A DNA stretch of 64,000 bases from Halarcobacter sp. (lineage in GTDB: Bacteria; Campylobacterota; Campylobacteria; Campylobacterales; Arcobacteraceae), in contig OY781089.1 in assembly GCA_963676565.1 (NCBI GenBank), positions 1 through 64,000 of the forward strand. The letters are read 5' to 3'. Positions 1 to 64,000 of this stretch are shown one piece after another. The first letter of the stretch is position 1. Each line of letters starts with the position of its first letter. Both the position numbers and the translations under genes were made by a program. Under the pieces are notes generated by a model, which was given only the letters and a program-made list of their open reading frames with translations, was not told the DNA's origin and ran no database searches.

Positions 1-561
1 TATCACACTGAATATTCAGCTATGAGATTTGGTTTATTCCAAGTTGGTGAATATGCAGCAATGTCAGCATCATGTGCAATTATAGTTACTTTACTTTTAG
101 GTGGTTATCAAGTTCCTTGGTTAGACACTGCAGCATTAAAAGAGAATATCACATATATTATTTTAGGAACTGTTATTGTTCTTCCAATTTTATTAATTCT
201 ATTTACAAAATGGATGAATAAAAACTATTATTGGTTAGATAAAGATGATTCAAGACAAAAAGAAAAAGGTATTTTAATAAAAGCATTCTGGACAATTGTA
301 ATTTTAGTAATGTTAGTTTTAATCATGTTCTTAGTAACAGGATTAGGTGAAAACGGAACAAATATTGCTGTAACTGCAATTCAAGTTGGAACATTCTTAA
401 TTAAATTCTTTTTAATGGCATTTGTTTATATGTGGGTTAGATGGACTCTTCTTAGAATTAGATATGACCAACTTCAAATGCTTGGATGGAAAGTTCTAAT
501 TCCATTATCAATCTTAAATATTGTAATTACAGCAATTGTTGTTGTAGCAATGGGGAGTTAA
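1..561 (+). CDS. nuoH: NADH-quinone oxidoreductase subunit H, 5'-truncated by the window edge
   Basis: Frame open from base 1 (YHTEYSAMRFGLF..GEY); C-terminal WVRWTLLRIRYDQL..LGWK motif; directly upstream of nuoI-N. Confidence 0.93.
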   Translation, partial: YHTEYSAMRFGLFQVGEYAAMSASCAIIVTLLLGGYQVPWLDTAALKENITYIILGTVIVLPILLILFTKWMNKNYYWLDKDDSRQKEKGILIKAFWTIVILVMLVLIMFLVTGLGENGTNIAVTAIQVGTFLIKFFLMAFVYMWVRWTLLRIRYDQLQMLGWKVLIPLSILNIVITAIVVVAMGS

Positions 562-563
562 TT

Positions 564-1070
564 ATGGGAATTAAAATTGTAGAAAGACATGGTAGGTCTT
601 TAAAAGATAAACTTTATATCCCTGCAATATTTGGTGGTATGAAGACAACTTTCACACACTTTAGAGAAAACCTAGGTGATGTATCTAAACTAAAAACAAT
701 GCAATATCCAGAGCAACAGCCTACTGATATTACAGATAGATATAGAGGTGTTCATAGACTTACAAAATGGGATGATGGCAGTGAGAAATGTGTTGCTTGC
801 TATATGTGTGCAACAGCTTGTCCTGCTCAATGTATTTTTATTGATGCAGAAGAAAGATTTGATGGTAAAGCTGAAAAAAGACCAAAACAATTCAAAATTG
901 ACCTTCTAGAATGTGTATTCTGTGGGTATTGTGTTGAAGCTTGTCCTTGTGATGCAATTAGAATGGATACTGGAATTTTTTCTTTTACAGCGGCTAAAAG
1001 AGAAGATTTTGTTGTAGACAAAGATAAACTTATGTCTTATGAGCGTTCAAAGGATTTTAGTAATGATTAA
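564..1070 (+). CDS. nuoI: NADH-quinone oxidoreductase subunit I (2x[4Fe-4S])
   Basis: CVACYMCATACP and CVFCGYCVEACP ferredoxin motifs, YPE..RYRG.H; ATG at 564 follows GGGGAG (the track start at 486 overlaps nuoH). Confidence 0.95.
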   Translation: MGIKIVERHGRSLKDKLYIPAIFGGMKTTFTHFRENLGDVSKLKTMQYPEQQPTDITDRYRGVHRLTKWDDGSEKCVACYMCATACPAQCIFIDAEERFDGKAEKRPKQFKIDLLECVFCGYCVEACPCDAIRMDTGIFSFTAAKREDFVVDKDKLMSYERSKDFSND

Positions 1071-1578
1071 TTTAGTATTTATTGGTCTTAGTTTCTTTGC
1101 AATAACTGGGGCAATTGCAATGTTAGTTTATAAAAACCCAATGTATTCAGCACTTGGTTTACTTGTATCGATACTTTCAGTTGCTGGTTTATTTGCACTG
1201 TTAAATGCAACATTTTTATTTATGGTTCAAATTATTGTATATGCTGGTGCTATTATGACACTTATTTTATTTATTTTAATGTTTCTTAACATTAAAGAAG
1301 AAGCTCTTCCAAAAGAGCCTAAGAAATATACTTTAATTGCAATTGGTGCAGCTATTATGATTCCATTTAATGTGGTTATTTTAAAAGCTGTTTCAAACTT
1401 ACCTAACGCAGATATGTCAATCCTTGAAAGTGATTTCGGTGATATTAAGCCAATTGGTAAGCTTTTATATAATGATTGGATTTTAGCATTTGAGTTAATC
1501 TCAATTCTACTTTTAATTGCACTAGTAGGTTCAATTGTATTAGCAAAAAGAAAAAAAATAAATAAGGAAGACTCATGA
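1063..1578 (+). CDS. nuoJ: NADH-quinone oxidoreductase subunit J
   Basis: QIIVYAGAIMTL and FELISILLL motifs; ATG 1063 after AAGGA. Confidence 0.93.
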   Translation: MINLVFIGLSFFAITGAIAMLVYKNPMYSALGLLVSILSVAGLFALLNATFLFMVQIIVYAGAIMTLILFILMFLNIKEEALPKEPKKYTLIAIGAAIMIPFNVVILKAVSNLPNADMSILESDFGDIKPIGKLLYNDWILAFELISILLLIALVGSIVLAKRKKINKEDS

Positions 1579-1889
1579 TAAGTTTAACATCATATGCATT
1601 TGTATCTATGATTCTTTTCTCAATTGGAGTTATTGGTGTAATTGCAAGAAGAAACATATTTGTTATCTATATGTCAATTGAGCTTATGTTAAATGGGGTA
1701 AATCTATTCCTTATAACATTTGCAAGATATCATTTTAATATGGATCCACAAATTATTACTATTATGGTAATCTCAATTGCTGCTGCTGAGGCCGCAATTT
1801 TCCTTTCAGTAATCATTTTATTATATAGATCAAAAAAATCTCTTGATACTGATATCTTTACAACATTAACACAAGGAGAAAAATCATGA
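1575..1889 (+). CDS. nuoK: NADH-quinone oxidoreductase subunit K
   Basis: SIELMLN and IAAAEAA motifs, ~100 aa, three TM segments. Confidence 0.95.
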   Translation: MISLTSYAFVSMILFSIGVIGVIARRNIFVIYMSIELMLNGVNLFLITFARYHFNMDPQIITIMVISIAAAEAAIFLSVIILLYRSKKSLDTDIFTTLTQGEKS

Positions 1890-3775
1890 TTGATACTTCT
1901 TTGTTAGTTTGGATTATTTTAGCTCCACTTTTAGGTGCAGCTTTAAATGGTGGATTATATTTTTATAATATTAAGAGAAAGCCTATTCCTGAAATTGTAT
2001 TTTCATTAGTAGGAACAGGTACTCCACTAATTGCATTCTTAATAACTTTAAGTTTATTTTTTACTATGCTTGATTCTGGGGTAACATATAAACAAGAACT
2101 ATTTACATGGGTTAATATTGGTGATTTAAATATCTCAATGGCATTTCTAGGTGATAAATTAGCTATTTTCATGTCTATGTTTGTAACATTTATTGGATGG
2201 TTAATTCATATTTATGCTATTGGATATATGACTAAAGATGAAGGTTTTGGTAAATTTTTTGCTTATTTCAATCTTTTCTTAGCATCAATGTTAATTTTAG
2301 TTTTAGCTGATAACCCAGTTATTCTTTTTATTGGTTGGGAAGGTGTTGGTCTTTGTTCATATCTATTAATTGCCTTTTACTATTCTGAATCAGAAAATGT
2401 TATTGCTGGTAATAAAGCGTTTATTGCAAATAGAGTTGGTGACTTTGGATTTATCCTAGGTATTGTAACTTTATTCTTTGCCTTAGGACAAGTTGATTTA
2501 AGTTTTGGTTCATTAGAATCAAACATTGGTAATGCCTCAACTGGATTACTTGCACTATCTGGATTCTTACTATTTGTTGGTGCAATGGGTAAATCAGCAC
2601 AGATTCCTTTATATGTATGGCTTCCTGATGCAATGGCAGGACCAACTCCAATTTCAGCACTTATCCACGCAGCTACAATGGTAACAGCAGGGGTTTATAT
2701 GGTTGCAAGATTTCACTTTTTATATAGTGGAATTGAAGAGATTGGTACATTTATTGCTTATATTGGTGCTTTTTCAGCCCTATTTGCAGCTATTATTGCA
2801 ACTAGACAACAAGATATTAAAAAGATTCTTGCATATTCAACTATGTCTCAATTAGGATATATGTTTATTGCTGTTGGTCTAGGTTTTTACAGTTCTGGAC
2901 TTTTTCACGTTTTAACTCACGCTTTCTTTAAAGCTATGTTATTCATGGGAGCTGGTGGTATGATTATTGCCCTGCACCATGAACAAAACATTTTTAAAAT
3001 GGCTCAACATAGAGTTAATCTACCAATTATTGGCGTAACATTTTTAATTGGTGTAATTGCTATTTCAGGAATCCCACCATTTTCTGGATTCTTTTCAAAA
3101 GATGCAATTTTAGCAGCAGCTTTCCAAGAAGGTCAATACTTAATTTGGTTAATCGGTATGTTTACAGCATTCTTAACTGCATTTTATATGTTTAGAATGT
3201 ATTTTATTTTATTTGTAGCTCCAAATAATCATGCAAAACCTTACGTAAGAACTTCTCCAACAATCACTATTCCATTACTAATATTAGCAGTGGGTGCAGT
3301 TGGAGCAGGATTCTTAAATCTACCAGCAGTTTTAGGTGGAGAACATATGGTTGATACATGGTTAGCTCAAACAAATTCGATTGAAATTCATATGTCTCAT
3401 GCAACTGAGTATATTTTAATGATTATATCAGTACTTGTAGCAGCAGCAGGTATCTTTGTAGCATATAAAAAATATGCGAACTTTGATATTAATAAACCTG
3501 AAAGTGAAGAAGGTATTATTGCTAATAAATTCTACATCGATGAGTTATATGATTTTGTATTTGTTAAATCATTACAAAAACTTGCAACTTTTATTGACAA
3601 AACTATTGATATGAAAATTATTGATGGATTTATCATGGGTGCTTGTAACCAATTTATTCAATTTGGTAAAAAAGTTGCAACATTACAAAATGCAAATGTA
3701 AGATTTTATGCAGCCTTCATGCTTGTTGGCATGAGTTGTGTATTTATATATTTATATATTTCGTTAGGATTATAA
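1886..3775 (+). CDS. nuoL: NADH-quinone oxidoreductase subunit L
   Basis: GKSAQIPLYVWLPDAMAGPTPISALIHAATMV, HAFFKA motifs. Confidence 0.96.
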   Translation: MIDTSLLVWIILAPLLGAALNGGLYFYNIKRKPIPEIVFSLVGTGTPLIAFLITLSLFFTMLDSGVTYKQELFTWVNIGDLNISMAFLGDKLAIFMSMFVTFIGWLIHIYAIGYMTKDEGFGKFFAYFNLFLASMLILVLADNPVILFIGWEGVGLCSYLLIAFYYSESENVIAGNKAFIANRVGDFGFILGIVTLFFALGQVDLSFGSLESNIGNASTGLLALSGFLLFVGAMGKSAQIPLYVWLPDAMAGPTPISALIHAATMVTAGVYMVARFHFLYSGIEEIGTFIAYIGAFSALFAAIIATRQQDIKKILAYSTMSQLGYMFIAVGLGFYSSGLFHVLTHAFFKAMLFMGAGGMIIALHHEQNIFKMAQHRVNLPIIGVTFLIGVIAISGIPPFSGFFSKDAILAAAFQEGQYLIWLIGMFTAFLTAFYMFRMYFILFVAPNNHAKPYVRTSPTITIPLLILAVGAVGAGFLNLPAVLGGEHMVDTWLAQTNSIEIHMSHATEYILMIISVLVAAAGIFVAYKKYANFDINKPESEEGIIANKFYIDELYDFVFVKSLQKLATFIDKTIDMKIIDGFIMGACNQFIQFGKKVATLQNANVRFYAAFMLVGMSCVFIYLYISLGL

Positions 3776-3776
3776 G

Positions 3777-5261
3777 ATGAGTGCAGATATATTATCGTTT
3801 ATCATATTTTTACCAGCTGTAGTAGCATTTGGTTTAATGATTACTACAAAGCATGTAGAAACAGTTAGAAATATTGCTTTTCTAACTACTACAGTTATAT
3901 TAGCACTTGTTTTAAAACTATATATTGATTTTGAACCAAGTGCAGGTATGCAGTTTGTAACTAATACTCCATGGATTGCTTCTTATGGAATTAATTACTA
4001 TATTGGTGTTGATGGTTTCTCATTAACAATTTTAATGATGATTGCTATTTTAATTCCTACAGCATATCTAATGCTTTGGGAGGGTAGAACTAAAGGTTAC
4101 TGGGTAAATATGTTACTAGTTCAAACTGGTGTAACTGGTGCATTATTATCTTTAGATGTAATTTTATTCTATTTCTTCTGGGAAGTTATGCTTTTACCAG
4201 TTTTCTTAATGATTGGTATTTATGGATTTGGAGATAAAGTATTTACAACTATTAAAGTAACTGTTTATACAATGTTAGGTTCACTTTTAATGTTTGTAGC
4301 AATTTTATACCTAGGAGTTGCATATTATAATGAATTTGGGCAATGGTCTTTCCAATACGATTCATTAACTCAAATTACTTCACTTGGATATAATGAAAAG
4401 ATCTGGTTATTTTTAGCATTCCTTTCAGCGTTTGCTATTAAGATTCCAATCTTCCCTTTACATACATGGATTATGGAAACATATAAAAATGCTCCAACTG
4501 GTGCAGTTTTCTTATTATCTTCAATTATGGCTAAACTTGGTGTTTATGCAATTGTAAGATTTATGATTCCAATTTTTCCAGATATCTATGTTGAATTCTC
4601 AACATGGTTTGTATTTATTGGATTATTTGGGCTTATTTATTTTGGTATTGCAGCTCTTATGCAAGATGATATTAAAAGAATGTTTGCATACTCATCAGCA
4701 TCTCACTTAAGTTTTATTGCAGCAGGTATCTTCTCATTAAATGAGTTTGGTATAAATGGTGCTTTATATTTAATTATTGCACACGCAATTGCAACTGGTG
4801 CACTTTTCTTATTAGTTGGAATTATCCATGATGAAACTGGATACAAAACAATTAAAGATTTAGGTGGATTAGCAAAACAATCTCCTATTTTTACAACTAT
4901 ATTTGCAATTATGCTTTTTGCAAATGTTGGACTTCCTGGAACAAATGGTTTTGTATCTGAATTATTAATTATCTTTGGTATTTATGAGTTTAATCATACA
5001 CTAGGATATATTTCAGCAGTAACAGTAATTATTGGGGCTTCATATATGTTATGGATGTTCCAAAGAGCAATCTTAGTAAAAAGAGAATCTGGTGAAGATT
5101 TAAAATTTAGAGATTTAAAAATTAAAGAGATAGTTGGACTAACTCCATGGGTAATTTTAGTATTCTTAATGGGTATATATCCAGATGTTTTCTTAGATAA
5201 ATTTGAACCAACAGTAACTCACTACTTAAATGATATTTTACAAATTGGAGCAACAAAATGA
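3777..5261 (+). CDS. nuoM: NADH-quinone oxidoreductase subunit M
   Basis: [33 protein letters not shown] motifs. Confidence 0.96.
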
Positions 5262-6763
5262 GTGAATTAATTCAAATATTACCAGTATTAACTATATTAG
5301 TAGCGGCTCTTGCTTTGATGTTTATGAGTATGTATGAGAGTAAATTTTCAACAAAATCATATATTGCAACTTCATCAGTATTTTTAGTTGCAGCATTAAT
5401 TATGTCATTTATTCCATTTGGAGAGAGTTTTTCAATCAAGCCATATGAGTCTTTTTTAAATAATGTTTTAATTTTTGACACATTCTCTAACTTTTTTAAT
5501 ATTTTACTAATTCTTGGTACGTTACTAACTTTACTTATTGGTGAGCATTATTTTCAACATAGAACTTATTTTAAAGGTGAGTTTTTCTCAATTTTATTAT
5601 TTGCTTTATTTGGAATGATGTTATTAGCAAATGCAAATGAATTAGTAACAGCTTATATTTCATTAGAAATTGCTTCATTTGCAGTTTATATTATGGTTGG
5701 TTACAACTCTGATGATAGTAGAAGAGTTGAAGCTATTTTCAAATACTTAGTATTAGGTTCGTTTATTGGTGCTTTCTATTTATTAGGTGTTGTTTTAGTT
5801 TATGGTGCAACTGCAACTACAAACTTAACAGAATTAGCAGCATTTATTTCAGCTAACGAAAATGGTGATTTAAGTCTTGTATATATTGGGTTAACATTAA
5901 TTTTATTTACTTTTCTTTTCAAAATTGCAGCATTCCCATTCCAATCATGGGTTCTAGATGTGTATAGAGGTGCCCCAATGATTATTACTGCATTTATGGC
6001 ATCAACATTTAAAATTGCAATTTTCTCATTCTTCTTAAGAACAATCTTACAAGGTATAGAACCAATGATTGATTTCTGGGATGGAATGCTTTATATAATC
6101 ATCATCTTTACACTTGTATTTGGTACATGGTTAGCAATCACACAAAAAATTATTAAAAGAATGTTAGCAGCATCATCAATTGTTCACACGGGTTACTTAT
6201 TATTAGCATTTATTGCTTTAGGTCAAAATATTGATGCAGCATATGCAACAGTATTTTATCTAATTGCTTACCTTTTATCTGCCCTTGGTTCATTTGGTAT
6301 TATTTCTCATATTATTTCTGACACTAAAGTTAGAGTTACATATGATGACTTTAAAGGTTTAGCAAAAGAGAGACCATTTTTAGCTGCAATGATGACTATT
6401 TTCTTATTCTCACTTGCAGGTATTCCTTCAACAATTGGATTTATTGGTAAATTTTATGTATTTACTGAAGCAATCAATGCAGGATATGCAGCACTTGCAA
6501 TCTTAGCAATTGTTGCTACATTTGTATCAGTTTACTACTATTTTAGACTTATTGCTATGATGTATTTCTATCCTACAAAAGAGGAATGTTTAACAAATGA
6601 CTTCAATGATAAAAGAGTTTCAACATACGCAATTGCATTTTTGGCAATCTTGACTGTTTTAGGTGGTATTGGAAGCGCAATAGTATTCTTTATACCAGTA
6701 TTAAATATCGATTCTTTAATTGAATTAACTCAACTATCAATTCAGTCATTATTTATTAAATAA
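5258..6763 (+). CDS. nuoN: NADH-quinone oxidoreductase subunit N
   Basis: [30 protein letters not shown] motifs; last gene of the operon. Confidence 0.95.
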
Positions 6764-6827
6764 TGATGTGTTGATATGTAACACATATGCATAATTTTTT
6801 AAAATTGTGTATACTTTCTCAACAATT

Positions 6828-6855
6828 AAAAAAGCCCCTGAAAAGGGGTTTTTTT
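6828..6855 (+). terminator. Intrinsic terminator-like hairpin after nuoN
   Basis: AAAAAAGCCCCT-GAAA-AGGGGTTTTTTT. Confidence 0.75.
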
Positions 6856-6984
6856 ATATCTTTTTGTTCATAATGCACAACATTTGTACATAACTTTGAC
6901 ATATAATAATTTACCAAAATAAGGTGATTTTAGCTATACTGATGCTATTAAAATCAATCAAAAATCAATAGGAAAGGATGTCAA

Positions 6985-7776
6985 ATGAGTGACCTAATAG
7001 AAGGTTATTTAGGTAAGACTGTAGAGAGAAAAAAAAGTAGGGTTCCAGCAAAGCTTGATTATATTCAAAGTGCGACGGGATTATTTTTAGGTCTTTTCAT
7101 GTGGGGACACATGTTTATGGTTTCTTCAATTTTAGTAAGTAAAGATTTTATGTACGCTGTTACAAAATTCTTTGAAGCGAGCTTTATTTTTGATGGGGGA
7201 GAGCCATTATTAGTATCGATTCTAGCATTTGTAATTTTTGTAATATTTATTACACACGCAGCAATGGGGATGAGAAAGTTACCAGGTAACTTTAAACAAT
7301 ACCAAGTAATGAAAGCTCATGCAGATAATATGGGGCATGAGGATACAAAACTTTGGTTCATTCAAGCATTTACTGGTTTTGCAATGTTCTTCTTAGGTTC
7401 TGTTCATATTTATATTATCATGACTCAAGCAGATGCAATTGGTCCATACGCAAGTGCGGACAGAGTATGGTCTAACTGGATGTGGCCATTATATATTCTT
7501 TTATTATTGGCTGTAGAATTCCATGGAACAATTGGTCTATATAGACTTGCTGTTAAATGGGGATGGTTTGATGGTGATGATCCAAAAGCTACAAGAAAAA
7601 AATTAAAAACTTATAAAAAAGCTTTAACTTGGTTTTTCTTGATTTTAGGATTTGCTACACTTGCAGCATATATGAAAATCGGTTATGAAAATGCACAAGC
7701 AGGAAAAGTTGGTGAAAGATATACTCCAACTGCACAAGTTATTGAATTAAAAATAAATGATGGGAGAGTTGCATAA
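6985..7776 (+). CDS. frdC: Quinol:fumarate reductase diheme cytochrome b subunit
   Basis: [39 protein letters not shown] resemble Wolinella/Campylobacter FrdC; first gene of frdCAB. Confidence 0.95.
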
Positions 7777-9761
7777 TGAAAATTAATTATTGTGATGCGT
7801 TAGTTATTGGTGGAGGATTAGCTGGACTTAGAGCTGCTGTTGCTGCTCAGAAAAAAGGTTTAAGTACTACTGTTTTATCATTAGTTCCAGTAAAAAGATC
7901 ACACTCAGCGGCAGCTCAAGGTGGAATGCAAGCGTCTTTAGGTAACTCTAAAATGTCTGATGGAGATAATGAAGATTTACACTTTGCTGATACAGTAAAA
8001 GGTTCAGACTGGGGATGTGATCAAGAAGTTGCAAGAATGTTCGTACATACTGCACCAAAAGCTATTAGAGAGTTAGCTTCTTGGGGTGTGCCTTGGACAA
8101 GAGTTAAAGCTGGTTCGAGAGAAGCAGTTATCAATGCTAAGAAAACTACTATTACGGAAGATGAAGATAGACATGGTCTTATCCACTCAAGAGACTTTGG
8201 TGGTACTAAAAAATGGAGAACATGTTATACAGCTGATGCAACAGGACATACAATGTTATTTGGTGTTGCAAATGAAGCATTAAAACATGACGTTGATATC
8301 AGAGATAGAAAAGAAGCACTTTCAATTATTCACGAAGATGGTAGATGTTATGGTGCAGTTGTAAGAGATTTAATTACTGGTGAATTAGAAGCATATGTTG
8401 CAAAGGGAACTTGTATTGCAACTGGTGGATACGGAAGAGTATTTAGACAAACTACAAATGCAGTAATTTGTGAAGGTACAGGTGCAGCAATTGCACTTGA
8501 AACTGGAATTGCAACTTTATCAAATATGGAAGCTGTTCAATTTCACCCAACTCCAATTGTACCATCAGGTATTTTATTAACTGAAGGTTGTAGAGGTGAT
8601 GGTGGTATCTTAAGAGATGTTGATGGACACAGATTTATGCCTGATTATGAGCCTGAGAAAAAAGAGCTTGCTTCAAGAGACGTTGTTTCAAGAAGAATGA
8701 TTGAGCATATTAGAAATGGTAAAGGTGTTCCTTCTCCATATGGTTATCACGTATGGTTAGATATTTCAATCTTAGGAAGAGCACACATCGAAAGAAACCT
8801 AAGAGATGTTCAAGAGATTTGTCAAATCTTTAATGGTATCGATCCAGCTGATGAAGGACCAAAAGGATGGGCTCCAGTTCTTCCAATGCAACACTACTCT
8901 ATGGGTGGTATTAGAACTAAACCAACTGGTGAAACAACTAGATTAGCAGGTTTATTTGCTTGTGGTGAAGCTGCATGTTGGGATATGCACGGATTTAATA
9001 GACTTGGTGGAAACTCAGTATCTGAAACAGTTGTTGCAGGTATGATTATTGGTAACTATTTTGCTGATTATTGTTTAGAAAATGATGTAACAATTCCTAC
9101 TGCAACTATCCAAAAATTTGTTAATGAGCAAGAAGCATATATTGATGAGATTTTAGCATACAATGGAAATGAAGATATCTTTAGAATTAAAAACAGAATG
9201 CAAGAACTTATGGATGAAAAAGTTGGTATCTTTAGATCTGGTGAGCCTTTAGCTGAAGCTGTTGAAGAATTAAAAGAGTTATTACAAAAGACTAAACAAA
9301 TAACTGTTAAATCTAAAGAAAAAGCTGGTAACCCAGAACTTGATGAAGCATATAGAGTTCCAAAAATGTTAAAAGTTGCATTATGTGTTGCAAAAGGTGC
9401 TAGAGAGAGAACAGAATCTAGGGGTGCACACTATAGAGAAGATTATCTAAAAAGAGATGATGCAAACTGGATGAATAGAACACTTTGCACTTGGCCAAAT
9501 AAAGATGATTTAGAGCCAACAATTGAGTATGCAGACTTAGACATTATGAAAATGGAAATGCCTCCAGCATTTAGAGGATATGGTGCTAAGGGTATGATTA
9601 TTGAAAATGAACTTTCTGCAAAAAGACAAGAAGAAGTTGATTCTGTAAGAGAAAAAATGGAAGCAGAAGGAAAAGATAGACATGAGATTCAAGATGCTTT
9701 AATGCCATTTGAATTACCAATGAACTATAAAGAGAAAAATGAAAGAGCAGGAGACAAATAA
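7776..9761 (+). CDS. frdA: Fumarate reductase flavoprotein subunit
   Basis: GGGLAG Rossmann fold, [10 protein letters not shown] covalent-FAD His, [21 protein letters not shown]. Confidence 0.97.
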
Positions 9762-10504
9762 TGAGCGAAGTTAAAAAAGGTAGAGAAATAACAATTTCAG
9801 TACTTAAATTTAATCCAAGAAGTAAAATTTCTAAACCTCATTATGTGGATTATAAATTAGAAGAAACTCCAGGGATGACACTATTTATTGCTTTAATGAA
9901 AATCAGAGAAACAATGGATCCAGATTTATCTTTTGACTTTGTTTGTAGAGCAGGAATTTGTGGTTCTTGTGGTATGGTTGTAAATGGTAAACCTGCACTT
10001 GCTTGTAGAACACTTGTTGCTAACTATCCAGAAGGAAAATTAACACTTCTTCCAATGCCTGCATTTGAATTAATTAAAGATTTATCTGTTAATACTGGTA
10101 AATGGATGGATGCAATGTCTAAAAGAGTTGAGTCTTGGATTGTTGATAATGATGAAAGCCACAAAGTTGATATTTCTAAAATGGAAGAAAGAATTGAACC
10201 AGAAGTTGCAGATGAAACATTTGAACTTGATAGATGTATTGAGTGTGGTATCTGTGTTGCTTCTTGTGGTACTATGTTAATGAGACCAAACTTTGTTGGA
10301 CCAGTTGGAATGAACAGAGTTGCAAGATTTGAAGTTGACCCACATGACAAAAGAACTGCCGAAGATTTCTATGAATTAATTGGAGATGATGATGGTATCT
10401 TTGGATGTATGTCATTGCTAGCTTGTGAAGACCACTGTCCAAAACACTTACCATTACAAAATAAAATTGCTTACTTAAGAAGAAAACTAGTAGCACTAAG
10501 ATAA
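9761..10504 (+). CDS. frdB: Fumarate reductase iron-sulfur subunit
   Basis: [32 protein letters not shown]. Confidence 0.97.
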
Positions 10505-10506
10505 AA

Positions 10507-10578
10507 GTATGAGAGGAATTCCTCTCATACAAAAACAATACAAAAAGTCAATTACTCATAAGAGTAATTGGCTTTTTG
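10507..10578 (+). terminator. Two tandem hairpins after frdB; the second is an intrinsic terminator
   Basis: GTATGAGAGG-AATT-CCTCTCATAC (10507-10530), then CAAAAAGTCAATTACTC-ATAA-GAGTAATTGGCTTTTTG (10541-10578). Confidence 0.75.
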
Positions 10579-10726
10579 CATTTCTAGGGATAAAAAAATT
10601 AGTTTACATAATTAATTTTTATAAAAGATTATATGATTTTAATAAAAAAATAAATCGGTTTAAAGTCATTTAACAAATATATAATTGCGCATTTTGTTAA
10701 AAAAGGTGCAAATAAGGATGGATGAA

Positions 10727-13072
10727 TTGAGTTTAGCAAAAGATTACTTTTTACTTTATCATGGAATAAATGATATTGAACAAACAACAACTTATGGAAC
10801 AAACGAAAATAAAGATGAAGATAGTTTTTTTGATATCGCATCGTTAATACTATCTACAAATAAAAAAGCATATGAAAAATATTCAACTTTGGAAAACTTC
10901 CAAAAACTCGTTTCACAAGTAACAAATAAAGAAGTAAAATCTATTGATGATTTATACCAATTACAATTTTGTCTAATTGATGCTATTGGAAATGATACGA
11001 AAAATTCTCATATTGAAACTATGCATAGCAGTTTTAAATACCTAAATAAAGAAAAAATTATTGGAAGTTTTGAATATAACAAACTAGTATCTTTATTTGA
11101 TCCAAATGAATTAAATTTAGCAGATGAAGATTCTTTTAATGAAATTGATATTGATGAAAAAAATGAAGAGAAAAAACCTTTTAATGAAGCAAAAATTGAA
11201 TTAGAAACAACTCTTAATGAACTTGAAGAATTGTTTTCTACAAAAGATTTTATTGATGAATTAAAAGAAGCTAAAACTTATTTAAATAATCAAAAGTTTT
11301 CAATTGGAATTACAGGGGTAATGAACGCAGGTAAATCTACAATGTTAAATGCACTAATGGGTCAAGAACTATTAGGAAGTGCAGTTGTTCCTGAAACAGC
11401 AAACTTAACAATTGTAAAACATGGAAAACCATCAGCGAATGTATTTTATTGGAATAAAGATGAATGGAATAGAATAGAAAAAACAGCAGAATCTATTGAA
11501 TCTATAAAAGAGTTTGTTAATGAAACAAAAAAAATATTTGGTGATGAACTTAATGAACTAATTAAAGAGGAATCTGTTAGCCAAGAAGTAGATGTAAATC
11601 AATTAGCATTATATACATCAGCAGAAGCTAGTGGTAAAAAATGTAATTTAATTAAATATGTTGAATTAAAATCAGACTTAAATTTTTTAAATGATAGTAT
11701 AGAGATTGTTGATACTCCAGGACTTGATGACCCTGTTATTCAAAGAGAAGAGATTACAAAAGAGTATTTAGCTGCTTGTGATTTAATGCTTCATTTGATG
11801 AATGTAAGTCAAAGTGCTACACTAAAAGATGTAGAATTTATAATTGATTCACTTTTATATCAAAATATTACAAAATTACTAATAGTGATAACAAGGGCAG
11901 ATACAGTATCAAAAGAACAACTTCAAGAAGTTATTAACTATACAAAATCTTCAATTGAGATACAACTAAAAAAACAAAACAAAGATAGTAAATTAGACTA
12001 TATTTTAGAGCATATTAAATTTATTCCTATTTCAGGGAAAATGGCTCTTTTACATAGAACAGGTAAAGAAAAAGAAGCTTTAGATGCTGGCTTTAAACTT
12101 GAAGATACAGGAATTTTAGAGATTGAAGAGTATTTAAATGATACTTTATTTGGTACAGAATCTTCAAAATCAGATTTAATTATAAAAGGGACTAAATCTC
12201 AAGTTCTAAAAACTATTACTAAAGAGATTAAATCATACAACTATGAACTTATTTTATTAAATAAATCCAAAGAGGAATTAGAAGCTGATTTAGAAGATTT
12301 TACAAAGAAAAAAGAAACAAATAAAAGAATATTTGCAAGTTTAAATGAAGATATAAATCTATATAAAAAAGATGCAAGAAATTATCTAGAAACTTTGGAA
12401 ACTTTTTTAACAACAGAATTAATTGATTTAAAAAATGTAATTAAACAAAGGGTGTTTAATGATGTTAAATACTCTTTTGAAAAAACAAAGAAAAGACCAG
12501 AGAGTTCAAGAATTAAAACTATAATTGAAACTGCAATAAAAGATGGTATCATAGATGTAATTAGGGACTATAGATATAAATTTATCAAAAAAGGCCAAAG
12601 TATTGGTGAAATTTGTGAACAAAAATATCAAGACTTAGGTTTTGTATTAGGGCATAAAAACGATAATTTTGATGCAAGAGGATTTTTTCAAGATGACTTT
12701 AAATCTGGATTTTTAACCTCTTCAAATGAGGTTTTAATTGGAAAAATTACAAATGAAGTTAAAGGCTCAAAGGCTAATAAACTTCCAGAATTAGATAGAA
12801 AAATTGAAGCTCATATTAAAGACGAATTTGAAAGTATTGAAAAGAATATCAAAGAAAAAGCAAATGATATTTCAAATATCTTGATTGATAATTTCTTTAC
12901 TCAAATTTCTGAACCACTAAAAGTTTTTGAACATAAACTAAAAAAAGATGAAAAATCTTTACAAGATAGATTAGCAAACTTTGAAGAGAAAGAATCAAAT
13001 AAAGAAGAGTTAACAATTGAAATTCATAAAAAAATCAAAAGATTAGAGAACATTAGCAGAGGACTTAAATAA
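10727..13072 (+). CDS. Bacterial dynamin-like GTPase 1 (C. jejuni DLP1-like)
   Basis: G1 GVMNAGKST, G2 VPET, G3 DTPG, G4 TRAD, long helical tail; start probably TTG 10727 after AAGGA (ATG 10718 is an alternative). Confidence 0.85.
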   Translation: MSLAKDYFLLYHGINDIEQTTTYGTNENKDEDSFFDIASLILSTNKKAYEKYSTLENFQKLVSQVTNKEVKSIDDLYQLQFCLIDAIGNDTKNSHIETMHSSFKYLNKEKIIGSFEYNKLVSLFDPNELNLADEDSFNEIDIDEKNEEKKPFNEAKIELETTLNELEELFSTKDFIDELKEAKTYLNNQKFSIGITGVMNAGKSTMLNALMGQELLGSAVVPETANLTIVKHGKPSANVFYWNKDEWNRIEKTAESIESIKEFVNETKKIFGDELNELIKEESVSQEVDVNQLALYTSAEASGKKCNLIKYVELKSDLNFLNDSIEIVDTPGLDDPVIQREEITKEYLAACDLMLHLMNVSQSATLKDVEFIIDSLLYQNITKLLIVITRADTVSKEQLQEVINYTKSSIEIQLKKQNKDSKLDYILEHIKFIPISGKMALLHRTGKEKEALDAGFKLEDTGILEIEEYLNDTLFGTESSKSDLIIKGTKSQVLKTITKEIKSYNYELILLNKSKEELEADLEDFTKKKETNKRIFASLNEDINLYKKDARNYLETLETFLTTELIDLKNVIKQRVFNDVKYSFEKTKKRPESSRIKTIIETAIKDGIIDVIRDYRYKFIKKGQSIGEICEQKYQDLGFVLGHKNDNFDARGFFQDDFKSGFLTSSNEVLIGKITNEVKGSKANKLPELDRKIEAHIKDEFESIEKNIKEKANDISNILIDNFFTQISEPLKVFEHKLKKDEKSLQDRLANFEEKESNKEELTIEIHKKIKRLENISRGLK

Positions 13073-15075
13073 TGAGTATATTAAGTGATTTTGTAAAAGA
13101 ATATAATTCAAAATTTGTTGCTAAAAAGGTAGTATATGAAGAGGGTTTAGTTGGGGATATAAAAAAAGTAAAAGATAAATTACTTGATGAAAAATTCCTT
13201 CCTTCTGTTCAATTAAAACAAATCTTAGATAAGCAAATAAGACGTGCAAGATACCCTATGGAAGTAGCTATTACTGGACAGTTTTCATCAGGTAAGTCAA
13301 CATTCTTAAATGCCCTACTTTCAAGAAATATTTTACCTACAGGTATTACTCCTGTTACTTCAAAGGTAAATTTTATAAACTATGGGGAAGAGTATAAATT
13401 AAAAATTACGTATTATTCAGGGGCTCAAGAGTATGCTCCAATTGAAGCAATTGCTGATTTTACTGACCAAAGACAAGATGAAATGAGTGATATTAAATAC
13501 CTTACTTTATATGCTCCAATGGATATTTTAAAAGATATCTCTTTTGTTGATACTCCAGGGCTTAATTCACAATCTCAAAGTGATACAGATACTACAAGAA
13601 AAGTGTTAAGAGATGTTGGCGGAATCATTTGGTTAACCCTTATTGATAATGCAGGGAAAATGTCAGAAGCTGAAGTTTTAGAAGAGTATATGGAACACTT
13701 TAAAAACAAATCTTTATGTGTATTAAATCAAAAAGATAAATTTTCCCAAGAACAAATTGAAACAACAACAAAATATGTTAGTGAAAAATTTGATAAATAT
13801 TTTGCTGAAGTTATTCCAATTTCTGCAAAAATGGCACTTGAATCAAGATCTTTACATAAAGAAGTACTAATTCAAGATAAACAAGAACATTTATTACAAG
13901 AGATAAAATCATCACTAAACACTGATGTTGCATCCATAGCTACTAAACTTGATAATTATTTTAAAGATGTTGAAGAGATTAATAATGTTGATACATCAAA
14001 TAATGATAAAATTTTAGAAGAATCAAATATCCAAAAAGTTCTTGATTTTATTGATAATACAATTAGACCTCAAGCAAAAGATTCGAAAGAGTATGCTATC
14101 AAAAAAGATTTGAAAGGTATTTGTGATATTTTAGTTAAAGAGTATGAAACTATTATTGGAGTTTATGATTCTTTATATGAGATTTTGGAAGATTCGGAAG
14201 AAGAAATTTTACAAGATTTTGATGAGATTCATAAAACATATTCAAAAGAGCTTTTTACTATTTATAACTCTTTAGAAGGAATTATGGAAAAAATGGCCCA
14301 TGAAACATATAAAAATATCAAAAAGCAAAAAAGTAATAGATTTGAAGAAAAAAGTGGGTTTTTAGGTAAAAATACTATTGAAAAAATTGAATATGAGACA
14401 TACTGGATTGATTCAGATAATGTATATAAAAGTCTATTTTATGATGACCAAACTATCGATAAGATGTTTAAAAAATCTATAAAAGAATTAAAACAAATTG
14501 AATTAAGTACTTCAGAAGCATTCAGAGATGTATTTAGAAAAATTAAGTATAAAGTTCATAGATGGCAAGAGCCATATGAACTAATCAAAAAAAATAGAGA
14601 GATTGCATCTGATTTAGAATTTTCTTTAACTAGACACTTTGCAGCAAAAGTGTATGAAAATGTTCTGAGATCTTACCATAGAGCAATTTTAGAAAACATC
14701 TCAGCTCTTAGAAAAAAATTTGCTTATTTTAATGGAGCATTATCTTATTCATATATACAAACTACACAAGCTACAATTGCTCATTTTGAACAACAAATTT
14801 CAGAATCAGTTGAATTATATGAAAAAGAGCCAACAAAATTTACAATATACCATCCAAGGGAAGATGAAATTCTTACTAAGTTAAAAGCAAATTTTGGTTT
14901 TGAAAAAATTGAAGATTTTTTAACTTCAAAAAGAAACTACTTATTTAAAATTATTCACTATTCAAAAAACCAATATTTAGAGATAAATAATGATAGAATC
15001 GAATTTATTCAATCTAAAAAAGAACAATATATTAAAAAAATAAAAGAGCTTAAAGAAATAAAAAGTGAAGTTTAA
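13072..15075 (+). CDS. Bacterial dynamin-like GTPase 2 (C. jejuni DLP2-like)
   Basis: GQFSSGKST, LPTGITPVT, DTPGLNS, NQKD; start overlaps the upstream stop (TAATG). Confidence 0.87.
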   Translation: MSILSDFVKEYNSKFVAKKVVYEEGLVGDIKKVKDKLLDEKFLPSVQLKQILDKQIRRARYPMEVAITGQFSSGKSTFLNALLSRNILPTGITPVTSKVNFINYGEEYKLKITYYSGAQEYAPIEAIADFTDQRQDEMSDIKYLTLYAPMDILKDISFVDTPGLNSQSQSDTDTTRKVLRDVGGIIWLTLIDNAGKMSEAEVLEEYMEHFKNKSLCVLNQKDKFSQEQIETTTKYVSEKFDKYFAEVIPISAKMALESRSLHKEVLIQDKQEHLLQEIKSSLNTDVASIATKLDNYFKDVEEINNVDTSNNDKILEESNIQKVLDFIDNTIRPQAKDSKEYAIKKDLKGICDILVKEYETIIGVYDSLYEILEDSEEEILQDFDEIHKTYSKELFTIYNSLEGIMEKMAHETYKNIKKQKSNRFEEKSGFLGKNTIEKIEYETYWIDSDNVYKSLFYDDQTIDKMFKKSIKELKQIELSTSEAFRDVFRKIKYKVHRWQEPYELIKKNREIASDLEFSLTRHFAAKVYENVLRSYHRAILENISALRKKFAYFNGALSYSYIQTTQATIAHFEQQISESVELYEKEPTKFTIYHPREDEILTKLKANFGFEKIEDFLTSKRNYLFKIIHYSKNQYLEINNDRIEFIQSKKEQYIKKIKELKEIKSEV

Positions 15076-15144
15076 ACTTCACTTTAAATACATATTGATA
15101 TTTCCTTAGATATAATTTCAAGAATTATCTTATAAGGATGTTTT

Positions 15145-16173
15145 TTGTATAAAAAAGTTTTTATTGAAACCTTTGATTCTATTTTTAAAAATTTTGACAA
15201 GTTACTGATAAAGCTCTTTTTACCAACTTTTATTATCACATTATTAAACTTTTCATTTCCAAAACTACTCTCTATGGAATTTCTTAATAATACCGATATT
15301 TCCAATTTAGATATAAATCAATTACTTTTACCATCAATTGTTATATTTATTTTAATTATGACAAATATCTCTATAGCTGTGACAGTGCACCGTATAGCAA
15401 TACTTGGAATAGATTCAGTTCCAACTTTTGGTTCTGTTATTTTTGGATATAGAGAATTTAAAATGTTATTTAGAATTATTCAATATTCTATTATTGTTGC
15501 AATACCTTTAGTTTTAGTTTCATTGATTCCCCTTGTAGGAATTTTCATTGCAATATTTTTAAGTATTATTTTAACAAGTAGATTATCTTTAGTTTTCCCA
15601 GCATCTGCCTGCGATGAGAAGTTTGGCTTTTTAAGTGCGTGGAGAGCTACAAGTAGATATAAATTACTTACAATTGTGATGGTAATATTATTTCCTTTAC
15701 TTTTTTCATTTACTGTTGGTTTAGTTTACACATTAGCAATTGAATTTTTGATTGAAATTATAAGTTCTAACTTATCATTTCTTTATTCAATTTTAGATGT
15801 ATTTCTTACTGTTTTTTTTGTTTCTGCTTTATCAAGTGTTTATAACTTAGTAAATCCAAGACCCTTAAATGAAAGTTTAAAAGATTTAGAACAAACAAAA
15901 AAGGAGATAAGAATATCTTCAAGAAATGATTATCACAAAGTTACAATTGATGACAAATATAAAACTAGTTTTGAGTCTTTAAAAAAAGAATTATATGATC
16001 AATATAAAGTACTTGGTTTTACAGATATTGTATATGAGAGACCAAATTCTTGGATCTTAAAAAACCCCAATGAAGAGATACCATTTATTTCCCTAAGATA
16101 TGAAAATAATGAATATTTTATATATGTAAAAAGTAGTGTAAAACCAAAGTTGTCAATATTGAAAAAACCATAA
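15145..16173 (+). CDS. Hypothetical multi-pass membrane protein with soluble C-terminal domain
   Basis: About six hydrophobic segments in the first ~235 aa, hydrophilic last ~100 aa; TTG start after AAGGA. Confidence 0.6.
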   Translation: MYKKVFIETFDSIFKNFDKLLIKLFLPTFIITLLNFSFPKLLSMEFLNNTDISNLDINQLLLPSIVIFILIMTNISIAVTVHRIAILGIDSVPTFGSVIFGYREFKMLFRIIQYSIIVAIPLVLVSLIPLVGIFIAIFLSIILTSRLSLVFPASACDEKFGFLSAWRATSRYKLLTIVMVILFPLLFSFTVGLVYTLAIEFLIEIISSNLSFLYSILDVFLTVFFVSALSSVYNLVNPRPLNESLKDLEQTKKEIRISSRNDYHKVTIDDKYKTSFESLKKELYDQYKVLGFTDIVYERPNSWILKNPNEEIPFISLRYENNEYFIYVKSSVKPKLSILKKP

Positions 16174-16379
16174 GCAAATTATTTTTTTTTTATTATTACA
16201 AATATAAATTAGATGGCCATTTTAAACTTAATATAATATTAGAATTGCGATTGTGTCAATACTTCGCACTTAACAAAAAAAAGATATAAACTAGTAACAT
16301 AATTGATAAACTTAACACTTGTTTAACTCAAAATGTGGGAAAATCCGATTATATTAATTAATTAAAAAATGGAGATAAA

Positions 16380-18032
16380 ATGAACGCATCAGATTTATTT
16401 ATTAAGGCGTTAGAAAATGAGGGTGTTGAATATATTTTTGGTATTCCCGGGGAAGAAAATCTAGACTTACTAGAAGCACTTAGGAAATCAGATAAAATCA
16501 AATTAATTTTAACAAGACATGAACAAGGTGCAGGTTTTATGGCTGCAACTTACGGAAGACTAACAGGGAAAGTTGGTGTATGTGTTTCTACATTGGGACC
16601 AGGTGCTACTAACTTTGCAACAGCAGCTGCTTATGCACAGCTTGGTGGTATGCCAATGATGATGATTACAGGGCAAAAACCAATCAAAAAATCTAAACAA
16701 GGTAGATTCCAAATTGTTGATATCGTTGGTATGATGAAACCAATGACTAAATACGCTAAACAAGTTGTAAATGGAAATAATGTTCCATCTATGATTAGAG
16801 AAGCATTTAAAATTGCAACAACTGAAAGACCAGGTGCAGTTCATATTGAATTCCCTGAAGATATCTCAGCAGAAGAAGATGTAGAAGATAATGTATATCC
16901 AGTACAAAAGTTCAAATACCCATATGCTGAAAAATCTGCAATCTTAGATGCAGTTAAAATGATTGAAAAAGCAAAAAGACCATTATTATGTATTGGTGGT
17001 GGGGCAAATAGAAGTAGAATAGGAAATGCATTAACTGATTTTGTTAATGATACTGGAATTCCATTCTTCTCTACTCAAATGGGTAAAGGTGTAATTGATG
17101 AAAACCATAAATTATGTTTAAGTACTGCTGCATTATCAAAAGATGACTTTATTCACTGTGCAATTGAAAGAGCAGACTTAATTATCAATGTTGGTCATGA
17201 TGTTATTGAAAAGCCACCATTTTTTATGGAAAATAAACCAGATGCAACAAAAGTATTACATGTAAACTTTTTCCCATCAGAAGTTGATGATACATATTTC
17301 CCACAAATGGACCTATTAGGTGACATTGCAAAAAATATGGAACAAATTACAAATGCTATTTCTAAACAAGAGCACTGGGATTTTGATTACTATATTAGAC
17401 TTGCAGATGAGATTAGAACAAGACTTTCTAAATACTTTGGTGATACTAGATTCCCAATTTTACCTCAAAAAGCAGTTAGAACAATTAGAGAAATTTTAGA
17501 TGATGAAGATATTGTAACACTTGATAATGGTGTATATAAAATCTGGTTTGCAAGAAACTACAGATGTGCAAAACCTAATACTTTATTATTAGATAATGCT
17601 CTTGCAACAATGGGTGCTGGACTTCCATCAGCAATGGCAGCAAAAATGGTTAATCCAGATAAAAAAGTTGTTGCAGTTTGTGGAGATGGTGGGTTTATGA
17701 TGAATGACCAAGAATTAGAGACAGCTGTGAGATTAGGACTTGATTTAACTTGTATTATATTAAATGACAACGCATACGGTATGATTAAATGGAAACAATC
17801 AGGTATGGGATTCGATAACTTTGGACTTGATTTACAAAATCCTGACTTCGTTAAATTTGCAGAAGCATTTGGAGCAAATGGATATAGACCAGAATCTTGT
17901 GAAGAATTTGCTGAAATTCTAGATAAATGTGTAAACAGTAAAGGTGTACACCTAATTGATCTTGCAGTTGATTATTCACTTAACCATACAATTTTAAATG
18001 AACTATTAGCTAAAAAAGCTTGTATGATTTAA
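16380..18032 (+). CDS. ThDP-dependent enzyme, acetolactate synthase large-subunit-like family; possible 2-oxoglutarate decarboxylase
   Basis: IFGIPGEEN, RHEQGAGFMA, GPGATN, GDGGF..NDNAYGMI ThDP motif; no adjacent regulatory small subunit. Confidence 0.88.
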   Translation: MNASDLFIKALENEGVEYIFGIPGEENLDLLEALRKSDKIKLILTRHEQGAGFMAATYGRLTGKVGVCVSTLGPGATNFATAAAYAQLGGMPMMMITGQKPIKKSKQGRFQIVDIVGMMKPMTKYAKQVVNGNNVPSMIREAFKIATTERPGAVHIEFPEDISAEEDVEDNVYPVQKFKYPYAEKSAILDAVKMIEKAKRPLLCIGGGANRSRIGNALTDFVNDTGIPFFSTQMGKGVIDENHKLCLSTAALSKDDFIHCAIERADLIINVGHDVIEKPPFFMENKPDATKVLHVNFFPSEVDDTYFPQMDLLGDIAKNMEQITNAISKQEHWDFDYYIRLADEIRTRLSKYFGDTRFPILPQKAVRTIREILDDEDIVTLDNGVYKIWFARNYRCAKPNTLLLDNALATMGAGLPSAMAAKMVNPDKKVVAVCGDGGFMMNDQELETAVRLGLDLTCIILNDNAYGMIKWKQSGMGFDNFGLDLQNPDFVKFAEAFGANGYRPESCEEFAEILDKCVNSKGVHLIDLAVDYSLNHTILNELLAKKACMI

Positions 18033-18053
18033 TCAAAATTTTAAAGAAGAAGG

Positions 18054-19439
18054 AAATAAATGAGTACAATAGAAGTAACATCACCATTTGATGGAAAAGT
18101 AGTAGGAAGTGTACCTTTTACAGATGTAGAAGGTGTTCAAAAAGCAATTGATACTGCTTATGAAAAGTTTTTAGATAAAGATAACTGGATTCCTAAGCAT
18201 AAAAGAATAGAAATCTTAGAAAACTTAATGGGTATTATGTCTTCTCAGGTTGAAGAATTAACTATCCTTTGTGCTTCTGAAGGTGGTAAACCTTACATGG
18301 ATTCTAAAGTTGAAATTCAAAGAGCTATCAATGGTGTTAAAATCGCTATTGAGCAAATTGGTGCTATTGAAGGTCAAGAAATTGCTATGGGTCATACTGC
18401 TTCATCTGCAAACAGAATGGCTTATACTATGAAAGAACCTATTGGGGTTGTTGCTGCAATATCAGCATTTAACCACCCATTTAACTTAGCTATTCACCAA
18501 GTAATCCCAGCTATTGCTGTTGGTTGTCCTGTTATTATCAGACCTGCAACTCAAACTCCTATGTCTGCTGTTAAATTAGTTGAATTATTAAAAGAAGCTG
18601 GTTTACCTGAAGGTTGGGCTCAAGCTGTTGTTTGTGACAGAGCTGGAGGAGAGTTATTAGTTACATCTCCAAAAACTGCTTTCTTTACATTTATTGGTTC
18701 TGGACCTGTTGGATGGTATTTAAATTCTAAGGCATCTCCTGGAACTAGATCTGCTTTAGAGCATGGTGGAGTTGCTCCTGTTATTGTTGAGCCTGATGCT
18801 GATATTGAAGCTATGATTCCTGATTTAGGAAAAGGTGGTTTTTATCATGCTGGTCAAGTTTGTGTATCAGTTCAAAGAATCTTTGTTCACGAATCAATTG
18901 CAGACGATATTGCAAACAGATTAGCTGATTATGCTAAGAACTTAGTTGTTGGAGATCAATTAGATCCTAAAACTGAGGTTGGTCCACTAATTAACCACAA
19001 CGAAGTTAACAGAGTTGAAGAGTGGGTTAATGAAGCTGTTGAAAAAGGTGGAAAAATTTTAACTGGTGGAAAAAGAATTTCTGATTCTTTATATGAGCCA
19101 ACAGTTATTGTTAATCCTTCTGACGATGCTATTATTTCACAAAAAGAGATTTTTGGTCCTGTAGTTGTTGTTTATTCATACAAAACTTTAGATGAGGCTA
19201 TCAACAGAGCTAATCAACTTGATGTTTCATTCCAAGCTGCTGTATTTACTAAGAACATTGACACTGCACTTAAAGCTGTTAAGAGATTAAATGGTACTGC
19301 TGTTATGGTTAACGACCATACTGCATTTAGAGTTGACTGGATGCCTTTTGGTGGTGCTAAAACTTCTGGTTTAGGTTTAGGTGGTATCCCTGATTCTATG
19401 AACGAAATGCAAAACCAAAAGCTTATGGTTATTAAATCT
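18054..19439 (+). repeat. 1,386-bp direct repeat, copy A (ALDH coding sequence)
   Basis: Matches 33802-35187 wherever compared by eye; the proteins differ only in the last three residues. Confidence 0.92.
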
Positions 19440-19451
19440 CCATCACTTTAA
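18060..19451 (+). CDS. Aldehyde dehydrogenase, copy 1; probable succinate-semialdehyde dehydrogenase
   Basis: FNHPFN, LEHGGVAP, HAGQVCVS catalytic Cys, EIFGP, MPFGG.K.SG. Confidence 0.9.
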   Translation: MSTIEVTSPFDGKVVGSVPFTDVEGVQKAIDTAYEKFLDKDNWIPKHKRIEILENLMGIMSSQVEELTILCASEGGKPYMDSKVEIQRAINGVKIAIEQIGAIEGQEIAMGHTASSANRMAYTMKEPIGVVAAISAFNHPFNLAIHQVIPAIAVGCPVIIRPATQTPMSAVKLVELLKEAGLPEGWAQAVVCDRAGGELLVTSPKTAFFTFIGSGPVGWYLNSKASPGTRSALEHGGVAPVIVEPDADIEAMIPDLGKGGFYHAGQVCVSVQRIFVHESIADDIANRLADYAKNLVVGDQLDPKTEVGPLINHNEVNRVEEWVNEAVEKGGKILTGGKRISDSLYEPTVIVNPSDDAIISQKEIFGPVVVVYSYKTLDEAINRANQLDVSFQAAVFTKNIDTALKAVKRLNGTAVMVNDHTAFRVDWMPFGGAKTSGLGLGGIPDSMNEMQNQKLMVIKSPSL

Positions 19452-19455
19452 TATT

Positions 19456-19480
19456 AAAAGAAGAGTATATCTCTTCTTTT
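19456..19480. terminator. Bidirectional terminator between convergent ALDH and response regulator genes
   Basis: AAAAGAAGAG-TATAT-CTCTTCTTTT. Confidence 0.75.
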
Positions 19481-19505
19481 AATTAACTTACACTACTTAA
19501 AGCTT

Positions 19506-20255
19506 TTATACTTCGTGGGTATATCCCAAACCATAAATATTTTTAATATGTAAGCCAGGAACTTTTTTTCTTAATCTATATATTAAACTTTTTAAATGAG
19601 TAATATCAGGATTTAAATCAAACTCTTCAAACCAGATAGTATTTATAAGTTCATCAACGGTACAAATCTTCCCATTATTATTTAAAATAGTTTTTACAAA
19701 CCTTATCTCATTTTTTGTTAATTCAATAATTTTATCATTCTCTATTAATTTATTTTTATCTTTATCCCAAATTAAAGTTTCATTGATTCTAACAATACTA
19801 CTATCTTCATTTTTATTATTATGATAAATCTCATTGCAAAGTTTAAACATATCATCTAGGAAAGTTGAGTAATCGATAGGTTTTGTAAAAAATTGATGAA
19901 TTCCTAAATTAACTAAAGGAAGAAGATATTTAAACTCATTTCTAGCTGAAAGAATTACTACCTTTTGATCTTTTTTTATTTTATACAAAGAATCAACTAA
20001 TTCTATCCCATCAAAATTTGGCATCTTAATATCTGAAATTACTAAATCATAATAAGAATTTGTTTCTTTAAAATACTCTTTGTATTTATTTAAAGCGTCC
20101 ATTCCATCAACTGCAGTCTCTACTTTAGGGAAGATATCTTGAAGTAATTCAGTAAATTCTTTTCTAAAATCAGTATCATCTTCAACAAAAAGAATAACCA
20201 TATTTCTAGTATATTTTTTTAATAAACCATAGTCCACTAAAACCCTTTTTTTCAA
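19506..20255 (-). CDS. OmpR/PhoB-family response regulator
   Basis: Receiver domain (VEDD, SDIKMP, LSA, KP) plus winged helix (LTKNE, LIYRLRKK, IYGLGY); exact start uncertain. Confidence 0.9.
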   Translation of the reverse strand: MKKRVLVDYGLLKKYTRNMVILFVEDDTDFRKEFTELLQDIFPKVETAVDGMDALNKYKEYFKETNSYYDLVISDIKMPNFDGIELVDSLYKIKKDQKVVILSARNEFKYLLPLVNLGIHQFFTKPIDYSTFLDDMFKLCNEIYHNNKNEDSSIVRINETLIWDKDKNKLIENDKIIELTKNEIRFVKTILNNNGKICTVDELINTIWFEEFDLNPDITHLKSLIYRLRKKVPGLHIKNIYGLGYTHEV

Positions 20256-20365
20256 TAGATAGTCAATAAAATTTAAAGAATTTATATTATCATTTTGTTA
20301 CTTATATTAATGTATAAAGCTGTTTATATTTTATATACTCTATACTCATCTATGAAACAATATGG

Positions 20366-20395
20366 TACTATTTGACTACTATTTGTTGTTATACT
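20366..20395 (+). promoter_or_regulatory. 11-bp-period direct repeat plus -10 box upstream of the hybrid kinase
   Basis: TACTATTTG-AC-TACTATTTG, then TATACT at 20390-20395. Confidence 0.6.
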
Positions 20396-20419
20396 ACTAA
20401 AAAAGAAAAAAGAATTATT

Positions 20420-21613
20420 ATGATTGATAAACAAATTTTAAATAATATTAATGTACTTTACGCAGAAGATGAATCAATAATCCAAGAGGGTATAAAAGAA
20501 ACCCTCACTCTTTTTGGGATAAATGTAATATGTGCTCAAAATGGTCAAGAGGGATTAGAATTATTTAAAGAATATAATGAAAAAATAGATTTAATATTAA
20601 CCGATATAAAAATGCCAAAACTTGATGGCCTTGGTATGATTGAAAAGATTAGAGAGATAAATAGAGATATTCCTATCATAATCACTACTGCACACCAAGA
20701 AACTAGCTACTTAATGCAATCAATTGAATTAAATATTGATGCTTATGTACTTAAACCTATAAATATTTATAAACTAGAAGAAACCTTAATAAAAGCTATA
20801 GAACCTTCTATTTTAAAACAAAAGCTTATAGAAAAAAATAAAAAATTAGAAATTGAAATAGCAAAAAATGAAGAGAAACAAAAAATCATGGAAGCTCAAT
20901 CAAGATTTGCAGCAATGGGTGAAATGATAAGTATGATAGCCCACCAATGGAGACAACCTTTAGCTTCAATTGGAACTGCTTCATTTAATCTAAAATATAA
21001 ACTTCTTTCAGGAAAATTTGATTCAACTACAAAAGAAGGAAGGGAAGAACAAGCAGAGTTTTTTACTGGTAAACTTGATGAAATAGAGTTTTATGTTCAA
21101 AATCTCACTACAACAATTGATGACTTTAGAAATTTTTACAAAACAGATAAAACCCTTGTAAAAACGTCAATTGACAAATCAATAAAAAGCAGTTTAAAAA
21201 TTTTACAAAAAGACTTAGAAACTAATGATATTGAGATTAAATTAAATTTAGATAGTAAAAATATAATAAATATCTATGAAAATGAGATTACCCATGTATT
21301 TATAAATATTATAAAAAATGCCCAAGATAAATTTTTAGAAAAGAAAATAAAAAATGCCGTTTTAGAAATTACAACAAAAGATTTAAATGATGGAGTAGAA
21401 ATAGAGATTTATGATAATGGAGGAGCTTTTGAAAAAGATAACCTAGATGTTATCTTTGAACCATATTTTTCAACAAAAAAAGAAAAAAATGGAACTGGAA
21501 TTGGGCTTTATATGTCAAAGATAATAATTGAAAACAACCACAATGGTAAAATTAATGCAAAAAACATAAATGAAGGGGTCTCTTTCAATATAATTTTGCA
21601 TAGTATGATATAA
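20420..21613 (+). CDS. Cytoplasmic hybrid protein: receiver domain plus histidine kinase
   Basis: AEDE/TDIKMP/KP receiver, AHQWRQPL H-box, N box, DNGG, FEPYFSTK..GTGIGL; no TM segment; ATG 20420 preferred to TTG 20372. Confidence 0.9.
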   Translation: MIDKQILNNINVLYAEDESIIQEGIKETLTLFGINVICAQNGQEGLELFKEYNEKIDLILTDIKMPKLDGLGMIEKIREINRDIPIIITTAHQETSYLMQSIELNIDAYVLKPINIYKLEETLIKAIEPSILKQKLIEKNKKLEIEIAKNEEKQKIMEAQSRFAAMGEMISMIAHQWRQPLASIGTASFNLKYKLLSGKFDSTTKEGREEQAEFFTGKLDEIEFYVQNLTTTIDDFRNFYKTDKTLVKTSIDKSIKSSLKILQKDLETNDIEIKLNLDSKNIINIYENEITHVFINIIKNAQDKFLEKKIKNAVLEITTKDLNDGVEIEIYDNGGAFEKDNLDVIFEPYFSTKKEKNGTGIGLYMSKIIIENNHNGKINAKNINEGVSFNIILHSMI

Positions 21614-21638
21614 TCATAAAAAAATTTGGAGTCAATAT

Positions 21639-24116
21639 TTGAGAATTGTTGTTTTTATATTATTAGTTTTTAATACCCTCTGGGCAAATCAATCTATTCT
21701 AACTAAAGAGGAACAAGATTGGATTAAAAACAACACTTTAAAAGTTGGAATCACAGACCTTTATCCCTTAAGTTATCTTACAAAAGACTATCAAAGAGCT
21801 GGTTTTGCAAATGATATCTTAGCACTTATAATAAAAAAATTCCAAATAAAAAATAGAACAATTGATATTGACCAAGGGAATATTGAATTTGCCTTTGAAA
21901 ATGGTGAAATTGATTTAATTCCGTTAATAAACAACTCTAAAGTTGAGAATGACATTGGAGTATACTCTTCAGAGATTTTAGAAATCAAAAGAGTTTTGTT
22001 TGTAAAAAAAGAGCAAAATGATATAAATTCTATTAGTGATTTAAAACATAAAAAAGTTGCTATTATAAATCAAGCAGGTAATATCTCACATATTTCAACT
22101 AAATATCCCAACATAAAACTAATCGAAACAAAAAATATGGAAGAGTCTGTAAGTTTACTTTTAGAAGGAAATGTTGAAGCATTAATCTCTTCACCAATTA
22201 TTGTTCAAAAATATTTAGAAGATAATCTACTAATTGGTTTAAAAGCTATGCCTTTAATTATTTTTGAACCTACAAATTTGTATTACTTTACAAAAAAGAG
22301 TGAACCTGAACTTCAATCTATTATAGAAAAAGGTTTAAATCAAATAACTATCAAAGAGAGAAAAGAGTTATTTGATAAATGGTTTTTAAAAGATTTAGCT
22401 GATTTACCATTAATATTTACAAAAGAAGAGAAAACCTATTTACAAAAAAAGAGTGCAATTAATATGTGTGTTGATCCAGACTGGATGCCCTATGAAAAGA
22501 TAGAAAACCATAAACATGTTGGTATTGTTGCAGATTATATGAAAGGGTTTCAAGAAAAAATTGGTGTTCCTTTAAAGCTTGTAGAAACAAAAAACTGGAG
22601 CCAATCTTTAGAATATGTTAAAAATAGAAAATGTGATATTTTAGCTTTAGTAATGGATACCCCAAAAAGAAGAGAATATATGAACTTTACAAAACCATAT
22701 ATAACTACTCCTTTGGTGTTGGTTACAAAACGAACAGTTGCTTTTATAAGTGACTTAAAAACCCTAAAAAATAAAAAAATTGGTATCCAAAAAGATTTTG
22801 CATACAATGATATTATTAGAGAAAACTACCCAAATATTCAAGTAATAGACCAAAATCATTTAAGAGATGGATTAAAAAAAGTTGAAAGGGGTGAACTTTT
22901 TGGGCAAGTTACAACACACCTAAATGTTGCCTATGCTTTTCAAGAAGAGTTTTATGGAAGTTTACAAATCTCAGGTAAATTTGATGATGAATGGAGACTA
23001 TCTGTAGGGGTAAGAAATGATGACCCTATTCTTCTAAGTATTTTTGAAAAACTTGTTAGTTCAATTAGTGATGAGACTACTCAAAAAATTATGAATCATT
23101 GGGTGTCAATAAAATTTGAAAAAGTTTTTGATTACCAACTTTTTTGGAAAATATTAGTATTTTTTGTTTTTGTTCTTTCAGTTATTTTATACACATACTT
23201 TTTACAAAGAAAATATATTAGGAAATTAACAAGAGTAAAAGATGAGATACAGATGTTAAATAGTACTTTGGAAAAAAAAGTACAAAGTAGAACCAGTGAA
23301 CTTGAGCTTTCTAATAAAAAACTAAAAGATAAAACCCATGAACTTGAAGATTTGAACAATACCTTAGATATTAAGATAAAAAAAGAGATTGATAATAGAA
23401 AAAAACAAGAACAACTTTTAATCCAACAAAGTAAACTAGCGGAAATGGGAGAGATGATCTCTATGATTGCTCACCAATGGAGGCAACCACTAAGTGCATT
23501 AAGTACAATTATTCAAAATATTCACCTTAGATATTCCCTTGAAAAATTAGATCAGGATTATCTGAATAAGCAGATGGAATTAAGTAATGCTCTAACAGAT
23601 AAAATGTCTAAAACCATAGATGATTTTAGAAACTTTTTTGAACCAAATAAAGAGAAAAAAGCTTTTTCAATTAAAGATGCTATACAAAAAACAATCTTCT
23701 TAATTGATGATAGTTTTAAAAGTAACAGTATAAAAATAGAATATCAAATTTTAGATGATGTTATTATGTATGGGTTTGAAAGTGAACTTTCACAAGTTTT
23801 ATTAAATATTCTTACAAACTCAAAGGATGCTTTTCTAGAAAAAGATATTCAAAGCCCAAAAATTTTAATAAAAACTAAAAAAGTTCAAACCCATATAAAA
23901 ATAATGATTTCTGATAATGCAGGTGGGATTAATGAATCAATTATAAATAAAGTCTTTGAGCCCTATTTTACTACAAAAGAGAGCTACAATGGAACTGGCC
24001 TTGGATTATACATGAGTAAAATCATTATTGAACAAAATATGAAAGGTCAATTAAGTGTAAAAAATATTCAAAATGGAGTTGAATTTACAATTTATATACC
24101 ATTGAAAATAAATTAA
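21639..24116 (+). CDS. Sensor histidine kinase with two periplasmic substrate-binding (Venus flytrap) domains
   Basis: Signal peptide, two PBP-type repeats (LTKEEQDWIK.., FTKEEKTYL..CVDPDWMPYE), one TM, coiled coil, AHQWRQPL, GTGLGL. Confidence 0.9.
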   Translation: MRIVVFILLVFNTLWANQSILTKEEQDWIKNNTLKVGITDLYPLSYLTKDYQRAGFANDILALIIKKFQIKNRTIDIDQGNIEFAFENGEIDLIPLINNSKVENDIGVYSSEILEIKRVLFVKKEQNDINSISDLKHKKVAIINQAGNISHISTKYPNIKLIETKNMEESVSLLLEGNVEALISSPIIVQKYLEDNLLIGLKAMPLIIFEPTNLYYFTKKSEPELQSIIEKGLNQITIKERKELFDKWFLKDLADLPLIFTKEEKTYLQKKSAINMCVDPDWMPYEKIENHKHVGIVADYMKGFQEKIGVPLKLVETKNWSQSLEYVKNRKCDILALVMDTPKRREYMNFTKPYITTPLVLVTKRTVAFISDLKTLKNKKIGIQKDFAYNDIIRENYPNIQVIDQNHLRDGLKKVERGELFGQVTTHLNVAYAFQEEFYGSLQISGKFDDEWRLSVGVRNDDPILLSIFEKLVSSISDETTQKIMNHWVSIKFEKVFDYQLFWKILVFFVFVLSVILYTYFLQRKYIRKLTRVKDEIQMLNSTLEKKVQSRTSELELSNKKLKDKTHELEDLNNTLDIKIKKEIDNRKKQEQLLIQQSKLAEMGEMISMIAHQWRQPLSALSTIIQNIHLRYSLEKLDQDYLNKQMELSNALTDKMSKTIDDFRNFFEPNKEKKAFSIKDAIQKTIFLIDDSFKSNSIKIEYQILDDVIMYGFESELSQVLLNILTNSKDAFLEKDIQSPKILIKTKKVQTHIKIMISDNAGGINESIINKVFEPYFTTKESYNGTGLGLYMSKIIIEQNMKGQLSVKNIQNGVEFTIYIPLKIN

Positions 24117-24144
24117 CTTTATTTTTAATATTAAATAAAAAAAC

Positions 24145-24174
24145 CACTTTTTGACTACTCTTTTAAGCAATAAT
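24145..24174 (+). promoter_or_regulatory. Direct-repeat promoter motif upstream of the glutamate-synthase-like gene
   Basis: CACT-N7-TACT-N9-AATAAT. Confidence 0.55.
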
Positions 24175-24202
24175 TCTTGGATTAAATTTTCAGGAATAAA
24201 AT

Positions 24203-25924
24203 ATGGATACATGGATTTTAGTTTTAGTTATCTTCTCTATGATAATCTTTATGTGGTACATTCACGACAAATATGTACAAAGAAAACATCAAATTTTAGT
24301 TAATTATCCAATAATAGGGAGACTAAGGTTTGTTTTCCAAGAGTTCAGGGAGCCATTTAGACAATACTTTGGTGATGAAAAGTTTTATGAGTCTATGGAT
24401 AAACTTGACTGGGTTTATAATGCAGCTAGGGATAAAACAAATTTTGCTTCTTTTTCTCCTGCTCAACCAATGCAAAAACCAAAACTAATGTTAAAACATA
24501 CAAATATTGTTTTAAATGATGATGAAGTTGAAACTGATTTTTCAATTACCTTTGGGGAAGAAAGAAAACAACCATTTTATGCTAAGTCATTGATAGGAAG
24601 AGGCCCTATGAGTGATGGTTCCATTTCACCTGAAGGAACTAGAGCCTTCGTTCTTGGTGCAAAAGAGGGACACTTCCCAATTAATTCAGGTGAAGGTGGT
24701 TTAACTTCAAACTTTTTTGTAAGTCATAGTAACTATGATACAAGATATATGAAAGAGGTAAAAGGTACACCTTTTGAAGAAAAAATATTCAAAATTTGTA
24801 AAATCTTATTTAATGTTCCTGTTGCTATAGACTTTTATAGAAAAATAGTTTTTAGAAAAGATCCCTTAGCTGATACATATGTTTTTAATAAAGATAAAGA
24901 GTGTTTTTATAGACCAAATTGGGATGCACCTTTAGATGTTTTTCCTAAAAATGTTCCAGATGATATACCTGATATTATTTTACAAATAAGTTCTGGTTTT
25001 TATGGAGTTAGAGACAAAGAGGGTAACTTTGATATTGAACGATATAAAAAACAAATGAGTTTTTGTCGTATGACTGAGATTAAAATTGCCCAAGGTGCAA
25101 AACAAACTGGGGGTAAACTTATTGCTTCAAAAGTAACTCCAACTATTGCTTATTATAGAAATATTGAACCTAATAAAGATGCTTTTTCTCCTAATAGATT
25201 CCCTTATGCTAAATCATATGAGGAGTTATTTGATTTTATTGGAGAGCTTCAAGAAGCTTCTTCTAAACCTGTAGGGATTAAAATAGTAATCTCTGATAAT
25301 GATAATATTGTACCTATTGCAAAAGAGATAAAAAGAAGAGTTAATTTAAATCTTCCATATCCAGATTATATTTCTATTGATGGTGGAAGTGGAGGAAGTG
25401 CTACAGCTCCACTTGAAATGATGGAAAGAATTGGAATGGATATTAGAGATGCCATTTATTTAGTTGATAAAGTATTAAAAGAGTATGAAATTAGGGATAA
25501 AGTAAAAATTAGTGCAAGTGGTAAGATATTAACCCCTGATGATGTAATTATTACTTTATGTCTTGGTGCTGATTTTATACAAATAGCAAGAGGTTTTATG
25601 ATGAGTGCTGGTTGTATTAGAGCTAGATATTGTTCTGGAGCTAGTAAACACCAATGTCCAGTAGGACTTGCAACTCAAGATATTAAAAAAAGAAAACACT
25701 ATTTTGTAAAAAAACATTCAGATTATATAAAAAACTACCATAACAATATTCTAAAAAATATGAAAAGTTTATTAGCAGTTATGGGATTAAAAAATGTAAA
25801 TGAGTTAGATAAAGAGAAGTTAATCTTTTTAGATAGAGACTCTATCATTCATGATGATATTGAAAGTGTTTTTGAAAGAAGAGTTTTTAACAATAAACAA
25901 ACTAATAGTAGCCCGGTAAACTAA
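24203..25924 (+). CDS. Membrane-anchored FMN-binding glutamate synthase family protein
   Basis: N-terminal TM, MSDGSIS, NSGEGG, EIKIAQGAK, IDGGSGGSA, GCIRARYC..CPVGLATQ Fe-S motif; no amidotransferase domain. Confidence 0.88.
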   Translation: MDTWILVLVIFSMIIFMWYIHDKYVQRKHQILVNYPIIGRLRFVFQEFREPFRQYFGDEKFYESMDKLDWVYNAARDKTNFASFSPAQPMQKPKLMLKHTNIVLNDDEVETDFSITFGEERKQPFYAKSLIGRGPMSDGSISPEGTRAFVLGAKEGHFPINSGEGGLTSNFFVSHSNYDTRYMKEVKGTPFEEKIFKICKILFNVPVAIDFYRKIVFRKDPLADTYVFNKDKECFYRPNWDAPLDVFPKNVPDDIPDIILQISSGFYGVRDKEGNFDIERYKKQMSFCRMTEIKIAQGAKQTGGKLIASKVTPTIAYYRNIEPNKDAFSPNRFPYAKSYEELFDFIGELQEASSKPVGIKIVISDNDNIVPIAKEIKRRVNLNLPYPDYISIDGGSGGSATAPLEMMERIGMDIRDAIYLVDKVLKEYEIRDKVKISASGKILTPDDVIITLCLGADFIQIARGFMMSAGCIRARYCSGASKHQCPVGLATQDIKKRKHYFVKKHSDYIKNYHNNILKNMKSLLAVMGLKNVNELDKEKLIFLDRDSIIHDDIESVFERRVFNNKQTNSSPVN

Positions 25925-25935
25925 GGGCTACTTTT
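25907..25935 (+). terminator. Intrinsic terminator overlapping the gene end
   Basis: AGTAGCCC-N10-GGGCTACT-TTT. Confidence 0.6.
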
Positions 25936-26068
25936 AACCCCCCTCAATTCTTTATTTTCTACAAGTAACCACAAATGTCTATTATTTGGTACTTTGTATA
26001 GTTTTTAAACTATCAAAAAAAGCTTTTTTTTAAGCCTTTAAAAAAGATAAAAAAAGTGTTTAAATGGT

Positions 26069-26098
26069 TACTTTTTCACTACTCTTTTCCGTAATAAT
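26069..26098 (+). promoter_or_regulatory. Direct-repeat promoter motif upstream of gabT
   Basis: TACT-N7-TACT-N9-AATAAT; near copy of the 24145 element. Confidence 0.55.
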
Positions 26099-26267
26099 TA
26101 AGTAACTGAATTGTTCACATACAAAATTTAGAACATATAGTTACGTAATTTTCATGAACTCTTTTAGTCAAAAGGCTTTATATAAGTAGATATAAACTTT
26201 TGGATGAAAATGTATCATTTGAAAAATAAAACAAGCACAAAAGATAAATTTATTATAAGGGAAAGAA

Positions 26268-27572
26268 ATGGTTACTCCTATGAAAAAAACGGTTAACAAA
26301 GATTTGCAAGAAAGAAAAAACAAAGTATTTGCTAGAGGGCAAGGAAATGCTTATTCAAACTTTGTTGAGAAAGCAAAAAACGGAGAAGTATGGGATGTTG
26401 AAGGGAATAGATTTATTGACTTCGGTTCTGGAATAGCAGTGTGTAATACAGGACACTCACATCCAAAAATTATTGAAGCAGTTAAAAATCAAATTGAGAA
26501 TTTTTCTCATACATGTGTTATGGTTAACCCATATGAAGTTGCTGTTGAATTAGCTGAAAAATTAACTGCAATAGCTCCAGGTGAAAGTGAAAAAAAAGCT
26601 ATTTTTGTAACAACTGGTGCTGAAGCTGTTGAAAACTGTGTAAAAATTGCTAGAGCTCATACTGGAAGAAGAGGTGTGATTGCATTTAATGGTGGTTTTC
26701 ATGGTAGAACTAATATGACTATGGCTCTTACAGGAAAAACTATGCCTTATAAAAAAGGATTTGGACCATTTCCTGCTGAAATATATCACTTACCATATCC
26801 AACAAAACTTAATGGTACTAGCGTTAAAGATACTTTAACTGCATTAAAAAACCTATTTAAAGTAGATATTCTAGCTGAAGATGTTGCTGCAATTATTATT
26901 GAACCAATTCAAGGGGAAGGTGGTTTTTACCAAACTCCAGTAGAACTATTACAAGAGCTTAGAAGAATATGTGACGAAAATGGAATTGTATTAATCATTG
27001 ATGAGATTCAAACTGGATTTGCTAGAACAGGAAAAATGTTCAATATTGAATATGCTGGAATTGAACCAGATTTAATGACTATGGCAAAAGGTATAGCTGG
27101 TGGATATCCACTATCAGCAGTTGTTGGAAAAGCAGAAATTATGGATTCTCCAATCCCTGGTGGATTAGGTGGAACTTATGGTGGTTCTCCAGTTGGATGT
27201 GCAGCAGGACTTGCAGTATTAGAGATTATTGAAGAGGAAGATTTAATCAATAGAGCAAATCAAATTGGAGATATTTTCAATAGAAGATTAAACGAACTAA
27301 AAGACAAATACCCAGCATTAATTTCAGATGTAAGAAATAAAGGAGCAATGATTGCTTTAGAACTTATGATTGATGGTGATATAGAAAATCCAAATGCAGA
27401 GCTTACAAAAGCGATTACTGCAAATGCAGCAGAATATGGATTAATTCTTTTAGCTTGTGGATTTAATGCAAATGTAATTAGATTCTTACCTGCTTTAACT
27501 ATGAGTGATGAGACAGTTAATGAAGGTATTGACAAATTTACTGAGCTATTTGAAAGTTTAGTACAAAATTAA
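26268..27572 (+). CDS. gabT: 4-aminobutyrate:2-oxoglutarate transaminase (class III PLP aminotransferase; DavT activity possible)
   Basis: WDVEGNRFIDF, TGAEAVENCVKIAR, FHGRT, EPIQGEGG, DEIQTGFARTG, MAKGIAGG PLP Lys, GLGGTYGG. Confidence 0.9.
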   Translation: MVTPMKKTVNKDLQERKNKVFARGQGNAYSNFVEKAKNGEVWDVEGNRFIDFGSGIAVCNTGHSHPKIIEAVKNQIENFSHTCVMVNPYEVAVELAEKLTAIAPGESEKKAIFVTTGAEAVENCVKIARAHTGRRGVIAFNGGFHGRTNMTMALTGKTMPYKKGFGPFPAEIYHLPYPTKLNGTSVKDTLTALKNLFKVDILAEDVAAIIIEPIQGEGGFYQTPVELLQELRRICDENGIVLIIDEIQTGFARTGKMFNIEYAGIEPDLMTMAKGIAGGYPLSAVVGKAEIMDSPIPGGLGGTYGGSPVGCAAGLAVLEIIEEEDLINRANQIGDIFNRRLNELKDKYPALISDVRNKGAMIALELMIDGDIENPNAELTKAITANAAEYGLILLACGFNANVIRFLPALTMSDETVNEGIDKFTELFESLVQN

Positions 27573-27670
27573 TTTAAATTAAAACAGGGGGTGTATTTCT
27601 TAAAACATAAGAAACTTAAGTCTGCCAATTAAGGGTTAATTAAAAAATAAATTTAGGGAAGGAAAACAAA

Positions 27671-28693
27671 ATGAAATTATTTTCAAGTATAAAGAAAAGT
27701 TTAATGACAACATCTGTTGTTGCATTATTAGGTATTATGGGACTTGTTGATACTGCATCTGCAGCTCAAAACTGGAGGTTCTCAAACCTATACGGAAGAG
27801 GAACAGCATTTGGTGATTTATATCAACAATTAGCTAAAGATATTGAAAAAAATACAAATGGTGAAGTTAAAGTTCAAGTACTATTCTCAGGAGAAGGTGT
27901 TGGAACTTCAGGTCTTTTAGGTGCAACTAAATCTGGTCTTATTACTATGGCTGCTCCATTCCAATCAATGCATGCTGGTGAATTACCTGCAGGTGTAGTT
28001 GAAATTGGTTTACCAGGTGGTACAGCAGATACTGATGAATTATATAAACTTTTCCATGAAGATGGTTGGGATAAAATTCTTAAAAAAGCATACGGTTCTC
28101 AAGGTTTAGTATGGTTAGAGCCATATATTCAACCACCAGTATATATTATTACTAAAAAACCAATCGAATCAATTGCTGATTTCCAAGGTTTAAAAATTAG
28201 AGCTCCAGGTGCTTATGGTAAATTTTTAAGAAACTTAGGTGCTTCTCCTGTTTCATTAGCATGGAGTGAAATCTATACAAGTTTAGCTACTGGTGTTATT
28301 GATGGTTCTATTGGTTCTAATATGATTGACCACAGAGATGGAAACCACGTAGAAGTTGCTAAATATATGTATAAATTACCATTAGCAGGTGCACAAGTTT
28401 TACCAATCGTTGTAAATAGAAATGCTTGGAATAAATTAAGTGATGCAGCTAAAAAAGGTGTTTATGATGCAACTGTAACTCACGCTAAAAACCAATTAAC
28501 TATGTCTAAAAAATGGGAATCTGAAGCTGTTGCACAAATGGAAGCAAAAGGTCTTAAATGGTCTCCAGAGCCATCTGCAGCGGATAAAGAAGCTTGGGCA
28601 AAAGCAGGTGCTGGACTTTGGGATGAATATGCATCAAAAGATAAATACAGCAAAGAATTAATTGATGTATTAAAAAATAGACAAGCTAAATAA
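27671..28693 (+). CDS. dctP: TRAP transporter substrate-binding protein (DctP family)
   Basis: Signal peptide, DFQGLKIRAPG, EIYTSLATGVIDG. Confidence 0.9.
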   Translation: MKLFSSIKKSLMTTSVVALLGIMGLVDTASAAQNWRFSNLYGRGTAFGDLYQQLAKDIEKNTNGEVKVQVLFSGEGVGTSGLLGATKSGLITMAAPFQSMHAGELPAGVVEIGLPGGTADTDELYKLFHEDGWDKILKKAYGSQGLVWLEPYIQPPVYIITKKPIESIADFQGLKIRAPGAYGKFLRNLGASPVSLAWSEIYTSLATGVIDGSIGSNMIDHRDGNHVEVAKYMYKLPLAGAQVLPIVVNRNAWNKLSDAAKKGVYDATVTHAKNQLTMSKKWESEAVAQMEAKGLKWSPEPSAADKEAWAKAGAGLWDEYASKDKYSKELIDVLKNRQAK

Positions 28694-28715
28694 CCAAGTA
28701 TTAATAGGCTTTATT

Positions 28716-29255
28716 ATGTTTAAAAAATTCCTACAAAAATTTTGCATTACAATCGATACGATTATAATGTTGTTAGGAAAGGGGGCATCATTTTTGATGC
28801 CTGTCCTTGCCTTTATCGTTTCCTACGAGGTTGTTGCAAGATATTTATTTGATGCACCGACCATTTGGGCTTATGACTTATCCTTATTTCTATTTGGATA
28901 TATAGCAGCTTTAGGAGGAGCTTATGCTCAACAAAAAAGATCACATATTAATGTGGATATTTTGTATTTATTAGTTTCTCCTAAGGTTAAAAACATCTTC
29001 AACATCATCTCTTTTTCACTAGGGGTATTTTTCCTAGTTATTGTTTTTAAAATGGGTTTATTAAAATTTAATGAAGCTTTAGAGTTTGATTACAGAAGAC
29101 AAAGTGAATGGGCACCTGTAATGTGGCACTTTTGGCTTATGCTTTGTGTTGCAAGTTCAGTGTTTACCATGCAATTAATTAGAGATATTATTGATGAAGG
29201 TTATCAACTTTTTACAGGATCACCTTTAATTGAAAAGGATGTGCAAAATGATTAG
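28716..29255 (+). CDS. dctQ: TRAP transporter small permease
   Basis: YEVVARYLF.APTIWA, HINVDIL; four TM segments. Confidence 0.9.
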   Translation: MFKKFLQKFCITIDTIIMLLGKGASFLMPVLAFIVSYEVVARYLFDAPTIWAYDLSLFLFGYIAALGGAYAQQKRSHINVDILYLLVSPKVKNIFNIISFSLGVFFLVIVFKMGLLKFNEALEFDYRRQSEWAPVMWHFWLMLCVASSVFTMQLIRDIIDEGYQLFTGSPLIEKDVQND

Positions 29256-30576
29256 TGTTGAATTATTGACTATTGTTTTATTGTTTTTTATTTTAATCTT
29301 CTTTGCACTTGGTGCACCTGTAGGGTTAGCACTTGGTGGAATAGCAATGATGGTAGGTTACTTTACATGGGGAGATGGAATTTTTAATGTAATTCCAACA
29401 ACCGTTGAAGCAACTTTTTTTAGTTTTATTTTATTAGCTATTCCATTATATATCTATATGGGGCAACTACTAACCCATTCTGGTATCGGTGATGCTATGT
29501 TTAAAGCAAGTCAATTACTAATTGGTAGAATTAGAGGTTCATTAGCAATTAGTGTTGTATTTATCTGTTCTATGATTGGAGCGATGGTTGGTATTATTGG
29601 AGCTGGGATTATGAGTTCTGGAAGTATCGCATTAAGACCAATGCTAGATGCAGGTTATAATAAAAGATTAGCCCTTGGAACAATTATGGCTGGTGGAGCT
29701 TTAGGTATTTTAATTCCACCAAGTATTCCAATGATTATGTTCGCAGCTTCAACTCAAAACTCTGTAGGAAGAATGTTCCTTGGAGCAATGGTACCTGCAC
29801 TTATAACAATCATTTTACTTATTGCTTATATTGTAATTAGTTCTATAATTAAACCTGAAAATGCGCCATTACTTAGTGAAAACAATCCAGGTTTACCAAA
29901 ACTAAAAGGGAAAGAAAAACTAAGAGTATTTAGAGATGGTTTTCTTTCAATTGGATTAATTTTTGTTGTACTTGGAAGTATCATTAGTGGTATTGCTACT
30001 CCAACTGAATCAGGAGCTTTAGGTGTTGTAGGAGCTATTTTACTTGCAATATTCTTTAAAAGATTTAAACTAGAGATGATGAGAACAGTTGGACTTCAAA
30101 CTGGTATCTTAGTAAGTGTTGCTATGTGGATTATCTTAGGAGCTTCAGTATTTAGTAACTTCCACTTATTAATGGGTATTCAAGGTATGATTGCAGACTT
30201 TACTGGTGGTTTAGATTTACCTCCTATTATGATTATTATTATGTTCCAATTAATAATGCTTTTCTTAGGTTTTATTATTGATGAATTTATTATCGTATTG
30301 ATGTGTGCACCATTATTTACACCTATTGCTGTATCTTTAGGATATGACCCAATTTGGTTTGGTGTTTTAATGATTATTAATATTTTAATTGCTGTACAAA
30401 CTCCACCATATGGTTTTGCACTATTTTATTTAAAAGGGATTGCGCCACCAGAAGTTGGAATGGGTGAAATTTATAAATCAGTTACGCCATTTATTTTAGT
30501 TAATTTAACAGTTCTTATTATTTGTATGCTTTTTCCAGAGATTGTTCTTTGGCTACCAAATAAAGTAATGGGTTAA
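29248..30576 (+). CDS. dctM: TRAP transporter large permease
   Basis: LLAIPLY, LGILIPPSIPMI, ATPTESGA, DPIWFG, TPPYG; ATG 29248 after AAGGA. Confidence 0.92.
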   Translation: MISVELLTIVLLFFILIFFALGAPVGLALGGIAMMVGYFTWGDGIFNVIPTTVEATFFSFILLAIPLYIYMGQLLTHSGIGDAMFKASQLLIGRIRGSLAISVVFICSMIGAMVGIIGAGIMSSGSIALRPMLDAGYNKRLALGTIMAGGALGILIPPSIPMIMFAASTQNSVGRMFLGAMVPALITIILLIAYIVISSIIKPENAPLLSENNPGLPKLKGKEKLRVFRDGFLSIGLIFVVLGSIISGIATPTESGALGVVGAILLAIFFKRFKLEMMRTVGLQTGILVSVAMWIILGASVFSNFHLLMGIQGMIADFTGGLDLPPIMIIIMFQLIMLFLGFIIDEFIIVLMCAPLFTPIAVSLGYDPIWFGVLMIINILIAVQTPPYGFALFYLKGIAPPEVGMGEIYKSVTPFILVNLTVLIICMLFPEIVLWLPNKVMG

Positions 30577-30609
30577 AGATTAATTGACTAAATTTTAGGA
30601 AGGAAACAA

Positions 30610-31743
30610 ATGGAATTTTCATATTTAAACCCTACTCAAATTGAGTTTGGTCAAGGTAAAATTAGTAGTATATCTTCGCTGATTCCAAAAGATTATAAAG
30701 TATTATTTATATATGGCGGAGGAAGTATAAAAAGAAATGGAGTATATGACCAAGTAATTGATGCACTAGAAGGATACAAGTATTTTGAATTTAGCGGAGT
30801 AGAACCAAACCCAACAAAAGAGACTCTTGACAAGGCAATAAAACTTGCAAAAGATGAAAATGTAGATTTTATCTTAGCTGTTGGTGGGGGGTCTGTTATT
30901 GATGGAGCAAAATATGTTGCACACTCTTATTATTATGAAGGTGATGGATGGGATATTTTAGAAGGTAAATATATCTCTGAAAAAGCCTTACCAATAGGAG
31001 CAATTGTAACACTTGCTGCAACAGGAAGTGAATCAAATACAGGATCAGTTATCACAAAAGCCCAAACAAAAGAAAAAAGATTTTTTAGATCTGTTCACTC
31101 TTTTCCAAAGTTTGCTGTTATGGATCCTAGTGTATTAAAAAGTTTAGATGATAGACAAATTAAAAATGGTCTTGTGGACGCCTTTGTTCATACTTGTGAA
31201 CAATATTTAACTTATAAACAAGGGATGATAGCACAAGATAATTATGCAGAAGGTATTTTAAGAGGTCTTATCACTTTAGCTAATAATGTTGATAACAGAG
31301 ATGATTTATGGTATGCAAATCTTTTATGGTTAGCAAATCAGGCATTTAACGGTCTTATTGGTGCAGGGGTTACTCAAGATTGGGCTACACACTATATAGG
31401 ACATGAACTTACTGGATTATATGGGATAGATCATGCAAGAACCCTTGCTATTATTCAACCAAATCTATTTAGAGTATTAAAAGAGCACAAGGCAGGGAAA
31501 CTATTACAAATGGGTGAAAATGTATTTAGAATAGATACAACTGACCCAGATATTATTATCAATAAAATAGAAGAGTTATATAAGTCATTAGATATTGACT
31601 TAAAAATCTCTGATTATACAGATGATAAAGAGGTAAAAGAAAAAGTTATCCCATTACTTATAAAACACGGCTTTAGTAAACTAGGTGAAAACCAAATTGT
31701 TGATACTAATATTGTGGAAAAAGTACTTGATAAATCAATGTAA
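30610..31743 (+). CDS. Iron-containing alcohol dehydrogenase, YqhD-like
   Basis: NPTQIEFGQG, YGGGSIK, AVGGGSVIDG, TGSESN, DWATH..GHELT..IDHARTL. Confidence 0.88.
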   Translation: MEFSYLNPTQIEFGQGKISSISSLIPKDYKVLFIYGGGSIKRNGVYDQVIDALEGYKYFEFSGVEPNPTKETLDKAIKLAKDENVDFILAVGGGSVIDGAKYVAHSYYYEGDGWDILEGKYISEKALPIGAIVTLAATGSESNTGSVITKAQTKEKRFFRSVHSFPKFAVMDPSVLKSLDDRQIKNGLVDAFVHTCEQYLTYKQGMIAQDNYAEGILRGLITLANNVDNRDDLWYANLLWLANQAFNGLIGAGVTQDWATHYIGHELTGLYGIDHARTLAIIQPNLFRVLKEHKAGKLLQMGENVFRIDTTDPDIIINKIEELYKSLDIDLKISDYTDDKEVKEKVIPLLIKHGFSKLGENQIVDTNIVEKVLDKSM

Positions 31744-31751
31744 AAGGACTA

Positions 31752-32204
31752 ATGATGTTTAAAAAAATTTTGGTGCCACTTCATCTTGACTATACAGAAA
31801 ACCATGAAAAACTTTTTGCTGGAGCATTAGAAGTTTTAAATGATGAAGAGGGGAAACTATCTTTACTATATGTAAATGAGAATAGAGCACATGGTTCTGT
31901 TTACCCTATTTTAGATGAAGAGAATGAAAAGCATTATAACCATGATGCTTATATTGAGCTAAAGAAAATTGCACAAAAGCATAAACTTCCAGAGGACAAA
32001 ATCTCTTTTAATATTAGAGATGGTTCTGCCCATAGAGAAATTCTTGAAGAAGCAAGAAGAATAAAAGCAGATGCAATTGTTATGATGGCAACAAAACCAG
32101 GACTTGGAAGCTATTTTATCAGTAGTACTCCTGAAAGAGTAATAAGACACGCAAATTGTTCAGTTTTTGTCATTAGACTTACTGATTATCAAAGTATAAA
32201 ATAA
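31752..32204 (+). CDS. Universal stress protein (TRAP-associated, TeaD-like)
   Basis: FKKILVP.., ADAIVM, SSTPERVIRHANCSVFVI. Confidence 0.88.
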   Translation: MMFKKILVPLHLDYTENHEKLFAGALEVLNDEEGKLSLLYVNENRAHGSVYPILDEENEKHYNHDAYIELKKIAQKHKLPEDKISFNIRDGSAHREILEEARRIKADAIVMMATKPGLGSYFISSTPERVIRHANCSVFVIRLTDYQSIK

Positions 32205-32221
32205 AAGCTCGTTAATAGTTT

Positions 32222-32261
32222 AAAGTTATAGGGAGAAGAACAATCTCTTTATAACTTTTTT
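32222..32261 (+). terminator. Intrinsic terminator closing gabT-dctPQM-adh-usp
   Basis: AAAGTTATAGGGAGA-N7-TCTCTTTATAACTTT, then a T run. Confidence 0.7.
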
Positions 32262-32282
32262 AAAACATTCTTAGGATAAATA

Positions 32283-33236
32283 TTGAACAAATTTAAAAAA
32301 TATGAACACTCTCCCTCATTTTTACTTTTCATTGGATTATTATCCTCTTTATTTTTTACCGTAACTTTTTTAATAAATAGATCAATTTCCCTTGATGGAG
32401 GACACTGGTTTTATTCTGGTGGTTTAAGACTTGTATATGCAATTTCATTTTTTACTTTTGGATTTATAGTTTTTAAAGGGATGTCTTATTTTAAATTAAT
32501 TATCAAAGAATATTTAGAGAATTTTATATTTTGGACAGTAGCAGGTAGTATTGGATTTGGAGGTTTTTATTCTTTACTTTGTTATTCTGCTTCTTTTTCC
32601 CCTGCATGGATTGTAGCTACAACATGGCAAATTACTATAATATCATCTTTATTTGTATTGACTTTTTTTGGCAAAAAGTTATCTAAAAAAATTTGGTTTT
32701 TTACTATATTTATTTTTACAGGAATCATTTTAGTAAATTTAAGTCATTTTGAAAGTAGTAATTTAGAAGCTCTTTTTTTAGGTTCAATTCCCGTATTTGT
32801 AGCATCCTTTTGTTATCCAATTGGAAATCAAATGGTATGGGAAGAAAAGAAAAAAAGGAAAGAAAAAAAAGAAGACTTAGGTGTAATAAACAATAGCTTT
32901 GTAAAAGTATTTTTACTTGTTTTAGGAAGTTTCCCATTTTGGGTAATTCTTTACTTTTTATCTGATCCTGTAGCACCTAATACTTCTCAATATATTAGTG
33001 TTGCAATCATTACAATAATCTCAGGAATATTAGCTACATCACTTTTTTTGTATGCTAGATCTCAAGCTACTACTTCAAGTACATTAATGATTGTAGATTC
33101 AACACAATCAAGTCAAGTTTTTTTTGCCCTAGGAGGAGAAATGCTTTTTTTAAATGCATCTTTACCTAATACACTAGGGCTAATTGGAATTGCAATAACA
33201 ATTATTGGTTTAATTGCAATAACAAAAAGTAAATAA
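32283..33236 (+). CDS. DMT-superfamily transporter (multidrug-efflux-like, B. subtilis YjlA-type)
   Basis: About ten TM segments; FF..TFLINR.ISL.GGHW, PAWIVATTWQ, YPIGNQ, GILAT.LF..A. Confidence 0.75.
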   Translation: MNKFKKYEHSPSFLLFIGLLSSLFFTVTFLINRSISLDGGHWFYSGGLRLVYAISFFTFGFIVFKGMSYFKLIIKEYLENFIFWTVAGSIGFGGFYSLLCYSASFSPAWIVATTWQITIISSLFVLTFFGKKLSKKIWFFTIFIFTGIILVNLSHFESSNLEALFLGSIPVFVASFCYPIGNQMVWEEKKKRKEKKEDLGVINNSFVKVFLLVLGSFPFWVILYFLSDPVAPNTSQYISVAIITIISGILATSLFLYARSQATTSSTLMIVDSTQSSQVFFALGGEMLFLNASLPNTLGLIGIAITIIGLIAITKSK

Positions 33237-33255
33237 TTTAGATAAGGATTATAAA

Positions 33256-33768
33256 GTGGGAAATCTAATTTCTACAAAAAATTCAGATTATGATTTACAA
33301 ATAGCAACAGTTGAAGATTCGCAATTAATTGTAACTTTCATGAAAAAACTTGGTAAATATCAAAAAATGGAAGATTTGATAACAGCAACACCTGAACGTA
33401 TAAAAAGATTATTAGAAGAAAAATTAGGGGAAGCAGTTTTTGGTATTTATAAAAAAGAGATAGTTTCTTTTGCATATTTTCATCAAAAAAGTTCCGCTTT
33501 TTCTGGTCGAAAAGGAGTTTATATTGATGCTTTTTTTATAGAAGATCATGTAAGGGGGAAAGGTTTAGGGGAAATTATGTTTCATTATCTTTCAAAGTAT
33601 TCTGTAGATATAGGTTGTGAATACCTAGAATGGGCTTGTTTAGATTGGAATAAATCAGCAATAAAATTTTATGAAAAACAAGGAGCTTATTGCATAGATA
33701 ATTTAAGACTCTATCGATTATCTCCAGATACATTATTTTTAAATTCTAAAAATTTTGTGTCAAACTAA
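33256..33768 (+). CDS. GNAT N-acetyltransferase, diamine/spermidine acetyltransferase-like
   Basis: RGKGLG acetyl-CoA motif, GC..LEW.CLDWN.SAI.FYEK.GA. Confidence 0.8.
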   Translation: MGNLISTKNSDYDLQIATVEDSQLIVTFMKKLGKYQKMEDLITATPERIKRLLEEKLGEAVFGIYKKEIVSFAYFHQKSSAFSGRKGVYIDAFFIEDHVRGKGLGEIMFHYLSKYSVDIGCEYLEWACLDWNKSAIKFYEKQGAYCIDNLRLYRLSPDTLFLNSKNFVSN

Positions 33769-33801
33769 AATAATAAATATAAATTAAATTTAAAAAAAGG
33801 A

Positions 33802-35187
33802 AAATAAATGAGTACAATAGAAGTAACATCACCATTTGATGGAAAAGTAGTAGGAAGTGTACCTTTTACAGATGTAGAAGGTGTTCAAAAAGCAATTGAT
33901 ACTGCTTATGAAAAGTTTTTAGATAAAGATAACTGGATTCCTAAGCATAAAAGAATAGAAATCTTAGAAAACTTAATGGGTATTATGTCTTCTCAGGTTG
34001 AAGAATTAACTATCCTTTGTGCTTCTGAAGGTGGTAAACCTTACATGGATTCTAAAGTTGAAATTCAAAGAGCTATCAATGGTGTTAAAATCGCTATTGA
34101 GCAAATTGGTGCTATTGAAGGTCAAGAAATTGCTATGGGTCATACTGCTTCATCTGCAAACAGAATGGCTTATACTATGAAAGAACCTATTGGGGTTGTT
34201 GCTGCAATATCAGCATTTAACCACCCATTTAACTTAGCTATTCACCAAGTAATCCCAGCTATTGCTGTTGGTTGTCCTGTTATTATCAGACCTGCAACTC
34301 AAACTCCTATGTCTGCTGTTAAATTAGTTGAATTATTAAAAGAAGCTGGTTTACCTGAAGGTTGGGCTCAAGCTGTTGTTTGTGACAGAGCTGGAGGAGA
34401 GTTATTAGTTACATCTCCAAAAACTGCTTTCTTTACATTTATTGGTTCTGGACCTGTTGGATGGTATTTAAATTCTAAGGCATCTCCTGGAACTAGATCT
34501 GCTTTAGAGCATGGTGGAGTTGCTCCTGTTATTGTTGAGCCTGATGCTGATATTGAAGCTATGATTCCTGATTTAGGAAAAGGTGGTTTTTATCATGCTG
34601 GTCAAGTTTGTGTATCAGTTCAAAGAATCTTTGTTCACGAATCAATTGCAGACGATATTGCAAACAGATTAGCTGATTATGCTAAGAACTTAGTTGTTGG
34701 AGATCAATTAGATCCTAAAACTGAGGTTGGTCCACTAATTAACCACAACGAAGTTAACAGAGTTGAAGAGTGGGTTAATGAAGCTGTTGAAAAAGGTGGA
34801 AAAATTTTAACTGGTGGAAAAAGAATTTCTGATTCTTTATATGAGCCAACAGTTATTGTTAATCCTTCTGACGATGCTATTATTTCACAAAAAGAGATTT
34901 TTGGTCCTGTAGTTGTTGTTTATTCATACAAAACTTTAGATGAGGCTATCAACAGAGCTAATCAACTTGATGTTTCATTCCAAGCTGCTGTATTTACTAA
35001 GAACATTGACACTGCACTTAAAGCTGTTAAGAGATTAAATGGTACTGCTGTTATGGTTAACGACCATACTGCATTTAGAGTTGACTGGATGCCTTTTGGT
35101 GGTGCTAAAACTTCTGGTTTAGGTTTAGGTGGTATCCCTGATTCTATGAACGAAATGCAAAACCAAAAGCTTATGGTTATTAAATCT
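33802..35187 (+). repeat. 1,386-bp direct repeat, copy B
   Basis: Offset 15,748 bp from copy A at both ends. Confidence 0.92.
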
Positions 35188-35199
35188 AGCGCTTTATAA
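33808..35199 (+). CDS. Aldehyde dehydrogenase, copy 2; probable succinate-semialdehyde dehydrogenase
   Basis: Protein identical to 18060..19451 except the C-terminal KSSAL vs KSPSL. Confidence 0.9.
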   Translation: MSTIEVTSPFDGKVVGSVPFTDVEGVQKAIDTAYEKFLDKDNWIPKHKRIEILENLMGIMSSQVEELTILCASEGGKPYMDSKVEIQRAINGVKIAIEQIGAIEGQEIAMGHTASSANRMAYTMKEPIGVVAAISAFNHPFNLAIHQVIPAIAVGCPVIIRPATQTPMSAVKLVELLKEAGLPEGWAQAVVCDRAGGELLVTSPKTAFFTFIGSGPVGWYLNSKASPGTRSALEHGGVAPVIVEPDADIEAMIPDLGKGGFYHAGQVCVSVQRIFVHESIADDIANRLADYAKNLVVGDQLDPKTEVGPLINHNEVNRVEEWVNEAVEKGGKILTGGKRISDSLYEPTVIVNPSDDAIISQKEIFGPVVVVYSYKTLDEAINRANQLDVSFQAAVFTKNIDTALKAVKRLNGTAVMVNDHTAFRVDWMPFGGAKTSGLGLGGIPDSMNEMQNQKLMVIKSSAL

Positions 35200-35203
35200 T
35201 CTT

Positions 35204-35230
35204 AAATAAGAGGATTTAATCCTCTTATTT
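35204..35230 (+). terminator. Hairpin after ALDH copy 2
   Basis: AAATAAGAGGATT-T-AATCCTCTTATTT. Confidence 0.65.
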
Positions 35231-35490
35231 ACACCTTTTTTTTCCATCTCCTTGCTTGAGATTTTTCCAAGAATATCCTATTGCAAAAAAATAATAATTA
35301 AGATAATTTAAACTCCTATAAAGCCCTTAAAATGGTTATTTTATATACAATTATTTTTATAATTTATATCCATATAAGATTATAATTTTCAACATAAATA
35401 TATATAGTTAATAAACGAAGGGGAGGCTTTAGTTTTACATAAAACTATAAGTATTTAAATATAAGTAAAAAATAAAAGGAGATTAAATAA

Positions 35491-36519
35491 ATGATAAATT
35501 TATTTAGGAGAGCTAAGAGAAATTTTTTAACAACAACAATTGTTGCCTTATTAGGTGTTATGACTTTAGTAGATACTGTAAGTGCTGCTGATTATAATTG
35601 GAGATTTGGTAATCTATATGGTAGAGGAACTGCCTTTGGTGAAGTTTATAAGAACTTAGCAGAAGGGATTGAAAAAAGATCAAATGGAAAAATCAAAGTT
35701 GAAATGAGATTTGCTGGCGAGGGTGTAGGACAAGCAGGTTTATTAGCAGCAACAAAATCTGGACTTATTACTATGGCAGCACCATTTCAGTCAATGCATG
35801 CAGGTGAATTACCTGCTGGTGTAGTTGAAATTGGTTTACCAGGTGGTACTTCTGATACTGATGAACTATATAAACTTTTTCATGAAGATGGTTGGGATAA
35901 AATTCTTAAAAAAGCATATGGTGCACAAGGTTTAGTATGGTTAGAACCTTATATCCAAACACCTGTATATATTATTACAAAAAAGCCTATTAACTCTGTT
36001 GAAGATTTCAAAGGTTTAAAAATTAGAGCTCCAGGTGCATATGGTAAATTTTTAAGAAACTTAGGTGCTACACCTGTTTCATTATCTTGGGGAGAAATAT
36101 ATACAAGTTTAGCAACTGGTGTAATTGATGGTTCAATTGGTAGTAACCTAATTGACCATAGAGATGGAAACCACGTAGAAGTTGCAAAATATATGTATAA
36201 ATTACCATTAGCAGGTGCTCAAGTTTTACCAATTGTTGTTAATAAAAGTGCTTGGAATAAACTAACTCCAGAACTTAAAAAAGCTGTTCATGCAGCAACT
36301 GTTGACCATGCAAAAGAGCAATTAGAAAAATCTAAAAAATGGGAATCGGAAGCTGTTGCAGAAATGGAAGCAAAAGGATTAAAATGGTCTCCTGAACCAT
36401 CTGCTGCTGATAAAAAAGCTTGGAAAGCTGCAGGGGCAAGTCTTTGGGATGAATACTCTTCAAAAGATAAATACTGTAAACAATTAATTGATGTGTTAAG
36501 AGCACAAGCAAGTAAATAA
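35491..36519 (+). CDS. dctP: Second, stand-alone TRAP substrate-binding protein (close paralog of 27671..28693)
   Basis: Long identical blocks shared with the first DctP, e.g. ATKSGLITMAAPFQSMHAGELPAGVVEIGLPGGT and DHRDGNHVEVAKYMYKLPLAGAQVLPIVVN. Confidence 0.9.
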   Translation: MINLFRRAKRNFLTTTIVALLGVMTLVDTVSAADYNWRFGNLYGRGTAFGEVYKNLAEGIEKRSNGKIKVEMRFAGEGVGQAGLLAATKSGLITMAAPFQSMHAGELPAGVVEIGLPGGTSDTDELYKLFHEDGWDKILKKAYGAQGLVWLEPYIQTPVYIITKKPINSVEDFKGLKIRAPGAYGKFLRNLGATPVSLSWGEIYTSLATGVIDGSIGSNLIDHRDGNHVEVAKYMYKLPLAGAQVLPIVVNKSAWNKLTPELKKAVHAATVDHAKEQLEKSKKWESEAVAEMEAKGLKWSPEPSAADKKAWKAAGASLWDEYSSKDKYCKQLIDVLRAQASK

Positions 36520-36520
36520 A

Positions 36521-36548
36521 TTTAAGAGGGGGAATTCCTCTCTTAAAA
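36521..36548 (+). terminator. Hairpin after the second dctP
   Basis: TTTAAGAGGGGG-AATT-CCTCTCTTAAA. Confidence 0.6.
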
Positions 36549-36653
36549 ACTTTTTAAATACTCTCAAAACAGCTATTTAAGCACATTTACATCAACATTT
36601 TGGTATAAGCTTTTATTAACAATAAATACAAACTATAATAGGAACAATTCATT

Positions 36654-37823
36654 ATGAATTTACATGAATACCAAGCAAAAAATCTTTATAGAAAATATGA
36701 TATCCCTACTACAAAAGGAAAACTTCTTACACATCCATCTCAACTAGATGATATACTAAGAACCTTAGGTGGAGATAAATGGGTTATCAAAGCACAAGTT
36801 CACGCAGGTGGACGTGGGAAAGTTGGTGGAGTAAAATTAGTTGAATCAAAAATTGAAGCTAATGAAGAGGTTAGACATCTTCTAGGTAGTAGATTAGTTA
36901 CTCACCAAACCGATGAGAAAGGACAACCTGTTAACTCAATTTATATTGAACAACCTTGTGATATTGTTGATGAGATCTATTTAGCATTTACAGTTGATAG
37001 AACAAGCCAACGAATTATGATAATCACTTCAGGTGAAGGTGGTATGGAGATTGAAGAAGTAGCAGAAAAATTTCCAGAAAAAATTTTAAGAAATCCAATC
37101 AATCCTGTTGTTGGTATTATGCCAGCACAATGTAGACAAATTTGTGATGACTTAGGATTAGACAAAACGTTGAGTGCACAAATGATTGATATCATGCAAA
37201 AAATCTATAAAATGTTTATAAAAAATGATTTATCACTTGTTGAAATCAATCCATTAGTTGTTACGAAACAAGGTCATATCTTATGTCTTGATGGGAAAGT
37301 GCAAATTGATAATTCAGCACTTTATAGACAGCCAAAAATGAATGAGATTAGAGATGAATCTCAGGAAAATGAACGAGAATTAAAAGCTGAAAAACTTGAT
37401 TTAAATTATGTATCTTTAGATGGTAATATTGCTTGTATGGTAAATGGAGCAGGTCTAGCTATGGCAACTATGGATTTAATTAAAACCCATGGTGGAAATC
37501 CAGCTAACTTTTTAGATGTTGGCGGAAGTGTAAATGAAAAAAGAGTTATTGAAGCCTTTGAAATTATCCTTTCTGAAAAAAATGTAGATGGTATTTTAGT
37601 AAATATTTTTGGTGGTATTGTTAGATGTGACATCATCGCTTCAGGTATTATTAGTGCTGCACAAAAAATGCAACTAGATATTCCAATTGTTGTAAGACTT
37701 GAAGGTACTAATGCAGCAGAAGGTTTAGAACTAATTAGAAACTCAGATGTAAAAGTTTTTGAAGAAGCAAATCTTGATAAAGCAGCACAAAAAATCATTG
37801 AACTATGTGGAGGGTCAAAATAA
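36654..37823 (+). CDS. sucC: Succinyl-CoA synthetase beta subunit
   Basis: [55 protein letters not shown]. Confidence 0.96.
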
Positions 37824-38695
37824 TGGCAATTTTAATTGATAAAAACACAAAGGTATTAGTTCAAGGTTTAACTGGTTCTCAAGCAAGTTTCCACACACAA
37901 AGAGCATTAGCATATGGAACATCAGTTGTAAGTGGTGTGGTTCCAGGTAAAAGAGGTCAGAGACATCTTGACCTTCCAATATATAATACAGTTGAGTGTG
38001 CAAAAAGATTAACAGGAGCAAATGCTTCAATTATCTATGTACCAGCTCCATTTTGTAAAGATGCCATTATTGAAGCTAGTGAAAATGGGATTGAAACAAT
38101 TGTATGTATCACAGAAGGTATTCCAACGATTGACATGCTTGATGTAAAAGCGGCAATTGATTTAAATGGTTCAACTTTAATTGGTCCAAATTGCCCAGGA
38201 ATTATTACACCAGGTCAATGTAAAATGGGAATTATGCCAGAATCAATTCATATGCCTGGAAGTGTAGGTATTATCTCAAGGTCAGGTACATTAACATATG
38301 AAGCAGTTAATCAATCAACACAAGCTGGATTTGGTCAAAGTACTTGTGTAGGAATTGGGGGAGATCCAGTTCCAGGAAGTGATTTCATTGATATTCTTAG
38401 AAGATTTCAAGATGATCCTGAGACAAAAGCAATTGTAATGATTGGTGAAATTGGTGGAGCTAAAGAGGAAGCTGCAGCTGAATTTATAAAAGAGTATGTT
38501 ACAAAACCTGTTGTTTCTTATATTGCTGGAGTTACTGCTCCAAAGGGTAAAAGAATGGGTCATGCTGGAGCTATTATTGATGGAGGTAAAGGAACTGCAG
38601 ATGAAAAATACCAAGCTTTAGATAGAGCTGGTGTTTGTACTGTTAAAACTATTACTCAAATTGGTGATGCCTTAAAAGAAGTTCACCCTAAATAA
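37823..38695 (+). CDS. sucD: Succinyl-CoA synthetase alpha subunit
   Basis: [28 protein letters not shown] phospho-His; ATG 37823 overlaps the sucC stop. Confidence 0.96.
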
Positions 38696-38702
38696 TCAAT
38701 CT

Positions 38703-38732
38703 AATTAAGAGGAGAAACTCCCCTTAATTTTT
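38703..38732. terminator. Bidirectional terminator
   Basis: AATTAAGAGGAG-AAA-CTCCCCTTAATT-TTTT. Confidence 0.65.
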
Positions 38733-39154
38733 TAGTAACTTAATGTTGCAAAATCATCATTTAGAAGTTGTGCAGCTACTTTTGGTGGTTTAGCTACAGT
38801 GATTCCTTCAAGTAATACTGACTTATCTAAACCAGCATTTGGTAAAAATAGTGGACATACTTGAACATTAGCACCTTTTTTTATTAAACCTTTAAGTAAC
38901 ATTTTTGGACTTACATCTTTTGGTTTTAATTTAGGACTAGGAGCACCTTTAACAGCTAAATTACCAGCTTCAGAGCATAATGTAACGTTAACCATTTTCT
39001 TTTGTTTTAATGTCATAGTTGATAAAACCATTGCCATTAATTGAGTTTGAGCATCAGCAGCAGTAAGAACTACGTTTAGTCCTTTTTTTTCATCAGCCAT
39101 TGCACCTGTTGTTAATAAAGCTGATATAGCAGCGATAGAAAGTAATTTCTTCAT
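38732..39154 (-). CDS. Secreted DsrE-family protein
   Basis: Sec signal MKKLLS..AMA-D; DsrE-like LIKKGANVQVCP and second Cys (TLCSEAG); ATG 39154 after GGAG. Confidence 0.65.
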   Translation of the reverse strand: MKKLLSIAAISALLTTGAMADEKKGLNVVLTAADAQTQLMAMVLSTMTLKQKKMVNVTLCSEAGNLAVKGAPSPKLKPKDVSPKMLLKGLIKKGANVQVCPLFLPNAGLDKSVLLEGITVAKPPKVAAQLLNDDFATLSY

Positions 39155-39303
39155 ATATTTCTCCAAATTATTAGTTTGGATTAATTTTCATGCCCGATGA
39201 TTATAATAGTTTTATACTTAAATAAATTATAAATTACTTTTTTAATTAAACTGTGTAATATTAAAACTAAAGTAAAATTAGCCTTTTTATAAAGTGAGTT
39301 TAT

Positions 39304-40038
39304 ATGAATTTGACATCTAATCAAATAGAACAATTTAATAATGATGGTTTTTTAGTTTTAAAAGATTTTGTATCACATGAATTTTGTGATGAAATAACGA
39401 AAAAAGCAAAGAACCATTTAGAACAAAAGATTGCCCCAATAGAATCAGAACAAGAGTACTTAAATTTTAACGATAATAAAATTACTGTTAGAAGATTAAG
39501 ACAAGTTTATGATAGAGAAGATATTTTTAAAGAATGGATGACCTACAAAAAGATAAGACCTATTTTAAAACAGCTTTTAAATGATGAAATAGTTTTAACA
39601 TTAGCCCACCATAACTCTATCATGACTAAACTTCCAAAAGAGAGTACAAGAACCTATTGGCATCAGGATAGAAGATATTGGCATTATGAAAATGATAATT
39701 TAATATCTGTATGGCTAGCCTTAGATGATGAGTTTATAGAAAATGGTTTATTAGAGTTTATTCCTAGTAGTCATAAAATGAACTTTAGTTCAAACAGATT
39801 TGATAATGATTCAAATTTTTTAGATGAAAATGAAGATAATATTGCACTGATTAATAAAAAAGTTTCAACACCTTTGCAAAAAGGTGATGTAGTTTTATTT
39901 CATTGTAAAACTTTACACCATGCAAATAAAAACAATACTAAAAAAGCAAAAATCTCTTTTGTATATACAGTAAGAGGAAAAAACAATAAACCACTTACAA
40001 ATACAAGAAGTGATTTCAAGGAAATAGAACTTGACTAA
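39304..40038 (+). CDS. Phytanoyl-CoA dioxygenase (PhyH) family Fe(II)/2-oxoglutarate dioxygenase
   Basis: F.NDGFLV, WHQD, WLALDD..ENG.L.FIP.SH, KGDVVLFH..TLH. Confidence 0.85.
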   Translation: MNLTSNQIEQFNNDGFLVLKDFVSHEFCDEITKKAKNHLEQKIAPIESEQEYLNFNDNKITVRRLRQVYDREDIFKEWMTYKKIRPILKQLLNDEIVLTLAHHNSIMTKLPKESTRTYWHQDRRYWHYENDNLISVWLALDDEFIENGLLEFIPSSHKMNFSSNRFDNDSNFLDENEDNIALINKKVSTPLQKGDVVLFHCKTLHHANKNNTKKAKISFVYTVRGKNNKPLTNTRSDFKEIELD

Positions 40039-42136
40039 AAATTTAATTTCATTATTAGAAGAGAAAACTGCTCTTTCTACAAAAGTTATAAAGAATATAA
40101 TTAAGCTACTAGATGAGGGTTGCACTATCCCATTTATAGCTAGATATAGAAAAGAGTATACAGATGGTGCAACGGATGTTGAACTTAGAATATTTGAAGA
40201 GACATACAATTACTTCCAAAAGTTTCTACAAAGAAAAGAAGAGATAACAAATATACTAAAAGAGAAAAACTTTTTAAATGAAAAAATAGAAAAAAATCTA
40301 AATGAAGCTATAACCTTACAGGCTTTAGAAGATATATATACTCCATTTAAAGATAAAAAATCTTCAAGAACAAGTAATGCAATAGAAAATGGACTTGAAC
40401 CATTAGCAAATATTATTCAATGTATGAAATACTCTATTGAAGAAGTAGAATCTAAGGCAAAACAATTTTTAAATAAAAATATAAAAAGTATTGATGAAGC
40501 AATAAATGGTGCAAAGGATATTATAGCTCAAAGATATGCAGATGATTTTAAATCCAAAGAGATTATTAGAAACTTAATTTCAAACTGGGGAAGTTTAGAT
40601 ATAAAAGAGGGAAAACAATTTGATAAAAGTGGACTTTATTCCTCTTTTGCAAATACAAAAGAGAAACTAAAATATATAAAATCACATAGGGCTTTGGCAA
40701 TTTTAAGAGCAGATAATGAGAAACAACTAAGTATTAAAATTGATATTGATGAAAATCACATCTTAGAAAATATAAAAAAATATAAAATTCCTAATCATGG
40801 TAGTAGTTCAAAGAATTTAGTATTTGATGCATATAAAGATGGATTAAAAAGACTTTTACTACCAAGTTTAAAACGTGAAGCACTAGCAAATTTAAAAGAA
40901 AAAGCAAGTAATGAAGCAATAGAACTATTTGGTAAAAACCTAAAAGAATTACTTTTAACTGCCCCATTGGTTAATCATGTAATTTTAGGTATGGATCCAG
41001 GATATAAAACAGGTTGTAAACTTGCAGTAATTGATGAAAATGGAAACTTCTTAGATAGTGCAGTTATCTATCCAACAAAGCCAAAAGAAGATATTACAAG
41101 TTCAACAAAAACTGTTTTAAATTTAATTAAAAAACATAAAATATCTTCAATTGCCATTGGAAATGGTACTGCTTCTAGAGAAACTGCAAGCTTTATAAAT
41201 AATCTAATAAAAGAACAAAACTTAGATATAAATTATGCAATTGTAAGTGAAATTGGTGCAAGTGTTTATTCAGCATCTAAAATAGCACAAGAGGAGTATC
41301 CAAACCTTGATGTTACAATTAGAGGTGCCATCTCAATAGCTGGACGTCTTAGAGATCCAATGGCAGCCTTAGTTAAAATTGACCCAAAATCACTTGGTAT
41401 TGGACAGTATCAACATGACGTAAATCAAAAAGATTTAGCACTAAAACTTGAAAATATTACAGTTGACCTTGTAAATAAAGTTGGTGTAGATTTAAACTCT
41501 TCTTCATACAAACTTCTTTCCTTTGTTTCAGGAATTAGTGAAAAGCTAGCAAAAAATATTGTTGAACATAGAACAAAAATCAAAAGATTTACTTCAAAAA
41601 AACAATTACTTGAGGTAAAAGGTATTGGAGCAAAAGCATATGAACAAGCAGTAGGATTTTTAAGAATTAAAGATGGTAAATCTATACTTGATAATACAGG
41701 AATTCACCCAGAGGACTACACATTTACCTCAATTTTACAAAAAAACTACAAACTTGAAGAGATAAAAGATTTTGAAGAAGTAGCAAGTAATTTAAATATT
41801 AGTATTTTAAAAATAAAAGATATAATCCAAGAACTTTTAAAACCTGGCTTTGATGTAAGAGAAGAATTTAATCAAGTAAAATTTTCAAATGACATATTAA
41901 ATATTGAAGATTTAAAAGAGGGGTTTACTTTAAGTGGAATAGTAAGAAACATCACAGACTTTGGTGCTTTTATAGATATAGGACTTAAAAATGACGCCCT
42001 ACTTCATATTTCACAAATTAGTTCAAAAAGAATCTCACATCCAAGTGAAGTTTTAAGTATTAATCAAAATTTAGAAAATATAAAAGTTTTAAATGTAGAT
42101 TTAGAGAAACAAAGAGTTGCTCTTAGCTTGAAATAA
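40031..42136 (+). CDS. tex: Tex-family RNA-binding transcription accessory protein
   Basis: TIPFIARYRKE, GMDPGYKTGCK, GNGTASRET, GASVYSAS, GIGQYQHD, C-terminal S1 domain (FGAFIDIG). Confidence 0.92.
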   Translation: MTKNLISLLEEKTALSTKVIKNIIKLLDEGCTIPFIARYRKEYTDGATDVELRIFEETYNYFQKFLQRKEEITNILKEKNFLNEKIEKNLNEAITLQALEDIYTPFKDKKSSRTSNAIENGLEPLANIIQCMKYSIEEVESKAKQFLNKNIKSIDEAINGAKDIIAQRYADDFKSKEIIRNLISNWGSLDIKEGKQFDKSGLYSSFANTKEKLKYIKSHRALAILRADNEKQLSIKIDIDENHILENIKKYKIPNHGSSSKNLVFDAYKDGLKRLLLPSLKREALANLKEKASNEAIELFGKNLKELLLTAPLVNHVILGMDPGYKTGCKLAVIDENGNFLDSAVIYPTKPKEDITSSTKTVLNLIKKHKISSIAIGNGTASRETASFINNLIKEQNLDINYAIVSEIGASVYSASKIAQEEYPNLDVTIRGAISIAGRLRDPMAALVKIDPKSLGIGQYQHDVNQKDLALKLENITVDLVNKVGVDLNSSSYKLLSFVSGISEKLAKNIVEHRTKIKRFTSKKQLLEVKGIGAKAYEQAVGFLRIKDGKSILDNTGIHPEDYTFTSILQKNYKLEEIKDFEEVASNLNISILKIKDIIQELLKPGFDVREEFNQVKFSNDILNIEDLKEGFTLSGIVRNITDFGAFIDIGLKNDALLHISQISSKRISHPSEVLSINQNLENIKVLNVDLEKQRVALSLK

Positions 42137-42140
42137 GTAT

Positions 42141-42170
42141 TAAAAACTAGAAGAGTTCTTCTAGTTTTTA
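42141..42170. terminator. Bidirectional terminator between tex and ridA
   Basis: TAAAAACTAGAAGA-GT-TCTTCTAGTTTTTA. Confidence 0.7.
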
Positions 42171-42544
42171 AATGCAATTGCATCTACTTCAACTAAAACA
42201 TTTTTAGGTAAAGTTTTAACTGCTACAGTTGCTCTTGCAGGCGCTGTTTCACCATTAAAGTATTCTGCGTATACTTCATTAAATGCAGCAAAATTATCCA
42301 TATCAGATAGATAACAAGTTGTTTTTAATACATTTTCAAAAGAACTTCCACCCTCTTCTAAAACTGCTTTTAAATTTTCCATAACTTGTTTCGATTGAAC
42401 TTTAATATCACCTTCAATTAATTCCATTGTTTCGGCAATTAATGGAATTTGACCAGATAAAAATAATAAATCACCAAAGGCAGTTCCTTGATTATATGGA
42501 CCAATTGCTGATGGTGCTTTTGATGTTGAAATGATTGTTTTCAT
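42161..42544 (-). CDS. ridA: RidA-family reactive intermediate/imine deaminase
   Basis: APSAIGPY, SGQIP, F..FNEVY, PARATV.V..LPK.VLVEV. Confidence 0.9.
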   Translation of the reverse strand: MKTIISTSKAPSAIGPYNQGTAFGDLLFLSGQIPLIAETMELIEGDIKVQSKQVMENLKAVLEEGGSSFENVLKTTCYLSDMDNFAAFNEVYAEYFNGETAPARATVAVKTLPKNVLVEVDAIAFKN

Positions 42545-42559
42545 TTATATCCTTTAAAA

Positions 42560-43393
42560 TTAAATTACATAATCAATATTAAGTGGTAATTCTATAAAAA
42601 ACTTAGCTCCATGCTCAGTATTTTTAACAAAAAGTTCTCCACCTAATTTATTAACTACAATATCATAGCTAGAATATAATCCTATCCCCGTACTATGTTC
42701 ATAAGCTTTTGTTGTAAAATACGAATCAAAGATTTTATCCATGATTTTTTCTTCTATTCCGCCAGCATTATCTTCTATTGTAATTTGAAGAGAATACTCT
42801 TTTTTTATTAACTCATACTTAATCCACTTATCTTTAATTTGATTTTCCAATAAGGCATCTTTTGCATTAGTTAAAATTGAGATAAGAACTTGTAGTAATT
42901 CCCCTAAAATCAATTTAAAAGGGATTTTTTCTTTCTCAATAAAGCCTTCAATTATTTTAATATTGTGTAAAGAAAAAGATGATTCAATTAAACTAATTGC
43001 CATCTTTAGTCTATCTTGAATAATAATCTCTTTTTTCTTATTTGTAAATTCTATATAATCTCTAAATTCATCTATTGTTTTAGAAAGATAAACTGAACTT
43101 TCAAGGATTGAATCTGAATAATTTAAAAAATCTTTATCATCTAAAACACCCATCTCTTTTTTCAGTTTCATTCCACTTGCAGCTGTAGAAATCACACATA
43201 AAGGTTTTCTCCATTGGTGGGCAATATTACCAATTAGTTCTCCCATTTGAGACATCTTGATTTGTTCAAATATTTTTTTTTCTTTTTGTGAATTTTGTTG
43301 TTTTATTAGATTGATTTCTTCTTTTAGCTCTTTTACTATTAGCTCTAATTTCTTATTTTTTGTTTCTAATTCATATAATTTATCGTCTAAGAT
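42560..43393 (-). CDS. Sensorless cytoplasmic histidine kinase (coiled coil, HisKA, HATPase); start codon uncertain
   Basis: AHQWRKPL, TNAKDA, EDNAGG, TGIGL; the frame stays open 51 codons upstream of ATG 43255 with a coiled coil and a GGGAG at 43400-43404. Confidence 0.7.
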   Translation of the reverse strand: MLDDKLYELETKNKKLELIVKELKEEINLIKQQNSQKEKKIFEQIKMSQMGELIGNIAHQWRKPLCVISTAASGMKLKKEMGVLDDKDFLNYSDSILESSVYLSKTIDEFRDYIEFTNKKKEIIIQDRLKMAISLIESSFSLHNIKIIEGFIEKEKIPFKLILGELLQVLISILTNAKDALLENQIKDKWIKYELIKKEYSLQITIEDNAGGIEEKIMDKIFDSYFTTKAYEHSTGIGLYSSYDIVVNKLGGELFVKNTEHGAKFFIELPLNIDYVI

Positions 43394-43501
43394 ATTAAAC
43401 TCCCGGCTTTATATTCGCGATAGAATATTATTAAATATATTAAACTTTAAGTTGTTAGAAAAATTAATTTTTTCATTAAAGGTAATTATTACTTTTTATT
43501 A

Positions 43502-44257
43502 TTATAAATATAACTCAATGTTCTTTTTAAAGTTTTTTAAGAACTCTGGTTCATTGAGAGTTAAGCCCTTTTTACTGATTGCAACTCTTACAATATTTCT
43601 TGAAAACTCAGGCATTGAGTCATCGTTTAAGTACTTGTTTACATCAATCCATTTTGCTTCTTCAATCTCATGTGTATCTTGAATATTAATATCAAGACTT
43701 AATGGTTTTGCTAAACAAGCTATATATAAATTTGATTTGTGGAATTGATGGGGGTATAAATGACTTATCGAAAGTACAGATTTAAACTCAATATTTACAC
43801 CAGTTTCCTCAAAGACTTCTCTAATACAAGCATGAGAAATCATCTCTTTATTGTCTATATGACCACCTGGAAGTTTAAATACCTTAGAATAGATTTTTTC
43901 TTTAATTACTAAAAGTTCATTTTTTTCATTTATAACAACTGCTCCAACACCCAAGGTATGATTTGCAGCTGTTGGAATAATAGCATTTTCTTTTAATCTT
44001 TTTACAACTAATATGTAGTTTTCATCACAAGAGTGAAAGAAAAAACCATTTTTAGTTGCAATTGGTATAAAATCTGATTTTGAAATATCAATATAAATCC
44101 AAATCAAATTTCTTTTTTCTTTTACTTTTTTTATTAATAAAGCTAAATTTTCTTCAAATACTACATTTGAATTTGGTAATGATTCTATCTCAATTGTTAT
44201 TCCATTATATGGGTCTAAAATAGTTTTAAAACATCCTATAATTTCAACTGATTCCAA
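43502..44257 (-). CDS. Nudix hydrolase with N-terminal extension (NUDT6/plant Nudix-like)
   Basis: Nudix box GGHIDNKEMISHACIREVFEETG; GF.FH.C and ANHTLGVGAVV. Confidence 0.85.
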   Translation of the reverse strand: MESVEIIGCFKTILDPYNGITIEIESLPNSNVVFEENLALLIKKVKEKRNLIWIYIDISKSDFIPIATKNGFFFHSCDENYILVVKRLKENAIIPTAANHTLGVGAVVINEKNELLVIKEKIYSKVFKLPGGHIDNKEMISHACIREVFEETGVNIEFKSVLSISHLYPHQFHKSNLYIACLAKPLSLDINIQDTHEIEEAKWIDVNKYLNDDSMPEFSRNIVRVAISKKGLTLNEPEFLKNFKKNIELYL

Positions 44258-44267
44258 AACATTGGCC

Positions 44268-44885
44268 TTATTTAATTAAATCAACTAAAGAATAAGCTAT
44301 AAAAAGCATAAATATTCCTATTGTCATATCAAGAATTTTCCATGTTATAGGTTTTTTAAATAAAGGTATTAAAACCCTTGCCCCAAAACCTAAAGTTGAA
44401 AACCAAATTGCTGAAGCACTAACAGCACCTAAAAGAAAATATAACTTCATACTCGATTCAATATTAGCACCAATTCCACCAATTAAAAGAACTGTATCAA
44501 GATATGTGTGTGGGTTTAAATAGGTAAACACAAAAAGCATTGTAAGTACTTCTTTAATAGGATTAGTTTTAACATTATCATCTATTTGCAATGACTCGTT
44601 TTTAAAAGCACTTTTAAAAGATTTTAAAGCATAGAAGCATAAAAAAACAATCCCAAAAATCGCAATACTGTTTATAAAAATTTGTTTCCCTTGAATGAAA
44701 AATCCAAGGCCTAATACACCTGCACTTACAAGTAAAAAATCTGAAAAGGTACAAAATAAAACTGCTTTTAAAACATGCTGTCTTAAAAGTCCTAGTTTTA
44801 GGACATAAGCATTTTGAGCTCCAATTGCAACTATTAAAGAAAATGTTACAATAAAACCTTTTATTAAAATATCTATTTCACTCAT
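44268..44885 (-). CDS. LysE/ArgO-family amino acid exporter
   Basis: SLIVAIGAQNAYVL..GL, TYLNPHTYLDTV. Confidence 0.9.
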   Translation of the reverse strand: MSEIDILIKGFIVTFSLIVAIGAQNAYVLKLGLLRQHVLKAVLFCTFSDFLLVSAGVLGLGFFIQGKQIFINSIAIFGIVFLCFYALKSFKSAFKNESLQIDDNVKTNPIKEVLTMLFVFTYLNPHTYLDTVLLIGGIGANIESSMKLYFLLGAVSASAIWFSTLGFGARVLIPLFKKPITWKILDMTIGIFMLFIAYSLVDLIK

Positions 44886-45502
44886 AGATAACTTTTTCCT
44901 AAATGAACAACCCCTGAGATTATAAATTGCACAGCAATAGCTCCAACAATAAGTCCCATAAGTTTTGTAATAATATTTTGCCCTGTTAATCCTAAATATT
45001 TTTTAATATAAATTGAGTTTTTCAAAATTAGATAAAACAATAAAGCATTAACACAAAAAGCAAGAACGATTGATAAAACATCTAAAAAAGTTTGAGCTTG
45101 GTGTTTAAAGATGATAATTGTGGTAAAAAGTCCCGTACCAAAAGCAATTGGAATACCTATTGGAATTACTGCTAACTCCTCATCATTTTTACCCTCTTCC
45201 TCTTTCTTTGCTTCACTAGTTCCACCAACCATAGATATAGCCATTAAAAGTAAAATTATTCCACCCATCACTTTTAATGAGTCTTCACCTATACCAAATA
45301 GTTTTAAGATAAAATCCCCTGAAATTAAAACAACAATAAAAGCAATTAAAATAGTAAATGTAGATTTTTTTGCAATTGTAGAGATTTGACTTTTTGTAAT
45401 ATTTGTAGATAACAGAGATAGTGCAATAGCACTAACTCCTATTGGGTCCATAATAGCAAAAAAAGTAATAGTTTGTTGAAGAAAATCTTGAATAAGTTCC
45501 AA
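44882..45502 (-). CDS. MarC-family membrane protein
   Basis: FAIMDPIG, ILKLFGI..GGIILL, AVIPIGIP, TKLMGLI. Confidence 0.88.
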   Translation of the reverse strand: MELIQDFLQQTITFFAIMDPIGVSAIALSLLSTNITKSQISTIAKKSTFTILIAFIVVLISGDFILKLFGIGEDSLKVMGGIILLLMAISMVGGTSEAKKEEEGKNDEELAVIPIGIPIAFGTGLFTTIIIFKHQAQTFLDVLSIVLAFCVNALLFYLILKNSIYIKKYLGLTGQNIITKLMGLIVGAIAVQFIISGVVHLGKSYL

Positions 45503-46474
45503 TTAACTCATTCCACCTTTTGCTGCCATTCTTTTTTCTAATCTGTGTCCTATGAAACTCATTGTTGAAGTTATTATTAAATAAACTAAAGCAATAACAA
45601 TCCAAGTTTCAAATGGAGAAAAGGTATTTGCAACAATCTCTTTACCTACTTTTGTTAAATCAGTAATTGATATAACAGATACTAAAGATGAATCTTTCAC
45701 AAGGGCTATCATCTCACCCACAAGTGTAGGTAATGCTCTTTTAAAAGCTTGTGGTAAAATAATATATCTCATTGCTTGAAATTTTGATATTCCAAGTGAA
45801 TTTGCAGCTTCAAGTTGTCCTTTATCAATAGATTGAATTGCACCTCTTAAAATCTCTGCCATATAAGCACCAAAGAAAATTCCAAGAGCTAAAACCCCTG
45901 CTACGAATCTTTCTAACTCAAAGATATTAGCAACAATAAAATAGAATAAAAAGATTTGTACAAGTAAGGGAGTTCCCCTAATTATAGTTATATATACAGT
46001 AGCAATATCTTTTAAAAACTGATAAGAAGATAACTTCATAAGTGCAACAATAATACCAATAAAAAAAGTTAAAATTGCAGCAAAAAACGATATTTTAAGA
46101 GTAACCCAAAGACCATTTAAAACAGGACCTGCTTTATTTTTTGAACTAACGGCTAAATAATCGCCTTCATAAACATTTTCCCCAACAGTATAATCAAACT
46201 TTGCTTCACTGTTAAGTCCTTCTATTTTTACTTTCTCATCAGCTTTTACAACATAATAAACACCATTTTCTTCGATAAACTTTCCATCTACTGGTGCTTC
46301 ATAAGTTTTTGTTTCTGTATATACAAAGTACTCAGGAATAGAATTCCATTTCCAAACATAATTCATATTAGCCGCAGCTATATATAATGAATATCCTACT
46401 ATTATATAAAAAGCTAGAGCAATTAAATGCCCTAGATTTTTATTTTGTGCTAAACTTTGATGTTTTTTACTCAT
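45503..46474 (-). CDS. Polar amino acid ABC transporter permease
   Basis: RGTPLLVQ, AYMAEILRG, GQLEAA EAA loop, KDSSLVS. Confidence 0.92.
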   Translation of the reverse strand: MSKKHQSLAQNKNLGHLIALAFYIIVGYSLYIAAANMNYVWKWNSIPEYFVYTETKTYEAPVDGKFIEENGVYYVVKADEKVKIEGLNSEAKFDYTVGENVYEGDYLAVSSKNKAGPVLNGLWVTLKISFFAAILTFFIGIIVALMKLSSYQFLKDIATVYITIIRGTPLLVQIFLFYFIVANIFELERFVAGVLALGIFFGAYMAEILRGAIQSIDKGQLEAANSLGISKFQAMRYIILPQAFKRALPTLVGEMIALVKDSSLVSVISITDLTKVGKEIVANTFSPFETWIVIALVYLIITSTMSFIGHRLEKRMAAKGGMS

Positions 46475-46477
46475 AAA

Positions 46478-47293
46478 CTATTGAACTCTTTTTAACCAGT
46501 CAGTATCAACTAACCATTTTTTATATAATTCATCTGTAAATCCAAGAACTTTGTCTTCTTGCACTTGTCTTAAAAAGTTATTTAACCAATTTAAGAAATC
46601 AGGATCACCTTTTCTTATTGCCCATGCAAGAGGTTCATAAGTTAAAGGTTTATCTAAATGAACTAATTTACCTTTACCTTTATCAGACATAAATAAAACA
46701 TTATATGGTTGATCATAAATAAAAGCATCAGCTTTACCATTTAATACTTCAGCAGCAGCATCAGCTTCAGTTTCAAAAGTTACAAGTTTCGCATTAACAA
46801 AGAATTTTTTAGCAGCAACTTCAGCAGAAGTTCCTAACTTTGTAGTAATAGTATACTCTTTTGTATCTAATTGTTTTGCATCAGTAATTTTACCCTCTAA
46901 AGCTTTATTCATAAGCATAGTTTGACCAACAACAACATATGGCTCAGCAAAATTAACTTTTAAGTTTCTTTGTTGAGTAACTGTCATACCTGACATAATA
47001 ATATCGCATTTTCCAGTAACTAAAGCAGCAATAATTCCATCCCAAGCTGTTGGAAGTAATTTTAATTTAACTCCCATTTCTTTAGCCATTTTTTTAGCAA
47101 AGTCAACATCGTAACCAATAATTCTACCTTTTTTATCTTTCATCTCAAAAGGCATATATCCTGGTTCTAAACAAACTTGAAGTTCACCCCTTTGCAGAAC
47201 CTGATTTAGTGTAGACTTTTTCCATAAGTTTATATCATCACCAAATAAGTTTGTTGTTACAAACACCATAAGCGCCAAAATTAAATTTTTCAT
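46478..47293 (-). CDS. Polar amino acid ABC transporter substrate-binding protein
   Basis: PGYMPFE, GYDVD, SGMTVTQQR family-3 motifs. Confidence 0.92.
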   Translation of the reverse strand: MKNLILALMVFVTTNLFGDDINLWKKSTLNQVLQRGELQVCLEPGYMPFEMKDKKGRIIGYDVDFAKKMAKEMGVKLKLLPTAWDGIIAALVTGKCDIIMSGMTVTQQRNLKVNFAEPYVVVGQTMLMNKALEGKITDAKQLDTKEYTITTKLGTSAEVAAKKFFVNAKLVTFETEADAAAEVLNGKADAFIYDQPYNVLFMSDKGKGKLVHLDKPLTYEPLAWAIRKGDPDFLNWLNNFLRQVQEDKVLGFTDELYKKWLVDTDWLKRVQ

Positions 47294-47320
47294 GTATACT
47301 CCTTTAATATTAAGATTGGT

Positions 47321-48142
47321 TTACTGAATATTCTTTAACCATCTAGTATCAACAAACCATTTTTCATATAATCTTCCATGTAAATCAAGAACCTTATCTT
47401 CTTTAATTTGTCTAAGAAAATTATTTAACCAGTTTAAAAAATCAGGATCACCTTTTCTAATACCAAAAGCTAATGGCTCATAAGTTAAAGGAGTGTCTAA
47501 ATGAATAAGTTTCCCTTTCCCTTTGCTATCCATAAACATAGAATTATATGGTTGATCATTTATAAAAGCGGCTGCTCTACCATTTAAAACTTCCGCAACA
47601 GCCTCTGCTTCTGTTTCAAATGTTATAACTTTTGCTTTTTTAAAAAACTTTCTTGCAACAATTTCACCTGTTTGACCAAGTTTTGCAGTAATAGTATATC
47701 TACTATTATCCAATTCTTTTGCATTTTTAACTTCATTCATTAAAGAATTATTTAATAATACTGTTTGCCCTACAACAATATAAGGATCAGAAAAATTAAT
47801 CTTTAAATTTCTTTGCTGAGTTACTGTCATTCCTGAAATGATAATATCAAACTTACTTGTAATTAAACCTGCAATAATTCCATCAAAAGCTGTTGGAACT
47901 ATTTCAAGTTCTACTCCCATAGCTTTTGCCATTGCCTTTGCAATATCAACATCATAACCTATAAGTCTACCTTTTTTATCTTTCATCTCAAAAGGCATAT
48001 AACCAGGTTCTAAACCAACTTTTAAAACTTTCTTTTCTAAAATACTATTTAGAGTAGATTTTCTCCATAAATTGATATCATCAGCAAATAAACTATTTAC
48101 TGATACCATTAATACTAAAGTTAACAAAAACTTTTTAAACAT
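47321..48142 (-). CDS. Polar amino acid ABC transporter substrate-binding protein (paralog)
   Basis: Same motifs; tandem paralog of 46478..47293. Confidence 0.92.
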   Translation of the reverse strand: MFKKFLLTLVLMVSVNSLFADDINLWRKSTLNSILEKKVLKVGLEPGYMPFEMKDKKGRLIGYDVDIAKAMAKAMGVELEIVPTAFDGIIAGLITSKFDIIISGMTVTQQRNLKINFSDPYIVVGQTVLLNNSLMNEVKNAKELDNSRYTITAKLGQTGEIVARKFFKKAKVITFETEAEAVAEVLNGRAAAFINDQPYNSMFMDSKGKGKLIHLDTPLTYEPLAFGIRKGDPDFLNWLNNFLRQIKEDKVLDLHGRLYEKWFVDTRWLKNIQ

Positions 48143-48166
48143 TCTTCTTCCTTCTTTTGTTTTTTG

Positions 48167-48907
48167 TTAATGAGTTAATATTTCATTCAAAAAGTTTTTA
48201 GCTCTGTCAGATTTTGGATTTTCAAAAAACTCTTTTGGGGTATTTTCCTCAACAATTACACCATGATCCATAAATACAATTCTGTCCCCTACTTCTTTTG
48301 CAAATCCCATTTCATGGGTTACACAAACAATAGTGAAATTTTCTTTTGCTAAGTCTTTCATTACAGAAAGTACATCTCCGATTGTTTCTGGATCAAGAGC
48401 AGATGTTGGTTCATCAAAAAGGATAATTTTAGGTTTCATAGCAAGACTTCTTGCAATAGCTACTCTTTGTTTTTGTCCCCCTGATAAATCAGCGGGATAT
48501 GAATTTGCTTTATCTTCAAGCTTTACTTTTTTAAGTAGTTCCATTGCTATTTTTTTAACATCATCACTTTTAGAGTTTTTTACAAGTGTTGGAGCTAATG
48601 TAATATTTTCTAATATTGTTAAGTGAGGAAATAGATTAAAATGTTGGAAAACCATTCCAACTTCACCTCTTATTTCTTGAAGATTTTTTTTACTTGCATG
48701 AATATCTATATTGTCAACTATAATTTGACCATTATCAATATCTTCAAGTCCATTAATACATCTAATCAGTGTTGATTTACCAGAACCTGAAGGCCCACAA
48801 ACCACAACAATCTCACCTTTTTTTACATAAAAATTTACATTTTTAAGAACATGGAAGTCATCAAAATACTTATTGATGGTATCCATTGAAATAATATTAT
48901 TACTCAT
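48167..48907 (-). CDS. Polar amino acid ABC transporter ATP-binding protein (GlnQ-like)
   Basis: [36 protein letters not shown]. Confidence 0.94.
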
Positions 48908-49054
48908 TTACATCTCTTTTTTTAGTCTAAAGCTATTATAGTATAATAAAATGATTTAAAGTTATATATAATGTGTGATAAATATACAATTTATATGCAA
49001 CTTATAGTTTATTAGTGTATAATCCCTTTTTTTATTTTAGGGAGAATAATTTTG

Positions 49055-49930
49055 ATGAAAAAAAAATTATTAGAATTTCGTGCAGATTTTCTTTTATTAA
49101 CTGTTGCTATTGCTTGGGGTGTAACTTTTTTAATGGTACAAGATGCTATTAAAACTGTTCCTGTTTATGCTTTTTTATTTTACAGATTTTCACTTGCTAC
49201 AATTTTAATGGGAATAATTGCCTTTAAATTTTTTAAATCAATAAATAAAGAAACAGTTCTTTTTGGGATTATTTTAGGATTTTTTTTATTTGGAGGTTTT
49301 GCTACTCAAACCTTTGGTTTAGCCTACACAAAAAGTTCCATTGTTGCTTTTTTAACTGGACTTAATGTAATTATTGTTCCTTTTATTGCCTATGTTATAT
49401 TTAAACAACATGTAAGACCTATGGTTTTCCTAGGTTCTTTATTAGCAGTTGGCGGATTATACTTATTAACTATGAGTGGTGAATTAAGCCTTGGTTTTGG
49501 TGAAGCTTTAAGTTTAATATGTGCTGCATTTTTTGCCTTACAAATTGCCTATACTGATATTTTTTCAAAAAAAGTAAATGTCTTTTTATTAGTTTTCTTC
49601 CAGTTTTTAACTGTGTCAATTCTTTCTTTACTTTTTTCACTGTTTGTTGATGATGTTACTTTTAATGTTGGATTAGATTATACGTTTTTAAAAGCATTAA
49701 TAATCACTGCAATATTTGCAACTGTTTATGCTTTTTTAGTTCAAACATATATGCAACAATTTACTACACCAACTAAAACTGCAATTATTTTCACCATGGA
49801 ACCTGTAAGTGCAGGATTTTTTGGATATTTCATTGGTAATGAATTATTAACAATAACACAAATTTTTGGTGCGACACTAATCATCTTTGCTGTTTTATTA
49901 GCAGAAATAAAATTTTCAAGAAGTAAATAA
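49055..49930 (+). CDS. EamA/DMT-family transporter
   Basis: AWGVTF, QTFGL.YT, AIIFTMEPV; ten TM segments. Confidence 0.88.
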   Translation: MKKKLLEFRADFLLLTVAIAWGVTFLMVQDAIKTVPVYAFLFYRFSLATILMGIIAFKFFKSINKETVLFGIILGFFLFGGFATQTFGLAYTKSSIVAFLTGLNVIIVPFIAYVIFKQHVRPMVFLGSLLAVGGLYLLTMSGELSLGFGEALSLICAAFFALQIAYTDIFSKKVNVFLLVFFQFLTVSILSLLFSLFVDDVTFNVGLDYTFLKALIITAIFATVYAFLVQTYMQQFTTPTKTAIIFTMEPVSAGFFGYFIGNELLTITQIFGATLIIFAVLLAEIKFSRSK

Positions 49931-49959
49931 ACTAAAATAGATCTCTCTATTTTAGTTTA
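49928..49959. terminator. Bidirectional terminator
   Basis: TAAACTAAAATAGA-TCTC-TCTATTTTAGTTTA. Confidence 0.65.
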
Positions 49960-49963
49960 AACT

Positions 49964-51130
49964 TTAAAAATTAACCTCTTTTTTGTAATATGTACATATG
50001 AAAAGTTTTTTCATATTTTCATCATCAATTTCTCTAGGATTTGCTCCTGTACAAGCATCTAAAACAGCGTTATGAGCTATAAACTCTAGATGTTCATTAA
50101 ATTCACTTTCTTCTATTCCATACTCTTGCATAGAATGGGGAATATCTAATTTGTTATTTAGATTGTCAATTAAAGCAATAAATGAATCAACTAATTCTTC
50201 ATTAGTCTTTCCATCTAACTCTAAATATCTTGCAATATCTACATATCTATCTTCACATGCTTTTCTATTATATGAAATAACATAAGGTAAAAATATAGCA
50301 TTAGCACATCCATGTGGAATCCCAAATACTGCTCCAACTTTGTGAGCCATTGAGTGAGTTATTCCAAGTAAGGCATTAGAAAAAGCCATTCCTGCAAGAC
50401 ATTGGGCTTCATGCATAAGCTCCTTTGCTTCTTCATTATCATTATAAGAATCAACTAAACTTTTCTTTATCATAGCCAAAGCTTTTAAAGCTAATGGATC
50501 TGAAAAATTACTATGTAATGCTGCAACATATGCTTCTGTTGCATGGGTTAAAGCATCCATTCCTGTGTGTGCTATAAGTTTTTTTGGCATTGTTTTAGCA
50601 ATATTAGGATCAATTATTGCAATATCAGGAGTGATATTAAAATCTGCCAATGGATATTTTATTTTCTCTTCATAATCTGTTATTACTGAAAACGCAGTGA
50701 CTTCTGTTGCTGTACCACTAGTTGAAGGGATAGCTACAAAAATTGCTTTTTGTCTTAATGTTGGCAAGTTAAAAGGTATAACAGCTTCTTTAAAAGTAAA
50801 GTCGGGATATTCATAAAATATCCACATCGCTTTTGCTGCATCAATAGCTGATCCTCCTCCAATTGATACAATAATATCAGGTTCAAATTCAAGCATTTTT
50901 TTTGCTCCATTCATAACTGTATCAACTCCTGGGTCAGGTTCAACTCCTTCTATTGTTTCAACTTCTAAACCTGCTTGTTTTAAATAATCTATAGTTTTAT
51001 CAAGAAAACCAAATTTCTTCATAGAACTTCCACCTGTTACTACTATTGCTTTTTGACCTTTTAAGTTTTTTAATTCTTCTAAAGAGCCTGTACCATGGTA
51101 TATATCTCGGGGTAAAGTAAACCGTGCCAT
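49964..51130 (-). CDS. Iron-containing alcohol dehydrogenase (clostridial NADPH butanol dehydrogenase-like)
   Basis: MARFTLPRDIYHG, GGGSAIDAAK, TSGTATEVT, DALTHATEAY, HSMAHK..HG. Confidence 0.9.
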   Translation of the reverse strand: MARFTLPRDIYHGTGSLEELKNLKGQKAIVVTGGSSMKKFGFLDKTIDYLKQAGLEVETIEGVEPDPGVDTVMNGAKKMLEFEPDIIVSIGGGSAIDAAKAMWIFYEYPDFTFKEAVIPFNLPTLRQKAIFVAIPSTSGTATEVTAFSVITDYEEKIKYPLADFNITPDIAIIDPNIAKTMPKKLIAHTGMDALTHATEAYVAALHSNFSDPLALKALAMIKKSLVDSYNDNEEAKELMHEAQCLAGMAFSNALLGITHSMAHKVGAVFGIPHGCANAIFLPYVISYNRKACEDRYVDIARYLELDGKTNEELVDSFIALIDNLNNKLDIPHSMQEYGIEESEFNEHLEFIAHNAVLDACTGANPREIDDENMKKLFICTYYKKEVNF

Positions 51131-51280
51131 TTGATTGTCTCCTTCATAGTTAATATATGATAATTATATCTTAATTATAATTTAATTTAAATACTTAATA
51201 ACATTATTTTATAAATAATAATGCTTTTTTATTGCGACTATTTGGTACTATAATTTCTAAAATACTTTTAGGAGTTATGC

Positions 51281-52393
51281 ATGGAAAAAATTTTATACAT
51301 TACAGACCAAGATGAATATACAGATCACAGTTTTATAGGTCCACTTTTTGAAAAATATTTAAAAGAGTTTTATGAAGTTGATATTGTATATTTTAGTGAA
51401 TTTAAAGCAGAGTTTGAAAAAAAAGATGACCATAGATTTATTTTACCAATTGCAAGAAAAGAGAAATCTATCCAAGAATTAAATAATAGAGGTGTTGATA
51501 TATCCTCTTATTCATATGTATTTGTTAGAAACTCAGCACAAATACTTAAAAATGTACTTTCTTTAAGTGGTCAATATAATTACAAAGTTGGTTATAGACT
51601 ATCTTTTCCTAAAAGAATTGCAAAGATACAAGTTGATGAAGCAAACAATAAATCTAGCTTTTTAGGATATTTAAATAATAAACTTTCAACTTTTTCTGAA
51701 ACAAGAATGATAAACCAATGTGATATTTTCTTGCCCACTTCAAAAGAGATGCAAGAGGAGTATTTTAGTGGTGTAAATATTAAAACCTTTATCTGTCCAC
51801 CTGCAATTGATCCAGAAGTTTTACACGAAAACCTTCAACATGAAAAAGAAGAAAAAAGATTTTTTTATGCTGGAACATTAGACAAATTAAGAGAGTTTGA
51901 AACAGTATTAGAGGCTTTTAATGAATTAGAATCAACAAATTGGAAATTAACAATCTCAACAAAAGACCCAGAATATGCAGTTGATGTTGTTCATAATTAT
52001 TCAAATATTGCAGCAAATGTAGAGATTAATAATGCAAAAACAAAAAAAGAATTATTAGAGTTTATTGCTAAGGCAGATATTGGAATATCAGTATTACCAG
52101 AAATTGCTCTATTTAATACCTCAACACCAGTAAAAATTATGGATTACTATTCATCGGCTGTTCCTTGCATTATGACAAATAATGCCAACAATAATACAAT
52201 TTTTACAGATAACCACGATGCTTGGTTTTGTAAATTCAACAAAGATTCTATTAAAAATAAACTTGAGTATATTATAGGACTTTCAAAAGAAGATGTAGCA
52301 AAAGTTGGAGAAAGAGGTCAAGAAAGACTTCTTGATATCAGAAATTACAAAAGAATTGCAGCAGATTTAGCACACCAATTAAATGTGCTTTAG
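51281..52393 (+). CDS. Glycosyltransferase (GT-B, family 4-like), stand-alone
   Basis: FYAGTL..R, ADIGIS..P..STPVKIMDY...VPCI. Confidence 0.75.
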   Translation: MEKILYITDQDEYTDHSFIGPLFEKYLKEFYEVDIVYFSEFKAEFEKKDDHRFILPIARKEKSIQELNNRGVDISSYSYVFVRNSAQILKNVLSLSGQYNYKVGYRLSFPKRIAKIQVDEANNKSSFLGYLNNKLSTFSETRMINQCDIFLPTSKEMQEEYFSGVNIKTFICPPAIDPEVLHENLQHEKEEKRFFYAGTLDKLREFETVLEAFNELESTNWKLTISTKDPEYAVDVVHNYSNIAANVEINNAKTKKELLEFIAKADIGISVLPEIALFNTSTPVKIMDYYSSAVPCIMTNNANNNTIFTDNHDAWFCKFNKDSIKNKLEYIIGLSKEDVAKVGERGQERLLDIRNYKRIAADLAHQLNVL

Positions 52394-52397
52394 TCTA

Positions 52398-52425
52398 TTT
52401 AAAAAGGGTTTTATCCCTTTTTAAA
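52398..52425. terminator. Bidirectional terminator
   Basis: TTTAAAAAGGG-TTTTAT-CCCTTTTTAAA. Confidence 0.65.
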
Positions 52426-52428
52426 AAA

Positions 52429-52935
52429 CTAATCTTTTTTAACCCAGACTTTAAATTTCCAAGCTGGAGTTTTAATCTTTCCATCTTCAGATAAAATAGC
52501 GTCATAATTTTTTTCTTCAGCTAAATCCCAAGCAGAAAAATCAATCTCTTTTAAATATGCATCTGCTTCACCTTCAAAGTCAACTTCAGTTAGATACATC
52601 TTATCAACATATGGAAATAATGTTTCATAAATATTAGCTCCACCTATAATAAAAAGTTCCTCTTCTGCATTAGCTCTTGCAAAATTAAAAGCTTCTTGAA
52701 CATCAGAAAATGTATGTACACCTTCATGTTTAAATTCACCCCTTGTTAAAACAAGAGAGGTTCTATTGGGAAGAGGTTTTCCTATGCTTTCAAAAGTTTT
52801 TCTTCCCATTAAGATATGATGTCCTGAAGTGATAGTTTTAAAATTTTTAAAATCTTCACTTATATGCCACAACATCTCATTATTTAGACCTATTTCCCAA
52901 TTTTTTCCATATGCAACAATCATTGAAATCTTCAT
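52429..52935 (-). CDS. folA: Dihydrofolate reductase
   Basis: IG..N.MLWHI.EDFK.FK, MGRKTFESIGKPLPNR, IIGGA. Confidence 0.94.
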   Translation of the reverse strand: MKISMIVAYGKNWEIGLNNEMLWHISEDFKNFKTITSGHHILMGRKTFESIGKPLPNRTSLVLTRGEFKHEGVHTFSDVQEAFNFARANAEEELFIIGGANIYETLFPYVDKMYLTEVDFEGEADAYLKEIDFSAWDLAEEKNYDAILSEDGKIKTPAWKFKVWVKKD

Positions 52936-52952
52936 ATCTTGCTCTCTCCTAT

Positions 52953-53816
52953 TTATACAGCCATCACAGCTTTAATTGGTTCATCACACTCATACCCTAC
53001 AAGTTCAAAATCACTCATTTTAAAATCATTGATATCTTTTATATCTTTGTTTATCTTCATTGTTGGTAATTTATGTGGTGTTCTACTTAATTGTAAATTT
53101 ACTTGGTCCATATGGTTTGAATATATATGTGCATCTCCAAAAGTATGAACAAAATCTCCAAGTTCTAAATCACAAACTTGAGCTATCATCATTGTTAAAA
53201 GTGCGTAAGAAGCTATATTAAAAGGTACTCCTAAAAATACATCTGCACTTCTTTGATAAAGTTGGCAAGATAATTTTCCATTTGCTACATAAAATTGAAA
53301 AAATGTATGACACGGAGGTAATGCCATATTTTCAATTTCAGCTACATTCCATGCATTTAATATAATTCTTCTACTATCTGGATTCGTTTTTATTTGATTT
53401 ATTATATCAGCTAGTTGGTCATAAGATTTTCCATTCGCACCTTTCCAACTTCTCCATTGAGCACCATAAACTGGCCCTAATTCTTTTATGGTTTCAGTAT
53501 TTGTGTAACCTAAAGCCTTACCTTGTGCATCGGCATTTGCTGTCCAAACTGTATTTTTACCTATTATGTTTGAAGCTTTATCACCATAATGTATTTCAGC
53601 AAGTCTTCTTTCATCAGTACTACCTTCAATAAACCATAAAAGCTCACTTATAATACCTTTTAAGAAAGTTTTTTTAGTAGTAACTAAAGGAAATCCTTGG
53701 CTTAAATCAAATCTCATTTGATATCCAAAAACTGAAGTTGTTCCTGTTCCTGTTCTATCCTCTTTTGTAGTTCCATTGTCCAAAATATGTTGAAGTAAGT
53801 CTAAATATTGCTTCAA
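52953..53816 (-). CDS. thyA: Thymidylate synthase
   Basis: [45 protein letters not shown]. Confidence 0.96.
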
Positions 53817-53907
53817 GTTTTTTCCTTGATTGTATTAATTTGAATTGTTTATTGTATTAAAATAATTTGTAAGAGCGGTTTAAGTATAGAGATAAAATTA
53901 AATATTG

Positions 53908-53940
53908 AAAAATTCTAAATTTTACGAATAAAATTTAGAA
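53908..53940 (-). terminator. Intrinsic terminator with UUCG loop overlapping the end of the small ORF
   Basis: Minus strand TTCTAAATTTTA-TTCG-TAAAATTTAGAA-TTTTT. Confidence 0.65.
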
Positions 53941-54014
53941 CCTTCAGATAACATCATAGCAACTAACGTAGCAAGTGTAAAACTATAAACTACAATTCCA
54001 ATAAATTTTTTCAT
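53922..54014 (-). CDS. 30-aa single-TM small protein MKKFIGIVVYSFTLATLVAMMLSEGSKFYS (not in the ORF track)
   Basis: Translated by hand; AAAGGA Shine-Dalgarno upstream, own promoter and terminator. Confidence 0.7.
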   Translation of the reverse strand: MKKFIGIVVYSFTLATLVAMMLSEGSKFYS

Positions 54015-54043
54015 ATCTTATCCTTTAAAAAATTCTAAAACTC

Positions 54044-54129
54044 TTGACTAACCAGTCAAATTTTGAGACGAAAGAAGATCTTGACTGATTGGTCAAAGGA
54101 ATTATAACACCTTTTGACTATTTAGTCAA
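54044..54129. promoter_or_regulatory. Three 16-bp palindromic operators TTGACT-N4-RGTCAA; probable TetR sites
   Basis: TTGACTAACCAGTCAA 54044-54059, TTGACTGATTGGTCAA 54081-54096, TTGACTATTTAGTCAA 54114-54129. Confidence 0.85.
54101..54129 (-). promoter_or_regulatory. Near-consensus sigma70 promoter with extended -10
   Basis: Minus strand TTGACT, 17-nt spacer ending TGT, TATAAT. Confidence 0.8.
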
Positions 54130-54145
54130 GACAATTTAAAAGATT

Positions 54146-54718
54146 TTATGATTTTATTTTTAATTTATCAAAATAGTAAGCTAGCTGCTCTATACAATTT
54201 GCAAATATTTTTCCATCTTGACTCTTCTTTGAAGATGACAAACACCCTTCAATAGAAGCAACAACAAATATAGCAAGCTCTTTCATATCTGGATGTGCTA
54301 TCTCTTTTCTTTCTTCTGCTTTTTTTAAGACTCTGTAGATAATATCTTCAAAATTTAAATATACCTTTTCTAATGCTTTTTTAAAATCATCATCATGGTG
54401 AGATAACTCTTGAACTAATGAGTTTAATCTGCACCCTAGTGTATGATTAAATGAATCTGTATTTCGTAAAACATTAAACATAGAATCAATATAATTTTCT
54501 TCTACATCTAAAATTGCACTATATTTTTTATCAATGTATCCATAAACATGTACATCAATAACTGCTAATACTAACTCTTTTTTTGATTTGAAATAATGGT
54601 ACATACTACCTTTATTTAATTGCGCTTTTTTTAATATTTTGTCAACTGAAACAGAATAATACCCATTTTCATATATCTCTTCAAAAGTTACTGCTAACAA
54701 TTTTTCCTTTGTTGTCAT
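54146..54718 (-). CDS. TetR/AcrR-family transcriptional regulator
   Basis: GY..VSVDKI....LNKGSMYHYFKSKKEL HTH; GC.LN.L..E C-terminal motif. Confidence 0.93.
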   Translation of the reverse strand: MTTKEKLLAVTFEEIYENGYYSVSVDKILKKAQLNKGSMYHYFKSKKELVLAVIDVHVYGYIDKKYSAILDVEENYIDSMFNVLRNTDSFNHTLGCRLNSLVQELSHHDDDFKKALEKVYLNFEDIIYRVLKKAEERKEIAHPDMKELAIFVVASIEGCLSSSKKSQDGKIFANCIEQLAYYFDKLKIKS

Positions 54719-54734
54719 TATTTATCCCACCTAA

Positions 54735-55712
54735 TTAATTTCTTTTTTGCCCTGGTTTTGGTTGACTTACTTGTTTTTGTAAATCCAGCGATAAGTTGTT
54801 AAAAAATAATTCACCATAATCAGTTGTTCTATTAATAGTTTCATATGCTTGTATAATACTATTGTTATATCTTACTGCATCTTGCAATATCTTTAAAATC
54901 TTAACTGATTCTAAAAAGTTTACATGTGATGGAGCTTCAATTGGAGAAGAATAATATTTATGCATTCTTTCAACTAAATTTTTATTTCTAATCTCAATAA
55001 ATACAGATTCTATAGGTGATTTAAAAAATAAAATCTTCTGCTTTACATTAATAGATATATATGTAGTATCCATACCATATATCTTTCTTGAAAAGGAATC
55101 AAACAAAAACAACTTTTTATTATAGTTATTATTAAATAGTTCATACATCAATTCCAAGATTTTAATTTTTTCCTCTTTAGTATAAAAGTTACCAAAGTTA
55201 GCAAAACAGAAGATTAAAACAGATTTAATTGAATACCACTCTGTAGTATCATAATCATACCTTAGCATCTGTTCAATTCTTAACTGTTTTAATTCCTCTA
55301 TTTCTGTTGATGTTCTTGTTCTATAAACTTTTTTTACAGCAGTATCTCTATACATAGGTCCAGGGAATTGTGCTTGTATTACAAATCTTCTATTTTTTTC
55401 AAGATCCATAATATATTTTAGTCTTCCTTCATAATCTTCATCAATAATTCTTACTTCTTTTTGAGGAATCTGACTAATTGACTTTATAAACTCTTCCCCT
55501 GTACATCCCTCTTCCCAGATAAAATCTGGATATCTAAAGACATTACAAATTTTATTTTTAACATCATCATTTGGCTCAATATCAGAAACATTATCTATCC
55601 ATGAAGTAACTGTACGTCTATCTTTTTGAATAAGTGAGGCAAATTTTGATATACTCAAATTTGATCTTTTAAAAATCTCTATAAATTTTTCTATTCCATT
55701 TTTATACGTCAT
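54735..55712 (-). CDS. Putative regulator: XRE-like HTH plus uncharacterised C-terminal domain
   Basis: LSISKFASLIQKDRRTVTSW HTH pattern; divergent from prpB. Confidence 0.6.
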   Translation of the reverse strand: MTYKNGIEKFIEIFKRSNLSISKFASLIQKDRRTVTSWIDNVSDIEPNDDVKNKICNVFRYPDFIWEEGCTGEEFIKSISQIPQKEVRIIDEDYEGRLKYIMDLEKNRRFVIQAQFPGPMYRDTAVKKVYRTRTSTEIEELKQLRIEQMLRYDYDTTEWYSIKSVLIFCFANFGNFYTKEEKIKILELMYELFNNNYNKKLFLFDSFSRKIYGMDTTYISINVKQKILFFKSPIESVFIEIRNKNLVERMHKYYSSPIEAPSHVNFLESVKILKILQDAVRYNNSIIQAYETINRTTDYGELFFNNLSLDLQKQVSQPKPGQKRN

Positions 55713-55888
55713 TCTAAGTCCCTAATAGTTTTTTGAGATTTATTGTACCATTAGTATACATAAGAACAAATATTGTACATAACTTCTATTTCTTATAAAA
55801 AATTGTATTTTCTAAATCAAAAAATATACAATACTACATTTGTAAAGAGTAGTATAATGATTATCACTTAATTTATATAAGGATTCAT

Positions 55889-56773
55889 ATGAGCGCAGGA
55901 AAAAAATTTAGAGAAGCATTAAAAGAAGAATCTCCACTACAAATCGTAGGGACAATCAATGCTTACCAAGCATTACAAGCTACTAAAGTTGGATACAAAG
56001 CTATCTATTTATCAGGTGGTGGTATTGCTAACGCTTCATACGGTTTACCAGATTTAGGTATGACTATGATTGAAGATGTTTGTATTGATATTAGAAGAGT
56101 TACTTCTATTTGTGATACTCCATTAATTGTTGATGCAGATACAGGTTGGGGACATGCATTCAACGTTGCTAGAACTGTTAAAGAATTTATCAGAGCTGGT
56201 GCTGCTGGATTACATATCGAAGATCAAGTTGCTGCAAAAAGATGTGGTCACAGACCTAATAAAGAGTTAGTTACAACAGAAGAGATGTGTGACAGAATTA
56301 GAGCTGCAGTTGATGCAAAAATGCAATTAGACCCAGATTTCTACATTATTGCTAGAACTGATGCACATGCATCTGAAGGTCAAGAAGCTGCAGTAGCTAG
56401 AGCAAAAGCTTATGTTGAAGCTGGAGCAGATGCAATTTTCGCTGAAGCAGTTCATACATTAAAAGAATACAAAGAGTTCTGTGAACAAATGACTGTACCA
56501 GTATTAGCAAACATTACTGAGTTTGGGGCAACTCCAATGTTTACTACTGAAGAGTTAGGTTCAGTTGGAATTGAAATGGTTCTTTATCCATTATCTGCAT
56601 TTAGAGCAATGAACAAAGCTGCATTAAATGTATATAAAGAACTAAGAGAAAAAGGTACTCAAGAAGGTGTTCTTGATACTATGCAAACAAGAATGGAGCT
56701 TTACGATATGTTAGGTTACCATGACTATGAACAAAAAATGGACGAGTTATTTTCTAAGGGAAAAGCTAAGTAA
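55889..56773 (+). CDS. prpB: 2-methylisocitrate lyase
   Basis: DADTG, HIEDQ..KRCGHRP, ARTDA, ANITEFG.TP. Confidence 0.96.
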
Positions 56774-56831
56774 TTAGACTTAAAAAATAAAAATAAAAAA
56801 ACTAGGGAAAAGTTTACAAAAGGAGAAATTT

Positions 56832-57980
56832 ATGAGTACTACTACGGGATTTAAACCAAAAAAATCTGTTGCTTTATCAGGGCACGCTGCAGGGAACACT
56901 GCTATTTGTACAGTTGGAAAAAGTGGAAATGATTTACACTATAGAGGGTATGATATTTTAGAATTTGCTAACACTGCAGAATTTGAAGAGATTGCATACT
57001 TAATTGTACATGAAAAATTACCTAATAAAGCAGAATTAGCTGCTTATAAAGAAAAACTACAGGGGATGAGAGATATTCCAGATGGTGTTAAAGTTGCATT
57101 AGAGCAATTACCAAAAACTTCTCACCCAATGGACGTAATGAGAACTGGTTGTTCTGTTCTTGGAGCAATTATGTCTGAAGATGAGTCTCACCCAAAAGAG
57201 GGAGCACAATTAATCGTTGATAAATTAATGGCATGTTTTGGTTCTATGTTATGTTACTGGTACCACTATGCATATAATGGAAAAAGAATTGATGTTGTAA
57301 CTGATGATGATTCAGTTGGTGGTCACTTCTTACACCTATTACATGGTGAAAAGCCAAGAGAATCTTGGGTTAGAGCTATGCATACATCATTAATTTTATA
57401 TGCAGAGCACGAATTTAATGCATCTACATTTACTTCAAGAGTAATTTCTGGAACTAACTCAGATATGTTCTCTTGTATTACTGGTGCAATTGGAGCATTA
57501 AGAGGTCCTAAACATGGTGGAGCAAATGAAGTTGCATTCTATATCCAAGAAAGATACTCTTCACCTGATGAAGCAGAAAAAGACATCTTAGAAAGAATGG
57601 CAAGAAAAGAGATTATTATTGGTTTTGGACACCCAGTTTATTCTGTATGTGACCCAAGAAACGTTGTAATCAAAAAAGTTGCTGAAGACTTATCAAAAGA
57701 AAACAACAACACTTTAATGTATGATGTTGCTGAAAGAATTGAATCTGTAATGTGGAAAAACAAAAAAATGTTCCCTAACTTAGACTGGTTCTCGGCTGTT
57801 TCTTATAACCAAATGGGAATCCCAACTGATATGTTTACTCCAATTTTCATTATCTCAAGAGTTACTGGATGGGGAGCACATGCTATTGAGCAAAGAGAAG
57901 ATGGTAAAATCATTAGACCTTCTGCAAACTATACTGGTCCAGAAGATTTAAAATATGTTCCAATAGAAGAAAGAGAATAA
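56832..57980 (+). CDS. prpC: 2-methylcitrate synthase
   Basis: [41 protein letters not shown]. Confidence 0.95.
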
Positions 57981-58000
57981 TCAAAAGATTATTGAAGACT

Positions 58001-58037
58001 TAAAAGCCATCAAGTTTTTTGATGGCTTTTATTTTTT
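58001..58037 (+). terminator. Terminator-like hairpin between prpC and acnD
   Basis: TAAAAGCCATCAA-N5-TTGATGGCTTTTA-TTTTTT. Confidence 0.7.
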
Positions 58038-58070
58038 ATAGAGAAAAAATTAAAAATAGGTATAAATAAT

Positions 58071-60665
58071 ATGACAAACGAAAAATATCTTAAAGACCTT
58101 GATGGTGTTGATGGTGTTAAATTTTACGATGTTAAAGCAGCGGTTGAAGATATTCAAGCTGGTTCATTTGAAAAATTAAACTATACTTCAAGAGTTTTAG
58201 CAGAGAACTTAATTAGAAAGTGTCCTAGTGAAGATTTAGAAGATTCATTAGTTCAATTAATTGAAAAAAGAACAGACAAAGATTTCCCTTGGTATCCATC
58301 AAGAGTTATTTGTCACGATATCTTAGGATTAACTGCATTTGTTGACTTAGCAGGATTAAGAGAAGCAGTTGCAGAAAAAGGTGGAAACCCAGATAAAGTA
58401 AATCCAGTAGTTCCTACTCAACTTATCGTTGACCACTCATTAGCAGTAGAGTGTGGTGGATTTGATCCAGATGCATTCCAAAAAAATAGAGATATTGAAG
58501 ATAGAAGAAATGCAGATAGATTCCACTTTATTAACTGGACAAAAGAAGCATTTAATAATGTAGATGTTATTCCTCCAGGTAATGGTATTATGCACCAAAT
58601 CAACCTTGAAAAAATGTCTCCAGTAGTTCACTTAAATGATGGAATTGCTAGTCCAGATACATTAGTTGGTACTGACTCACATACTCCACACGTTGATGCA
58701 CTTGGTGTTATTGCAGTTGGTGTTGGTGGATTAGAAGCTGAAAATGTAATGCTTGGAAACCCATCTTATATGAGAGTTCCTGAAATCATTGGTGTTGAAA
58801 TAGTTGGAGATAGAGCTCCTGGAATTACAGCAACTGATATTGCACTTTCTATGACTTCATTCTTAAGAGAAAACAATGTAATTTCAGCTTACTTAGAGTT
58901 CTTTGGACCTGGTATTAAATACCTTAACTTAGGTGATAGAGCAACTATTGCAAATATGACTCCTGAGTATGGTGCATCTGCTGGTATGTTCGCTATTGAT
59001 GAACAAACTATTTCTTACTTAAGAGTAACTGGTAGAGAAGAAAAACAATGTCAACTAGTAGAAGCTTATGCTAAAGCTAATGGTTTATGGGCAGATCAAT
59101 TTGAAAATGCTACATATGCTAGAACAATTCAATTTGACTTATCTAAAGTAACTAGATCTTTAGCAGGTCCTTCTAAACCTCACAAATTAGTTCCAACTTC
59201 AACTTTAAAAGAAGAAGGTATTGTAAAAGAGTGGACTCAAGAAGGTGATTTAATTCCAGATGGTGGTATTTTAATTGCGGCTATTACTTCTTGTACAAAT
59301 ACTTCAAATCCAAGAAATGTTATTGCTGCTGGATTACTAGCTAAAAAAGCAAATGAGCTAGGTCTATCTAGAAAGCCATGGGTTAAGTCTTCATTAGCAC
59401 CAGGTTCAAAAGTAATTGAAGTTTACTTAAAAGAAGCTGGATTATTACCAGAGATGGAAAAATTAGGATTTGGTGTAGTTGGTTTTGCATGTACTACTTG
59501 TAATGGTATGTCTGGTGCACTTGATCCAAAAATCCAACAAGAAGTAATTGATAGAGATATATACTCAACTGCTGTACTTTCTGGTAACAGAAACTTTGAT
59601 GGAAGAATCCACCCATACGTAAAAGAAGCATTCTTAGCATCTCCTGCATTAGTTGTTGCATATGCATTAGCTGGTACTGTTAGATTTGATATTGAAAATG
59701 ATTCTTTAGGTAAAGATAAAGATGGTAACGATATTAAATTAGCTGATTTATGGCCATCTGATGAGGAAATTGATGCAATTGAAAAAGAATTCGTTAGACC
59801 AGAAATGTATAATGCTATTTATGATCCAATGTTTGCAAGAGATGGAATTGCTGGAGTTAAAGTAGAACCATTCTATAAATGGAATCCAAACTCAACATAT
59901 ATTAACAAACCACCTTATTGGGAAGATGAATATATGCAAATGCCAGCATTAAAAGGTATGAGACCATTAGGTGTATTCCCTGATAATATCACTACTGACC
60001 ACTTATCACCATCAAATGCTATCTTACCAGATTCAGCTTCTGGAGAATATTGTATCTCTAAAGGTCTTCCAATCCCTGACCTTAACTCTTATGCAACGCA
60101 CAGAGGGGATCACAATACAGCTTCTAGAGCAACATTAGCAAATCCAAAACTATTTAACGAAATGGTTAAAGATGAAAATGGAAATGTTAAACAAGGTTCA
60201 TTAACTAAGATTATGCCAGAAGGTAAAGAATCTAGAATGTGGGAAGCTATTGAAGAGTATAACAATAGAAAACAACCACTTATTATCATTGCTGGTACTA
60301 ACTATGGTCAAGGTTCATCAAGAGACTGGGCTGCAAAAGGTGTACGTCTAGCTGGTGTTGAAGTTTTAATCGCTGAGTCAATTGAAAGAATCCACAGAAC
60401 TAACTTAGTTGGAATGGGTGTATTACCATTACAATTTAAAGAGGGTGATACTAGATTTACTTATGAAATTGATGGAAGTGAAACTTTTGATATCGAAGGT
60501 GAAATTACTCCTAGATGTGACTTAACTGTTGTTATGACTAGAGCAAATGGTGAAGTTGTTAAATTCGATGTTTTATGTAGACTAGATACTTCTGCTGAAG
60601 TTGAAGTTTATAAAAACGGTGGTATTTTACAAAAATTCGCTAAAGATGTTGTTGCTGAAGGTTAA
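58071..60665 (+). CDS. acnD: Fe/S-dependent 2-methylisocitrate dehydratase
   Basis: RVICHDILG (AcnD-type), DHSL, AAITSCTNTSNP, ACTTCNGMSG, GSSRDWAAKG; lies between prpC and prpF. Confidence 0.93.
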   Translation: MTNEKYLKDLDGVDGVKFYDVKAAVEDIQAGSFEKLNYTSRVLAENLIRKCPSEDLEDSLVQLIEKRTDKDFPWYPSRVICHDILGLTAFVDLAGLREAVAEKGGNPDKVNPVVPTQLIVDHSLAVECGGFDPDAFQKNRDIEDRRNADRFHFINWTKEAFNNVDVIPPGNGIMHQINLEKMSPVVHLNDGIASPDTLVGTDSHTPHVDALGVIAVGVGGLEAENVMLGNPSYMRVPEIIGVEIVGDRAPGITATDIALSMTSFLRENNVISAYLEFFGPGIKYLNLGDRATIANMTPEYGASAGMFAIDEQTISYLRVTGREEKQCQLVEAYAKANGLWADQFENATYARTIQFDLSKVTRSLAGPSKPHKLVPTSTLKEEGIVKEWTQEGDLIPDGGILIAAITSCTNTSNPRNVIAAGLLAKKANELGLSRKPWVKSSLAPGSKVIEVYLKEAGLLPEMEKLGFGVVGFACTTCNGMSGALDPKIQQEVIDRDIYSTAVLSGNRNFDGRIHPYVKEAFLASPALVVAYALAGTVRFDIENDSLGKDKDGNDIKLADLWPSDEEIDAIEKEFVRPEMYNAIYDPMFARDGIAGVKVEPFYKWNPNSTYINKPPYWEDEYMQMPALKGMRPLGVFPDNITTDHLSPSNAILPDSASGEYCISKGLPIPDLNSYATHRGDHNTASRATLANPKLFNEMVKDENGNVKQGSLTKIMPEGKESRMWEAIEEYNNRKQPLIIIAGTNYGQGSSRDWAAKGVRLAGVEVLIAESIERIHRTNLVGMGVLPLQFKEGDTRFTYEIDGSETFDIEGEITPRCDLTVVMTRANGEVVKFDVLCRLDTSAEVEVYKNGGILQKFAKDVVAEG

Positions 60666-60690
60666 TAAACCTTTTTATCAATATCTATAA

Positions 60691-60714
60691 TTTTAGGGCA
60701 CTTTTGCCCTAAAA
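60691..60714 (+). terminator. Hairpin between acnD and prpF
   Basis: TTTTAGGGCA-CTTT-TGCCCTAAAA; weak U tract. Confidence 0.5.
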
Positions 60715-60779
60715 TATTAAATTTTTTCTAAAAAATCTTATTGATTTTTTAGTAAGAATTTATAATAAGGGAAAAGATT

Positions 60780-61955
60780 ATGGCTTACAAACCGCAATTT
60801 AAAGTAAAAGCTACATATATGAGAGGTGGAACTTCTAAAGGAACATTTTTCAATATTGCAGATTTACCTGAAGAAGCAAAACAAGATCCAAGAAAAAGAG
60901 ATAAATTATTACAAAGAATCGTAGGATCTCCAGATTTGTATAAAAAACAAATTGATGGTATGGGTGGAGCAACTTCATCTACTTCAAAAGCTATTTTAGT
61001 TGGAAAATCTGATGTTCCAAATCACGATGTTGATTACTATTTTTGCCAAGTAGCTATTGATAAAGACTTTGTTGATATGAGTGGAAACTGTGGAAACTTA
61101 TCAAGTGCTGTTGGTCCTTTTGCTATACATGAGGGATTAGTAGATAATGTACCTGAGAATGGAGTTTGTTGTGTAAGAATTTGGCAAGCAAACATCAAAA
61201 AAACTATTCTATGTTATGTAACAATGGAAAATGGAATGGTTAAAGAGATGGGTGATTACGAGATTGATGGAGTTGCCTTTCCAGCAGAAGAGATTGTTTT
61301 AGAATTTGTTGAGCCAGTTGATCCATCTGAAGAGTTATTTCCAACTGGTAATTTAGTAGATGATTTAGAGGTTCCTGGTGTTGGAACTTTTAAAGCTACT
61401 ATGATAACTGCTGGTATTCCAACTGTATTTGTAAATGCAGATGAAATTGGATATAAAGGAACAGAACTTCAAGGTGATATTAACTCTGATGTTGAAGCAC
61501 TTGAGAGATTTGAAAAAATTAGAATTGCAGGTGCACTTAAAATGGGCGTTATGAAAAGTGCAGAAGATGCATTAACTCAACAACATACACCAAAAATTGC
61601 ATTTGTTTCACCTCCACAAGATTTTACTACTTCAAGTGGAAAGGAAGTAAAAGCTGATGAGATGGATTTACATGTAAGAGCATTATCTATGCAACAACTT
61701 CACCATGCTATGATGGGAACTGCTTCAGTTGCAATTGGAGTTGCAGCTTGTGTTCCTGGAACTTTAGTAAATATTGCTGCAGGTGGGGGAGAAAAAGATT
61801 CTGTTACTTTTGGACATCCAAGTGGAGCTATTAAAGTTGGTGCAACACTATCTAAAGATGGTGATAAATATATTGTTGAAAAAGCTAGTATGAGTAGAAG
61901 TGCTAGAATTATCATGGATGGGAATGTTCATGTTCCTGCTGGGACTATGGATTAA
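60780..61955 (+). CDS. prpF: 2-methylaconitate cis-trans isomerase
   Basis: MRGGTSKG, QIDGMGG..SSTSK, NCGN, HHAMMGT, GHPSG, RSAR. Confidence 0.95.
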   Translation: MAYKPQFKVKATYMRGGTSKGTFFNIADLPEEAKQDPRKRDKLLQRIVGSPDLYKKQIDGMGGATSSTSKAILVGKSDVPNHDVDYYFCQVAIDKDFVDMSGNCGNLSSAVGPFAIHEGLVDNVPENGVCCVRIWQANIKKTILCYVTMENGMVKEMGDYEIDGVAFPAEEIVLEFVEPVDPSEELFPTGNLVDDLEVPGVGTFKATMITAGIPTVFVNADEIGYKGTELQGDINSDVEALERFEKIRIAGALKMGVMKSAEDALTQQHTPKIAFVSPPQDFTTSSGKEVKADEMDLHVRALSMQQLHHAMMGTASVAIGVAACVPGTLVNIAAGGGEKDSVTFGHPSGAIKVGATLSKDGDKYIVEKASMSRSARIIMDGNVHVPAGTMD

Positions 61956-61991
61956 TTTATAAACTTTTAACAAAAATAATTTTAATCACTA

Positions 61992-62023
61992 AAGGAAGGG
62001 TATTTTTTACTTTTCCTTTTTTT
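61992..62023 (+). terminator. Terminator after prpF
   Basis: AAGGAAGGGTA-loop-TACTTTTCCTT, then a T run. Confidence 0.6.
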
Positions 62024-62037
62024 ATTTAACTTATTGA

Positions 62038-62067
62038 TACCCTTTTAATACTATCTTACACTATAAT
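62038..62067 (+). promoter_or_regulatory. Promoter of the SCO-chemoreceptor operon with the same repeat spacing
   Basis: TACC-N7-TACT-N9-TATAAT. Confidence 0.45.
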
Positions 62068-62096
62068 TATGTTAATATATGAAAGGGGAGACTATT

Positions 62097-62672
62097 ATGT
62101 CTAAAACAAAAATAATTTTTGGTATATTTTTAATAACTTTAATGTTATCGACACTTTTGTTTACAGCATTCCCTTCTCTTTATTCTAATAATGAAACTGG
62201 GAAGATATATAAACAAGTTGATACAAATTTTAATTTTTTAAAAAATGAAGACTCTGAATATGTACTACTTTATTTTGGTTATGTTGGTTGTACAACAATT
62301 TGTTCACCTGCATTAAATGAGATTAGCCAAATATACAAAAAACTTGATAAAAATAAATTTACTTTCTATTTTGTAAATTTACAAGAAAATATACCAAAAG
62401 AGAATGTTGATTTATTTGCAAAAGTTTTTGATGAAGACTTTACAGGAATTTATCTAAATAATCAAGAGATAAAAAAAATAATAAATACACTTAATATAAA
62501 ATTTGTACCTTCAATGTTAGATAAATATGAAATTGACCATTCAGGTTTTTTACATGTTTTAAAAAAAGAAGAGAACAATATATATCAACAAAAGTTTATT
62601 TATACAACAAGACCACTTCAAATTGAAGAAATAATTAAAGATTTAAATAATACAAAAGGAGCGTCATCATGA
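62097..62672 (+). CDS. SCO/SenC-family membrane-anchored copper-binding protein
   Basis: N-terminal [15 protein letters not shown] (CxxxC), YEIDHSG His; ATG 62097 after GGGGAG. Confidence 0.85.
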
Positions 62673-64000
62673 TAAAAATATTTTTTCCATTTTTGGATAA
62701 AAGTTTACCACAAAAGGTTCAGGAGAGTTTAGCAGAAGACTATAGAAATGCTGACAAAATCATGCTTATAGTTTCGTTTATAAGCTTTTTACTAGTAGCT
62801 GGCGTAACATCGTATAGTAATGGTACTTATTTTATAGGTCTTGTTGGTGGAGGGATAACATTTGTATCAACTTTTATAGCATATAAAATATTTAGAGGTA
62901 CAGTATTATCTCGTATTATATTTGGTACAGCCTTTGTAATATATCCTGCTATCATGATTTCACAACAACTAGGTATGATTGAGATGCACTTCTTCTTTTT
63001 TGTATATGTTGCTGCATTTGTTGTATATAAAGATATTACTGCAATGATGGCAATGACAGCGGTAACAGGTGTGCATCACCTTTTATTTACCTACTTACAA
63101 CTAAATGGTGTTTCAATTATGGGTAAAGAAATTATACTTATGAGTACTAATTGTAGTTGGTTATTTACATTTATTCATATTTTTGTATTTTTAATAGAAC
63201 TTATAATTTTAATTTATGCAGTTTATACGCTAATTAATCAATTTATTCAAGCTAAGACATTACAATTTGAATCGGCTGAAGCATTTGAAAGATTAGAAGA
63301 AACAACTTTATTGAATAAAAAAATTATTGATGAAACTATTGATGTGGCAAATAGTGTAAATTCTGGTGTTTTAACAGCAAGAGTACAAAGTGATACAAAA
63401 GATGAAAATATAAAAGCATTAAAAGATATTATAAATGATATGATGAATAATCTTGAAAGAAAAATTGCATCTGATTTAAATGAAATTACATCAGTCTTAC
63501 AAGAATTTACAAATAACAACTTCACTTCAAAAATAAATTCAAAAGGTGAACTTGCGCAGAACCTTAATATTCTTGCTGATGTGATTACAAATATGCTTAT
63601 TGAAAATAAAGAAAATGGTTTAACTCTTCAAAGTAGTGCATCAATGCTTTCATCAAATGTAAATAATCTTAATACATCATCAAATACTGCAGCAGCCTCA
63701 TTGGAAGAAACAGCCGCAGCAGTAGAAGAGATAACATCAATTATTAAAACAAATAATGAAAAAGTAAATAGAATGTCTATTTTGGCAAATGATTTAAATA
63801 AATCAGCACGTGATGGAGAAAGTTTAGCAACTAAAACAACTTCAGCTATGGATGATATTGATACACAAGTTCAAGCTATCAATGATGCAATTACTGTTAT
63901 TGATCAAATTGCTTTCCAAACAAATATTCTATCTTTAAATGCAGCAGTTGAAGCAGCAACAGCAGGGGAAGCTGGAAAAGGATTTGCAGTTGTAGCCCAA
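62669..64000 (+). CDS. Methyl-accepting chemotaxis protein with multi-TM membrane sensor; 3'-truncated by the window edge (not in the ORF track)
   Basis: Translated by hand from ATG 62669 (ATGA overlap with SCO): several TM segments with [23 protein letters not shown]; ends [33 protein letters not shown]. Confidence 0.92.

Follow-up and report, generated by a model that had tools for sequence, protein, structure and literature searches.

The two-gene operon at positions 16380–19451 of the window (the whole 64,000-nt stretch of Halarcobacter sp. contig OY781089.1 analysed here) probably encodes a route from 2-oxoglutarate to succinate that is independent of CoA and ferredoxin and parallel to the Oor/SucCD route. 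Several independent comparative lines make conversion of 2-oxoglutarate to succinic semialdehyde (SSA), and of SSA to succinate, the best-supported reading of its chemistry. In the first step, the ThDP enzyme would decarboxylate 2-oxoglutarate non-oxidatively to SSA, with Lys472 and Lys387 gripping the distal carboxylate. In the second, which can be proposed more firmly, an ALDH21-like dehydrogenase would convert SSA to succinate with NAD(P)+, the SSA carboxylate being held by Arg88, Tyr262 and Arg424. The product of gabT would also make SSA, as a second feeder into the same ALDH. The initial annotation had suggested a TCA shunt; the route itself stands as a reading, but a gap-filling function here does not. 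The route would be parallel, and not needed to close the cycle, because OorDABC and SucCD are also present.

Operon and gene neighbourhood

The operon and the genes downstream of it are as follows.

16380..18032, + strand: ThDP enzyme ORF, 550 aa, proposed 2-oxoglutarate decarboxylase (NF006187, 862 bits; Pfam)
18033..18059, + strand: junction with ribosome-binding site, 27 nt (sequence)
18060..19451, + strand: ALDH copy 1, 463 aa, proposed succinic semialdehyde dehydrogenase (homology and residues)
19506..20255, − strand: OmpR-type response regulator, convergent with ALDH copy 1 (within the block kept in relatives)
20372..21613, + strand: hybrid receiver/histidine kinase (domains; block in relatives)
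21639..24116, + strand: histidine kinase with two periplasmic SBP_bac_3 (amino-acid-binding) stretches (Pfam)
24203..25924, + strand: glutamate-synthase-like FMN protein (PF01645 only)
26268..27572, + strand: gabT, 4-aminobutyrate--2-oxoglutarate transaminase (TIGR00700, 582 bits; cut-off 507)
27671..30576, + strand: TRAP transporter dctP-dctQ-dctM (profile matches)
30610..31743, + strand: iron-type alcohol dehydrogenase (profile matches)
31752..33768, + strand: universal stress protein, PF13536-type membrane transporter and GNAT acetyltransferase (profile matches)
33808..35199, + strand: ALDH copy 2, last gene of the gabT array (461/463 residues as in copy 1)
35491..36519, + strand: second TRAP solute-binding protein, dctP paralogue (profile match)
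36654..38695, + strand: sucC-sucD, succinyl-CoA synthetase (both above cut-offs)

The gap between the ThDP and ALDH genes is 27 nt, a GAAGGA-type ribosome site precedes the ATG of ALDH copy 1, and the two genes are read as a single predicted operon. In a relative, the junction is bridged by a metatranscriptome contig of 601 nt, corresponding to 17597–18197 (weak evidence). The promoter/terminator scan returned 12 promoter-like sites against a shuffle mean of 18.7, i.e. fewer than in the shuffles, and no convincing terminator. Upstream, the ThDP gene is preceded by genes for two dynamin-like GTPases and for a protein of 342 aa without a family. These genes and the response regulator are its neighbours, which bears out the earlier remark that ilvN/H, ilvC and alsD are lacking nearby.

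The island is conserved in Arcobacteraceae, where close relatives, if named, are called Arcobacter, Aliarcobacter or Halarcobacter. Its conserved part comprises the ThDP–ALDH operon, an amino-acid-binding two-component sensor, gabT, the TRAP transporter and the second ALDH copy. The histidine kinase at 21639..24116 is a candidate for the island's sensor. A glutamate-synthase-like FMN protein is found at the same location in G414. The iron-type alcohol dehydrogenase, which might at a guess act as an SSA/4-hydroxybutyrate reductase, was not seen in the blocks of G425, G243 and G414.

At the DNA level, ALDH copy 2 shows no differences from copy 1 in the first 1380 nt and seven in the last nine. 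The match of 461 out of 463 residues confirms the earlier claim that the gabT cluster uses this ALDH again, in near-identical form. On the tree, ThDP-side and gabT-cluster ALDHs intermix; compared across genomes, the two are scored as identical in this genome (G000) and G243, and 74–80% alike in G425 and G414. The copies appear to have been swapped or homogenised among relatives. With gabT and a duplicate of this ALDH both in the island, SSA would be an intermediate common to two feeder routes.

Relationship to acetolactate synthases

The Pfam domains PF02776, PF00205 and PF02775 are all present in the ThDP enzyme. The N-terminal stretch LENEGVEYIFGIPGEENL (residues 11–28), quoted in the initial annotation as OgdA-like, is indeed there, but it is not diagnostic, as the whole ThDP-enzyme group has this motif; as a search pattern it matched 600 stretches. 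Against NF006187 (PRK08322, "acetolactate synthase large subunit") the ThDP enzyme scores 862.1 bits, the curated cut-off being 509; it exceeds the cut-off of no other model. Among controls from 14 genomes, B. subtilis and M. acetivorans pass this model and Synechococcus elongatus fails; NF006187 was rejected as a test of membership or function because of the B. subtilis and S. elongatus outcomes. Scores fall below the cut-offs of both AlsS models (NF006378, 448.2 vs 510; TIGR02418, 400.6 vs 551.1) and of the AHAS model (TIGR00118, 390.9 vs 538.35). A true ilvB (TIGR00118, 807 bits), paired with ilvH, is located elsewhere, at 2.226 Mb, and alsD is absent, with 0 matches to TIGR01252 in the closed, 99.97% complete genome.

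The phylogeny against AlsS and IlvB that had been proposed places the ThDP enzyme outside both. In a tree of 100 representatives, the AHAS and AlsS clades each have a support of 100, and the ThDP enzyme falls within a separate 31-row clade, also with a support of 100; this is a FastTree tree read at clade level only, and it does not settle the deep order of the AlsS, V.HK and N..K clades. The closest solved structure, PDB 13bb (518 bits over residues 2–543), is titled "acetolactate synthase", as are all the nearest PDB entries, and the ESM Atlas yielded "acetolactate synthase"-type clusters only. In the numbering of the ThDP enzyme, 13bb has Lys at position 472, Met at 387 and Leu at 466. The three-domain fold is common to the ThDP enzyme and AlsS (B. 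subtilis 4rjj and K. pneumoniae 1ozf; 270–307 bits), whereas the ThDP enzyme scores under the AlsS cut-offs, belongs to another clade, carries Lys472 for Gln487 and occurs in a genome without alsD. As judged from sequence, the cell's acetolactate synthase is a different protein, because ilvB–ilvH lies elsewhere, alsD is lacking and the model scores are under the cut-offs.

Active site and comparison with cyanobacterial OgdA

The ThDP enzyme has the catalytic Glu48, the ThDP motif G435-D436-G437 and the active-site residues Lys387 and Lys472. The Lys472 column contains Gln487 in B. subtilis AlsS and Trp in AHAS representatives, while the Lys387 column contains Ala or His in AlsS. Gln487 is used here to mark AlsS on account of its presumed role in the B. 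subtilis enzyme. Glu48, G435-D436-G437 and D463 align with E50, D435 and D462 of MaKGD, in which three of the modelled contacts are matched (K387, K472 and A409 in the ThDP enzyme) and three are changed (V382 to N, as N383; H385 to Y; L467 to M, as M468); the Q254 column of this alignment is unreliable. For the assayed MaKGD, the published work proposes K386 and K471 as 2-oxoglutarate contacts, and describes V382, A408, L467, Q254, K386 and K471 as contacts from docking into an AlphaFold model, with no crystal structure (PMC10418658). By published residue numbers only, OgdA seems to belong to a sister sub-branch, V-x-A-H-K, and the ThDP enzyme to N-x-V-Y-K. To our knowledge, the N-x-Y-K clade has no assayed member.

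The cyanobacterial bypass by SsaD and OgdA/KGD (OgdA-type 2-oxoglutarate decarboxylase, EC 4.1.1.71) was reportedly described by Zhang and Bryant in 2011 for Synechococcus sp. PCC 7002 (A2770/A2771). In such systems, which also include Synechocystis Sll1981 and Microcystis MaKGD, an ALS-like ThDP enzyme adjoins an ALDH, as here; the proposed chemistry, from 2-oxoglutarate through SSA to succinate, is alike, and both contact lysines are kept. The system described here differs in its sub-branch (by residue numbers only), in its gabT island and in its ALDH21-like partner, the cyanobacterial SsaD being GabD1-like. Whereas OgdA/SsaD replaces a missing 2-OGDH route, the present module would run beside Oor and SucCD. 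The mycobacterial SucA-type 2-oxoglutarate decarboxylase/HOAS (Rv1248c) belongs to an unrelated E1-type family, and this genome is without a sucA-like gene; the published account ascribes to HOAS a ThDP-dependent decarboxylation of 2-oxoglutarate, the same reaction as that proposed here (PMC10418658).

Two candidates for a cyanobacterial OgdA were rejected: P0204, chosen by MaKGD residue numbers, is a Rhodobacteraceae protein, and P0140, chosen by spacing, matches only relatives from methanogens and other archaea, with identities as low as 55%. Searches of plasmids by tblastn with P0001 (the ThDP enzyme), P0143, P0184 and P0140 yielded no cyanobacterial records (P0184 had zero plasmid matches at 1e-80), and two representative-cluster look-ups yielded no cyanobacterial names.

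The ALDH as a proposed succinic semialdehyde dehydrogenase

The ALDH consists of one Aldedh domain and contains the LEHGG and GGFYHAGQVCVSVQR motifs quoted in the initial annotation. Its proposed membership of an ALDH21-like group is upheld by a score of 294 bits to Physcomitrium ALDH21 (5mz5) and by the SSA-binding triad, which appears in the alignment to 5mz5 as Arg88/Tyr262/Arg424, together with Glu234 and Cys268. The three triad residues correspond to the SSA-carboxylate triad Arg121/Tyr296/Arg457 of ALDH21, as given in bioRxiv 10.64898/2026.01.13.699213, and the catalytic Cys and Glu are also kept. Physcomitrium ALDH21 (5mz5/5mz8) is described there as an NADP-dependent SSADH (Kopecna 2017, via bioRxiv 10.64898/2026.01.13.699213); the present ALDH differs in coming from a bacterium and in sharing its operon with a ThDP enzyme. 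The unassayed ALDH structures 5kf0 (309 bits) and 5jry (302 bits) are slightly nearer to it than ALDH21. Its top NCBIfam match is a lactaldehyde dehydrogenase model, under the cut-off (390 vs 650), and it scores 312.7 bits against a cut-off of 646 for the GabD-type SSADH model TIGR01780, which no ALDH of the genome passes (best 388.8). The triad is missing from the genome's four other ALDHs.

In 63 of 80 related loci, drawn from many phyla, the gene immediately after the ThDP gene encodes an ALDH and runs in the same direction. At least 1000 nt of downstream sequence is available for 75 of these 80 loci, and among those 75 an adjacent ALDH was not seen in 11; the copies in P. putida pTTS12 and on an R. 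leguminosarum plasmid have no adjacent ALDH. The ALDH21 triad is present in 57 of 61 full-length partners. The remaining four lack it and, like one haloarchaeal partner, best match the NADP-SSADH model PRK09406 (575–607 bits), which suggests that these four are similar to GabD1-type SSADH. The ThDP enzymes of the loci with GabD1-type partners are 59–64% identical to the one studied here. Natural fusions are of two kinds, P0123 (60% identical to the ThDP enzyme and 54% to ALDH copy 1) and a P0137 cluster with three members, and all of them carry the N-x-Y-K/K472 pattern and the ALDH triad. The partner ALDH would thus mark SSA as the product of the ThDP enzyme.

Distribution and central metabolism

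This genome encodes complete OorDABC and SucCD. Neither sucA nor a glutamate decarboxylase gene was found in it, which leaves the genome with no alternative internal path between 2-oxoglutarate and SSA. In the phylum sample of 401 genomes, 24 are over the cut-off, 22 of them in the family of the window (G000 and 21 of 23 others) and two elsewhere. Members of this family are described as aerotolerant. Across 41 Arcobacteraceae genomes, 16 have both the ThDP gene and sucC, 12 have the ThDP gene without sucC, 11 have sucC without the ThDP gene and two have neither. The only sucC-less genomes that also lack the ThDP gene are thus these last two, which are incomplete (85% and 78%); since related genomes are not independent, the complementarity is weaker evidence than the raw figures suggest.

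In the A. butzleri genome paper, Miller et al. (2007) report no SucCD, and the word "acetolactate" has 0 occurrences in the same text (PMC2147049). A literature search did not find Arcobacter together with "2-oxoglutarate decarboxylase", and the decarboxylase term beside the taxon name gave, among the matches listed, an off-topic passage only.

Alternative explanations

The annotated function, that of a genuine catabolic acetolactate synthase, is highly improbable for the ThDP enzyme. The NCBIfam equivalog NF006187 (862 bits) is so named and also passes B. subtilis, an AlsS bearer, and the closest PDB entries all carry that title, but the enzyme lies outside the AlsS clade and under both AlsS-specific cut-offs, Lys replaces the AlsS Gln487, the genome has no alsD and keeps ilvB–ilvH elsewhere, and an ALDH partner, as in 63 of 80 loci, has no role in the acetoin pathway. 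Also rather unlikely is a reading in which another 2-oxo acid, one whose tail carries a negative charge, is decarboxylated or ligated, for instance 2-oxoadipate, a hydroxylated or sulfonated analogue, or oxaloacetate at C1, the ALDH oxidising the corresponding aldehyde and the link to SSA being only partial. The distinctness of the enzyme's clade from that with the MaKGD-like motif and the three changed contact residues would agree with such a substrate, as would 13bb, titled "acetolactate synthase" only (518 bits) and with Met at the Lys387 position, and the triad would fit other omega-carboxy aldehydes too. Against this, GabD1-type SSADH-like partners occur in four loci whose ThDP enzymes are 59–64% identical to this one, the same ALDH ends the gabT cluster in a genome without a GabD over the cut-off, and the sucC complementarity points to succinate as the final product.

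The same chemistry might instead serve another role, as an oxygen-tolerant substitute for Oor (and SucCD) that sustains an oxidative TCA cycle in air, and not amino-acid/GABA catabolism. The concentration of passing genomes in the window's family (22 of 24 in the phylum sample), the ThDP gene in 12 sucC-less family genomes and the lack of SucCD in A. butzleri, according to Miller et al. (2007; PMC2147049), are in its favour, but the conserved neighbours, namely the amino-acid-binding sensor, gabT and the transporter, suggest induction by substrate, and this role is somewhat unlikely. For the proposed 2-oxoglutarate to succinate module, the occasions of use are probably a supply of amino acids or GABA, or conditions in which the oxygen-sensitive Oor is limiting.

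Implications

Most likely, the operon represents a type of route already known from cyanobacteria that occurs here next to the normal enzymes of that step. A wider generalisation is possible and is offered tentatively: N-x-Y-K "acetolactate synthases" and ALDH21-like ALDHs may constitute a widespread second lineage of 2-oxoglutarate bypass, which would stand in for SucCD in Arcobacter-like bacteria, explain the SucCD gap of A. butzleri and offer an oxygen-insensitive path round Oor, its ALDH copies being interchangeable by recurrent gene conversion.

If the proposed route is correct, "acetolactate synthase large subunit", a curated equivalog name, would be wrong for this protein family, whose members occur in Arcobacter, Burkholderia, sphingomonads and Bacteroidota, and this link between 2-oxoglutarate and succinate would be absent from metabolic reconstructions of such organisms. 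For the bacterial family of the window, it would provide a testable answer to the lack of a SucCD step, a gap noted when the A. butzleri genome was first published. In this genome, SSA would be a hub, fed by 2-oxoglutarate decarboxylation and GABA transamination, with one ALDH serving both.

Gene pair and annotation

The first 64 kb of a closed genome (3.34 Mb, ~30% G+C) make up the window. The initial annotation had described a ThDP enzyme gene followed by an aldehyde dehydrogenase (ALDH) gene; both ORFs exist, and the motifs cited for the two proteins are found in them:

16380–18032 (+), ThDP enzyme P0001, 550 aa
18060–19451 (+), ALDH P0002, 463 aa, beginning 27 nt after the ThDP gene with a ribosome site in front

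The accompanying proposal, a 2-oxoglutarate decarboxylase paired with a succinic semialdehyde (SSA) dehydrogenase (SSADH), is supported at the level of sequence by clade membership, active-site residues, partner genes and distribution. The nearest named relatives of P0001 are Halarcobacter, Arcobacter and Aliarcobacter proteins (85–89% identity), all labelled "acetolactate synthase large subunit". The gene pair is common across taxa and wrongly labelled. The proposed chemistry is a known one, and both enzymes probably fall in sub-branches not yet assayed.

P0001 is not the acetolactate synthase of the cell. A separate ilvB lies at 2.226 Mb (TIGR00118, 807 bits vs. a cut-off of 538) with ilvH immediately downstream, and no acetolactate decarboxylase was found in the genome. 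P0001 exceeds the cut-off of NF006187/PRK08322 alone (862 vs. 509 bits), remaining below those of both AlsS models and of the AHAS model. Among 14 control genomes, Bacillus subtilis and Methanosarcina acetivorans pass NF006187 and Synechococcus elongatus does not. The model is a poor functional test, and puts AlsS-like proteins under a single name with proteins resembling OgdA, the cyanobacterial enzyme of the proposed chemistry. Some AlsS-model representatives, such as P0219, also pass this "equivalog".

In a FastTree phylogeny of 100 full-length representatives obtained by searching 1.84 billion proteins, AHAS (6 rows) and AlsS (8 rows) each form one clade with support of 100. P0001 belongs to a third clade (31 rows, support 100), and a fourth (30 rows, support 94) carries a V-x-A-H-K motif; the branching order among the four is not settled by this tree. 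In an alignment to solved AlsS structures, the column of Lys472 in P0001 is occupied by Gln487 in B. subtilis AlsS and by Gln in Klebsiella pneumoniae AlsS, while that of Lys387 holds Ala or His in these enzymes. The 472 column is Trp in AHAS-model representatives. Docking of 2-oxoglutarate into an AlphaFold model of MaKGD, a Microcystis 2-oxoglutarate decarboxylase that has been assayed, is described as giving a hydrogen bond with K386 and a salt bridge with K471 (PMC10418658, section 2.5). These two residues correspond to Lys387 and Lys472 of P0001, whereas the modelled contacts V382, H385 and L467 are replaced by Asn, Tyr and Met. The residue identities and spacing of MaKGD match the V-x-A-H-K clade, the best fit being the methanogen-type representative P0140. 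P0001 would therefore appear to be a sister lineage of OgdA and not its orthologue, cyanobacterial OgdA being placed here by published residue numbers.

Partner aldehyde dehydrogenases

The 80 best genome loci are 56–86% identical to P0001, and 75 of them have at least 1000 nt downstream. Named loci in this set come from Arcobacter, Sulfurovum, Burkholderia, sphingomonads, Alteromonadales and Bacteroidota. Immediately 3′ of the ThDP gene, 63 of the 80 have a co-directional ALDH gene, as does L039, where the ORF caller extended upstream; every other neighbour is limited to 12 loci at most. In the moss SSADH ALDH21, the SSA carboxylate is reported to be held by Arg121, Tyr296 and Arg457 (bioRxiv 10.64898/2026.01.13.699213), which align with Arg88, Tyr262 and Arg424 of P0002. 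This triad is present in every partner that shares at least 50% identity with P0002 (27 of 27, P0002 itself included) and in 30 of the 34 partners of lower identity, and is missing from all four other ALDHs of the window's genome. The four triad-less partners and a haloarchaeal plasmid partner match the NADP-SSADH model PRK09406 best (575–607 bits, under its cut-off of 730), and non-orthologous replacement therefore supplies an SSADH-like enzyme. The partner ALDH indicates SSA as the product of the ThDP enzyme. Two natural fusions join the N-x-Y-K sub-branch of P0001 to a triad-bearing ALDH: the single sequence P0123 (1016 aa), and a G+C-rich cluster of three (P0137, P0273 and P0274; 1019–1121 aa) with an Ala/Pro/Ser-rich linker of ~80 residues.

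Homologues also occur on plasmids. In Halorarius halobius (L091, 4604–7587), a gene annotated as NAD-dependent SSADH shares 4 nt with the beginning of a gene for an "acetolactate synthase" from the V-x-H-K sub-branch, and the same SSADH pairing is found on a Haloarcula plasmid. The homologue on Pseudomonas putida S12 plasmid pTTS12 (L089, 6992–8635; 59.5% identical) is without an ALDH; its neighbours are a gene for an FAD monooxygenase on one side and srpR and srpS, regulators of a solvent pump, on the other. Plasmid copies in Rhizobium leguminosarum likewise have no ALDH neighbour.

Genomic island and second ALDH copy

Further features of the region are as follows:

10685–15075, two adjoining genes for large GTPases of 795 and 667 aa, weak matches to bacterial dynamin DynA
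15145–16173, 342-aa protein after the GTPase genes, no family match
24203–25924, glutamate-synthase-like protein, 573 aa, glutamate-synthase FMN region (PF01645) only
30610–31743, iron-type alcohol dehydrogenase, inserted in the gabT array
32283–33768, PF13536-type transporter and GNAT genes, inserted in the gabT array

The arrangement recurs in two compared genomes, G425 and G243: ThDP and ALDH genes, then a response regulator, two kinases, gabT, dctPQM, usp and again an ALDH. In a third, G414, it is divided between two places. One of the two kinases has two amino-acid-binding stretches. The glutamate-synthase-like gene sits between the sensor kinases and gabT, as it does in G414, and its product may feed 2-oxoglutarate from glutamate. 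The alcohol dehydrogenase, transporter and GNAT genes were not found in the G425 and G243 blocks; G414 has the transporter only.

Reuse of the ALDH in the gabT cluster was borne out, the second copy (33808–35199) being near-identical, with 2 of 463 residues different. At the DNA level, the copies show no differences in the first 1380 nt and seven in the last nine. The identity tract (18052–19439 and 33800–35187) begins ~8 nt upstream of the ATG and stops 9 nt short of the end; this conversion tract is almost coextensive with the coding sequence. G243, a relative from another genus, has an independent pair without a difference in 1383 nt (L093, 3439–4821 and 14589–15971), and within-genome identity is 73.9% in G425 and 79.9% in G414. 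The ALDH tree does not separate ThDP-adjacent from gabT-cluster copies: one well-supported clade unites gabT-cluster copies of G414, G425 and the window's genome with ThDP-adjacent copies of G009, G408, G422 and the window's genome. The GabT of the window is over its model cut-off. Because GabT produces SSA and no GabD-type SSADH is over cut-off in the genome, ALDH interchange is the strongest indication that an SSA dehydrogenase is required at both loci.

Transcript data

Two metatranscriptome runs of a single study yielded contigs that match 24 and 25 of 30 bins with 90–99% likeness and no flanking bin; one 601-nt contig crosses the ThDP-ALDH junction. This is weak evidence of expression, since the contigs come from relatives and DNA was possibly in the libraries. 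A "eukaryotic" transcriptome protein, P0021, is 89% identical to P0001 and probably reflects bacterial contamination of the data set concerned.

Distribution and role

In the phylum sample of 401 genomes, 24 are over cut-off for the ThDP enzyme: the window's genome, 21 of the 23 further genomes from its family, and two from elsewhere. The family sample (41 genomes) comprises 16 genomes with both ThDP enzyme and SucC, 12 with ThDP only, 11 with SucC only and two with neither (G409, 85% complete; G426, 78% complete). The ALDH accompanies the ThDP gene throughout this sample, G409 excepted. Miller et al. (2007; PMC2147049) report no SucCD in A. butzleri. The window's genome has complete oorDABC and sucCD, and neither sucA nor glutamate decarboxylase was found in it; the module would therefore be a parallel route from 2-oxoglutarate to succinate, independent of CoA and ferredoxin. 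Since relatives are not independent, the ThDP/SucC distribution in the family is not proof of redundancy between the two routes, but is consistent with it.
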